Shown here one piece after another: positions 1 through 64,000 of a stretch of DNA of 64,000 bases. The stretch is from positions 1,178,001 through 1,242,000 of the forward strand of contig JAUPSS010000001.1 of the NCBI GenBank assembly GCA_040285825.1, written 5' to 3'. A program made the translations under genes and the position numbers. The notes under the pieces are model-generated. The model saw only the letters and a program-made list of their open reading frames with translations. It was not told the origin of the DNA and ran no database searches. The DNA is from Eukaryota sp. TZLM1-RC. Its lineage: Eukaryota > Protista > Metamonada: BaSk clade. Position 1 is the stretch's first letter, and each line of letters opens with the position of its first letter.

Positions 1-1142
1 ACAGTACTATACTGTAAAGACTTAGCCTGTGAGTTCACCAAAACTACCCAATTTTTCAATTGTTGCATAAACTCCACGTTCCCCACCATTAATTCATCAA
101 TCAAAATGATTGATTGACTGAGATAACGATAACTCTTCCCGTACAACTCAGCAGCCGTATTGAACTGTAAGGCCTTGCTGAAAGAGAGAGCACTGTAGAA
201 AACTCTTAAAGATCTGAAACAAGAACCTAAAACATTACCCAACTCCTCTTCCAACGGTTCACAATTAGAGATCAAAATTTCCAAAAGTCTGACCAGTTCT
301 GTTGACTTTGCTTGACCAGCTTCTACTTCTTTCTTCTTTAACAAAGCCATAACAAGATTTCTATGCAAAACACGGTTTGCCTTCTCGTTATGAACGTATT
401 CAAAAGCCTTGTTAAAAGATTCTCTCGTCTCTTCATCAATAGAACCCTGAACACTTCGCAAGGCATCTTCCGTCTCGCCCAAGCACATTAACAAAGGTTG
501 AAAGACACCAACAATTTCTTCTTCTGTTTTAGATTCTAAATTATTAATATTAACATTGAGCACCTTCAAAGCTTCGTTAATCCCCATGATAGCTCTTATC
601 AAGGTAGGTGACGCTGGTAGGATTAGATTAATGGCCATTTGATCTTGACCAAGAGAGACTGTCACGTGACCAGTGACGTCAGCTTGTTTCTCCATAGCAA
701 GAGCGTGTTCAAGTTGAAGATGATATTGTTTGGCGAGTTGCTTGGCCTTCTCGCTTCCTTTATGCTCTATGAGTTCAGCAAGAAGAGAGGAATGTTTGAC
801 GGCCTTAGAGAGACGTGATAGAGCATGATGCATCACCTTGGTTGATTTTTGGCTAGCAGCTTCTTGCTTGAGATACATTGCGTGTGACCAGGCACGTTCT
901 GCTTCTAAAAGTTTGATAAGGAAGAATCTATCAGATCGGACATCATCGGGGGTGATAGTTTTGGGTTTTTGTTTACGAGGATGGGTGTGTTTGAGGGACT
1001 GGCGCAGACGGTGAAGACGACGGCTACAGTATTGTTGATAACGCTGGAAATCTCCCAAGGAAGCACCATATGTAGATTGCAACTCATGGACAATATCAAA
1101 TAAAGGAAAGTCAAAGAGTTGTGGGGAATCGGGAGGAGACAT
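1..1142 (-). CDS. SRP68: Signal recognition particle subunit SRP68 (3' end runs off the window)
   Basis: Missing from the ORF track because it has no stop in the window. Manual translation from ATG 1142: MSPPDSPQLFDFPLFDIVHELQSTYGASLGDFQRYQQYCSRRLHRLRQSLKH...FLIKLLEAERAWSHAMYLKQE...HALSRLSKAVKH. This matches the SRP68 RNA-binding-domain motifs GDFQRYxxYCSRR and AERAWxxAMxLKQE. The frame is open to position 3. Confidence 0.9.
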   Translation of the reverse strand, partial: MSPPDSPQLFDFPLFDIVHELQSTYGASLGDFQRYQQYCSRRLHRLRQSLKHTHPRKQKPKTITPDDVRSDRFFLIKLLEAERAWSHAMYLKQEAASQKSTKVMHHALSRLSKAVKHSSLLAELIEHKGSEKAKQLAKQYHLQLEHALAMEKQADVTGHVTVSLGQDQMAINLILPASPTLIRAIMGINEALKVLNVNINNLESKTEEEIVGVFQPLLMCLGETEDALRSVQGSIDEETRESFNKAFEYVHNEKANRVLHRNLVMALLKKKEVEAGQAKSTELVRLLEILISNCEPLEEELGNVLGSCFRSLRVFYSALSFSKALQFNTAAELYGKSYRYLSQSIILIDELMVGNVEFMQQLKNWVVLVNSQAKSLQYST

Positions 1143-1758
1143 TGACTACTGGTTGGCTGGAAGTACAATTTAATAAAGAGCAAATACAAATGTAGTCTTT
1201 TGGATTGAATGTGATTCCTGAGTGTTCATCACCCCATCAACATTTGCACAACGCACATCTTTTTTTCCATTTACACATCTCACCTTTATTTCTTAATTAA
1301 ATGCGTCTTGAAATCATGCCATCAGCCAAGCAGATCAAGATTTTGTTGAGGATATCATGGTTCAATAAATTTTGTCCAATTATTTATGAGGTTATTTTGT
1401 TGGGTTGGCGGCAAGTTTTATAAATCAAATCATGCCGTAAATTATTTCAATCAACATTCTTTTACTTTTATTACAATTCAACTGAATCTCGATGTTCTAA
1501 TATACCGAATCTGATCTCAGTTCAGGACTCAGAAGGAGAATATTGTAACTCGCCACAAAAAAATTGTAGAAGAAATAACAGGATAGTTCTTCTTATAAAA
1601 AACTTTGAAAATTTGGGGAAAGAATTGGTCTTCAAAATCTTCAATCTTTTTCATCTACTTCAAAGTTTAATTAAACTTCCTCTTAACCGCCACCTTTCTG
1701 CGTTTCTAATACATCACCAACAATCATACCTACAACCACTTTGTTTAAATTACAACTT

Positions 1759-2340
1759 TTATCATATATTTCGATCTACAAATCCTCTTGTCACTAGGTC
1801 TTTGACCCAGAAGTTCAATGAATTACGTGTAGTAGTTTTGTCACAATTACTTGGATGGAAAATGTTCCAAATTCCTGATCATGCTTATCTTAGTCCACAT
1901 TAAGGCGGTTTAGGTTGGATAAAGGCTTCTATTGTTTTTTCATGTGGTTTTATTGGTGGATGCAGAAATGTAATATTTGAGTGTTCTTAAAGATTTGAAG
2001 ATTGGGAAGCTATATTAATGGCAACTCAAAGTTCCACTGTTTTTGCATTAAATGAAGAAATTTCAAAAACTGATCTGGAAAAATGGAGTCGATTCTTTCC
2101 CCGATCATTCAATGGTAATATTCTTGAAAAGTATTTTTTAATTTTATAATACACTCTTCGAACATTACAGAAACGATTTACTGGAATGTATGAAAATGAT
2201 CTTTATAATAATATATGCAGCTTGGCTGTTTTAAATCAAAATCTTTACTCATTGTGATTGAAACAGGGTGGTTGTGAAAATAAGTCATCAGATTCTCCAT
2301 TTTTTGTAACCAGTGTACTAGGAAGATTTGGATTGTGTGT
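1759..2340 (+). mobile_element. Degenerate CRE-like non-LTR fragment, family B (post-RT region)
   Basis: Homologous to 23850-24430 (IFRSTNPLVTR...QKFNELR...IPDHAYLSPH), with stop codons. Confidence 0.85.
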
Positions 2341-2484
2341 AATGCTGTATGGTTAGACATTACAGAATATAGAGATAAAAGATAAAGATATTTATTAAAT
2401 TTCACTGGCCCTTATAAAGGCCGTCACTAGTGAAGTCTATACTAGACTAATTGTCCACAGTACATTTGTAACAAAGATGAGGTT

Positions 2485-3175
2485 ATATTTGAAGTTGGAA
2501 CTAAAACACATTCTTATAATGGTAAATTTGATATGTTTCTGCGTATCTAAAGTCATCATTCGGTCAATTTTAACGGAAATTGAGTTCAACTTTTCAAACA
2601 ATTTTTTGGTAATTTCATCATTATTTCCTAAAAACGAACCCAAATGACGAATAGCATCAATTGAATATAAATTTGGCTTGAATTTCAATACCATCAACTA
2701 TTGTAGAAACTGGAAAATTCGATACCAAAACAAATTTAAGTAAATTAAGTCGGAGACCAATTTTGGTAAACATTTCTTTAAAACATACAGTTGCTTGCTT
2801 CACAATATTTGAATCACCAATAAGAACAACATCATCCATATATGCAATCATTTTTAGTGAAGGAAACATCTCTTGAATTTGTAATAAAATAGGATGAATG
2901 GCCAAACAAAATAAAAGAGGTCCTAACGGATCTCCTTGCTTTACACTACTTGATGACTTCAAAATGGAATTACCAAAATGTAAATTAGAATATGTGCTAT
3001 ATGTTGATTGGAAATACAGCATTAATTCAAGCATATATTGCAACAAAACACCTTGAATACTGCAACGACTGAGTGAATTGAATGAATTACTAAAATACAA
3101 TGACATACAAGCATTGGATTCATTTTGGCAAAATAATACATCTGTAGCAAAAATCGCTGAAGAAACTCTATCAGT
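2485..3175 (-). mobile_element. Degenerate CRE-like non-LTR fragment, family B (RT core), inverted relative to 1759-2340
   Basis: VKQGDPLGPLLF and AYMDD RT motifs; homologous to 23165-23845. Confidence 0.9.
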
Positions 3176-4669
3176 ATTTGATACGTAAAAGCCATAAATT
3201 GTTCAACAAAATTTTCAATTCTATCAAATAAGATGTAGAATATAATTTTGATGGTAAAAAATAGAAAAATTTAGTTTGCTCAAATTATTATGTAAAAAAT
3301 AAACTATCCATGAGACCAATATTGTTGGCTAATGTGATTTTCAATTTAAGTGCTTAATTTCAAATTTGCAAAACCAACTACCAGTTAACAACCACCTCTT
3401 CTGACGCCTACCCATCAATACCATACACCTTCGATCTTCTTCTATCCCATGACAATCTTCCTTATCTACTTGACACACTTCATTTTATGGAAAATTCTCA
3501 AGCATCGGTTTTCAGGTAACTCAGATATCATGCAAGTGGCGATTCTCACCCCTTAACACTTTAAATATTAGGTTTGTCTTGCCAAATCCATTAAAAAGTA
3601 CAAGTTTATGGATTAATTCGAAGTAAACCCAACTTGCCATTACATAACCTTGAAGGAGGTGTCAAGATGTATTGTTTTTTGTTTCATGGTTTTCTTAGTG
3701 TTTCAGTTTCATATATACTGAACATTGTGTTTGATCCATGATCCTATATTATGTAGGGTAGCCAATAACTATCCACAATTAATATATTGACATATTGAAC
3801 TATTCAAAAATAATAAAAATATAAATAAGTTTACTAAGTTAGATGGTCATTGATTCAGCATCGGATAGCTGAATGATGATGATTCGTTAATTTCTGCAGC
3901 TCTTTAGAATTATTCGGGCGTAGAAGACACAAAATATTTTGTATACTTTAGTGATGTAAACAAATAGTTACTACATCATACTCTTCCTCCCACTTGGAAA
4001 AAACTGGGTTTACAGGATGAGGCTTATACTAGTTAGCAGCGTAACACTGAAGTAATAATGATCACTGAAGATAAGATAAGGGGATGTTAAACTAGAGAAT
4101 CTTAGAATGAAAGTGTTTTAAAAGGATCATTACGCAGACAATACACAGGAGGAAGTATATGGCTTTGTAGATTTAATTCTAAATTTTTGAATTTTAAATT
4201 TAAACTTAATTCCTAATTCATTGTGAAAATTTAGCTGTGAGTGAAATAAAATTTAAGTATCTGGGGTGAAAAGCTCAGTATACCAACTACAAAACACAAA
4301 CTAAAATAAAATAAATGATATTCAACTAAAACGAACTGGATAACAGAAGAAATGTGACGTCTGATTTCCCAATTAACCAACATAATTCAGCTAGGAAAAC
4401 AATAAAACTTGATTGAAAAAATCACACAAACGATCCAACAGTGAAAGACAACTCTTCCAATAAGCCATGAAAGTAAGGGCGATTCGTTACAATTATTTCC
4501 AATACAATAATAATTCTCGCCTCAGTAAGTTCACGAGTAAATAACGTGGAGTACTAGCAAAACACTGCTGCAAAAGGTACCAAGATAGAAAACGATAGCA
4601 TTTTGGTTACCAGAATATTATTATTCTGTACATATATATATTCGATATATATTCTATCATTATATTCTT

Positions 4670-5164
4670 TGACATAAGACTAAGATTTCTTAATCTCTTA
4701 CGTTTTTTAATGAATCTTTATAATAATTAGTTATGAATAATTTTTCAATATTATAATTATTTTCTTTTTAATATTAATTGGGTATTAATCAATGATACAA
4801 ATTTTAATTTTTCATATTCATTTAAATTAATATCTTTTAATTTATCAAAAATCATTGTTCATCATAATTATTACAACATCTTTTGAATTTGCATTAGAAT
4901 ATTTTGTATAACTAACATCAAATGTATTTTTTTAATTTATTTTGTTTTTTATTAAAATTGGTATAAACTCTATTAGTTTTTTTCCCAATGCTCATCTATT
5001 AATTTATTAACTGGTTTGGATACAAGTCTAAGCTTTCTAAATATATTTATAATTTGTTTATGATCATATATATTTATGACATCAACGATCGATTTATTAT
5101 TAGTAGATATACACAAATCTTCTGTTTTAATTAATATTTCTGATATCAACAACTTTTGTAACAT
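4670..5164 (-). pseudogene. Hypothetical viral-type gene, degraded 3' half
   Basis: ATG 5164 (MLQKLL...) downstream of AAAATGA; coding-like sequence continues past the stop at 4973, with stops, to ~4670. Confidence 0.45.
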
Positions 5165-5276
5165 ATTGATAAAAAAAATAATCATTTTTAAACTATAATG
5201 ATTTTTTCAATCCATTTACTAATCCAATTGTTAATTTTTCGAAAAATTTATCTACATCATCACTTTTTCTTTCTAC

Positions 5277-5660
5277 TTATTTCAAAACTCTCTCTTTTTT
5301 AATTACTCGACAATCTTTAACAAAATGACCAAATTTTCCACATTTAAAACATTTATTATTTTCGTGATTAATCATTTTATTTAAAACATATTTTTCACTT
5401 TCATTTACTTGCAATGAAGAAAAATTTCCTCCCCTAACATTATCAATTCCATATCTATACATATAATTGAGTGTTACTATATCTTCTTTAAACAATTCAT
5501 TTGATGTAATCATTTTTAATAATTTTATTGGTTTATATTGAGTAGTCCATCTTGAAGAATGTTTTCCACTAAAATGGTCTTGTAATCTTAAATTAAGATT
5601 GTTAGTCTTTCCTATATAATATTTGTTATTTTCCAACAACAACACATAAATAGTAGTCAT
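5277..5660 (-). CDS. GIY-YIG-like nuclease with C-terminal CCHC zinc knuckle
   Basis: IYVLLLENNKYYIGKT...RLQDH...YGIDNVRGG and CFKCGKFGHFVKDC; this architecture is common in large DNA viruses. ATG 5660 follows the AAAATGA motif. Confidence 0.85.
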   Translation of the reverse strand: MTTIYVLLLENNKYYIGKTNNLNLRLQDHFSGKHSSRWTTQYKPIKLLKMITSNELFKEDIVTLNYMYRYGIDNVRGGNFSSLQVNESEKYVLNKMINHENNKCFKCGKFGHFVKDCRVIKKERVLK

Positions 5661-5680
5661 TTTTGATAAAAAAATCATTT

Positions 5681-5989
5681 TCACCAACCATATGTCAATA
5701 CTCCATTTTCAATTTTTATCATTTTATTTGAAATACATAGAATAAATTGTTTACATTTAAATATTTTATCATGTTCTAATAATTTTTTAAATATTTTATC
5801 GGCATCACCAACATATTGATAAACAGGATAATTTAAATTTTGTTTTTTAAGTTTGAATTTTGTTTCAAGCCAATCACCAATTTCATAACCATCCATTGTC
5901 GTATCAAATTCATTTAATTTGCGTATTTCAATTTCATTGTTAGAATATTTAATGTCATATTCTTTTAAATCTAATGAAATTTCAACCAT
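5681..5989 (-). CDS. Hypothetical viral-type protein
   Basis: ORF from ATG 5989 (MVEISL...), preceded by AAAAATGA; no motif recognised. Confidence 0.55.
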   Translation of the reverse strand: MVEISLDLKEYDIKYSNNEIEIRKLNEFDTTMDGYEIGDWLETKFKLKKQNLNYPVYQYVGDADKIFKKLLEHDKIFKCKQFILCISNKMIKIENGVLTYGW

Positions 5990-6011
5990 TTTCATAAAAA
6001 AATAATCATTT

Positions 6012-7001
6012 TTATGAAAACAAAATTCCAATAATTTCACTATAATCTAAGTGGAATTGGTCAACACCAATAAATAAATAATCATCAGAACGATAATGTT
6101 CTTTATCATCAATTAGCAAGTCCATCTTTAACAAATGTTTGTGATTGATGTTTATCAAATGATCAGGAATGTAGATAGTTAAGAAATATTTCTTCAAACA
6201 TTCTTGTTTTTCTTCTCTTAATCCAGAATCAATCATTTTATGATAACCAGCTGTGACAAAATAAACCTGAAAATCATCTTCAATAAATTGTCTGACAATG
6301 TTAACCATTCTCATATTTGGTTTAAGATTTTTGAAAAATCCCTTTTCAGAAAATATTTCCTGACCATTTGCTCTAAATTTAGTTGGACAAGGAGAATATT
6401 CGAAATCTGAATTGATTTCATTTATTATTTCAGTTGTTCTACATAGAGTATCATCCATATCAACTCCAATTATTTTCTTTTTTAATTTTAATCTTTTTGA
6501 TGTTGTTTTTTGAATCCTTTCGTTAATAAATTCAAATGGATCATCGCTTGTAATTTCAAAATATCTAATTTTTAACAATCTCAAAATTTTTCTAAATTGA
6601 GTTAGTGTTTTCTCAACATTTCCATCATATCTTTCTTTTTCTTTTCTGTGATATTGTTGAGTGAATAAAAATACAACATCAGGAATATATTCACCAATTG
6701 CTTGATCCATAGTCCACAACATTGAACCACCATTTGCAGATGAATGTGCAACTCCATCAATCCAACATCTATCCATAATGACTGTATCGTAAAATTCAAT
6801 TTCATCAATCTTTTCGTTTCTATTTTTTGCAAAAATTAATTGGATTTCTTTTTCACTCATATTTATATTACCCTTTAAAAAGTCATCGATTATTTTTCCT
6901 GTGTCAGTAGTTCTATCAGGAAGTTTAATGATGGGATAATTAAATTTACTAGCAAGAGTAGATTTTCCAGAACAATCAATTCCACTGAATGCGATAATCA
7001 T
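6012..7001 (-). CDS. Thymidylate kinase fused to a HAD 5'(3')-deoxyribonucleotidase (NT5C-like)
   Basis: N-terminus: P-loop FSGIDCSGKST, LPDRTTDTG and MDRCWIDGVAH (dTMP kinase). C-terminus: HAD motif I VDMDDTL, FFKNLKP and motif IV LLIDDK. One continuous 329-aa ORF. Confidence 0.85.
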   Translation of the reverse strand: MIIAFSGIDCSGKSTLASKFNYPIIKLPDRTTDTGKIIDDFLKGNINMSEKEIQLIFAKNRNEKIDEIEFYDTVIMDRCWIDGVAHSSANGGSMLWTMDQAIGEYIPDVVFLFTQQYHRKEKERYDGNVEKTLTQFRKILRLLKIRYFEITSDDPFEFINERIQKTTSKRLKLKKKIIGVDMDDTLCRTTEIINEINSDFEYSPCPTKFRANGQEIFSEKGFFKNLKPNMRMVNIVRQFIEDDFQVYFVTAGYHKMIDSGLREEKQECLKKYFLTIYIPDHLININHKHLLKMDLLIDDKEHYRSDDYLFIGVDQFHLDYSEIIGILFS

Positions 7002-7024
7002 TTCTTAAAAAATATATTCATTTT

Positions 7025-7351
7025 TTAACTTGGAATGGTTTGTATTACAACAACTTTTTCAAATTCATATAGTGGTCTTTTAATTGTTGTTTTTGTTATA
7101 AAAACATTATCTAATTGTGAGATTGATTGTTTTATATTGAAAAGTTGTTTATCAATTTCATTTTCATTAAATGGAAAGTAAAAACGAAATGGTATGTGAT
7201 GATCACATGCACTTTCAATTATTTTAAAATCAAAATTATATACATAAAAACTAATATAATCTAATGTTTCTGTAAAAGTTGATGGATTAATATAATCAAC
7301 TTCTATAATTTTTTTCACCAAACATTTATCATAAAAATAATCATTTTTCAT
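7025..7351 (-). CDS. Hypothetical viral-type protein
   Basis: 108-aa ORF. The true start may be the ATG at ~7324 after AAAAATGA, with a homopolymer frameshift. Confidence 0.5.
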   Translation of the reverse strand: MKNDYFYDKCLVKKIIEVDYINPSTFTETLDYISFYVYNFDFKIIESACDHHIPFRFYFPFNENEIDKQLFNIKQSISQLDNVFITKTTIKRPLYEFEKVVVIQTIPS

Positions 7352-7578
7352 ACTATTTTATTCTCAAAGATACGAAATGTTTATTTCATATTATGTCTGA
7401 AACAAATCTGTTTCAATTCTTCATTTGCAAATTCAATATAATAATGATAATACTGTTCAAATTTTTCAACACCATCAATTTTACATTTTTCGTGAATTGT
7501 GTTAATTATTAAATTCCATAAACTCTCAATTTCTTCCCACATAATAATTTTCAATCTTTCTTTTACATATTCGCTTTT

Positions 7579-8114
7579 GTTGTCTCCCTCTTTTTTGTTG
7601 ACTCTACTGAATGTTTTTCCATTGATAACATCATCCTTTGAAACATCAATTTGGAGACACATTAGTTCCCTTCCCACAAGCATTTTGTTTCTTGTTCAAT
7701 TTGACTTGACCATCAGCAGATGTTCGCATTTCTCTTCTCATGAAAAGCTTGCTGTCGCCTTTAAACCGCTCTTGGAGCTTCTTAGACGGCCGCTTAGTAA
7801 TGGAAGCAGAAAGTTTGTGATCTGTTTACTGAATTATTATGGGTTTGGATAGTTGTTCTTGAGATAGAATTCTCACCCTTCTTATTGGATGTTGTTGCTG
7901 GTTCAAATAATCGTATGTGTGATGAAAAGCTTGCTGTCGCCTTTAAAACGCTCTTGGAGCATGCCAGACGGCCGCTTAGTAATGTCAATCATGTACTGTT
8001 TGGTTTTGTGCTGGTTGTTCAGTGTCTTATTGGAGTATTGGCTACTAGTAGTGGAGTAGTTGGATGAGGAATTTCTGAATTGTCGTAGTATTTAGCTCAT
8101 TTAATAAAAACAGT
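7579..8114 (+). mobile_element. 5'-truncated copy of the short ORF-bearing retroposon
   Basis: 13-bp TSD CATATTCGCTTTT (7566-7578 / 8115-8127); AATAAA near the 3' end; homologous to 38719-39260; internal ~60-bp repeat at 7742-7802 / 7924-7984. Confidence 0.9.
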
Positions 8115-8167
8115 CATATTCGCTTTTTAACCAATTTTCTGATTTATTTTCACGATAATATTTTAAA

Positions 8168-10191
8168 GGGAAAATCACAGCTATACCCAATTCATAAAAT
8201 TTAATTCCACATGTACCCAGATCTAACCATCTCCAATATCTCTGAAAACCCCAGATTCAAACTTTCAGTGGGCAATAGGTTCAGCAAAGACATCCTGCAA
8301 GAGCTTATTAGAAAAGAAGGTTCCGATAGAAAAGCGAGCGTGAGATATACAAAATACGAGGTAACTCGCATCAATGCTGTCTGTAGAAGCAAAGATTGCA
8401 CGTTCCGCTGTTATGCAACTAGAAAGAAAGACTGTCCAGATGAGACACCTTATGTCGTCAAAAACCTGATTCAACATACTTGTGATCCACTTGCTCTTGG
8501 AACGAAAGCTCCAAGACCTACTACTTCCTTTCTTGCAAGCCATCCTCGAGTGAAAGATAGAATAAAGGCCAAACCATTTCTAACAGCTGCCGAACTCAAG
8601 CCATTACTGGATGAGATAGCTGATATGAAGCTTGCTGAAAGAGTTGCAGCTAAAGTTCGAGCAAAAGCTCGAGAGATTGTCTTTGGTACTCATAAAACAA
8701 ACTACGCACGGCTTTATTCTCTTATACTCCGTATCCAACAGTGTAACCCTGGTTCTCGTTGTGTGTTGGAGAAAGAAGCAGACAATACTTTCAAACGTTT
8801 GTTTATTGCTTTTGGTGGATCTTTACATGGGAGTCAGTTCTGTCGTCCACTCATTCAAATTGATGGAACCCATTTGAAAACAAAGCATAAAAATGTGATG
8901 TTATGTGCAACAATGATCGACGCTCAGGGTCAGCTGTTTCCAATTGCGATATCTATAGTTTCTGGAGAAAATTATGACAACTGGAGATGGTTTCTTTGTG
9001 AGCTAAAGAATTGTCTCAAAACAGAAGTAACAACCATTATATCTGACAGAGAGAAAGGACTTGTTGAATCTGTAAGATCTATTTTTCCTGATGCGTTTCA
9101 CAGCTACTGTGTTCGCCATTTGGCCAAAAATATAGGCGTTAAGTACACAAGTGTTTTATTACAAGCAGCAAGGGCAGAAACAGAGATTGAATTAAAACAG
9201 TATCTCGAGACATTGAGAGAACAATCCATCAAGGCCTACGAAAAGGTAACAAAAGCTGGGATCAGCAATTGGGCTACTGTTGGGTTTGAAGGTCTTCGTT
9301 ATGGGCACTTCACGTCCAATTTAATCGAATCTCTCAATGCTTGGCTTCTTGTTGCCAGAGGATTGCCTGTAATAGCAATGATCCAAACTATCATTTATAA
9401 TCTCAATCGATGGTTTGAAGATCGATATCATCGTGGATCAGAAATGCAGAAAGCTATTGTAGAAAGTGTTTGGCATAAATTGAAGGATGAAGTTGTAGAA
9501 GGGAGAAAGTTGAAGACGAGAACGATAAGAAGAGATGACAACATCTTCGTCCAAGTAGAAGAAGCTCAGAAAAGGTACACAGTGAATATTAAGGAGCGTT
9601 TATGTACCTGTGAAAAATGGCAACGTTTAGGCATCCCATGTAGACATGCTGTCGCAGCATTGAAAAAACTGAAACATCCGGTCTCAAATGGGGTTGATTC
9701 TCACTACCTTACCGAAAATTACCTAAGAACTTATGAGAACTTTATTGGTGCTGTAGAGAATCAAGACTTAGATGAAGACGATATGCTGCCTCCAACTTAC
9801 AAAAAGGCTCGTGGAAGACCACCAACAAAAAGATTACGGCCTGGTGAGGGAAGAAATAAAAAGAAGGTAAAGGTAGCAAATGATGGTGATGTAAGTGAGG
9901 TGGACGAAAAAATGTTATATGAGTCTATCATTAACATAAGTACAATTCATGATGTTTTTGACGAGTCCTCAAGTTCTGGAGAAGATTATGAAAATGAAAC
10001 TGAGCTGGAAGAGGACTCAGACGATCAGTGGAATGAATTGACCACTGAATTGATGTAGACATAGATTGCTTTATAAAGAAATGTTTAATTGTTGCAATTT
10101 GGGTACAGGTGAAACCAAAATTGATGGGTATGGAGAAATTGGGTACAAGTGGGACAAAATTTGACAAAATGGGTATAAGTGAACTTGTCCC
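8168..10191 (+). mobile_element. Compact Mutator-like (MULE) DNA transposon, 2024 bp
   Basis: Imperfect ~50-bp TIRs (GGGAAAATCACAGCTATACCCAATT... vs reverse complement GGGACAAGTTCACTTATACCCATTT...); 9-bp TSD TATTTTAAA (8159-8167) / TATTTTAAG (10192-10200). Confidence 0.92.
8211..10058 (+). CDS. MuDR-family transposase with SWIM zinc finger
   Basis: N-terminal CRSKDCTF...HTC; IQIDGTHL, IISDREKGL, YCVRHL and TSNLIESLN (DDE core with CxxH); SWIM CTCEKWQRLGIPCRH; PP...RGRP. Intact 615 aa. Confidence 0.95.
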   Translation: MYPDLTISNISENPRFKLSVGNRFSKDILQELIRKEGSDRKASVRYTKYEVTRINAVCRSKDCTFRCYATRKKDCPDETPYVVKNLIQHTCDPLALGTKAPRPTTSFLASHPRVKDRIKAKPFLTAAELKPLLDEIADMKLAERVAAKVRAKAREIVFGTHKTNYARLYSLILRIQQCNPGSRCVLEKEADNTFKRLFIAFGGSLHGSQFCRPLIQIDGTHLKTKHKNVMLCATMIDAQGQLFPIAISIVSGENYDNWRWFLCELKNCLKTEVTTIISDREKGLVESVRSIFPDAFHSYCVRHLAKNIGVKYTSVLLQAARAETEIELKQYLETLREQSIKAYEKVTKAGISNWATVGFEGLRYGHFTSNLIESLNAWLLVARGLPVIAMIQTIIYNLNRWFEDRYHRGSEMQKAIVESVWHKLKDEVVEGRKLKTRTIRRDDNIFVQVEEAQKRYTVNIKERLCTCEKWQRLGIPCRHAVAALKKLKHPVSNGVDSHYLTENYLRTYENFIGAVENQDLDEDDMLPPTYKKARGRPPTKRLRPGEGRNKKKVKVANDGDVSEVDEKMLYESIINISTIHDVFDESSSSGEDYENETELEEDSDDQWNELTTELM

Positions 10192-11324
10192 TATTTTAAG
10201 TTATTATCATATTCAATTTTGTTTCTACGACGTCCAATTTGGTGGTGAATAAAAGTATCTATACACATCATGTGATGTAAATAATTTCTTGTTTTTCTAG
10301 GCACTGTTTGTTTATGCATAAAAGTATAAATTGTTTCACAACCAAAATCTGCATTCAATCCTTGATTACGTATATATTCAAAATAATGTGGATTGTGAAC
10401 ACTTCCATTTATAATTTGACCATTTTGCCAACTAAATGTTGTGTGACATTTTGTACACCACATTTGATCACAACCATCAATTTTTTGAATGGGAATTGCA
10501 CATTTAGGACAATGTTTTGTTGATTTTTTCATCATTTTAACCGTTTTACAATATTTATAACACAATCTCCATTGTGCAATTGTTCATAACATTCACCACA
10601 AAATTCAGTTTTACATAATTCACAAAAATTATCCTCATTAACAAATCCGTGGCATAGAGAACAAGGACGATATATTTGAACTCTTATTCCATTTTCTCTT
10701 TTTAATGGCTTAATCTCATTGGCAATCTCATCTAATTGTTTTTTATTTTCATCTATTTCTTTTTTAATTTCATCGTGTTGTGATAAGTATTCATGACAAG
10801 TGTTTATGTCAATCGTATAATCGAAAATAATTTTTTCTAAATTTAATAGGTTTTTGTTTAAATGATTTGATTTATTTATTATGTCATTAGACTTTATTTG
10901 ATAATCTGATATTTTACGTTCATTTGCAATAAGTAATGCAAATCTTGGTAGTAATTGTTTTTACTAAATTCAAATTCATATTCAATTTGATTTTTCACAA
11001 TTTTTCTCAAAAATAAACTACCTAATTTTGATTCAATGAATATTGATGTCCATTCATTTTTACAATACATACAAACCAATTTGATTTGAGATTTTGCATA
11101 TCTTTTTAAACAATCAATGCAACATGAAAATCCACAGAAACATTCTATTTCTTTTCTAGTTTTTGTATAATTATGAATACAATTTTTAGAATTTTTAATT
11201 ATGTTGAAAGAAAATTATTTTTATTATAATTTCTTAATAAAAAAACCTTTCGTTTTAAGAAATCTCTGGAAGAAAAAAATTATAAGTCTTGATTAAAAAT
11301 TATAATCTTATTAAAAAATATATT

Positions 11325-11945
11325 TTATCGTCTACATTGTGGACATCCATTATCCCACATATCAATACAACTCATACAATATGTGTGATTACATTTCAAA
11401 TCAATTGGATTGGTAAAATCATCATAACAAATTGCACAACTATGATTGTACTTAAATGTTGGTGATAAATAATCATTTTTACAAACAATTACGTTCTTAT
11501 CACATATTAATTCACAATTTTTGTTGATTGTAAATTTAGTTAAATGATTATTTTTACAATATAAATATTCAAGATTTTCATTTAAATCAATTTCAATTAT
11601 TTGATTATTTTGACAATTTAAAAATTCAAGATTTTCATTACAAATAATTTCAGTTATTTGATTATTAAAATAAATTAATCTTTTAAGATTTTTATTACAA
11701 ATAATTTTAGTTATTTGATTATTTTGACAATCTAAATATTCAAGATTTTCATTTAAATTAATTTCAGTTATTTGATTATTAAAACAAATTAATCTTTTTA
11801 AGATTTTCATTGCAAATAAGTTTAGTTATTTGATTATCAATACAATCTAAATATTCAAGATTTTCATTTAAATTAATTTCAGTTATTTGATTATCACTAC
11901 AATATAATTTTTTTAAAATTTTCATTACAAATAATTTTAGTTATT
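11325..11945 (-). pseudogene. Short-LRR plus C-terminal RING protein (viral type), 5'-truncated
   Basis: 57-bp/19-aa LRR units (LEYLDCQNNQITKIICNKN) and RING CAICYDDF...CNHTYCMSC...CPQCR. Repeats continue upstream through a homopolymer frameshift until filler DNA at ~11945. Confidence 0.85.
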
Positions 11946-12039
11946 CTATTATATTCGAGTGATATTCGAATTATATATACCAATGTATAATATTCGAATT
12001 ATATTAATGGTCACTCGATTAAACGATTCTATCAAAATG

Positions 12040-12740
12040 TTTTCAAAATGGTGTTTTTCGAGAATTTAGTGAGTTAAATGTTGATGGTATACAATCAAAG
12101 ATAAAATTTAATCAGGATGAAATTCCAAGGTTGATACATAATGAAATATTAAAACAAATAGAATATGTTGAATTTGATAAACAAGCAATGGATGATGTGA
12201 TACACGAATATCATGATGAGAGTGCGTATTGTATACAAAATGAAATTTCTGCAAATATTGGTGAAAATGATAATATAATTGGTGAAAAATAAGATGAGAT
12301 TATACAACAACCACAACCACAACAACCAGGTAAATACATACCAGATAATTCATCACACATATATCATTGGATGAGATTTAATATGGCATTAAACTATAAA
12401 AACTTGAAAAAACAAATGGAAAAATACCACAACGATGAGTATGGACCATTACACCCAGAAACCATAGATGCTTTAAATAGAATGGAAGAATCAATAAAAG
12501 ATTTGGGGAGTTCAATAAATCCAAATTTAAGTTTAACTGAAAAAGGAGAAGTAGGTTTTGATAAATTATATCCAATATCAAATAAGATAAAAGAAGATAT
12601 CGAAAACAGTCCACCAAGAGAAATGTATGAATTCCGTGTCGCGCGATCAATAAAAGCGTTAACAAATAAATTAGAGGGGGATGAGGTATCTACTAATGAA
12701 TAATTTTATAGAATGAATGTTCAAGAAGAACAAAGATAAA
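12040..12740 (+). pseudogene. Hypothetical viral-type gene fragment
   Basis: Coding-like sequence with in-frame stops (EK*DEIIQQPQP...MRFNMAL...), starting abruptly after filler DNA. Confidence 0.45.
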
Positions 12741-12746
12741 AAATAA

Positions 12747-13747
12747 TCAATTATATTTAAGTTTATAATCTATTAAATTCATTGTACCCATATTTGAATT
12801 ACATTTAGAACAAATTGGTTCTAAATTTTCCAAGATTGCTTCTCCTCCAGATGCATATGGAACAATGTGACCACACTCAAATCTCATTGATGATATTTTT
12901 TTTGAACAAACAAAACATTCACCAATAACATTTGGATTTCTTTTCTCCCACACTTTTATTCTCAATTCTTCACTTATATGTCGTTTGATAATGAGATTTG
13001 ATAAATCCAAATCTCTGAATGATATCTTTTTTAATAATGTGTTTTCAATTATATTTAACCATTCAAACTTTGTAAATATTCCAACACCTAATCGTTTTTC
13101 AGTATTTTTAATTTTTTATCTGAGAATTGTTTCTCGTGTTATTTTTTGAATTTGTGATAATGATTGACACTGGAAAATATAACTATTAAATTCCTCAAAT
13201 GTATCAATCAACTCACCACTTTTAATTTCAGCTTCACATAACCGTTGGCCAAATTTTGTTCTTGCTAAAATATCTGTGAGAGTTTTAATTGAAATGTGTG
13301 GTTTATGTACAATGTTTGTTGTTTTTAAAATGAACCATAGTTATTTTGCAAATATGATAAGAATGGTGCAATGATTGATGATGTGTCTGAAATATAAACT
13401 TCATTCATTGGTAAATACTTATTCAAACTCACAAACAATTGCCTCATTTGTTGTTCAGATTCACATTTATGAACAGGTGCTGATATTTGATAATCAAAAT
13501 GTCCAACCTGTAATAATTTTTTAAAACACTCACAACGATGTTGACCATCAATTAAAAAATATTTTCCATTCAATTCAGCAATAGAAATTGATTGTCTAAT
13601 TAATGGACCACAATTGTAATTGAGATAATCCATAGCATCATTAAACAATTTATCAACATAATCAACATCAATTGGACTTTGTGCTGAATATGATTCAATT
13701 TTTATCAACTCTGAAATATTGGAGGTTAATGATGATGAGTGAATCAT
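12747..13747 (-). pseudogene. ParB/Srx-like DGQHR domain plus C-terminal HNH endonuclease
   Basis: YFLIDGQHR at the N-terminus; LRIKVW...CFVC...FECGHIVPYASGG...NLEPICSKCNSNMG at the C-terminus. The two track ORFs are bridged by coding sequence with one frameshift (~13325) and one stop. Confidence 0.75.
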
Positions 13748-13799
13748 TTCTATTTCAATTATTCAATTTGTCTCTATATATTTATTTTTTCATTCGTAA

Positions 13800-15396
13800 A
13801 TGAAATCATATCAAATACAAGGTGGTAAACTTGTTCAAATTAATAACATCTCATTGGATAAAACATCCGTCTTTTATATTAAATATCAATGGTGAACAAC
13901 ACATATTATCATCAGAATTAATTGGGGATTATATTCAGAAACATAATGATTTAAAACCAATGGAAAAATTATTAGAGTTTGTTGTTCCAATATCAACTGA
14001 TTCGGATTTTATCCTGAAATCATTTTCAATATTAACTGTGAATAAATTCAACACGGAAATGACAAATGAACAACCAGTTTTTGACATTAATGAACAATAT
14101 GTGCAAAATTATATTGATGGGAATGATTATGAAAAATTAGCAAAAGAATTCACCACAATATTTCATTCAAAAGAAATTCCCATAAAAGATACTATTGTTG
14201 CAATTGGAAATGATAACATCCACAAACATTTGGGAGATGTTGAAATGAAGACTATTAGCAGTGACTGTGAGGAATGTGATGACTTTAAAGACTCAACTGA
14301 ATATGCTCGGGGAATTTTCCACCACTCATCATTAAATGATAATCTTAAATATTTTGATTTCATAAATAAATATGCTGAAAATTTTCTTTTAATTGAGTAT
14401 AATAATTACCATCCACTAATTGCAATTATTGAAAATTACAAAGATAACTTTTGGAAAGAAAATAATTTTAATAATCACTTAACAACGGATGATTGGATTG
14501 GTGTTTTTAATGCTAATTTGAATGAATTTGTTTTAAATATTAATGTCGATGGTGATTATATTTATGTTGTTGGTAAAAGAAATGTGTCTGGTGGTTCACA
14601 TCTTCAATTTGAGGAACAATATGGAGAACACATTCAACCACATATACAGGAAGAGGTAGATTTGGTAGAAGAACAACACATTCCTGTTGAAGGATTACAA
14701 GAACCAGTTCTTAGACAGAGTGATGTATTTGAAGAGGAATTGGATGCACAAATTATTGGTGAGGTTGGTGGTGAACCTTTTCCAGAAGAAGCTCAAGAGG
14801 TTGTTGATGTTATCGTGGAGGAACAATACAGGGAAAATATTGATGAACCAATTCTACAAGAGCAATCAGATTATGTCGAACAAATAGAACATGAAGAAAT
14901 ACTTGATGAAGACCCTGATATTCGCGTTGAAAATTTGGATGAAGTAATTGTTTTGGAAGATACCCAACCATCGGCTCCTGAACCAGTTGTTTATGAAGAT
15001 GAACCACCAATTCATATTCCACAACAAATTCCTAGACGTAGACCACAACAAGTCCAAAGAAGACCACAACAAGTCCAAAGAAGACCACAACAAATTCCTA
15101 GACGTAGACCAATAACAATTTTAAATTCACTTGGACAATTGGAAACAATATGGATTGACGAATATGATGATGAATTGATTATTATTGAGGAAATTCAATT
15201 ACCAACACACACAACAGTTAAAAACAATCCATTAAATGATTTTGTTTCACTAGATGGTCAACATAAAAAATTTCGAGATATTTCTCCATCAGCACTAACA
15301 AAATATCCTTCAAATGAGGCAATTGTTGATGATATTTTAAAATTTGATATATCATTTCCATATAGACACTTATATATTCCAAAACTTTTGAAATGA
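13800..15396 (+). CDS. Hypothetical acidic viral-type protein with PQQ(I/V)xRR repeats
   Basis: 524-aa track ORF starts at GTG; likely ATG at 13800 with an early frameshift. E/D-rich middle; 21-24-bp tandem repeats at 15019-15110. Confidence 0.6.
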
Positions 15397-15789
15397 AGAA
15401 GAAATTAGCCACATTAAAAAATAGATGTATTGTATAACTTACATCAATAAATTTAAGTAGATATAATTTTAATAGTTTAGGACAATTTCATATCAATAAA
15501 TATATTCTAGATCATTTGATTTATTTTCGTTAAGATTGAACTATAAATCCACATCCAATATTTGAAGAAAATTTAATATTATTGAAAATATTTAAATGAA
15601 TTAAGTTTTAAAAAAATGAATTATTATATTATTAATGTCACTTTCTGAATGATTGGTGGATATATATATTCTTGAATTATTCTGTATAATGATATATATA
15701 TATTATATTTTATATTCTGTATAATTCGAATTCTGTTTTATAGAATACAATGTATATTCTATATGGTATATATTAAAAGATATTCATTT

Positions 15790-16567
15790 TTTTAGTTTCG
15801 TTCTACATATTCTTTAACATTTGCATTGTAGTAATATCCCTTAAAATATTTGTTTTTGTACTCATCAAATTCTCCATCGTAACTAATTTTTTCAATGTTG
15901 GGACAATTAATTTCACGTAGTGGATTGTCTCTACAATCCAACTCTTTTAAATTACCACTAATTGTTGTTAATTTGTTGTTACTACAAACACATCTTTTGA
16001 GTGAATCGTTAAAATTAATTTCTTCCAGTTTATTGAAATCAATGTAAATGAAATCAAAGTGAAACTTTTGATTGAATTATTGTGACAATTTAATTTTTTC
16101 AACTTCTCGTTTGGTTCAATTGATTCTAACTTGTTAAATTGTACAATTAATTCTACTAGATTCGGACCACAAGTAAGTTTTGTTAAATTGCCGTATCCAA
16201 TGTTTAACTTTTCAAGATTTGGCCCACATTCAAATTCGGACAATTGATTGTAAGAAAGATCTAATGTTTTTAAACTTGGCGGACAATTTAATTTTGTCAA
16301 ACTACCATTCATTTTAATATTTTATACAACATTGTTTAAAATTAAAGATTTAATTTTAAATGCTTTAACTTCTAATTCTTTGAAACTAGTATTAGAAATA
16401 TCAAGATGTGTGATGAGTCCTTCAACCATTAATTTTGAATCTTTAATTACAAATCTAGGATTACCTTTAATTATTTTGTAAATGATTTTCTCGTTGTTAA
16501 ATTCGTATACTTGAGTCATATTTATATTATAACCCTCAGTCATTTTCGAAATATAATCTTGAGTCAT
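15790..16567 (-). pseudogene. Short-LRR protein (viral type), disrupted
   Basis: SLKTLDLSYNQL, NLEKLNIGYGNL and KLKKLNCHNNSI repeats across broken ORFs. Confidence 0.7.
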
Positions 16568-16624
16568 TTTATCGAAAAAAATTTGATTTATATTAAAGAG
16601 AAAAATTTAGGCATATTTAAATTT

Positions 16625-17049
16625 TTTATTTTATAATAATTTTTACAATCAAATAAATGTTATGTGACATCAACTATATTACCATTAATTATATATATTG
16701 GTGCATAACCTTTTTTTAACAAATGGTTTATATTTATTCAACAACAAATATGAAATACACAATTAAAACTCCACATCCTCAAAACCTGCCTAACCACTAA
16801 ATAATTGTTTAAAATTATTCATTTCTTCTAAAGGTATTTGAAATTCTACACGAGCAAATGCTTTTTTAATTTTTCCACCAAACATTTTTGCTCCTAATTT
16901 TGCATGTGAATGTGATGCCGTTTTTACATTAATATAAAAACAATCTTCATCAGGTTCTATTAATGGTTGATCGATGAGATTACAATAAATTTCTAATAGT
17001 TGTCAAGTTTTTTAGTCATTGGATTGAAATTAGTTATTAAATTATACAT
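16625..17049 (-). pseudogene. Hypothetical viral-type gene interrupted by an 80-bp retroelement tail
   Basis: ATG 17049 after AAAAAAATGA; the frame ...FKQLFSG|YAPIYIING is restored on removing 16711-16790. Confidence 0.55.
16711..16790 (-). mobile_element. Extremely 5'-truncated family D non-LTR insertion (80 bp)
   Basis: Matches the family D 3' end at ~48927-48985 (GGCAGGTTTTGAGGATGTGGAGTTTTAATTGTGTATTTCATATTTGTTGTTGAATAAA); short A tail; TSD TAACC at 16706-16710 / 16791-16795. Confidence 0.85.
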
Positions 17050-17064
17050 TTTCTTAAAAAATAA

Positions 17065-17534
17065 TCATTTTTTTAATTCATTTCTAACATTCATTAAACA
17101 AATACCTAGTAAATTTTTACCTCTCCAAGCTTTACCATTTTTAGCATCACGTTCATTAATTCCAATCCCATAGATATTATCATATGGAGATGCTTCTGCA
17201 ATAAAACGTTCACCTGTGTTAGTAGTAGGATTTTTTTCAAATCATCGTTTTGTGAAAACTTTGCCAAATTAGCACGAAAAATCACATCTTCTCGATTTTG
17301 TTTCCAAATTCGTTCATTATAATTTAAAACTTTTCTTCCATATCTTTTTTGTTGTGATGGATCATGTGATGTTAAAATTTTATTCAATGATTTCACATCA
17401 CCAAATAATCTAGCTTTTTCTGCCATCATGTATTGCTCACAACAATTATATTCAATGTTGTCAACAATAAAAGTAGATGGATATTATTGAGAAAATGATG
17501 AATGTTTTTTCCAGAAATATACTACACTTGACAT
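17065..17534 (-). pseudogene. NADAR (YbiA-like) family protein
   Basis: MSSVVYFW...FSQ*YPSTF...EQYMMAEKARLFGD...GRKV...AKFSQN...AEASPYDNIYGIG...WRGKNLLG; one stop (at the usual FSQW Trp position) and one frameshift. Confidence 0.9.
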
Positions 17535-17549
17535 TTAAAAACAATAAAA

Positions 17550-18219
17550 TCATTTTTTTGTAAAATTAATAGAATACAACCTATTAAATTCTGGTTTAAG
17601 TTTAAAATCATAGAGTATGATTAAACAATAAAAATCTAATTTATTTTTCTTTGGTTTAAATTTAATGTTTAAATAATCAAAATCTGTTGATTGTTTGGGT
17701 GGAAATGCTACTTGACAAAAGTTAAATCCAAAAAGTAATAAATATTTGATATGTTTCGACTGATTTTTGGAATATTGCATTTAACAAAATTTTTAAATAC
17801 CTTTTGAATTTTTTTATCATATTTTTTTGCACATTTATCACAACAAAATTGACAATATGCAATTTTTATTATAATATTCAAATGTTCAACATTTCCATTT
17901 ATATTTATATATTTTAAAATTTCTTTTAAATGTGTTATGTTTGGTGCAATGGCAACTGATAAAAGTATTGTTGTTAATTGTGTGGTATACATTTTTCATA
18001 GTACATACTTCATTTTGACCGTGTTTGTAATTAACAAAATTTGAAATTTCATCTTGATAATCTTTAACTAAGTTTCTTTTTGATATATTAATTCTTCCAT
18101 ATTTATTTACCATTTCCAAATAAAATGCACCTTTTTTTAGATTATGAGTTTTTCCTTTTTGAATTTCGTTTTCAAGTAGATGTGAAAATATTTTTTTAAC
18201 GCAAATATGGGAATAACAT
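17550..18219 (-). pseudogene. Hypothetical viral-type gene, frameshifted
   Basis: Three overlapping track ORFs chain from ATG 18219, which follows AAAAATGA. Confidence 0.5.
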
Positions 18220-18329
18220 TTTCAAAAAAAATATTCATTTTTATCTCAAATAACTAACAACATCAAATTCACGTTCAACTTTACTCAACAATTCAACACT
18301 TTCATCAAATCTTTTAGTTAAATCACATT

Positions 18330-21300
18330 GTGGAATGTAATATTCATCTTGTCCAAGTATTCAAAGAACAAAATGGTCATGATCAAAAATCATTATTATA
18401 TTTAATTAATAAATTTGGTTCTACTCGTAGATTTGTTAAAGTTATGAATTTCAACAAAACTGTTAAACTTGATAGAAATTTATATTTCTCGTTTGCTAGC
18501 ATCAATTGTCTTCGATCGTGTCAAAGACAAAGCTTCTACATTTTTGAATCCTCATCAATTTGGAATCAAAACAATTGATGGTGCTTCTGTTGCTGCTATT
18601 GCCTCTGATACCTTTTTTAATGCAGAGGAAAATAATTTTATTTTTAATCTCGACTTTAAAAATGCTTTTAATTCTGTAAAGCGAGAAGTAATTTTTGAAG
18701 TTATTAAATCTGATTTTCCTGAGCTATCGAGTTTTTTCTACCATTTTTATGGAAAAGAATCAGATTTAATTTTTAATTCATTTGGTCTTAAATCATCTTC
18801 TGGAGTGAAGCAGGGAGATCCTTTAGGCCCATTATTGTTTTGTTTAGCTATTCACAAAACTTTAAATATCATTAAGCAAAAATACCCTTCTATAAAAATA
18901 GTTGCTTATATGGATGATATATCCTTGATTGGTTCATTTGATTTACTAGAATTGGTTGCTCAAGAAATTGCCGATTCATATGAAAATATTGGGCTTCATC
19001 TTAATGCCAGCAAATGCCTTCTGATTGGCTCTTCTGCTCAAGACCTCGTGATAAACGATTCTATTGTCCCTTTTACTAATTATAGTAGTGATGCTTTTAA
19101 GTTCCTTGGTTGTTGGTTAGGAAATGTGCCTCAAATTCAGAATGAATTGCAAGTTATTTTGGAAAAAATGAAAATTGAACTTGATTCAATTTCTTCTTTA
19201 GATATAGAAAAGCATATTAAATTTTTCATGCTTAAAATTTGCTACACTGGGAGAATAACCCACATTTTGAGATCTTGTGCTCCTTCCATAGCATTAGATT
19301 TTTGTCGTTCTTTTAATTCATTGAGAACAGAATTTTTTTGCTGATTTATTGGATGTAGAACCAGGAATGTTGAAAAGCCATTTATTTTCTTCAGCAAATT
19401 TGGGTGGTATTGGTTTTACTAAATCTTCAATTTTGTGTCAATCAGCATTCTTGGGTGGTGGCAAAAATTTTATTTATGAATTTTCTCGTAGATTTCCTGA
19501 TGATTCTCATCTGTTAGTCCCCAATTGTAGTCCCTATTTGTATGAGTTATCTTGTGAACTTGAAAAATTACCGCCACAAATTTGGACCAAATGTTTTCCT
19601 CAATCAATTCAAGAAATTCCAAACCGATCTCTATTTAATTTACAGTTTTGCTGTAAAAAGCTTCAACAAAAATTGTCAAAGATTTTTGAAAGCTTGGATT
19701 TTGATGTTAGACTTGGCTTGGCCAAGAAAAAGAATCCCGCTTTTGCAAATCTTTTACAAGATATGTGTGACAGTACTTCTTCTGCCTTAGTAACAACAAT
19801 TCCACAAGTTTATGGTACTCTCTTATCCGATTCTGCTTGGACTCTGAATATGAGATTTCGTTCCTTTATCTGGCCTGATAATTTACCTCATAATTTAATT
19901 TGTAAATGTTCTCGAGAAATTACAACTACTCATTTGTTAAATTGTAAACATTTTATTACTTTTTAGAAGCAAGGTTCATGATGCTGTAAGAGACCAGTTA
20001 TATTGTATGTGTAAATCTCATAGAATTGAATCCTTCTTGGAACCTTTGTTGTCAAATCTGTTTGATGCTGAAAATGATTTTCATAAGAATAATAGAGGTG
20101 ATGTCATATTACCTGGATTAGATGGAAGCTTCATTTTATTGGATGTAATGTCTGTTGATCCTTGTAATGCCTCAAATGAAAGGCTTGTTAATTCTGAAAT
20201 TCATAATCCCCTTTCAAATGCTGAAAATTTTAAATTCAAAAAATACAATGAACCTTTGTCCAAATTGGCCAGTCTACAGCATGCAAAAATACAATTTGTA
20301 TCCATTTGTATTTTCCCTTTTTGGTTCACTTGCACCAACTGCTTTACGTTTTTTGGATGATTTTGAAATGATTGTAAAGAGAAGAACTGGCAGAAATTTC
20401 AACAGATTGTTTTGGCAAAAATAGAATTGTGTTTTCTATTTTTAAGGGGATGTTGAAGATGGTTTCTGATGCTTTGCTTTCTCTTGGATCTCACTATGAG
20501 AGAGTTGCATCTAGTGTTTTTGTTTTGGGAGAGATGGATTTTTTTAGATGTTGATTTATAGGTTTAGAATAAAATTAAATTTTAAAAAAAAATTTATATT
20601 TAAAACAAGAACCAACTGTTAAAATTGAAGGAAAAGATGATGATGGGTCATTTGGTTATAATGAATATAAATGTAATGTATTTTCAAAGACAATGGATGT
20701 TAATGAAATAAATGAATGGTTAACTGATAGAAAAAAAGATTATCGAGAATACACAGCTCAACAAGCTATTAAAAATAATAAATTACTTGTTAATACTGAA
20801 TATGGATGTTTTTCTTTTAAATCAACCACTAATTTTTCAAATAAGTTTTTTGACCAGAAAGATGAATTGATCAAAATACTTGACTTTTTCCAAAACAATA
20901 AGGAATGGTATGAGAAAAAGGGAATTCCACACACATTAGGAATTTTATTATATGGACCACCTACAACTGGTAAAACCTCAATTATCAAGTCTATTATGAA
21001 TTATTTAAAACGTGATGCTCATATAGTAAAACTAACAAAATATTCAAATCCTTATATAAATGAAACATTACACAATTCTAGATGTATTGTTGTATTCGAG
21101 GATATTGATTGTTTGGATGGAATAACCACTAATAGAAATGGAGAAATTCCAAAGAGGAACGAAAAAGAATTAACTGAATATAAGAATCAAAATACTAACA
21201 AAAAGGAAATCACACTTCAAGAAATATTAAATATATTAGATGGATTAGATGAGGGTAGCGATAGATTAATTATTATGACAACAAATCATCCTGAAAAATT

Positions 21301-21514
21301 GGATCCAGCAATTACCAGACCCGGTAGAATTGACATCAAGTTGGAAATGCCTAATGCGTCATTGAAATCATTACAGGATATCATTAATCATTTCTACAAT
21401 AGTAATATTATAGTAACAAATAAAGAATTAGACAAAAAATTCTCACCAGCTGAAATTGTTAATATGTGTAGAACAAACACTTTAGATGAATTATGTTTAA
21501 AATTAGATTTATAA
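18330..21514 (+). pseudogene. BCS1-like AAA+ ATPase, split by a family A retrotransposon
   Basis: WYEKKGIPHTLGILLYGPPTTGKTS, VVFEDID, MTTNHPEKLDPAITRPGRID. Removing the insertion yields KLDRNLY|LKQEPTVKIEG...SKTMDVNE in frame. The 5' end appears lost at ~18330. Confidence 0.88.
18488..20589 (+). mobile_element. 5'-truncated CRE-like non-LTR retrotransposon, family A
   Basis: RT (QFGI, LDFKNAFNS, GVKQGDPLGPLLF, AYMDD), CxC...H..C zinc motif, RLE (VHDAVRD...RGD...D...KY), AATAAA plus A tail, 12-bp TSD AAATTTATATTT (18476-18487 / 20590-20601). Confidence 0.95.
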
Positions 21515-21546
21515 TGTGTAATTAAAAAAATGATTTTATTTTTTTA

Positions 21547-22777
21547 ATGTTTTCTTCAATTGATTGCTACATATTATGGCAATATTTTTGGATATTCTTT
21601 CTAATAAAAGAGTGGTTCATTATTCATAGATGTAAAAATAATTTTCAAAATTTTTACATTTTGCACAAAACTTTAGAATTTGATTTTTGGATATTGCTTT
21701 GAAATGATTCATCGAGTTGAAAAAAATATAAAAATGTTAAAAGACTATCGTTTGAAAAAAAGAATTTATGTAAGTGGAAATATTAAAAAGAAATTAGAAT
21801 TTTAAATCTCATTCTAAAATTACGAGGAAGAGTTGGTGATTTTTTCAGATATGATATTGGACATCACGAATGGATTAAATTATTGAAAAAAAGACTTGAT
21901 GTTTATAAATTTGCAAAAAAGTGGAATATAATGGATAAACAAATGATTGAGGATTGTTTCATTAGATCAAAAACAAAATCAATCAATGAAACATTCTCAC
22001 ATTTACCACACCAATTTTTAGTTGACTATAAAAAAGATAGAGAATTGTGTGAAAATTGTTTTAACTTTTCAAAGTATTGTAATGAATGTAAGTATTGTGA
22101 TAATTGCACATTTACAAATATTTCAACAAATAAATGTATTGGATGTGAATTTTGTTTTCAAGGATATTTATTTTTATTCAACAACAAATATGTTCGTTAG
22201 AGGAATTACAAGGGTCAATAGACATGGCGTCCAAAATAGTAAAACTACCATTTAAACCAGAAACAACTAGATTACCTCTAGTCAGACCCATAGAAGCTCT
22301 GTTGTAACGCGTACTATCAATATTGGGATCATCAAGAATTAATTTTGATAGCAGCGGTTCTAAAAAGGAATCTACACGATATGATTTGCACATTACATAA
22401 ATTTGGTCCCTGACGTTATTATGCACTTTGCTTCTAAACGTAATGAAATGTTTACAGTTCAAAAGATGAGTAAACAAAAGAGGTTTACCACATTTACAAG
22501 TTAAATGATTGGGCAAATTGTTTGGCCACAGAAAACAACGAAAACGCATGTTTAGAAGCCATTCATTGTCTTTTAACAAAAGTCCATAAACAGAGGGAAC
22601 TTGAGTTACTAAAGCAGCAGCTGAACTATCACGAATATCCTTTAAAAAATTACCGAAAGCGGGATTTTTAGTTTTGGATGTGAATGTGGAGAATATATTT
22701 GTGAAAAATGCAAAAAATGTTTTAGTTGTGATTATGATGTAAAACCAATATACCAATATAATTATGGTTGGGATTAA
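21547..22777 (+). pseudogene. Cys-rich (CxxC repeat) viral-type gene, split by a family D insertion
   Basis: ATG 21547 after AAAAAAATGA; CENC...CNECKYCDNC...CIGCE|CGEYICEKCKKCFSC...GWD* is restored across the insertion. Confidence 0.7.
22151..22673 (-). mobile_element. 5'-truncated, internally deleted CRE-like element, family D
   Basis: 12-bp TSD TTGGATGTGAAT (22139-22150 / 22674-22685); CKCGK...HLLNCKH...VHNNVRD; nearly identical to 48343-48575, then jumps to the 3' UTR. Confidence 0.9.
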
Positions 22778-22818
22778 TTTTTTTTTGATTTATAAATTAT
22801 TCATTATAAACATATTAA

Positions 22819-25800
22819 ATGGAAAAACTAATTGCTGGATTTATATGTGGAAAAATAACAACACCAGAATTAATTAAAAATTATTCACCAATACCAGGTG
22901 GTATTAAATTTTCACTAATTGGTGGTGGTAGCATTTTAACAACATATGGTGATGCTATTGTATCGAGTGATTATCTGCTCAACGCAAATACCCAGAAGAA
23001 TTAAGAAGTTCTCGTTTGACTGCACTTGTCAAAAATTCAAAAATGGATGTTCGTCCTATTGCAGTCTCTGAGAGCTTACACAATATTTTTTCTGCGTGTT
23101 GCATAAACAGGTTCAATGAAAAAGCTAAAAAGATTTTATTACCCATTCAATATGGTATAAATACTACAGATGGAGTCTCTTCAGCGATTTTTGCTACTGA
23201 TGTCTTATTTCGTCAAAATGAATCCAATGTTTGTATGTCATTGGATTTTAGTGATGCTTTCAATTCACTAAGTCGTCGCAGTATCCATGGTGCTCTATTG
23301 CAATATATGCCGGAATTAATACCATATTTTCAATCAACTTATTGCACATATTCTAATTTACATTTTGGTAACAACATTTTGAGTTCATCAAGTGGCGTAA
23401 AGCAAGGAGATCCGTTAGGACCTCTTTTGTTTTGTTTGGCCATCCATCCTATTCTACTGCAAATTCAAGAGATGTTTCCTTCACTAAAAATGATTGCATA
23501 TATGGATGATTTTGTGCTTATTGGTGATTTAAAAATTGTGAAAAAAGCAACCGTATGTTTTAAAGAATTATTTACCAAAATTGGTCTCCGACTTAATTTA
23601 CTTAAATGTGTTTTGTTATCGAATTCTCCAGTTTCCACAATAATTGATGATATTGAAATTCAAGCCAAATTATATTCAATTGATGCTATTCGTCATTTGG
23701 GTTCGTTTTTAGGAAATAATGATGAAATTACCAAAAAATTGTTTGAAAAGTTGAACTCAATTTCTGACAAAATTGACCGAATGATGAATTTAGATATAAA
23801 AAACACATCAAATTTACCATTATAAGACTGTGTTTTAGTTCCAATTTTAATCATATATTTCGATCTACAAATCCTCTCGTCACTAGACCTTTGGCTCAAA
23901 AGTTTAATGAGTTACGTGCAAAAGTTCTGTCTCAATTACTGGGATGTAAAATGTTTCAAATTCCAGATCATGCTTACCTTAGTCCACATTATGGTGGTTT
24001 AGGGTGGACGAAGGCTTCTATTCTTACCTCGTGTGCTTTTGTTGGTGGATGCAGAAATGCAATCTTTGAGTTTTCCGAAAGATTTGCATATTGGGAAGAT
24101 TTATTGATGACAACGCAAAGTTCCACTGTTTTTGCATTAAATGAAGAAATTTCAAGAATTGATGTAGAAAAATGGGATCGATGTTTTCCCCAATCATTCA
24201 ATGGCAATATTCCAGAAAAAAATGTTTTAAATTTGAAGTACACTCTTCGAACATTACAGAAAAGATTGACTGGAATGTATGAAAAAGATCTTAATAATAA
24301 CATTTGCAGCTCGGCTGTTTTAAATCAAGATCTTCACTCATTGTTATTGGAAAAGGGTGTTTGTGAAAACAAGGCGTCAGATTCTTCACTTTTTGTAACC
24401 ATTGTACCACGAAGATTTGGATTGTGTGCCACTAATGAAGCATTTGTAATAAAAATGAGATTATATCTGAACATCCCCATTAACCAATTATTATCAAAAG
24501 AAAAATGTATTTGTTCGAATTCACCTCAACTCACTTTGCGCCATGCTCTAAATTGCTCTAAATTGATAACTTATCGTTCTTCATTACATGATGCTGTTAG
24601 AGACACTGTTTTCAATATGGCACAAACTGCAAGGATATCGTGTATCAAAGAGCCCCTGCTGAAAGAAAAACTTTCTCTGAATAATTTTGGTTCTGATGAT
24701 AGAGGTTATGTATACTGTGATTGGATTGATAATTCTGAAGCTATTGTTGACTTTGTCTCATGTAATGTTGCAAACGATACTTTGGTTCACAGAAGAAAAC
24801 TTAATCCTGTGGCTGCTCTGGATTTTAAAGCAAAAGAAAAACATAGAAAATATGATAAAGAAATTGAAGATGCAAATGTCGATAGAAATACACAGCTGGT
24901 TTTTATTGCTTTCCCATTTTCGATAAATGGAAGATTATCAGTTGAAGCAGAAACTTTTTTGGATGATTTCCAAAAAATGGTGAAAGAAAAAACAATGAAA
25001 AGATTTGATATTTTCTTATGGCGTTCACGGATTCAATTTGCCATTATGAATAGATTACCGCGGTTTTTCAATCGAATTAGAGAAGCTTTAGCTAGACAGC
25101 AAGCAAATCAAGATTTTGTAGAGGAAATCTTGGTTTAATGATAGTCGTCCCATTAGTTATGATTTAATTTAATCAAGTGTGCAAATTCAATAAATTGAGA
25201 TCGAGTGATAAAAATAAAGTAGTCAATATAATGGGTAGTTTGATTGGTAATGAAAAAGAAATGTCTAGAATTGAGTTTCAAAAAAATGTTTATAAAAACA
25301 AAATCGTAGAAGATGACAACTTACTTGAATTTACACAATACAATAGTAATGATTATGTGGCCATATTTTATTCAAATGATTTTGATGTTGAAATGTATAA
25401 GAATACATTACCAACCAAAACACAAACAGATATACAACCCATACAATATATTGATAGAGAATATGATTTTGGTGTATTATATATATACGAAAACATTGAA
25501 ATAGTGTTTAATTATCATGATGATTTGGTTGAATTAATTAAAAAATTAAAATTCCAAAAATTGATACATTTTGATTTATTAAATTCAATAACATATGATG
25601 ATGATAAGATTGTTTTATATAATTTTAATAACATTTTTAATATAAATGATCTTGATAAATGTTTTGAATATGATTATTTTGGATTTGATTACCATAACAA
25701 AACTTGTAAATTCCATCCAATCATTACAATAAAATGGATGAAGCACCATAGTATTAATGAAATTGGTGAGTTTATAACATCATTTAAAAATAGACAAGCA

Positions 25801-25947
25801 GCGATTAAAGATTCTAATTTTTCAACAAAAGAATTAATTAAATATAATATGTTGTATTTTGGAGAAATAAATTATGATAAAATAAATAACTATGATAATT
25901 TTTCACAATATGCCTGTATTGAAACATTAAAACTTCATAATAATTAA
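22819..25947 (+). pseudogene. Degenerate protein-kinase-like viral-type gene, split by a family B retrotransposon
   Basis: Removing the insertion joins ...LIGGGSILTTYGDAIVSSD|KNKVVNIM...EKE... in frame. Later LIHFDL..N and IVLYNFN resemble decayed HxD/DFG motifs. Confidence 0.6.
22972..25199 (+). mobile_element. 5'-truncated CRE-like non-LTR retrotransposon, family B
   Basis: VRPIAVSE, QYGI, LDFSDAFNS, GVKQGDPLGP, AYMDD, CIC...RHALNC, LHDAVRD...D...KY; 10-bp TSD ATCGAGTGAT (22962-22971 / 25200-25209). Confidence 0.95.
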
Positions 25948-26325
25948 ACCATTACTCATTCCACTTTGTTTCATACCTTGTTTTTCATAAAATTGAATCA
26001 AGTGTTTTTCACAAGTTAGATGATATCCAGGGCAAATTTTTTTTGCATATTTCAAAATATTTGTTGCAATTCCACGTTTACGATAATCTTTATGAACAGC
26101 CAAACAACATAGATATTTAGATTTCAAATCAATTAAAGCACAACCAACAATCTTATCATTGATTTTATAACACAATGCAATCCATTGCAATCCATATAAC
26201 ACGTCTTCATAGACATTATCACGCCAATAATAATTATTTGAACCAAATGTTTCTTGAATTAAATTTTCAATATCAACAAGATCTTGTACATGTCTTGTTA
26301 TGTGGACAGTATTTTCCAATTTCAT
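25927..26325 (-). CDS. GNAT family N-acetyltransferase
   Basis: LAVHKDYRKRGIA (motif A) and LIQFYEKQGM (motif B). Confidence 0.9.
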   Translation of the reverse strand: MKLENTVHITRHVQDLVDIENLIQETFGSNNYYWRDNVYEDVLYGLQWIALCYKINDKIVGCALIDLKSKYLCCLAVHKDYRKRGIATNILKYAKKICPGYHLTCEKHLIQFYEKQGMKQSGMSNGLIIMKF

Positions 26326-26376
26326 TTATAAATAAAAAAATAATTATAAGACGAAAAATGAAAAATTTCATTTAAA

Positions 26377-27115
26377 ATGGATATTTATCAATTCTTAGCA
26401 CTACAGGGAATTGTAAAAGAATTGAGTCCACATTTGATTTTGATTTTCACAATTGTTTATTTATTTCAAAAAAATTAAATTAAAGATTTATTTGAAAAAT
26501 ATTTAAACAGAAAATATGCAGAATATAATATTATAAATGTCATTGGAAAACATCGTGGAGCAAGTCAGGTTGGTAAATATGCATCTATTGTTGATTATTT
26601 ATCACGACACAAATATATAAAAAAAGAAATGTATGTTCAAAATGACTTAACATCAATTTTGAAAGATGATACAATCAAATTAACTCCTAAATTAAATCTT
26701 AAAATACCAAATAAAGAAACTTATAAAAATAGCAAAAAGGATGATAGTTATTTACGAGTGAAATCAATTTTAAAGTTTTACAGTCAATCACTAACATTCG
26801 ATGAAATTAAAAAATGGGTTGATGATGCAATAAAAGATTCAGAAAGAATTGATTTGGAATGTTTAGAAAATTTGCAAAATATATTTTACTATGAATATCA
26901 ACATGATACATTGGATGGACTGCAAGTTGGAACTAATTGTGGATTTGAAATAAAATCAACAACATCATTCGAAAATAAATTCTTTGATCAAAAAGAGGAT
27001 TTGGTAAAGTTGTTAAATCATTTTACAAATAATCCTAAGTGGTATGAAGAACGTGGAATACCTCATAATCTGGGAATATTATTACACGGTGAACCTGGAA
27101 CAGGAAAAACATCAA
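26377..27115 (+). pseudogene. Second BCS1-like AAA+ ATPase, truncated at Walker A (right edge of the viral island)
   Basis: ATG 26377 after AAAAATGA; hydrophobic N-terminus; KSTTSFENKFFDQK...WYEERGIPHNLGILLHGEPGTGKTS, then an abrupt switch to RCC1-gene sequence. Confidence 0.85.
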
Positions 27116-29950
27116 CATCTCCTAAACACAGTTTTCCTTGGAAATTATTGCCAGTACTCATTAAATCCCCAATTTCAGTAATAAATAGAGAATGTGCATG
27201 ACAACAAATAGCTATTTCAACCCTTTCAGTGACATTAACATCAACAGGTATGTCTCTATCTGTATTGGTTCCATCACCAAGCCTACCATCTTCATTCCAA
27301 CCCCAAGCTTTAACTTTTCTATTAGACAACACTGCAAGTGAATGGTATCTACCAGCACTAATATTGATAACATTTTCAAGTGATGCAATGGGCTTGGGTT
27401 GGGGTTGATCATCTTCGTCACCATGACCTAGTCTGCCAAAGGAACCACTACCCCAAGAATAAACATGGTTATCTTGAGTTCTGGCAAGAGAAAAGGAAGA
27501 TCCGGCAGAAATTTGAACAACATTATTAAAATCAACTGGTTCAGGCAAATAGTAAGGATCAGATTCATAACCCAATCCTAATTCGCCAAGATGATTCCGC
27601 CCCCAAGCAAAGAAGGTACCTTCACTAGTGAGGCCTAATGTATGGAAAGCACCACAAGAAATAGAAGTAAACACTTCATCAGAAATTACTGATAATGGTG
27701 AATATGGATTAGTAGTATCACCAGTACCAGTTCTACCAAATTCACCACTACCCCAAGCTTTTAAATTATAAGTGGCTGAGCCTTTTCCATCAATGACTAA
27801 AGTAGCTCCATGATCCACAGAGATAACAGCCTTTGTTACAGTCACTTGGCCAGATAATGTACCAAGATTCAATACAGTCAAATTTACATTAATAAATTCG
27901 ACCTTGCCAAATAAATGCAGGTTATAGACTTTAAAAAACCCTACAGATTGCTCAGCTGAACCAATATAACGATCCATAATCGTAGCCTTACCTTGAACAA
28001 ACAAAGCAGGGGAATTCATATTTAATAAAGAATGCTCAAATAAAACTTGGGATGAATCATGTAAAACAATGTCATTAGTTATGGAAAATTCCCCTGTTGA
28101 AACGAAAATTCCAAAGTTGATCAATGTTGAATCTAAAACACCATATCCCACTATTTTGTTGCTGTCACCAATAATAATCGGCAATTCAGACATAATAATA
28201 CCACCTAAAAGCGATAAATTTCCAGGAAAACTCAAATGAGCCTTGTCATTTGCCTTAAGTAATCCTTCATTGGTGATGAGTTTATTAAATGCAATTCTCA
28301 GTCCACTACAATATACTGAACCCAAAGCCTGAACATTGACTAAAATGTTTAAATGAATGGTGAAGGGTGATTCATTACTCAATGTGCCATTGACAACCAA
28401 TAACGAATCATCAGGACTTTGGATAGAAGGTAAAAGGATGTAAATGAAGAAATGTTCATCACCAGCAAAAACACTACCAACTTCATAATCTTTTGTTTCA
28501 GCATTAATTGAAGCTTGATGATCACCTTCTTCCCAGCTAAATAAAACATTATTAAAATCAACAGCAAAAGCAATATTTCTTCCACTCCCAATACTCCTTA
28601 CCCTACCCAAACCCTGAACTTTACCTGGTGTATGGTGAAGAGTAGAGTCTGTAGTTCTACCCAACACATCACCACAACTATAAACATCACCTTCTTTTGT
28701 TAGGAAAATGGTAAACCGATTTCCACAACTAGCTTGAACAACATTAAAGTTCAATACACTTGTAGGTGTGTGTTTATCATCTTCATATCCTAAACACAGC
28801 TGCCCATAATGATTATGTCCTGTTGTTAACAATTCATGATTTTCGGTAATAAATAGTGAATGTCGATGGCAGCCAATAGCCTTTTCAACCCTTTCAAAAG
28901 TATCAACATCTCCAGGCAAAATTCTATACCCGATGCTTACACCATTACCAAGCCTACCATTACCATTAGATCCCCAATCTTTGACTTTACCATTAGACAA
29001 CACTGCAAGTCCATGACGACTTCCAGTAGTAATGTCAATGACACCAGAAAGTGATACGTTCACTAGTGATATCACTAGTGATACGTTTGGGTTTGGGTTC
29101 ATTGCTGAGACTACCATGTCCAAGTCTTCCACTCCAACCATGACCCCAAGAATAAACATGGTTATCTTGAGTTCTGGTAAGAGAAAAGGAAGATCCAGTA
29201 GAAATTTGAACAACATTTTCTAAATCTACTTGTTCAGGGAAATCATGAATACCTCCAGTAGAGCCTAATCCTAATTAACCATAGTCATTATCTCCCCAAG
29301 CAAATAAGGTACCTTCACTAGTGAGACCTAATGTATGTTCATTGCCACCAGCAATTTTTGTAAAATCTTCATCAGTATCTACTGGTAATAGTGGGTGTGG
29401 ATTATTAGTAATACCCGTACCAGTTCTGCCCTTTTCACCATTACCCCACGCCTTTAATTCAAATGAATCAGAACTACCTCCTTCAATAACCAGTTCAGCA
29501 CCAAAATCAACCAACAAAGAGGATTGTGAAAGAGAAAAATTATTGACAAGTTTACCATTTCCTTTAATAACAAAGTTGATCAAATTCAAGTCACATGATC
29601 CCAAAACTTCCAACTTGGTGGTAATGAAGTTGGCGATCTGACCAGTGACAGACTCAATTAACACATCATCACAGGTTGTGGTATGAGGTATTGATATGGT
29701 TTTCCAAGCGCAAAGGAACACCAAAGAGATGAAAGGAATGAACTTTAGGAGGGACATTGATGACAAGAATCGGGTTCATTTCTTTTCCATCCACAAAGAC
29801 TGAGGAAGATTGTGTGGGATAAGAACCACTCCGTGTGGAAGCTGAATCCCAGAAAAAAACTTGGTTCTCATAGTGAGGAGTAACAAGATCGACATCAAAA
29901 GTGAGAACAACGACACAGCACAGAAGAAAAAATGCTAGATCATAGAGCAT
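27110..29950 (-). pseudogene. Host secreted/surface RCC1-repeat protein, disrupted and 3'-truncated
   Basis: Signal-peptide-like MLYDLAFFLLCCVVVL; two blocks of RCC1 repeats (AWGxGExGRTG, HTLGLT, GELGLG, HSLAV); stop at 29275 (GQLGLG read as G*LGLG); 22-nt frameshifting insert at ~29060. Confidence 0.85.
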
Positions 29951-30356
29951 GTGGAAAGGGATGCTAGTTCTGGTTGTTGATTTCAGGAAGGTCAAACATG
30001 GAATTGTTCAAAAGCAAGTTTTATTTGCAAAAATGAATTTCATTGATCACCATTCCAATTCGTCCGCTTTCATCCTCAGAACACTGTGTGTCATCAGTTT
30101 CCCACATATATCGGAACATGGTGTTAACTTTTTTAAAAATCGTTCCAAATAGAAAACAAGGAATATCATCAAATACATCGATAGATTTATTGATTTCTAT
30201 CAACTGGACTAGAGCAAGAAAGGCAAATGGTTAAGAATGATCCAGATCTTTGTTTGTTTCTGAATTGGAAAACATGAAAGAAGGACCAGTCAGCAAACTT
30301 GGGCAGTATAATGACAAACAGAAAGAACAAGATTTGAAACACCCATAATTTATAGA

Positions 30357-30729
30357 TTCTGTTTTAGATTCAACATTGAGCACCTTCAGAGCTTCGTTAA
30401 TCCCCATGATGGCTCTTATCAAGGTAGGTGACGCTGGTAGGATTAGATTAATGGCCATTTGATCTTGACCAAGAGAGACTGTCACGTGACCAGTGACGTC
30501 GGCTTGTTTCTCCATAGCAAGAGCGTGTTCAAGTTGAAGATGATATTGTTTCACGAGTTGCTTGGCCTTCTCGCTGCCTTTATGTTCTATGAGTTCAGCA
30601 AGACAAGAAGAATGTTTGACGGCCTAAGAGAGACGTGATAGAGCATGATGCATCACCTTGGTTGATTTTTGGCTAGCAGCTTCTTGCTTGAGATACATTG
30701 CGTGTGGCCAGGCACGTTCTGCTTCTAAA
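30357..30729 (-). pseudogene. Captured SRP68 gene fragment
   Basis: Matches ~522-910 of the intact gene, with a 15-bp deletion. Confidence 0.9.
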
Positions 30730-32140
30730 ATTAGTTATCCACCCATTAGTTATGAATTAATTTAATTAAGTGTACATGTTCAATAAATATAATTCATTAA
30801 AATGATGTTGATTTATTGAATTCTACAAGTAATAATTATTTGAGAGACCTTGAAAATGCTTTTGATTTTTTGCCTCCTGAATTCTGGGTAAATGCTTTTC
30901 CGATAATGTGCAGGAAAAACCACCTAGAACACTAGTTAATGTGAGGTATTGTGGAAGAAAATTACAGCGCAAATTAACACTAATTTGTGAAGGCTTGGAT
31001 TTTAATGTTCGTCTTTGCTCGGCCAAAAAAAGATAATCCCGCTTTCGCAAATTTTTTATTAGATGCTCAAAATAGTTCCTCAGATCAGATAGAAGAAAGT
31101 GATGCGTGATAATTTAACCAACTTTCACCTGTTTCAGTTGGACCGGGAATAGTTTCTGCTTCGAAAATAGAACCTAAAAAACTTGGCAAAGAAGAACAGA
31201 CAGATCTTCAATTGGGGATGGAAATCTGGAAGAAATATCAAGAAAACCGCGAAACCAATGAAGCAAACTCTGTGAAGAAATAGACCAAGACGTCTGTACT
31301 ACATCTGAATCATTTCTTGGAAAAGCAGCATAAGCCGTAACACAACCATTGCCCATCTCATTCCTACAAATCTCCAACAGTGTTCGAGTCTTATCTAGAA
31401 TGAGTATAGATTAAAAACCTACCAACACCAGTGAAACCAATAAAGGGTACCACGTTTGAATGATACATGCTAAGCAGATCTTGGTTTCCTTGTAGTTCAT
31501 GAATACAATTGAGCAAGGAATGGTATGGAGACTTATCTTTGATGTATGGATAGTTGTAAAATGAATCGTTGGATATGGTGGCTGATGTTGATATTGGATC
31601 TGGTCTCTGTAGCATTATTTTACATCTAACGTCTGAACCACAGAGCAGAAGTAATTCAGAGTCATTTACAATTTCACCTCTTGGAGTTTCAGTGTACGAA
31701 AAGTACCGAGATACAATGTTTAATAGCTGTCTAAAAGATGAAGCAGTGGATGTGCCTGATGTTAGTGCAATCGCAAATCCAAAGTTTCTTAATGAGTTGA
31801 TAGAGAAGCTCAAGTTGTTCAGGGGTAATATTTACGAGTTCAACAGGAGTGTCGGGCATTTCACAATTAGATAACGAAGTAGAAAACGAGAAAAAAGTGA
31901 AATGATTCACAAACCTGATACTGAAAAGATATCTACTTGGCGTTTATTACAACAAAACAAGATCCCGTATCTGGCAAATGAAACAACCTTTTTGACAATG
32001 ACAACCTTGAAGACAAACACAATATCCTAAACGTAGTCATGAGTGCAAATTTATCAATCGAAGGATTGGCATTTTGATTTGGACAACATTCCAAAATCTC
32101 ATACAAACATGTTATCAATTATAAAAGTTGACAAAATTAC

Positions 32141-32830
32141 GTGAATTTTTTTAAGCCACAATTTCATTCCTTGCGTTCTGTTGCACGCTCTATCAACAAC
32201 TCCGTTTCTCCAAAACTGTTCTCACCTTCTCAAATTGGAACGACCGCAAAGACAGCTGCCAATGACAATTATGGTTTGAATGACAGAAAAATGTTTAAAA
32301 CACCTGCTTCTAACTCGCCAGTTAATGAATTAGAAATGATTGAAAAATGAAAACCAAAACCATTGGAAACTGGAAAAGTTCATTCACATAGATGTGGTAA
32401 ATGTCCTCAACCGGGACATAACGTAAAAACATGTCCCTTAATTAAACAAGAACAATCAAAAGCTCGTGCTCCATCTGCCGATTTGGATCTCCGTTGCCCA
32501 TAAATGATAACAAGATCAAGAACTTCCAGGAATATTTCCTTCAACTTCATCCATCGATTCTCCGAATAATAGGTGTATTATTTTACGGCTATGGAAATTT
32601 TTCTTGCTGAAAGATAAAACATTAATGTCATCAGAAGCAAAATTGCGTCCTTCTATTATGAAAAAAGAAAAAATTGTTTGCAAGTTATCTTTAAAAGAAC
32701 GCCATGGTTCCGCTAAGCAATGCCTGTTTTCAACTGAACTTGTTGAATGTGATGAAAATACTGCTCAACTTAATAAGCTCCATTCTTTTGAAGTTGTTAA
32801 ATACCCTGAACCTAATGGAAGCAGAATCCC
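32141..32830 (+). mobile_element. Deleted 5' part of a CRE-like element related to family A (repeated at 41632-42320)
   Basis: LRSVARSINNSVS shared with the family A N-terminus; CCHC knuckle CGKCPQPGHNVKTCP; QLNKLH. Confidence 0.75.
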
Positions 32831-32838
32831 CTACCTAA

Positions 32839-33151
32839 TTTTTTTTACCAAAATTTTAATTTTATTTAAAACCTATAAATCAACATCTAAAAAATCCATC
32901 TCTCCCAAAACAAAAACACTAGATGCAACTCTCTCATAGTGAGATCCAAGAGAAAGCAAAGCATCAGAAACCATCTTCAACATCCCCTTAAAAATAGAAA
33001 ACACAATTCTATTTTGCCAAAACAATCTGTTGAAATTTCTGCCAGTTTTTCTCTTTACAATCATTTCAAAATCATCCAAAAAACGTAAAGCAGTTGGTGC
33101 AAGTGAACCAAAAAGGGAAAATACAAATGGATACAAATTGTATTTTGCATG
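32839..33151 (-). mobile_element. Family A 3' end
   Basis: YNLYPFVFSLFGSLAP...FWQNRIVFSIFKG; AATAAA plus A tail. Confidence 0.9.
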
Positions 33152-33249
33152 TCCTGAATACATTGATGATTTGGTCAAACATTAAAGATGAAGCTTCCAT
33201 CTGAAATGACAAGTACGCGGTTAATTGCTTTAAAAATGAACGAAACCAA

Positions 33250-33825
33250 AAATATGACCAATTGCAATTGGACAATCAATGTCTCGTATTCTTGCTTCAG
33301 CTGTTTTTTGCAGCATTGGTAAAAAAGCTAAAGATTGTTTTAGTCGTTTTCAATTTGGTATTAAAACAATTGATGGAGCATCTTCTAGGTCCCTGTCTTC
33401 TGATGTTTTCTTTATTCAAAATATTCAAAGTATATTTTCAATTGTGATTTTGAAAACACCTTTAATGCTGTTAAAAGGCCATCAAAAATGCCATTGCTGC
33501 AAACTCATTTCCCAGAAACTGAATTTCTCTTTTACAAATTCTACGGTTCTGAATCAACACTTGTATATGAAGAATTTAATCTTGTATCATCATCTGGTGT
33601 TAAAGTTGATCCATTTTGTCTTTTCTTCTTTTGCCTCGCTATTCACTCTTTGATCTGTGAATTAAAACAAAATTTTTCAAAAATTGAAATTACAGCTTAT
33701 ATGGATTACATTTCAATAATTTATCCAATTGATTTAGTGAGAAAGATTAGTAAAGCTGTTCAACAGCGCTATTATGAAATTGGTCTTTCATTAAACATTT
33801 CTAAATGTTTATTGATTGGTACAGA
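33250..33825 (+). mobile_element. Degenerate CRE-like RT fragment (family C-related)
   Basis: PIAIG...QFGIKTIDGA...SSSGVK...AYMDY, with frameshifts. Confidence 0.8.
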
Positions 33826-34019
33826 CTCCATGATTGGGTGAGTTGCATGTAGTTTTTATGTACCAGATGTGATCAATTTGTGATCAAACTTTGTGTGAAA
33901 TTGTGTGTGAGTTATGTTCGCTATGTGTTGCTTAGTCGATACATTCTTATGATTACAATTTCAATTGATTTTGTATATATTGGAATTAATTGAGTTTATT
34001 AATATTCATAAACTTTAAA

Positions 34020-35690
34020 TGGTTAATAAATCCAAAAATCCAAAAGTATGCAATTGAATGTTGCAAACTCAATAAAACGTTTTTGTAAGTGTAAGAGTAT
34101 CGTTTTTGATACGCTTTACTTTTATTAAAAATTAAGAAGAAACTATTTGAACACTAAAATAACTACCAACATATCGATCTTTTCTGTTCTTTGGAAGTAC
34201 ATAATTCAAAGCACTGTGGCATTTAAAGTTATTCTTCAAAACAATACAACTAATTTCTGATGTTACCTCATTCCATCCAAATTGGTAAAAACGTATCTTT
34301 GTTTTAATGTCAACACCCCATGAACACTCAAAAGCGGAACACCACTTTGGTTAATTAAATTTAATTCTTTTAAATTGAATATTTCGAAATTTTATCAGAA
34401 AAAGCTTTCAAAAACGCATCACTCCAATTATTGAATTAATTTCCATCTATGGTAACATCAAAGGCAATTCTTATTGACGTTTGAAAGCCATCGACACGTC
34501 AGTACTTATCTAAACCAAATTTAAATTCCTTTTCAGATTCAACATTATTTAATTCGTTTATAAAATTATTTACTTCGCCATGTCTGTGAGTCACCATTCT
34601 TGAGACCTTTTACACTGAAAGGAGGGATCTAAGCCTTGGTCTTTATAATCACACAATGGACATATCACAAATTGTTCTCCTTGAAGCAATCTCAGATTTA
34701 TTAAGTGTTTAAATCAATTATCGGAGAACGTGAAATTTTGAGAAATGGGCAAAACTTTCAAAAAAACAAGATGACTGACGGTCACGATTGGAAATGAATT
34801 GTACTCGTTCACATTCTGATGGTTTTTCCTTCAAAAGATTCAATTTTTCCTTATACAATAAATCAGTGATTTGACATTGGCAAATCTTAACTTGTTTGTC
34901 CCAGATCAAGTCAAACTAGCAAAAAAAGGTAATAAAGCTGATAGTAAAACCCTATACTGATCACTTGGAATTAAATTTGTTAAATCAAGATCACGTACAG
35001 CCAAGTATACAGAAACTGAATAACGAATATGTGCAACTTGTCCCAAATAAAGAAACCCTAATCCTCCCAAAGAATGAGGCAAATAAATTAAATCAAAAGT
35101 ATTTATATAAACTGGGAATCAATTTATTTTGAACTTTTTGAATTATAGAAGAGGATTCAAATTCAGTAGAACCCAACCTCATGAAATCATCTTCAACTGA
35201 GAACACTTCGTTTTTTGTCAAGTTTAATTTCAAACCATTTTGCTTGAAAATTAGTTCTAATTTATTTAATGACAACTCAATATTCACTTTCTTTGGCAAA
35301 GAATATAAGTATCATCTAAATAACTTTTAAATTCGACACCCGCATAATTATTTAAAAATGAGAATACGTCAAGGGTATATAAAAAAATGAAATTGGATCA
35401 CCTTGCTTGACACCAGTGTTTGATGGAATAAGCTGATCATAAATAATTAAATGTGATTGTTTTCCATATAACCATTTAAAAAGTAAACTAAACAGGGAGA
35501 CGGATGGTAACAATACTGATAGAGATTCATCCAAAGTACCATTGGTCATATGATCTACCAAATACATTAGAATATCATTCTAATTCATCGTTAATAATTG
35601 AAGAAAAAAGAACCAAACGGAGACCAGACAGATCCGCTGCTGTACCTTTTTTGTAATTTTGAATTATTTTAATTAACAAAATTTTTTATT
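34020..35690 (-). mobile_element. Degenerate CRE-like element, family E (YLDD-type RT)
   Basis: SNTGVKQGDPIS, YLDD (TATTTAGATGAT at ~35310-35321), GLKLNLTK, GGLGF; downstream RHGEV and KY RLE remnants. Confidence 0.7.
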
Positions 35691-35724
35691 TCAATTTTTA
35701 AATCATTTCAGAAACAGCTTCTAT

Positions 35725-36065
35725 TCGTTTTTTTTATTTATCGCGATGATGTTTTACTTAGTACTAATGGTCATTTAAACAAGGCTGAAGATCGTAAAAG
35801 AGATAAATAAACTGGGATATTAAATGATTTAAAGAAGAATCTTTACTCAAAGTTTTCGTTTGTTCTCTTTGCCTTTTCGATTTTTGGCAACATTGGACAG
35901 TTCGCCTTGGATTTTATCAATGATTTTGGTAATTTGTGTTGTTTGAATGGTAAGAAGTTTGCAGGGAATTTATGGAAGAATCGTATCATTTTCGCTTTGT
36001 ACAGAAGCCCAAATAATTTTGTTTCTTATGTGCTTTAGTTTGATTTGATTTGATTCTGCGTAGAA
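35725..36065 (+). mobile_element. Family F 3' fragment
   Basis: Homologous to ~54500-54900. Confidence 0.8.
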
Positions 36066-36266
36066 AATGAATATTTTTGTTAAAATCACAGTAACAATTT
36101 CTCACAAAAGGAAATTTTTGCGAATAACATGCAAAATCAAGATCCACCAAAACCTAAAATGCCCAATCTTCAGAATCACCGTCATTGATCAAGCACCATG
36201 CAGTCAGACCCGGAAAGTGGGAAAGGAAATGCTGGCTCCCACTTTGGGGTCCCCTTTTGCCAGAAG

Positions 36267-36340
36267 TGCAGCAGATAGGATTCGAACCCTGTTGCCAAAG
36301 CAGAGAACGAAGAGCAAACCCACTGGACTACGATGTTGGC
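36267..36340 (-). other. tRNA-like sequence (pseudo-tRNA or tRNA-derived SINE head)
   Basis: Pol III A box TAGTCCAGTGG (36330-36320) and B box GGTTCGAATCC (36288-36278) at tRNA spacing; acceptor stem does not pair properly. Confidence 0.55.
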
Positions 36341-36450
36341 AAATGATATTGTTGATTTTTCTAGTTTATATTGGGTTTTGATTTGTATTGGTGTTGGACG
36401 ATTTTGTAGTTGGTTTTGTGTTGATGAAAAAAGTGATTGACATGTGTTTA

Positions 36451-38625
36451 TTAAACGATAATTTGAAGAGAAGGACGATTAGATGCTATTTGTCGAAGTA
36501 TGGATTTGGTTGGATTGATAATGTCGTTCCACCGAAGATCCAATATAGTCAGAGTGGAATTCCTCTCCAGAGCACGGGCGAGAGCACTAGCGCCTTCAGA
36601 GGTAATGTTGTTGTTCCTAAGAATCAATATAGTCAGAGAGGAATTCCTCTCCAGAGCACGGGCGAGAGCACTAGCGCCTTCATCGGTAATGTTGTTGTTC
36701 CCAAGACCCAATGTAGTCAGAGTGGAATTGCTCTCCAGAGCACGGGCGAGAGCAATAGCGCCTTCAGAGGTAATATTGTTGGACCCAAGATTCAATGTAG
36801 TCAGAGTGGAATTTCTCTCCAGAGCACGGGCGAGAGCACTAGCGCCTTCAGAGGTAAAGTTGTTGAGCTGAAGATACAATTTAGTCAGAGAGGAATTGCT
36901 CTCCAGAGCACGGGTAAGAGCACTAGCGCCTTCAGAGGTAATGTTGTTGGACCGAAGAACCAATTCAGTCAGAGTGCAATTGCTCTCCAATGCACGGGCG
37001 AGAGCACTAGCGCCTTCATCGGTAATGTTGTTGGTCCGAAGATCCAATGTAGTCAGAGTGAAATTGCTCTCCAATGCACGGGCGAGAGCACTAGCGCCTT
37101 CAGAGGTAATGTTGTTGGACCGAAGATCCAATTCAGTGATGGAACCATCAACCAAACCCTCAACACCCTTCTTCACCTTATCCCCCAATCCATTCCAATT
37201 TACATTCGACTTGATGTCTTCCAAAATTTCTTCCTTAGAAGGAGGATGATGATCATCGATATTGTTCAAAGGTTGATTACAATGGCACTTTCTCAACAAC
37301 GCTTCAAGGTCAGCAATTCTGCTTCCTAAATCAGAATTAGTTCTACTGAGTAGAGTATTTTGATTTTCCAATTCATCAATGGTAGATCTAAGGTTGGCAA
37401 TTTCGGCATTTTTCTGCGCAATAGTGGCATTGGAGGCTTGCTCCACAGCATTCTTTTCCTTTTCCAACCTGGCAATTCCAGCATCACGTTCCTCCAAAAT
37501 TCTGATGAGTTGTTGATTTATGGATTCAAGGTCGGTTATTTGTTTCTGAAGGGATTCAATTGAAGAGTTGGCTGGCTGCAGTTGGTATCTATCCAATTCT
37601 TCAATGTTTAATCTTGCATTTCGCACACCTTGAAGAACACTTTCAATTTTGGGACGGTTCTCAGCCTTAGGACTAACCATGCTTGCAATTAATGGCCTCC
37701 ATAATGTCGGTAGCTTATCCAAATTAATCAGTGCAGCACCATGGGAAGAAATTCGACTAACCTGTAGTTGAGCAGGATTCGTAACTACTTTTGAAGGATC
37801 TGTATTGGCTAAAATTCCCCAAAAGAGCACACCCAAAGAAAAGATGTCTACTTCAAAAGAAGCTCTACGTAATTCACCAAATAGAACTTCAGGAGCCATG
37901 TAGGCGACAGTTCCTAACATCATTTGTGTGAGGGTGACGTCACATGCCCTGGAGTCATCGAAATCGCCCAGTTTTGCAGATACAATAGCCTTGCCACGGA
38001 GTTTGAGTAACACATTTCCGGCAGAAACATCACGGTGAACAAAACCAGCTAGGTGAAAGCACGAAACAGCCTGGGATACTTCTTCGATAACGAGAAAAGC
38101 TTCCATTGGATTGAGGACTCGCTTTTGGTTAAAAAGATCTTGGAGTGAACATGAAAGACATTCTTGAACAATACCAGGGGGATCAAGAGTAACACCCAAA
38201 ACACTCACTACTTGAGTTGGGGAATTGAGCGTTCGATAAACTTGATAAACACGAGATACAACTTCACGGACAACTTCAACATCGTCTGCAGAAAAGTATG
38301 GTTGCTTCCAGATTACTTCTCTTTGATTCAGCTCCGCGGCGTGGATCGTGGCCCGAGGTGTCCGCTTTAGGATAGATAACTGTGCTAGATCAGCCGACTG
38401 GATAACATATGGCTTCAGCACATCCTGCATTAGATCTTCCAATTGATAGTTTCGTGTAACATCATGCAGAGACACTGCAGTTCTGCAGGAAGGACAGGTT
38501 TGATTCAAACCCAACCACTCCTCAATGCACGAAAGGCAAAAGGAATGGCCACACGGAAGAGCACGGGGCTCAAGGAGCAACCCTCTGTGTACCATACACA
38601 AGAAACTATCAGGATGATCAACCAT
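36451..38625 (-). CDS. RING finger - protein kinase - coiled coil - RI-type LRR protein
   Basis: RING (LPCGHSFCLSC...CPSCR); kinase VHRDVSAGN, AKLGDFD, GTVAYMAPE, DIFSLG; coiled coil; ~7-8 28-aa LRRs (LTTLDLRTNNITDEGASALARALESN). Intact 724 aa. Confidence 0.92.
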   Translation of the reverse strand: MVDHPDSFLCMVHRGLLLEPRALPCGHSFCLSCIEEWLGLNQTCPSCRTAVSLHDVTRNYQLEDLMQDVLKPYVIQSADLAQLSILKRTPRATIHAAELNQREVIWKQPYFSADDVEVVREVVSRVYQVYRTLNSPTQVVSVLGVTLDPPGIVQECLSCSLQDLFNQKRVLNPMEAFLVIEEVSQAVSCFHLAGFVHRDVSAGNVLLKLRGKAIVSAKLGDFDDSRACDVTLTQMMLGTVAYMAPEVLFGELRRASFEVDIFSLGVLFWGILANTDPSKVVTNPAQLQVSRISSHGAALINLDKLPTLWRPLIASMVSPKAENRPKIESVLQGVRNARLNIEELDRYQLQPANSSIESLQKQITDLESINQQLIRILEERDAGIARLEKEKNAVEQASNATIAQKNAEIANLRSTIDELENQNTLLSRTNSDLGSRIADLEALLRKCHCNQPLNNIDDHHPPSKEEILEDIKSNVNWNGLGDKVKKGVEGLVDGSITELDLRSNNITSEGASALARALESNFTLTTLDLRTNNITDEGASALARALESNCTLTELVLRSNNITSEGASALTRALESNSSLTKLYLQLNNFTSEGASALARALERNSTLTTLNLGSNNITSEGAIALARALESNSTLTTLGLGNNNITDEGASALARALERNSSLTILILRNNNITSEGASALARALERNSTLTILDLRWNDIINPTKSILRQIASNRPSLQIIV
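36500..37140. repeat. 84-bp coding tandem repeat (LRRs)
   Basis: CTCCAGAGCACGGGCGAGAGCACTAGCGCCTTC recurs every 84 bp. Confidence 0.9.
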
Positions 38626-38718
38626 GGCAGCGAGGAAAATGAAACAATTTGTTGGCTCTTCGCTTGTGATTGAAACCGAGATTCAAAACCACATCAAAAT
38701 CTTATTTTCCTTACAGAT

Positions 38719-39398
38719 TTTTTTTTCTCGTAAATTTTTTTATTAAATTAGCTAAATACTACGACAATTCAGAAATTCCTCATCCAACTACTCCACCACT
38801 AGTAGTCAATACTCCAAAAAGACACTGAACAACCAGCACACAACCAAAAAGTACATGATTGACATTACTAAGCGGCCGTCTGAGATGCTCCAAGAGCGTT
38901 TTAAAGGCGACAGCAAGCTTTTCATCACACATACGATAGTTAGAACCAGCAACAACATCCAATAAGAAGAGTGAGAATTTGATCTCAAGAACAACTAACC
39001 AACCCTTCAGTAAACAGATCACAAACTTTCTACTTCCATTACTAAGCGGCCGTCTAAGAAGCTCCAAGAGCGATTTAATGGCGACAGCAAGCTTTTCATG
39101 AGAAGAGAAATGCAAACATCTGCTGATGGTCAAGTCAAATTGTACAAAAAACAAAATGCTTGTGAGAAGGGAACTAATTTGTCTCCAAATTGATGTTTCG
39201 AAGGATGATGTTATCAGTGGAAGAACATTCAGTAGAGTCAACAAAGAAGGGGGAGACAACGCAGAGCAATATGGAATAATTGTTGAGAAAACAATAGGAG
39301 GGCCTGGACCGTGATAAGGGAGGTTTTCAACAATCATGATGGAGAGGAAGGAAGTTCGACGCGGAAGGCGGGGGGGGGGGAAGACAAAGTTGTTAAAG
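38719..39398 (-). mobile_element. Apparently full-length 680-bp ORF-bearing retroposon
   Basis: 12-bp TSD TTCCTTACAGAT (38707-38718 / 39399-39410); AATAAA plus short A tail on the minus strand; second copy at 7579-8114. Confidence 0.9.
38780..39337 (-). CDS. 185-aa hydrophobic orphan ORF carried by the retroposon
   Basis: ATG 39337 (MIVENLP...), ~60 nt from the element's 5' end; TGA ~35 nt before AATAAA; in-frame repeat EKLAVAxKxLLExLRRPLSN twice. The track's longer start is a GTG outside the TSD. Confidence 0.5.
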   Translation of the reverse strand: MIVENLPYHGPGPPIVFSTIIPYCSALSPPSLLTLLNVLPLITSSFETSIWRQISSLLTSILFFVQFDLTISRCLHFSSHEKLAVAIKSLLELLRRPLSNGSRKFVICLLKGWLVVLEIKFSLFLLDVVAGSNYRMCDEKLAVAFKTLLEHLRRPLSNVNHVLFGCVLVVQCLFGVLTTSGGVVG

Positions 39399-39469
39399 TT
39401 CCTTACAGATGGTGTCACTTTTTCCTGCTGTCACTGAAAGCACTTGTGCATAAATATGTTGGAATTAAT

Positions 39470-42400
39470 AAACATGGAATTGTTCAAAAGCAAGTTTTAT
39501 TTGCAAAAATGAATTTCATTGATCACCATTCCAATTCGTCCGCTTTCATCCTCAGAACACTGTGTGTCATCAGTTTCCCACATATATCGGAACATGGTGT
39601 TAACTTTTTTAAAAATCGTTCCAAATAGAAAACAAGGAATATCATCAAATACATCGATAGATTTATTGATTTCTATCAACTGGACTAGAGCAAGAAAGGC
39701 AAATGGTTAAGAATGATCCAGATCTTTGTTTGTTTCTGAATTGGAAAACATGAAAGAAGGACCAGTCAGCAAACTTGGGCAGTATAATGACAAACAGAAA
39801 GAACAAGATTTGAAACACCCATAATTTATAGATTCTGTTTTAGATTCTAAATTATTAATACTAACATTGAGCACCTTCAGAGCTTCGTTAATCCCCATGA
39901 TGGCTCTTATCAGGGTAGGTGACGCTGGTAGGATTAGATTAATGGCCATTTGATCTTGACCAAGAGAGACTGTCACGTGACCAGTGACGTCGGCTTGTTT
40001 CTCCATAGCAAGAGCGTGTTCAAGTTGAAGATGATATTGTTTCACGAGTTGCTTGGCCTTCTCGCTGCCTTTATGTTCTATGAGTTCAGCAAGACAAGAA
40101 GAATGTTTGACGGCCTAAGAGAGACGTGATAGAGCATGATGCATCACCTTGGTTGATTTTTGGCTAGCAGCTTCTTGCTTGAGATACATTGCGTGTGGCC
40201 AGGCACGTTCTGCTTCTAAAATTAGTTATCCATGCATTAGTTATGAATTAATTTAATTAAGTGTGCATGTTCAATAAATATAATTTATTAAAATGATGTT
40301 GATTTATTGAATTCTACAAGTAATAATTATTTGAGAGACCTTGAAAATGCTTTTGATTTTTTGCCTCCTGAATTCTGGGTAAATGCTTTTCCGATAATGT
40401 GCAGGAAAAACCACCTAGAACACTAGTTAATGTGAGGTATTGTGGAAGAAAATTACAGCGCAAATTAACACTAATTTGTGAAGGCTTGGATTTCAATGTT
40501 CGTCTTTGCTCGGCCAAAAAAAGATAATCCCGCTTTCGCAAATTTTTTATTAGATGCTCAAAATAGTTCCTCAGATCAGATAGAAGAAAGTGATGCGTGA
40601 TAATTTAACCAACTTTCACCTGTTTCAGTTGGACCGGGAATAGTTTCTGCTTCGAAAATAGAACCTAAAAAACTTGGCAAAGAAGAACAGACAGATCTTC
40701 AATTGGGGATGGAAATCTGGAAGAAATATCAAGAAAACCGCGAAACCAATGAAGCAAACTCTGTGAAGAAATAGACCAAGACGTCTGTACTACATCTGAA
40801 TCATTTCTTGGAAAAGCAGCATAAGCCGTAACACAACCATTGCCCATCTCATTCCTACAAATCTCCAACAGTGTTCGAGTCTTATCTAGAATGAGTATAG
40901 ATTAAAAACCTACCAACACCAGTGAAACCAATAAAGGGTACCACGTTTGAATGATACATGCTAAGCAGATCTTGGTTTCCTTGTAGTTCATGAATACAAT
41001 TGAGCAAGGAATGGTATGGAGACTTATCTTTGATGTATGGATAGTTGTAAAATGAATCGTTGGATATGGTGGCTGATGTTGATATTGGATCTGGTCTCTG
41101 TAGCATTATTTTACATCTAACGTCTGAACCACAGAGCAGAAGTAATTCAGAGTCATTTACAATTTCACCTCTTGGAGTTTCAGTTTACGAAAAGTACCGA
41201 GATACAATGTTTAATAGCTGTCTAAAAGATGAAGCAGTGGATGTGCCTGATGTTAGTGCAATCGCAAATCCAAAGTTTCTTAATGAGTTGATAGAGAAGC
41301 TCAAGTTGTTCAGGGGTAATATTTACGAGTTCAACAGGAGTGTCGGGCATTTCACAATTAGATAACGAAGTAGAAAACGAGAAAAAAGTGAAATGATTCA
41401 CAAACCTGATACTGAAAAGATATCTACTTGGCGTTTATTACAACAAAACAAGATCCCGTATCTGGCAAATGAAACAACCTTTTTGACAATGACAACCTTG
41501 AAGACAAACACAATATCCTAAACGTAGTCATGAGTGCAAATTTATCAATCGAAGGATTGGCATTTTGATTTGGACAACATTCCAAAATCTCATACAAACA
41601 TGTTATCAATTATAAAAGTTGACAAAATTACGTGAATTTTTTTAAGCCACAATTTCATTCCTTGCGTTCTGTTGCACGCTCTATCAACAACTCCGTTTCT
41701 CCAAAACTGTTCTCACCTTCTCAAATTGGAACGACCGCAAAGACAGCTGCCAATGACAATTATGGTTTGAATGACAGAAAAATGTTTAAAACACCTGCTT
41801 CTAACTCGCCAGTTAATGAATTAGAAATGATTGAAAAATGAAAACCAAAACCATTGGAAACTGGAAAAGTTCATTCACATAGATGTGGTAAATGTCCTCA
41901 ACCGGGACATAACGTTAAAACATGTCCCTTAATTAAACAAGAACAATCAAAAGCTCGTGCTCCATCTGCCGATTTGGATCTCCGTTGCCCATAAATGATA
42001 ACAAGATCAAGAACTTCCAGGAAAATTTCCTTCAACTTCATCCATCGATTCTCCGAATAATAGGTGTATTATTTTACGGCTATGGAAATTTTTCTTGCTG
42101 AAAGATAAAACATTAATGTCATCAGAAGCAAAATTGCGTCCTTCTATTATGAAAAAAGAAAAAATTGTTTGCAAGTTATCTTTAAAAGAATGCCATGGTT
42201 CCGCTAAGCAATGCCTGTTTTCAACTGAACTTGTTGAATGTGATGAAAATACTGCTCAACTTAATAAGCTCCATTCTTTTGAAGTTGTTAAATACCCTGA
42301 ACCTAATGGAAGCAGAATCCCCTACCTAATTTTTTTTACCAAAATTTTAATTTTATTTAAAACCTATAAATCAACATCTAAAAAATCCATCTCTCCCAAA

Positions 42401-42641
42401 AAAAAACACTAGATGCAACTCTCCCATAGTGAGATCCATGAGAGAGCAAAGTGTCAGAAACCATCTTCAACATCCCCTTAAAAATTGAAAACACAATTCT
42501 GTTGTGCCGAAACAATCTGTTGAAATTTCTGCCAGTTCTTCTCTTTACAATCATTTCAAAATCATCCAAAAAACGTAAAGCAGTTGGTGCCAGTGAACCA
42601 AAAAGGGAAAATGCAAATGGATACAAATTGTATTTTGCATG
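39470..42641. repeat. 3.2-kb mosaic segmental duplication, copy 2 (SRP68 fragment at ~39833-40220)
   Basis: Near-identical to 29994-33151; retains the 15 bp deleted in copy 1. Confidence 0.95.
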
Positions 42642-45600
42642 CTGTAGACTGGCCAATTTGGACAAAGGTTCATTGTATTTTTTGAGTTTGAAATTTTCAG
42701 CATTTGAAATTGAATTATGAATTTCAGAATTTACTAGCCTTTCATTTGAGGCATTACAAAAATCAACAGACATTACATCTTATAAAATGAAACTTCCATT
42801 TAAACCAGGTAATATGACATCAGCTCTATTATTCTTATGAAAATCATCTTCAGCATCAAACAGACTTGACAACAGAGGTTCCAAGAAAGATTCAATTCTA
42901 TGAAATTTACACATACAATATAACTGGTCTCTTGCAGCATCATGAACCTTGTTTCTGAAAGTAATAAAATGTTTACAATTTAACAAATGAGTAGTTGTAA
43001 TTTCTCGAGAACATTTACAAATAAAATTATGAGATAAATTATCAGGCCAGATAAAGGAACGAAATCTCATATTCAGAGTTCAAGCAGACTCGGTTAAGAG
43101 AGTACCATAAACTTGGGGAATTGTTGTTACTTAGGCAGAAGAAGTACTGTCACACATATCTTGTAAAAGATTTGCAAAAGCGGGATTCTTATTTGGCCAA
43201 GCCAGGTCTAACATCAAATTTCAAGCATTCAAAAATCTTTGACAATTTTTGTTGAAGCTTTTTACAGCAAAACTGTAAATTAAATAGAGATCGGTTTGGA
43301 ATTTCTTGAATTGATTGAGGAAAACATTTGGTCCAAATTTGTGGCGGCAATTTTCCAAGTTCACAAGATAACTCATACAAATAGGGACTACAATTGGGGA
43401 CTAACAGATGAGAATCATCAGGAAATCTACGAGAAAATTCATAAATAAAATTTTTGCCACCGCCCAAGAATGCTGATTGACACAAAATTGAAGATTTAGT
43501 AAATCCAATACCCCCCAAATTTGCTGAAGAAAATAAGTAACTTTTCAACATTCCTGGTTCTACATCCAATAAATCAGCAAAAAATTCTGTTCTCAATGAA
43601 TTGAATGAACGACAAAAATCTAATGCTATGGAAGGAGCACAAGATCTCAAAATGTGGATTATTCTCCCAGTGTAGCAAAGTTTAAGCATGAAAAATTTAA
43701 TTTGCTTTTCTATATCTAAAGAAGAAATTGAATCAAGTTCAATTTTCATTTTTTCCAAAATAACTTGCAATTCATTCTGAATTTGAGGCACGTTTCCTAA
43801 CCAACAACCAAGGAACTTAAAAGCATCACTACTATAATTAGTAAAAGGGATAATAAAAATCGTTTATCACGAGATCTTGAGCAGAAAAGCCAATCAGAAG
43901 GCATTTGCTCGCATTAAGATGAAGCCCAATATTTTCATATGAATCGGCAATTTCTTGAGCAACCAATTCTAGTAAATCAAATGAACCAATCAAGGATATA
44001 TCATCCATATAAGCAACTATTTTTAAAGATGGGTATTTTTGCTTAATGATATTTAAAGTTTTGTGAATAGCTAAACAAAACAATAATGGGCCTAAAGGAT
44101 CTCCCTGCTTCACTCCAGAAGATGATTCAAGAGCAAATGAATTAAAAACTAAATCTGATTCTTTCCCATAAAAATGGTAGAAAAAACTCGATAGCTCAGG
44201 AAAATCAGTTTCAATAACTTCAAAAATTGCTTCTCGTTTTACAGAATTAAAAGCATTGTTGAAGTCGAGATTAAAAATAAAATTATTTTCCTCTGCATTA
44301 AAAAAGGTATAAGAGGCAATAGCAGCAACAGAAGCACCATCAATTGTTTTGATTCCAAATTGATGAGGATTCAAAAATGTAGAAGCTTTGTCTTTGACAC
44401 GATCGAAGACAATTGATGCCAGCAAACGAGAAAGAGATTCACCAACAGCAATTGGGCGTATTCCATCAGGTTTGATTCCGTTTCCAGGCTTTACCAAAGC
44501 AATCAGACGTGCTGCGAGTAATTCAAATGGAGGATTAATTTTCAAAACAATTAATTGTTGAAAATAATGGGCTAGATCATCAGCAATTTCGGGAACACTG
44601 GAACACGCTATTTTTAAGAGATCAAAAGAAATTCCAGATGGGCCTGCAGCTTTCCCCTTTGGTAATTTTTGAATAGCTTTAAGAACTTCAATTGCAGTAA
44701 TAGGATTTTCAATCCAAAAAGGACACACATCAGGCTTGCTGCACTTGAAATTTTCTTGAGGATGCAACTTTTGAAGTTTTTCAAGGGTATCAGAGTTTAC
44801 ATCAGCCAAAGAAGAGGAAAACAAGGACTACTTTGCGGCACCATAACGACCACGTAAGCACAATTTTCGGCAAATTTTTGATTTTAAAATTTTTCTATTT
44901 CCAAATTTCTTCTTAATACAATTTTAATTTTTTCTAGCAAAATATTTCCAGAAGGATGAAATATTCCACTTATTATTTTTCAATTCAGAAGTAAGATTTT
45001 TCATTTCCATTGAGAAGGGGATTGTGCTGGCGGGACTTATTTCTACTGGGATCCGGATCGGGGGTCTTACGGTATCAACGGCGTTACAATTCGTACAAAA
45101 CAGAAGTTTTCGACCATTTCTTGAATCTGCAACATCTTTTTTGCAAAATGGACAACAAAAATTACTGTTTTCAGAAGGGGAAGAAGAGGGAACACTAGAA
45201 GCATTTAACTGTTGATCGTCAGAAACATTATTTTCAGCACTTTTCACAACGGCAACAGCTGGAACAGAACATTCGAAAATTTGTTGAGCAGATTTTAATT
45301 CAAATTCTCTTTTTGGTTTTTCAGGGCACGTTCTCGAATTGTGACCACTGATACCACAAATCGAACATTTTTTAGAACCTTTTAATGGCAGTGGTTTTAT
45401 TTTTTCAGTACTTTCTATTTTGTCAATTTGTGAGTTAAAAGTAGAAATAGACTTTTGACTTTTTGCAGTTTCAGCTGGAGAAAACAAATTTCGAGAAACG
45501 GAGTTGTTAATAGAACGCGCAACGGAACGTAAGGAACGTAATTTTGGTTTTTGTGTGTTTTTTCTGGTACAATGATCAGTTTTTGAATGAAAATTTTTTT

Positions 45601-45807
45601 GAGATGAATTTCGAGCATAGCTTGCATTGTGGGGAGAGTGGTTAAGTGAAAGAGATGAGCTTGTTCTGACTGGTAGAATCTTCGCTTGGGCGTTCCAATC
45701 AGTATCAGAGTCACTATCAGCCAAAGGCATCGTTTTGACAGAGAAACTTTACGACTTTGACGCCTTGACAGAAAGTGAAATATGAAAGGGTTGACTAAGG
45801 GAGGGAG
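42330..45807 (-). mobile_element. Probably full-length, inactivated CRE-like non-LTR retrotransposon, family A
   Basis: Single long broken ORF from ATG 45730: CCHC knuckle CSICGISGHNSRTCP, C4 motif CPFC...CTNC, KAAGPSG, IRPIAVGE, RT, zinc motif, RLE. Stops at 43189, ~43131 and 42780 recur in the copy at 63-64 kb, so they look like real mutations. No TSD found. Confidence 0.92.
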
Positions 45808-45829
45808 AAAAAAAAAGATCCAATGAATA

Positions 45830-45946
45830 ACAGAAGCTTTAGCTAGACAGCAAGCAGATCAAGATTTTGTAGATCAAATCGTGGTATAATGGTATTCGTC
45901 CCGTTAGTTATGAATTAATTTAATTGAGTGTACATGTTCAATAAAT
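45830..45946 (+). mobile_element. Family B 3' end remnant
   Basis: Matches ~25081-25195. Confidence 0.8.
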
Positions 45947-46929
45947 ATTTATTTTACTCATCAATTGCGCAAGCTGCTCATGTGGTTTTGGAAATTGATT
46001 TCTTTCTTCAAGGCCACTCTTGATTGTAAAAAAGAGAGAAGAGTGCATAATTTTGTGCTGGCGAGGTCTATTACAGATATGAATGACCCATTGTATCAAT
46101 ATTGAATTAAATTGAACTACAAAAACATTCTATAAAATACAATCGATGAAATTGACTGCTCCACGAATGCTTCAGAAACATCCTGAATTGGTTGTTTTCT
46201 CGCCATCTCATTCTCATTTTCGATGTCAAAACCGAGACAATGTATCAATGATGGTGAAATGAATTCGTCAAAACTATAAAACGATATCAGATTGAAATCA
46301 CTATTAACATTTTCAAAGGTCTACGTTGACAACAAGGAATCCAGCCCCATTACTGTAATGAACCATAATTGTGACATTATTGGTATAGGGTTATTGTTAG
46401 TAAGACAAAAATTTAAGTCAAATCAGCGTTAATAAGCAGAAATCAGAATGTTACACTGATGACATATGTCTACTTTTGGCGAAATTGAGTAGAAACAAAT
46501 AAAAGCAGAAAACACAATGGAATCGAAAATCTCCGCATTGTGATGTCTAGAGACCAAATTGGTTATGTAGGGGTAACATTCGCCAGAAATGAGCACTGAT
46601 CGATCCACCAACATAATTCAATAGCTGTTGAAAGTGAGAAGCATAGAAAAACAAAAGCATATCACAGCAGGTTTATTCTAAGACAACACATCATATGATA
46701 CAGTATCAGTATTATTGGAAATAGCCATGTGCATTGGAAAGCAAAATACCTAAATGGATCAAAAACATAGATGGACTTTGGTAAGTCCAACTTTATAAGT
46801 GCCTGCAACATTCAGTTGAGATGTTAAGAAAATGATGATTTATTTTCTATTCATTTTACAAAAGCCTAAAGCCATCAGTTATTCTGTTCTACCATAAAAA
46901 CACAATGATTTATGTACAAAACTCGAAAT

Positions 46930-47814
46930 TTATTTACAAAACGCATAAACTGTATTAAACGATCTATCCTCAGCAAAGGCAATTGATCTCTTTACCAATT
47001 GTGTAATAATCTGGGCTCTTACATCTTCTCCCTTGTATTCAAAAGGAAGAAGTGAACCCTTTTGCATATTTTGAAAACCCTCTTTAATCTTCTTTGGGTC
47101 TCTTATCAACCTAATTGGTTGACACATCTTGTGCAGTTTTGACAAGACTTGCTGAATAATGACTCTTGCATACAAATGGGCAAAAGGAATAGAATCCTCT
47201 GGCTGGGGTTGGGTTTGGTTTTTCAATGCAGTCATATTTTGTTTAAGGGATATCAATTCCTGGATAGTCATTTCATCTGAAAGCTTGCTTCCCCATTGTT
47301 CAGACAATTCCACTGCTTTCTCCTCGAGGCGCCGCTCTAGGGGATCAAAAGGTTCTATTAAGTCATCTTCGGGGTCACTGTCTGAATCTGAGGAATCTGG
47401 TAATATCTGAGTATCGGGTGGAGCAACGGACGGTGGTGTAACCCTCAGATTTGAAAGCCCAAAAGATGGAAATACGTTGGATGGAGCAGCACGGTTGGGG
47501 TTTTCATTAACAGGGGTATTGTGATCGGAAAGAACCTCTGCTTTGGGTTGCTGGGATGAATGACCAAAAGATGGAAATGTGTTCTTGTTTGGTTGTATTG
47601 GTACTTGTGGGTTAGCCTGGTCATCACTGTAAGACAGCTCATCTGAGCTAGAAGAACTATCATCAACTACTATCTGATAACGTTGTGACGGGTTTCCTTG
47701 AGAATTAACCTCATCATGTACTATGACTTTTTGTGATGTCTCAGGACGATAGTCCTGATGTTCCAGGCTAGAATCACCATCATCAATGACTTTTTTGTTA
47801 GGGTTGTGAAACAT
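46930..47814 (-). CDS. Host hypothetical protein (disordered S/P/D-rich N-terminus, helical C-terminus)
   Basis: Intact 294-aa ATG ORF with host-like composition; no family recognised. Confidence 0.7.
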   Translation of the reverse strand: MFHNPNKKVIDDGDSSLEHQDYRPETSQKVIVHDEVNSQGNPSQRYQIVVDDSSSSSDELSYSDDQANPQVPIQPNKNTFPSFGHSSQQPKAEVLSDHNTPVNENPNRAAPSNVFPSFGLSNLRVTPPSVAPPDTQILPDSSDSDSDPEDDLIEPFDPLERRLEEKAVELSEQWGSKLSDEMTIQELISLKQNMTALKNQTQPQPEDSIPFAHLYARVIIQQVLSKLHKMCQPIRLIRDPKKIKEGFQNMQKGSLLPFEYKGEDVRAQIITQLVKRSIAFAEDRSFNTVYAFCK

Positions 47815-47874
47815 CGAGGAACAAAATATCGAAATTTCAATTCTGTGATTTTCATTTCAAATGAACATTTGTTT

Positions 47875-48135
47875 TTCGTTCTGACTATGGAAGAGATATT
47901 TACTGTGATTGGATTGATAATTCTGAAGCTATTGTTGACTTTGTCTCATGTTATGTTGCAAATGATATTTTGAAAACTTAATCCTGTGACTGCTCTTGAT
48001 TTTAAAGCAAAAGAGAAACATAGAAAATATGATGAAGATATTGAACAAGCTAATGTTGGTAGAAATGCACAGCTGGTTTGTATTGCGGTCCCATTTTCAA
48101 TAAACGGATGATTATAAGTTGAAGCAGAAACTTTG
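47875..48135 (+). mobile_element. Family B RLE fragment
   Basis: Homologous to ~24690-24955. Confidence 0.8.
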
Positions 48136-48338
48136 CGTTGTAAATAGTGTATTCAATTTTGTTGAAACATTATGTTTTGAATTACATATATCACAAACAT
48201 ATCTTGATAATACGGTTTACATAAAATATTTGTAAGTCAACAGACCTGGAAGGATTTTGGACAACAATGGTTGAAATAGTAATGAAGAAGGGAAATATAT
48301 TCATTCAGTTATTTGCAACAATAACTTTCAATAACTTT

Positions 48339-49003
48339 CAAAGTGCATAATAACGTCAGGGACCAAATTTATGTAATGTGCAAATCATATCGTGTAGATT
48401 CCTTTTTAGAACCGCTGTTATCAAAATTAATTCTTGATGATCCCAATATTGATAGTACGCGTTACAACAGAGCTTCTATGGGTCTGACTAGAGGTGATTT
48501 AGTTGTTCCTGGTTTAAATGGTAGTTTAACTATTTTGGACGCCATGTCTATTGACCCTTGTAATTCCTCTAACGAACATTTCATTAACTCGGATGTAAAT
48601 AATCCTCTTCTTGCAGGCGAAAAATATAAAATTGCTAAATATGCGAAACCCATTTCCTCGGTTAATGAAAATTCTCATGCCCAATATAATTTATGTCCAT
48701 TTGTTTTTTCTTTGCTTGGATCTCTAGGTAAGGCTGCTATGGCTTTCCTTGAGGATTTTGTTGTAGTTGTAAAGGAAAGAACTGGAAGAATTTTCAATCG
48801 TGTTTACTGGCAAAACAGGATTGTATTTTCTATTTTTAAGGGTATGGTAACACTAATTTCTGATTCACTATCTTCTTTTGGGAAATTTTCTGAATCTTTA
48901 GCGATTAATTGTTTTGATGTAGGGGAGGCAGGTTTTGAGGATGTGGAGTTTTAATTGTGTATTTCATATTTGTTGTTGAATAAAAATAAATAGTTCAAAA
49001 AAA
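48339..49003 (+). mobile_element. 5'-truncated CRE-like element, family D (RLE region, ORF intact)
   Basis: HNNVRD...RGDLVV...D...EKYKIAKY...PFVFS; AATAAA plus A tail; TSD AATAACTTTCAAT (48320-48332 / 49004-49016) with an extra partial target copy at the 5' junction. Confidence 0.9.
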
Positions 49004-50221
49004 AATAACTTTCAATTGTGTTTTGAGAAGATTATACAACGTCCCAACTGAAACAATTTGCAGAAATTATTGCTTTACTCAGTTTTCACTCATTGAGCGC
49101 ATTTTGAATCACATTACGGAAACTATAACAATAGATTTGCTATTCAAGTGAATATCAAAAAAAATCGCTTGCCATTTGATTGATGCGGTTTGTAGTAGGT
49201 GACAGTATTGATTTAGGTTGTTGGTTGAGTTGTAAAATGTGATTGGGCCAGGAATAACTGTGAATTGTTTGAAAAGGCAAAGCATCAAATTCTCAAAACC
49301 AAAGTTCGTAAGATTTCAACATGATATCCTTCTGGTTCAGGGTCCGTTGATTTTCAATTGATTACTCCTGAAACTTATCAGAGATTCTGAATCGCATCTG
49401 ACCAAAGACTCAATAATCCAATGGAGTGTCGCATATGAAGGTAAGGATTTTGAAACAATTATAGTGATTGCGAATGGAGGACCTGATGCTGGTCAATTTT
49501 TTTTGAAGACTATGTACGAGAACATCTCGATCAGAAGATGAAAAGAGCTCTTTACTTCTGTCCATTAGCCGTTTTGGAAGCTGATTTTGATCCAGAATCA
49601 TCGTTGATCGGCCGAGATTCAGTGAAACTTATTGGTCATTCTAATTATCGTCCTTTTGTTTGTTTTACCTTTTCCAATCGTTCGAAATAAATTTTCTGTA
49701 TTTATTTGATGTTGGTAGTCTGAGACTATAAGGAAGTTTGTGTTCTTTGTTTCATATTAAAAATTTAACAAAACAATAATTCAGAGTGGAATTCAAGGAC
49801 TGACCTTAATCTTCAGAATCTAGAACAAAATCCATTTTGGTCCAATAATTTTGAATTTAATAGACCATTTACTACAAAGGCTAAAAATTGAACAACAACA
49901 TTGAAACTGATGGTTTTGCAGCCTGTATTGAGCTTGCATGAGAGCAATATATTGTCATATCCTTCGAAACTGATAGTGCACAGTTTGCAACCACTGAGAA
50001 CTATTTGGATGATTTGGACGTTGAAATTCTATCATCAAAACACAAAGTACATATTGACCCTGGTAAAAGGGATTTACTTTATTTTTGTGGTCAAAACAGA
50101 TTCAAACTTAATGCAAAAGTCCAAATAAAAAAGGATTAACAATATGACTCGCTAATATTAACAAAATTGGAGTGGTCAAGGGTGTCGAGAATTCACCAAA
50201 GAAAAATAATAATTTATTTTA

Positions 50222-50630
50222 GGGAAAAGTACACATCTACCCATTTTTACAAAAAGTGGAACACGTCTCCCACCACAATAAAGTGAACACATCTACCCAC
50301 TTTTTTACTGATAGGACTTCTTTGCAGATTGGACATGACAACAACCTCTTCCGTTGTTGCTGAATCAACTAAAACTCTCAAACATAACGACACCGATTAT
50401 CTCTTGAAAATCGGTTCCCTGGCTTCGATGAAAATCATAAAAGAACTGATTCGGCTAGATTGTGTCCAGAGCAGTGCCTATTATGTCTACAAAAAGTCTG
50501 AACATACAAGAATTTATGCTCGTTGCAAAAATAAAAGATGTACGTTTGAATGCTATGCTACACGACCTAAATCCGCTTCTACAACAACTCCTTATGAGGT
50601 TAAGCGGTATAAAGCTCATTCCTGTGATGG
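50222..50630 (+). mobile_element. Left end of a second MULE family (TIR plus transposase N-terminus), truncated
   Basis: Starts GGGAAAAGTACACATCTACCCATTT, like the 8168 TIR; RIYARCKNKRCTFECYATR...PYEVK...HSC is homologous to the 8211 N-terminus. Confidence 0.8.
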
Positions 50631-50634
50631 CATT

Positions 50635-51525
50635 ATGTTAAATATTTGGCTATAGAAAAAAATACCGTTTTTGCAAACTTTTTTGATTGATTTTTAAAGA
50701 CAGTTGCTCAAGTTGCCTAATCTCCCAAATTCCCAACATTTATTGCCTTCAACTTAATGATTGCCAATGGACCACTGCAATGGAAATGACATGTTTTCTA
50801 TGGCCTTGTTCTTTACCAAATGATTTAATTTGTCGCTGCAAGAGTGTTGTTACGCTTTCCCAAATTTTAAACTGTAAGTATTTCATAACTTATCGCTCAA
50901 TTGTTCATGACTCAGTCGGTGATCAATTATATGCCATGTGCAAAAGTTTCAATATAGAGGAATTTCTTGAGCCACTAGTACGTAAGCTGTCCTCAGATCA
51001 AACTGATGATTCCTTTGGGAAAAGAAGGGCAGATTGAGTAGCTCCAGGGATCGATGGTGTTCTCAATGTTATAGATGTTGTCTCAGTTGATCTTTGCAAA
51101 AATTCTGCTGCTTGTTTAGTGTATTCCGCTGATCCGCCGTTATCTAACGCCGAAAAAAAGAAGATAAAAAAATATGAAGAACCTTTGGTACAGTTAGGTA
51201 GAGTGGAAACATGTGAAATACCAGTTTGAGCCGTTTGCAATTTCTCTTTTTCGCAATATTGGACCTTCAGGGTTGCACTTTTTTGAAAATTTCAAAATAC
51301 TGTTACTGAATAGGTCTGGTAAAACAATGAACTCCACTTTCTGGTTAAACAGAATTGTTTTTTGTATTTTCAAGTCTATTCCAACAATGATTGCAAAGGC
51401 ACTTTTAGCCATTGGTGTAGAATATGAACAAAATGCTGTGAGTAGGTTTAGTAATAGTGACACTTGGTTGGAGGATATTGAATTCTAGATGGGTTTTTTT
51501 ATCTCAATAAATAATCCAGTTAAAA
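50635..51525 (+). mobile_element. Family C 3' portion
   Basis: CRCKS...LNCKY...VHDSVGD...RAD...KKY...FWLNRIVF; AATAAA plus A tail; homologous to ~62350-62870. Confidence 0.85.
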
Positions 51526-51536
51526 AATTTAACTAT

Positions 51537-51780
51537 ACGTTTTTAGCAGATTTTGAAACGATTGGAAAAAGAAGAACTGACAGAAATTTCAACAGATTGT
51601 TTTGGGAAAATAGAATTGTGTTGTCTATTGTTAAGGCAATGTTAAAGATGGTTTCTGATGCTTTGCTTTCTTATGGATCTTACCATGTGAGAGTTGCATG
51701 TAGCTGCTTTGTTCTGGGAGAGATAATTTATTGTGATATTGATTTATAAGTTTTTATTAAATAAATGTTTATTAAAAAAG
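51537..51780 (+). mobile_element. Diverged family A 3' end
   Basis: DFETIGKRRTDRNFNRLFWENRIV... Confidence 0.8.
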
Positions 51781-52688
51781 GTTGTATAATTTAATGTTTG
51801 TTTCTGTTGTGTGTTTCGTCTTTTAAAATAATCTCTATTTTTCAGCAGATTCATGTAATTCATTAAACCATTCCAAAAAGGTATAAATGGCAATAGTGAG
51901 TGTGAATCAGTTGTCTCACTTAGTTAGTTTATTATGTTGAATGATACAAGCAGAAGAGACTAATGTGAACATAATTCAACTTAAACTATTAGAAAATACT
52001 AGAAAGTATTAATTCTTGCTATTAGTAAAAGAAGAGATAGGTCTTGTTGTCAGTTACCTCCATAGTATTGAGTTTGTTATAATAGTGCTGATGAGAATGT
52101 GACTTGAAACTTTTTATAGAGTTGATGCTCTTGCTTCCTCTACTTAGTTTGTTAATTCAACAAACTACATGTTTTCCATTTGATTGATGTATATTTGGAT
52201 TCTGGACTATAGAAACAATCATTAAACACAAATGTATCAGTATTTTCTATTCAATCCTCGGCGCCGATTCATCGCAGTAAATAATTGTAAAACTTTACAA
52301 TTACAAAAAAACAAACATTCGTAATTGTTTTGAGGTAAAAGACGAAAAGTATTAATGTGGAGAGGGCTTTATTTTATAAAATTTTGTTAATATATGCTAT
52401 GTTGAAACTAAGACTAATAAAGCCTATATCAATCATTATCATGGTCATAATATAGAAAAACTGAAAAAAATGAATAATAAACTAAATATTTGAAGAAATA
52501 CATTGTGTTCGGCCGTGCTGCAATGCTACTTTAACAACAATAGTTTTGTCAATTTATGACTTAAAATGAAAAAGTTGAAATAGCATAAACAGAAATGTAT
52601 CCAAATGATAGTTCGTAATTAGGAACAAACAATAAAATATCAAAAAAATTACTTATTAGATACCTAATAAAAACTAAAATAATTAAAA

Positions 52689-54143
52689 TCAGCCAAAAAT
52701 ACCATCTTCATCCCAAAAATATTTACTAATAGTCTCAGTACACAAAGTCATATCCTTATTAACAAACCCCCTATAATGGTAAAGCTTACCGATTCTACTA
52801 TCAACATTTCTTGACTTTAAAGGCTTAATTACCCCTGGTTTATGAATCGTAGCATAAGCAGCATATTTGGTTCTCAACAAAAACTTACGAGAACCACCAG
52901 CAGAGATGCACATGTTACTACCATATTTGGCCAACGAAAGCTTATCCCAGCAAGAGGGTTCAGTTTTTTCAGGGACTGGCATAATATTTGGGGGTGCTGA
53001 TCCCTTGCTGATCCCTTCCTTGTCAGTGCAAAATTTCGTGGAATATCGATGAGACCCAAAAGTGTATGCTCCTATTGAACTATCTGAGACTAATGATTCA
53101 AAGCTAATTCCATTGAGTACCAAAAATTCATCAAAATCAATAAAAAAGGTCCATTCGTAATCAATTGAGCGGAGAATACAGTCTAAGATCTGCAAATACT
53201 GGCCCCTGTACCAAACATCTTTCTTATTCTCAAACCAAGAAGGAATTGAAATTAAATTCAAATTAAAAAGAATCATTTTTGAATTAGAGTTTTTAAAGTT
53301 TCTCCTTCTGTTTCATCAAAATTATGAGGTACATACAGTGACAGTGCATTTAAATTAAAGTTATCTATATAATAATTGATCCAAATTGCTACCCTGCTCA
53401 AATCAGCATTGAATAACGTAGGAACACAAGCAGATATACCCTTAGGGTTAGGGTTGGGGTTGGGGTTAGGGTTAGAAATGGAGATTACTACTGAATCATG
53501 GTCAATTGATTTAAGACCAATCCGAACCTGTTCTGGAATACTGTTGCTTTTGGTTAATTTGAAATGCCACATGAAGGCCGAATAGGCAATCTTGTTCTTC
53601 TTACTTACATGTTTATGCTGAAATTTGCATTCCCTCTCCTCATCTTCCGGGAACTCACACGTGAGGGTAACATGTTGGGAATCGGATAGAGGTTGAAGTC
53701 CAACTATAGCAAGTCTGGTTTCTGTCATGATTGTGGCTCTGTAGATATAGTAACGACCTAGTTGAGTTGCCTTGAGATCGTCAAAGTGGAGAGAAGATAG
53801 GTCAGGTTCAGGGTTGGGGTTCATTGGTTCTGATTTCTTCGGGTTATCCACAACTTCTTTTTTTGGTTTTAAACTAGATGTTTTTGGCCTGGGAGGCGAA
53901 GGTTTAGGTGGTGGATCTTGGTTGGAGGCAGGGTCAGGGTTAGGATTAGGATTAGGATTGGGGGTTTTTCTGGAGGGAAGTTGAGGGATTAATGGGTAAT
54001 GTCTCTAATGATGAAGAATCAACCATTTCAGGGAGACCATCATGAGATTTATTTATAACAAAAAAAGCTATGGAAAATGTACATACAAGGATAAGTATCC
54101 ATGCAGAAACTGTGAAACGGGCTAAAAAAGCAGAGCGTTTCAT
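52689..54143 (-). CDS. Type II membrane glycosyltransferase, GT92/DUF23-like (frameshifts likely sequencing errors)
   Basis: N-terminal TM segment, NP-rich stem, ISACVPTLF...WINYY, GQYLQILDC...WTFFIDFDEFL (DxD). Frame breaks lie in homopolymers at ~53965 and ~53277. Confidence 0.7.
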
Positions 54144-54240
54144 TGACTGGAAAGAGAAAACAGTTGTTAACCTTTGAAGGGCTTTGAAGGGGAGGGAGTG
54201 GTGTCAGCTGATGCTACTGTCCTCAAAGTCAATCAAAAAG

Positions 54241-54955
54241 TTTGCAAAAACCTACTACCAATTTCCGTCATATTGTGAGCTGTAAGAAATTTCTCCAATA
54301 TAGGTCAGTTCTTCATAATGCCGTTCGTGATGTGACATATGAGATGTTCAAGTGTTACAATTTTGGTTGCAAGGTAGAACCTTTGTTGAAGCATAATAGT
54401 GATGATAATCTGTTTAATTCACGTCGAGGTGATTTAATTGCTCCTTTTGTGGATTCCTCTCAAGTTGTTGTTGTTGATTTCACTACAGTTGATCCCTTTG
54501 CTTTTATTTATCGCGATGATGTTTTACTTAGTACTAATGGTCATTTGAACAAGGCTGAAGATCGTAAGAGAGATAAATATACTGAGATATTAAATGATTT
54601 AAATAAGAACCTTTACTCGAAGTTTTCGTTTGTTCCTTTTGCCTTTTCGATTTTTGGCAATATTGGACAATCTGCCTTGAATTTTATCAATGATTTTGGT
54701 AATTTATGTCGTTCAAGTGGTAAGAATTTAACAGAGAATTATGGAAAAATCGTATCATTTTCGCTTTGTACAGAAGTGTTCCCAAGTACTTGAGTTTAAT
54801 GATGTCCAAACTTTATAAGGATTCATCAAGACTTGGCGTGGAGAATTTAGTTTCTTATGTGTTTTAGTTTGTTTTGTTTTTATTTGATTCTTCGTAGAAA
54901 ATATATAAATATATAATAATAAATATGAAAATCAAATAAAAAAAATAAAAAAAAA
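54241..54955 (+). mobile_element. 5'-truncated CRE-like element, family F
   Basis: RHIVSC...LHNAVRD...RRGDL...VDFT...AEDRKRDKY...FVPFAFSIFG; A-rich tail; lies between the divergent GT92-like and MBF1 genes. Confidence 0.85.
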
Positions 54956-55015
54956 GAATATCTGTCACCCCAACCATCTCTCCTTTCGCCTTTAACATCA
55001 TTGTCTTATTTGCCG

Positions 55016-55444
55016 ATGTCCCGTCACCATGATATACAACAATGGGAGGATGTAGTCATTAGAAAACCTTCTTCCAAAAAACCTACATCTTCCGCTGGTC
55101 TGGCAGCTGCTAAACAACGTGGTCAAGTCGTCTCCATGCAACGACAACAAGGTGGGGGCGCTTCCAGACGTGTTGCTGAGAGCGAAGACGTTCCTGACAT
55201 CTCCCGTATTAACCCTGAAGTTGCATCCAGAATACAAAAGGCCCGTCAAGAAAAGAACCTCACCCGTGCACAACTAGCCCAACGACTCAACGTTAAGGAG
55301 TCTGTCCTTGGTGAGATTGAGTCGAGGAGAGCTGTTATGACACCCCAGATCAACTCACTCTTAGGCAAGATGGAAAGGATGCTGCAGGTTAAGTTGAGGG
55401 GGGATTTGAGCAAACCATTTGAGGTTAAGGGCAAGAAGAAGTAG
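55016..55444 (+). CDS. MBF1: Multiprotein bridging factor 1
   Basis: ATG 55016; QQWEDVVIRK N-terminal motif and HTH IQKARQEKNLTRAQLAQRLNVKESVLGEIES...KMERMLQVKLRG. Confidence 0.9.
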   Translation: MSRHHDIQQWEDVVIRKPSSKKPTSSAGLAAAKQRGQVVSMQRQQGGGASRRVAESEDVPDISRINPEVASRIQKARQEKNLTRAQLAQRLNVKESVLGEIESRRAVMTPQINSLLGKMERMLQVKLRGDLSKPFEVKGKKK

Positions 55445-56244
55445 CTTTAGTGTTTATATTATCTAATAAATGGATAGTTTTGTGGTTTTTCTTTTAATTG
55501 TTTTATTTATTTGGGGATTGCAGGAGTATTGAAAAGACCATAAGTAAACATAGATAAACTGCACCCTATTTATGTTAAATATATATGTATAATTATGTTA
55601 ATGTTTATGTTTAGGTTCAATATAATTCTCACTAAATAACTATTAGTGATATGAAACGTTAATGTTTTATAAACACTAATTGAAAAATGTATTTATAAAA
55701 ATAAAATTTATTATAAAATTTATTAAAACAATTGTTTAACCAGACACGTCAACCACATCTTCAATTTTATCAATTTTTCAAAAATGGAAACTAGACAGTG
55801 AAAAAATTTATCTAATGTACTTCAATTGACATTTGGTATTGTAATCACCTATCGACTAAATGACGGAAATAAAATTAAAAATAACAAAAATTGAAAGCTT
55901 CTCCTTATGATCTAGTGTTGCAAAAAGAACGTCATTTCCAGCATTTTGGGTTTAAAAATCAGGTTTTTCCCAAATACAAGCCCAGAACCAGAACACGTTT
56001 TTTTCACTCAATACCCTCCAGAAATTCCTAGAAATATCCTGCATTTTATTTCTCTGGCATTTCCTTGAATTCCGGATAGTGTCAACTCTAGTATCTTGGA
56101 CCAATTGGAAGCAACTGGAAGGAATTCATGGAGTAATTCTGTTCTCAAAAAGACTACTTGTCTCTACTCTGATTCACAAAAAAATAAAAGCTTCAAAAAT
56201 TCCGCTATTAAAAGCTTAATCCAACTCCTTCAACCGTTCATCCC

Positions 56245-57471
56245 ATGACCGAACAGTTCTTCAAATGGGCCGAGACTGTCGCTCCTATAGTTCGTGCATC
56301 TCTCATCTCATTCAAACATCGGGATAGCAAGGTTTCCTTTCTCTTACTCCTCAAGTGATTGACATGGACGACATCATTGTTTCTGACCAAAACGCTTCTC
56401 AGTCCATTGAAACAACTCCTTCTGAACCATCCCAAATCATCACCAACACCCCCATCCATGAAGACTCTCCTCCTCATGAACCATCCATAAGCTCTGAATC
56501 AGAGGATGAACCACTTATGAAGAAACGAAGATACTTTGCAAACACTGATAGTGAAGAGGAAAAGAGTAGTGATGAGGAAGAGAATGTTCCGATGCAGGAG
56601 GCTTTGGGTCAAAAAGAAGGTCAAAAACGTCAAGACTTTGTGGGAAATGACGTCACTGATGATGTGAATTTAGAAATCAAAGTAGACGGTTCAGAAAATA
56701 ATCAGCATGTCACGGACATCAACACCAATCAAAAACCTGAAGACGATCAAAATGAAGCTCAAAATGGTGATGGAAACACGTCATCTGATGATGATTTATT
56801 GACCCTTTCAATGGCCCTTTCCCAGCAAGAACGTGAACAAAAATAAGGATGATTCTGAAGTAGATGACACTTGGAAAGAACTCATTGATGAAGAGGCTGA
56901 GCAAAGTGGAGACGAGTTATTACATCATGATGACGATATCGACGGTCAGAATGACACGTCATGGGTTTCCGATTTGATTGATGATTCTAAAATTAAAGAT
57001 ATTTCTTTTAGCTGAAAGGGCTCAAATCAGTCGTCATATGAGTGAAGAAGATCAATCAAAATTGATTGCTCAGCTGAAAAAAACAAAAAAAGAAGAAGCT
57101 GAAAAGCATAGAAAAAGAAGATTAAAAAGAAAAAAAGAAGGAGATTAAAAATGAAAAAAATTGAATAATAATTCAGTAGATGGACCAGAAATTCCTGCTC
57201 TATTTGCTGATTTAATAAAAAAATGCTGAAAATGATGGTGATGAAGAGGTTTTTGCTACAAGAACAATCAAAATTGACTGGGTCAAAGAAGTCAAGGAAA
57301 GTCAATGATGATGTGATTGAGAGTGATGGTGACGTGACTGATTTGGAAGGATTTCAAGCTGTTGAACCAATGACTTTTGTTTCTCCTAATTTGGCAACTC
57401 CATCTTCTGTTGTTGGGAACAAATCTGTAACTAATGGTAATAATGGAAGAAGACTGGATTTTGATGGTTGA
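56245..57471 (+). CDS. Host acidic low-complexity protein (homopolymer frameshifts)
   Basis: ATG 56245 (MTEQFFKW...) chains through track ORFs 56355, 56833 and 57223; D/E/S-rich with KKRR. Confidence 0.5.
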
Positions 57472-57807
57472 TTTAGATAGTTTTTTTAATGTTGTATTTT
57501 TATTTTTATTTATCTTTTTATTTTTGTTTACCATTGCGGGATTTTTCATGTCTTTTTGATTTCACCAAACTATTTTATTATTGGCTGTATTGTGCTTTTT
57601 TTATGCTGGTTATCATTGTGATTTAATGTTTTTTTGTTCTTCTCTTCGCTTTCAGTCAAATTAAGATTTCCAATTTTTTTAGCTGTACATTACGCATTAC
57701 TAAGTCTGTTGATACTAACATAAACTAATGCTACGTTAACTTATGATTCAGGACAACGATCAAATAAATTGTAATGTTCAACATCAATAAACCAATTTAT
57801 TTACAAA

Positions 57808-59322
57808 TTAAATCCCTTTGCCAGCCCATACAATAGAATTGGCAATCAACCTATGACCATCAGTTGAGCTTTGCCAGCCAATCCTACCTTGAACATCACT
57901 ACTCAAATAACAACAACCAAACTCCACAATTCTACCTTGTCCTATTTCATTCTTTGCAATTAAAGGACTTCCATTAGACAGAGTTGCCAACAAAGTTCCA
58001 TTGACCAGTTGGGCATCTTTACGAGCAAACGGAACAGCAAAAGAGTTGACATTTGTGAATATTGGGTCACTTGACTTTGTTTTAACAATGCTTTGCTGTG
58101 ATCCAAGAAGAGTAAAAATTGCCGCCACCAAAGCAACAGTACTTAAAAGCCTTGGTGGCTTATTGATGAAACATCATTGACCAAGACCAAACCTTTACCA
58201 GATTCTAACAGCTGGTTTAGGTGATGGCCTGGACATTCGACTATAGAAGCATCAAAAACGACCACATCAAAGGGTTCAAGTTCACTGTAATCCTTGATGG
58301 CGTTACCACTGAATTAATAACAACTTCCAAATCCCCCAATTTTCAGTTAAAACCATTATTAAGCTTGGTAGTTAGGTCGTTTATGTAATCCCAAGTTGAA
58401 CAAATCCAAACCCCAACCTTCAGCTTTTTTGTTCTTCTTCTATTGACACAAGAATGATTATCAATAGCATTGAATTGAATTCCACCAAATGTAGCCCTTC
58501 CAGCGACCCTATTAACTTTTTTCATCAAGTCATTGTACCTACTCTGCATTCTATCCCAGTACAGCTTTCCTTTTGAAATAGTAGATTGCAGTTCGGATTG
58601 AATGTTGGGAACTTCAATACTTAACGAAACTGGCTTACCAGAATAAAACACATCAGCACTTGGTTCCCTCAAGCATGACTCAACACTAGAAGTAAAGAGG
58701 GCGAGGCATTGGTACGTGGTGTTGTTCATGGATGCATTGACTTCATTGGTTAAGGACTTTGCGTCATCAATACACTGTTCCAGGTTATTGTTTACTGTAG
58801 TGACCTTTTGAGTATACATTTCAATAGCTTGTGCAAGCGGCGTCATTTTTCCATGTGAAAAGTGGCCGTCCAAAAGGCAGCAGTCTACACATACAGCAAC
58901 AGAGCATTGTGGGCAAAAGTACTCCAAAAATCTTGGTTGGATGCTTGGTACATTTCAAGGGATTTACTGGACCTTCATTGATCGGAACAACATAGTGATG
59001 GCTAAGGGCTCTACGATGGATTTTTGGAGGAACAAGAATCACAAAACACGGAGGGACATTCTTGACATACCACAGTAGCACAGGACGAGTTACATTCTTG
59101 ACAGATCTTTGAACCAGACAGTTGTTGCTGTTCGATGGCCTCGCGCAGCTTGATGTTCTCGCGTAAGTTCTGTGCATCAACTGGTTCACGACATTCTGGA
59201 CATCTTCTGTTGTTTCTTAGAGCAGGCCGAAGACACTTATCCAGACATGCACTATGGCCACAAGGGATAGTACAAGGCATTGCCATGATATCAAGACAGA
59301 TGGCACAGTTCATCCACTCCAT
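57808..59322 (-). CDS. TRIM-like RING - B-box - B-box - coiled-coil protein with a C-terminal alpha/beta domain (frameshifted)
   Basis: CAICLD...PCGHSAC...CPECR; CQEC...CQEC...FCDSC...H; CTKH...YFCPQC...VCVDC...H..H; coiled coil; C-terminal GRIVEFG...HRLIANSIVWAG. Confidence 0.75.
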
Positions 59323-59769
59323 AGGGTATAATGATGGGTGATGAAGTTGACAGGATGTTTGACAGTTCAAAGTTGACCTGGAAGAAGATCAAAGTGACGA
59401 AATTGATGTTGAGTTGACAAGATTCCGATTGAAGAAAAAGTTATGAGAACAACCTATTCTGTGAATGGTTAAATTATTTTAATTTAATTTATTTATATGC
59501 TTATAGATTAGGTGATTGTTTTTCCAGAATATACAATAGTTATTATAAATGATTGTTTCTTGTTATTTTTTTACAACTCTTGAACACTACATTTTTTTGA
59601 TTATAAAACACTAAACTAGTTGTTATCTTTTACGTTCAATTACACCAAACAAGTTGAATACGATCATTTGCTCCATGTATCTTCAACTATGGTGTTTTTT
59701 GAATTAATTTTGGAAGGATGAATGAACTTTATGTATGTAGGATACATACTTAATGCTCGTACTGCTACT

Positions 59770-62700
59770 GCTGATTTAAGTTTTTCCTTATCACACAATC
59801 CTGAAAATGAATTTATAATTGAGATTCCCGATAACATTTCTGACAAAGAAGATCAAAAAGATGACAAAAAAATGTGTTTTTTTGTCAAAAGCTTCTTGCT
59901 GTCAATGATTCTGGTCGACCTTTACTGTTTTGTGATTCCTGTGTTGCTGCTGATCAGCTATGTTGTCCCAATCGTGTTCCTGCTCAGCTTAGTCCGTTGG
60001 CTTCGATACCTTTTGCTGTTGTTCTTCGTGCTTTTTACTGAAAATCTCCGTAAAAGGATTATGGGATGTCACACCGATTTGGAAATTTTTTTCTGAAAAA
60101 AAGATAAAAACTTTTTATCGAAAAAAATCAAATTTAAAAAAATATGTTTTTTCGAAGAAAAAAACTTAGTAAAAAAATTAGCTTTAAAAGAACGTTTTGG
60201 ATCTGCAAAAACAATGTTTATTTTCTTCTGATTTAGCTGAATGTAATGAAAGCACATTGTTCCAATTGAATCATCTTCATCCAGAAGAAAATTTTCATTG
60301 TCCTAAACCAGATTCAGTTGATTATTGGCTGCAAAAATTCTGTCAATGCTTCAGAAGTATTGAAACTGATTCAGCAAATGCCTACTGGAAAAAGCTCCTG
60401 GGCCGTCTTTGTTAAATTTCGACATGTTAAAATCAGCTGTTGGTCAGTGTCCTGAAATTGCTGATGATCTTGTTCTTTTTTTCAACAATCTTCTTACGTT
60501 AAAAATTAAAGTCCCTTTTTGAGATGACCAGTGCTCGCTTAGTTGCCCTCAAAAAAAGTCAATCCAAAATCCGTCCAATTGCAATTGGAGAATCGTTTTC
60601 AAGAATTCTTGTGTCTCTTGTTTTCAATAGAATTGGGAAAAAGCCAAGGAATTTTTTTCAGTCCATTTCAATTTAAAAATCAAGACAATTGATGGTGCTT
60701 CTTCTGCTGCTCTTTCGTCGGATGTGTTTTTTTAATTCTAGTGATTCTAATTACATCTTCAATTTAGATTTTTAAGAATGCTTTCAATTCTGAATAATTT
60801 TTGGTTCTGATGATAGAGGTGATGTATACTGTGATTGGATTGATAATTCTGAAACTATTGTTGACTTTGTCTCATGTAATGTTGCAAATGATACTTTGGT
60901 TCACAGAAGAAAAACTTAATCCTGTGGCTGCTCTGGATTTTAAAGCAAAAGAAAAACATAGAAAATATGATAAAAGAAATTGAAGAGGCAAATGTCGATA
61001 GAAATACACAGCTGGTTTTTTATTGCTTTCCCATTTTCGATAAACGGAAGATTATCAGTTGAAGCAGAAACTTTTTTTGGATGACTTCCAAATAATGGTG
61101 CAAGAAAAAAACAATGAAAAGATTTGATATTTTTTTATGGCGTTCACGGATTCAATTTGCCATTATTAATAGATTACCGCGGTTTTTCAATCGAATAAGA
61201 GAAGCTTTAGCTAGACAGCAAGCAGATCAAGATTTTTGTAGAGGAAATCTTGATTCAATGATAGTCGTCCCATTAGTATTGAGTTAATTTAATTAAGTGT
61301 GCAAATTCAATAAATATATTCTGTACCTCGTTCTTCCATTTTACCTTTGCTGCAAAAGCATTTTCCTGAAGTTGAGCCTTTTTCTATTCATTTTATGGAA
61401 AATCATCCACATTGGTCTATGAAAACTTTGACCTGCTTTTCGTCTTCAGGTGTTAAACAAGGTGATCCACTTGGTCCTTTTTTTCTTTTTGTCTGGCAAT
61501 TCATCCATTAATGTGCGAATTGAAAGAAAAAAATTCCCAGAAATAGATATTGTAGCATATATGGATGACATTTCTGTAATTGCTCCGATTTCAATTCTCA
61601 AACAAATAGCAACTTTTATTCAACAGCGTTATGAAGATATTGGTCTCTCATTGAATATCTCCAAATGTTTGATTATTGGCCATGAACCAATTGATTTTTT
61701 TCATTAACGAGGTCAATGTCCCCTTTATCAATTATGATCAGTCTGGTTTTCGTTTTTGGGTTGTTATCTCGGAAATATTGAAGAAGTCAAAGGTCAACTT
61801 TTTGACTCTGTTGACTCAATTTGGAAATGAATTAGAGTCAATAGAAAATTTAAATATTGGGAAACATTTGAAATTCTGTTTCCTAAAAATTTGTTATTCT
61901 GAAAAATTTACTCATATTTTGAGATTAACATCATTGAAGTTTTGTCGAATTTTTAATGTACAAAGAACCAATTTATTTAGTAAAATTATTGGAAATTGAT
62001 GCATCTCAGTTACGAAGCCACATTTTTTTGTGGTACAAATTTTTGGTGGTGTTGATTTTCATAAGTCAAGCTACCTTTGTAAAGCTGCCTTTATCGAAGG
62101 TGGTAAAAATTTTATTTATGAATTTGTGAATCGTTTTCCTGAAAAAAATTGGTCTCATTGAAAATTGTGGCAGCACTTATCTTATTTCTTTGCAACAGGA
62201 AATTGAAACTCTTTCACCCAATATTTGGTCTCAATGTTTCCCCTCTGGTATTGTGGAACTCCCTCCAAGAAGCTTGCTCTCCTTACCACTGACTTTTTGC
62301 AAAATTGCAGAAAAAAATCTTGAAAGTTTTTAGAAAACTGGGCTATATTGTACGTCTTAGCTTGGCTAAAGAAAAAAATCCCGTTTTTGCAAACTTCTTG
62401 ATTGATCTTGAAGACAGTTGCTCAAGTTGCCTAATTTCCCAAATTCCCAACATTTGTGGCCTTCTACTTAATGATTACCAATGGACCACTGCAATTGGAA
62501 TGAGATGTTTTCTATGGCCTTGTACTTTACCAAATGATTTAATTTGTCGCTGCAAGAGTGTTGTTACGCTTTCCCATATTTTAAACTGTCAGTATTTCAT
62601 AACTTATGGCTCAATTGTTCATGACTCAGTTCGTGATCAATTATATGCCATGTGCAAAAAGTTTCAATATAGAGGCATTTATTGAGCCACTAGTACGTAA

Positions 62701-62872
62701 GCTGTCTTCAGATCAAACTGATGATTCCTTTGGTAAAAAAAGGGCAGATTTAGTAGCTCCAGGGATCGATGGTGTTCTCAATGTTGTAGATGTTGTCTCA
62801 GTTGATGTTTGCAAAAAAATTCTGCTGCTCGTTTAGTGTATTCCGCTGATTCGCCGTTATCTAACGCCGAAA
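59770..62872 (+). mobile_element. Near-complete CRE-like element, family C (many homopolymer indels)
   Basis: C4 motif CFFC...FCDSC, KAPGPS, IRPIAIGE, FKNAFNS, GVKQGDPLGP, AYMDD, CRC...HILNC, VHDSVRD. Confidence 0.85.
60793..61317 (+). mobile_element. Family B 3' fragment nested in the family C RT
   Basis: Homologous to ~24680-25195; TSD ATTCTG (60787-60792 / 61318-61323); the host frame NAFNS|VPRSS is restored on removal. Confidence 0.85.
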
Positions 62873-64000
62873 AAGAAGAAAATTGTTTGCAAGTTATCTT
62901 TAAAAGAATGCCATGGTTCCGCTAAGCAATGCCTGTTTTCAACTGAACTTGTTGAATGTGATGAAAATACTGCTCAACTTAATAAGCTCCATTCTTTTGA
63001 AGTTGTTAAATACCCTGAACCTAATGGAAGCAGAATCCCCTACCTAATTTTTTTTTACCAAAATTTTAATTTTATTTAAAAACCTATAAATCAACATCTA
63101 AAAATCCATCTCTCCCAAAAACACTAGATGCAACTCTCCCATAGTGAGATCCATGAGAGAGCAAAGTGTCAGAAACCATCTTCAACATCCCCTTAAAAAT
63201 TGAAAAACACAATTCTATTTTGCCGAAACAATCTGTTGAAATTTCTGCCAGTTCTTCTCTTTACAATCATTTCAAAATCATCCAAAAAAACGTAAAAGCA
63301 GTTGGTGCCAGTGAACCAAAAAGGGAAAATGCAAATGGATACAAATTGTATTTTTGCATGCTGTAGACTGGCCAATTTGGACAAAAGGTTCATTGTATTT
63401 TTGAGTTTGAAATTTTCAGCATTTGAAATTGAATTATGAATTTCAGAATTTACTAGCCTTTCATTTGAGGCATTACAAAAATCAACAGACATTACATCTT
63501 ATAAAATGAAACTTCCATTTAAACCAGGTAATATGACATCAGCTCTATTATTCTTATGAAAATCATCTTCAGCATCAAACAGACTTGACAACAGAGGTTC
63601 CAAGAAAGATTCAATTCTATGAAATTTACACATACAATATAACTGGTCTCTTGCAGCATCATGAACCTTGTTTCTGAAAGTAATAAAATGTTTACAATTT
63701 AACAAATGAGTAGTTGTAATTTCTCGAGAACATTTACAAATAAAATTATGAGATAAATTATCAGGCCAGATAAAAGGAACGAAATCTCATATTCAGAGTT
63801 CAAGCAGACTCGGTTAAGAGAGTACCATAAACTTGGGGAATTGTTGTTACTTAGGCAGAAGAAGTACTGTCACACATATCTTGTAAAAGATTTGCAAAAG
63901 CGGGATTCTTATTTGGCCAAGCCAGGTCTAACATCAAATTTCAAGCATTCAAAAAAATCTTTGACAATTTTTGTTGAAGCTTTTTACAGCAAAACTGTAA
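62873..64000. repeat. Third copy of the junction at ~42155-43270 (family A 3' part plus flank)
   Basis: Shares most of copy 2's diagnostic variants and its stop codons; differs mainly by homopolymer indels. Confidence 0.85.

Follow-up and report, generated by a model that had tools for sequence, protein, structure and literature searches.

A family of short, mRNA-like retroposons with a neutrally evolving open reading frame in the metamonad Skoliomonas litria

Introduction

The Sadhu elements of Arabidopsis are retroposons of less than 1 kb that lack a reverse transcriptase (RT), end in poly(A), are flanked by target-site duplications (TSDs), show 5′ truncation and fall into subfamilies (Rangwala and Richards, 2010; PMC2848041). 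They have no head of the RNA polymerase III (Pol III) type, and LINEs are presumed to mobilize them by target-primed reverse transcription (PMC2848041). The retroposon of Skoliomonas litria described here is closest in kind to Sadhu, being likewise non-autonomous, shorter than 1 kb and RT-less, with TSDs, 5′ truncation, subfamilies and no Pol III head. It differs in that 82% of the element is open reading frame (ORF), and in that the LINEs resident beside it are apparently R2/CRE-like, with a candidate C-terminal motif of the restriction-like nuclease type. We know of no long open frame in Sadhu, whose presumed partners are the APE-type LINEs of plants.

Other RT-less elements share some of these features. 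Classic SINEs derive from tRNA, 7SL or 5S RNA and carry a tail that matches a LINE. The S. litria element resembles them in being short, RT-less, apparently LINE-dependent and divided into subfamilies in a master-gene pattern, but it has neither a tRNA, 7SL or 5S head nor, in a search of 142 kb, a LINE-derived tail, and shows instead an mRNA-like AATAAA with a downstream cleavage site. HeT-A of Drosophila and HAL1 (half-L1) of mammals are RT-less retroposons that keep an ORF, a gag or ORF1 homologue under selection. The S. litria element is likewise RT-less, polyadenylated, ORF-bearing and probably dependent on the RT of another element, whereas its ORF lacks similarity to LINE proteins and evolves neutrally. 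In the RIME/ingi and NARTc/L1Tc systems of trypanosomes and in R2 SIDE elements, internal-deletion derivatives share both ends with their LINE. They are likewise short and non-autonomous, and pair with protist LINEs or with R2-type elements; in contrast, the S. litria element has only a generic T-run with a CT-rich start, and AATAAA with a short A tail, in common with the resident LINE. Finally, processed pseudogenes display the same integration hallmarks and an mRNA-like template, but the S. litria element has no parent in protein searches, several sources, and nested subfamilies that indicate long-lasting self-propagation.

Isolate TZLM1-RC is the type isolate of S. litria, a free-living haloalkaliphilic metamonad whose genome papers do not treat transposons. 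The original prediction held that a short element, inserted twice within a 64-kb window (the whole stretch of DNA analyzed), is moved in trans by a CRE-like RT and carries its own cargo protein. Our analysis makes it likely that both inserts are copies of a ~665–680-bp non-autonomous, mRNA-like, LINE-dependent retroposon family of S. litria, in which the ORF is an unselected relic. The family adds an undescribed group of mobile elements for a newly sequenced, deep-branching free-living metamonad.

Two Insertions in the Window

The full-length copy (copy A, winA) is a 681-bp insert at 38719–39399 on the minus strand and belongs to the youngest subfamily. A perfect 12-bp TSD (TTCCTTACAGAT) flanks it at 38707–38718, on the 3′ side of the element, and at 39400–39411, on the 5′ side, exactly at the edges of homology. 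The mRNA architecture that had been proposed for this copy is present throughout: a pyrimidine-rich 5′ leader of ~62 nt (39338–39399), an ORF of 185 codons plus TGA (38780–39337 in the ORF listing; ATG at 39337–39335, TGA at 38782–38780), and a 3′ end (38719–38744) in which AATAAA (38739–38744) is followed by a 12-nt spacer (AAAATTTACGAG) and an A8 tail (38719–38726), the terminus of the insert reading ...AATAAAAAAATTTACGAG and then A8. The same tail is found in copies L001 and L007, and other subfamilies carry different spacers. The conserved core of the leader begins at CTTCCCCCC, and in copy A the 16 nt that precede it are copy-specific and unrelated to what stands there in the other full-length copies, namely T7–T10, or ATTTTTTTAAAT in L007. 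As a correction to the proposed element length of 680 bp, the body that all copies share measures ~665 nt, and the stretch upstream of CTTCCCCC varies by copy. Within the ORF, the predicted in-frame repeat proved to be a 63-nt direct repeat, with unit 1 (encoding EKLAVAIKSLLELLRRPLSN) at 39037–39099 and unit 2 at 38863–38925, both on the minus strand. The units are 94% identical and their spacing is exactly 174 nt (58 codons).

Two features lie close to copy A. An intact gene for a 724-aa protein with RING, protein kinase, coiled-coil and LRR_6 segments (36451–38625, minus strand) begins 93 bp 3′ of the copy A tail in the same orientation, and the insertion occupies the expected promoter position of this gene. 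On the other side, a 3.2-kb segmental duplication (29994–33151 and 39470–42641, 98.8% identical) starts 59 bp past the TSD and takes in the 3′ end of a LINE.

The second copy (copy B, winB) is a 536-bp insert at 7579–8114 on the plus strand, with a perfect 13-bp TSD (CATATTCGCTTTT) at 7566–7578 on its 5′ side and at 8115–8127 on its 3′ side. As had been noted from the sequence, it is 5′-truncated, lacking the first ~140 nt of the element, and frameshifted, its reading frame being broken by an 8-bp insertion at 7834–7841. AATAAA stands at 8103–8108 and the copy ends in ...AATAAAAACAGT with no A run. Two insertions with TSDs of their own and an AATAAA each are therefore borne out, and the A-rich end claimed for both copies holds for copy A (A8) but not for copy B. 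Over 549 nt the two copies share 92.35% identity, and their differences comprise 20 replacement and 8 silent changes (dN/dS 0.78), in line with an early caveat about an excess of replacements. Within the 64-kb window no further sequence resembles them. Copy B is flanked by a thymidylate kinase and NT5C fusion ORF (6012–7001, minus strand) and by an intact-looking MULE/SWIM transposase ORF (8211–10058, plus strand).

The Family in the Genome

A word-based search with the ORF against 5.8 billion proteins matched four protein clusters, all of them “hypothetical protein P9112_...” of Eukaryota sp. TZLM1-RC, with 12 distinct sequences and 13 GenBank gene models. Twelve loci (L001–L012) were taken from assembly GCA_040285825.1 and, together with the two window copies, represent 13 independent insertions, L004 and L005 being one insertion that a segmental duplication of 3,294 bp has doubled, flanks included and unchanged. 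At least 13 “hypothetical proteins” of this genome are retroposon copies and should not be counted as genes.

The copies bear the marks of retroposition. Clear TSDs flank seven of them (copy A, 12 bp; copy B, 13 bp; L001, 14 bp; L004, 12 bp; L007, 10 bp; L011, 11 bp; L012, 10–13 bp), with no apparent insertion-site motif among these seven, and A7–A10 tails are present in seven copies. Truncation confined to the 5′ side, with the AATAAA end kept, is seen in copy B, L004, L006 and L010, which identifies the AATAAA strand as the RNA strand. Full-length copies share a common body from CTTCCCCCC onward, preceded by a variable T7–T10.

Pairwise identity within the family ranges from 89% to 99%. The maximum-likelihood (ML) tree is ladder-like, with four nested subfamilies and support of 99–100 for the nested sets, and runs from the old copies L009, L010 and L011 through {L004, L012, copy B}, L003 and {L002, L008} to the young set {L001, L007, L006, copy A}. 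Terminal branches measure 0.04–0.06 in L009, L010 and L011 and 0.003–0.011 in the young set, and this shrinkage from 0.06 to 0.003 has, as judged from the tree, the pattern of an evolving source lineage. Copy A, which is 98–99% identical to L001, L006 and L007 and has a private branch length of 0.008, is among the youngest insertions; copy B, 98.1% identical to L004, belongs to an older subfamily.

Retroposon insertions serve as age markers. At L004/L005 (JAUPSS010000007.1, about 1,187,000–1,190,400) the insertion occurs twice, 3,294 bp apart, with the same flanks and TSD, and the tandem segmental duplication at this site postdates the insertion.

Evolution of the Open Reading Frame

The 185-codon frame is not due to chance. 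Its stop-free run extends over 205 codons, a length reached in none of 20,000 dinucleotide-preserving shuffles (99.9th percentile, 165 codons). The pattern of substitution within the frame is nevertheless that of sequence without coding constraint. Variant alleles are distributed over the three codon positions as 53:55:47, and alleles common to at least two copies, taken as changes that arose in source lineages, as 13:14:12. For the ORF frame the pooled Nei-Gojobori pN/pS comes to 0.77, vs. 0.72 and 0.59 in the two off-frames, so that constraint on the ORF frame does not exceed that on frames that do not code. Variation is uniform along the element, and the 63-nt repeats are not spared. Constraint in any other frame of either strand was also considered, the antisense frames being protein-like by eye, and is ruled out by the equal variation at the three codon positions.

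A neutral null was built by placing each observed change (same from-base, same to-base) at random on the ORF. Among all changes, 41 were synonymous (42.5 expected), 111 were replacements (106.3 expected) and 2 created stops (5.2 expected; P = 0.10). Shared changes alone gave 12 synonymous (11.1 expected) and 26 replacement changes (25.8 expected). Arithmetic from the same null indicates that the 38 shared changes rule out an omega below about 0.45 for the source lineage, and that all 152 changes rule out an omega below about 0.74. The evolution of the ORF is indistinguishable from neutral. Five of the 13 copies are disabled, L010 and L012 by stops and L009, L011 and copy B by frameshifts; the frame of 185 codons is intact in the other eight, a proportion that is uninformative because 12 of the 13 copies were recovered via annotated protein models. 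The stop codon itself has changed from TGA to TAA in the old subfamily and is still a stop.

Pfam gave no match for the protein encoded by the ORF or for the three longest ORFs of the antisense strand. When 1.84 billion representative proteins were searched with a profile built from ten members, two members of the family were the only hits, and the ESM Atlas held no look-alikes. The product shows no similarity to the LINE proteins, and tblastn matched only the family's own copies. Structure prediction, which had been proposed as a check, yielded a poor AlphaFold2 model (mean pLDDT 48.8), in which every residue scored below 70 and no confident fold emerged. The product is hydrophobic (GRAVY 0.74) with two span-like segments, but the strand is T-rich (38% T), and a hydrophobic translation is also expected from this composition.

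These observations bear directly on the idea, central to the original prediction and the source of its special appeal, that the element carries its own cargo protein, taken here to be functional, under selection and, at 185 aa, a small membrane protein. Eight of 13 intact frames, the two membrane-span-like segments, the GRAVY of 0.74, a codon-usage score for the ORF frame above those of the other frames, and the existence of 13 GenBank gene models could all be read in its favor. However, variation is equal across codon positions, the ratio of synonymous to replacement changes is that of the neutral null for private and shared changes alike, and pN/pS is not below that of the off-frames. Additionally, no homologue exists among the proteins searched (5.8 billion proteins, 1.84 billion representatives and the ESM Atlas), not one residue of the model reaches a pLDDT of 70, and the codon-usage score of 0.02 falls below that of every real gene tested (0.07–0.25). 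A selected cargo is thus very unlikely. The ratio dN/dS across copies lies near 1, the value that the original prediction had itself linked to a non-coding element, and its coding-cargo part does not survive the test.

Selection might instead act on the openness of the frame and leave the amino-acid sequence free, if a source RNA serves well as a template only when ribosomes read it almost as far as its 3′ end; in this way the RNA might come to lie on ribosomes beside nascent LINE protein, or be spared nonsense-mediated decay. Some selection of this kind is possible, as the shortage of stops and the switch from TGA to TAA at the same position in the old subfamily leave room for it. The ORF is non-random and fills 82% of the element, only 2 stops arose where 5.2 were expected and none fell among the 38 shared changes, and the 174-nt spacing of the repeats and the 3-nt and 174-nt deletions of L011 are all in frame. 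The stop deficit is, however, not significant (P = 0.10) and is biased by the recovery of copies through gene models, about 1.1 stops would be expected among the shared changes so that their absence carries no weight, and three of the five ORF indels are out of frame. We regard maintenance of the open frame in itself as unlikely. Slightly more doubtful still is a “translated SINE,” whose frame would be kept open because translation delivers the RNA to the machinery of the LINE or shields it against decay. If true, it would amount to a hijack of LINE cis-preference unlike the SRP9/14 docking that Alu uses. We favor the reading of the ORF as an unselected relic.

Source Loci and RNA Type

Between AATAAA and the A tail lies a spacer that is specific to each lineage, reading TTTACGAG, GTCC, TGTTTAC, TTGGTTCTTT, TATCTAATAT or CCGTATAGTA. 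The variants do not nest within a single downstream sequence and imply at least five source loci that differ in their downstream DNA. The spacers accordingly point to several source loci, not to one parent gene. In the simplest reading, the cleavage site of each source transcript lay a few nucleotides out in the DNA flanking that source, and daughter copies became sources in turn. No TSD-less parent gene, and no orthologue or paralogue outside the family, was found among 5.8 billion proteins and 1.84 billion representatives, where all hits were the family's own copies.

A different origin for the same structures would be the production of ordinary processed pseudogenes by one highly expressed, fast-evolving host gene that is unannotated or lost. 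Such a gene would account for the mRNA architecture, the AATAAA, the A tails, the TSDs and the 5′ truncations, and a ladder-like tree is also expected from a single evolving master. It does not account for the five or more non-nested spacers, which need several source loci, and all copies that could be checked are themselves retrocopies. Changes in the source lineage are neutral, so the “parent” would not be a functional coding gene, and the protein searches revealed no paralogue or orthologue outside the family. This origin is highly improbable in our judgment. With 13 independent copies, TSDs, 5′ truncations, nested subfamilies and several sources, a self-propagating retroposon family is the better description, and the original view, which set the element apart from both classic SINEs and one-off processed pseudogenes, stands.

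ARAGORN and Rfam detected no tRNA and no Rfam family in the whole 64-kb window, and the sense strand contains T5–T6 runs at which Pol III would terminate. When the last 87 nt were compared by short-word BLAST with 142 kb of sequence containing several LINE families, only AT-rich 11–15-mers matched. Folding of the whole element gave z = +0.27, indicating no special RNA structure. The element has no RT or endonuclease of its own, its single 185-aa ORF being without a Pfam domain. The predicted absence of an RT, of Pol III boxes and of a LINE-derived tail agrees with these results. A classic SINE was considered and is ruled out by the missing tRNA or Rfam head, the T5–T6 runs, and the lack of a tail shared with LINEs in the 142 kb.

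A Candidate LINE Partner and a Model for Mobilization

The candidate partner is a 3.5-kb, apparently R2/CRE-like non-LTR retrotransposon at 42328–45815 on the minus strand, recognized by an RVT_1 match with the RT at 43838–44824. It starts with T9 and CTCCCTCCC and ends in AATAAA, 14 nt and A8. A second, 5′-truncated copy of the same LINE family lies at 18485–20594 on the plus strand, with a 9–12-bp TSD, (A)ATTTATATTT, and an A9 tail; it is 95.5% identical to the first. The LINE copies are 95–98% identical to one another, which suggests an age similar to that of the retroposon. Among solved structures, R2 proteins are the best match of the LINE RT (E = 1.8e-10), with L1 ORF2p close behind (6e-9). 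Downstream of the RT in the second copy, the motifs CxC-x9-H-x4-C and RGDV-x13-LDV were seen by eye, with no match to a Pfam nuclease model, and these resemble the restriction-like nuclease of R2 and CRE elements.

The ends of the LINE and of the retroposon are built alike. At all three available LINE 5′ ends (window 45807–45815, minus strand; L006:2965, minus strand; L010:5507, plus strand) T7–T9 is followed by CTCCCTCCCTTAGTCAACCC. The related string T7 plus CT[CT]CCC occurs in the 142 kb only at retroposon 5′ ends. The T-run start common to both may reflect a shared initiator or promoter, or may be a signature of how 5′ junctions form. The TSDs of the two kinds of element fall in the same range (9–12 bp for the LINE, 10–14 bp for the retroposon), which upholds the proposed match in TSD length to the local CRE-like elements, and the tail architecture matches as well. 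The layout of the ends is the same, but the retroposon and the LINE have no alignable sequence in common. Based on this shared architecture, an R2/CRE-like LINE is a plausible partner. Counting against the partnership, R2-type enzymes are usually thought to recognize their own 3′ UTR. If the partnership is real, R2/CRE-like LINEs that end in poly(A) may mobilize an unrelated, mRNA-like RNA in trans, an activity that is little documented for that class of enzyme.

Most likely, a source copy gives rise to a short mRNA-like RNA, probably through transcription by RNA polymerase II, starting in or just upstream of the T-run and the CTTCCCCCC leader. This RNA would be cleaved and polyadenylated about 12–18 nt past its own AATAAA. 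Target-primed reverse transcription by the RT and endonuclease of the resident R2/CRE-like LINEs would then insert a copy of it at a staggered break in the chromosome. The outcome would be target duplications of 10–14 bp, A tails of short length and, in many cases, loss of the 5′ end. Daughter copies could in turn become sources. The 185-codon ORF would be a leftover of the founding transcript that the source lineage has not yet lost to decay, without being maintained for its protein.

Rearrangements and Repeats Beside the Copies

Several sites show further rearrangement. L011 (2982–3427), an old copy, has lost exactly the 174 nt between its two 63-nt repeats, presumably through recombination or slippage between the repeat units. 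At L006:2940–3010, a retroposon 5′ end and a LINE 5′ end meet head to head, 8 bp apart. In L008 (2860–3700), a stretch of ~60–90 bp (AAAAACCGAGGTAATCTATT...) is repeated on both flanks of the copy, either because the element inserted into a tandem repeat or because the duplication is unusually long. Finally, a ~127-bp repeat (window 25069–25195, 45821–45948 and 61188–61317; also L001, L008 and L012) recurs beside copies of the LINE and the retroposon, as does a ~270-bp companion of it (window 47873–48134 and others), and these two repeats probably belong to another retroelement family.
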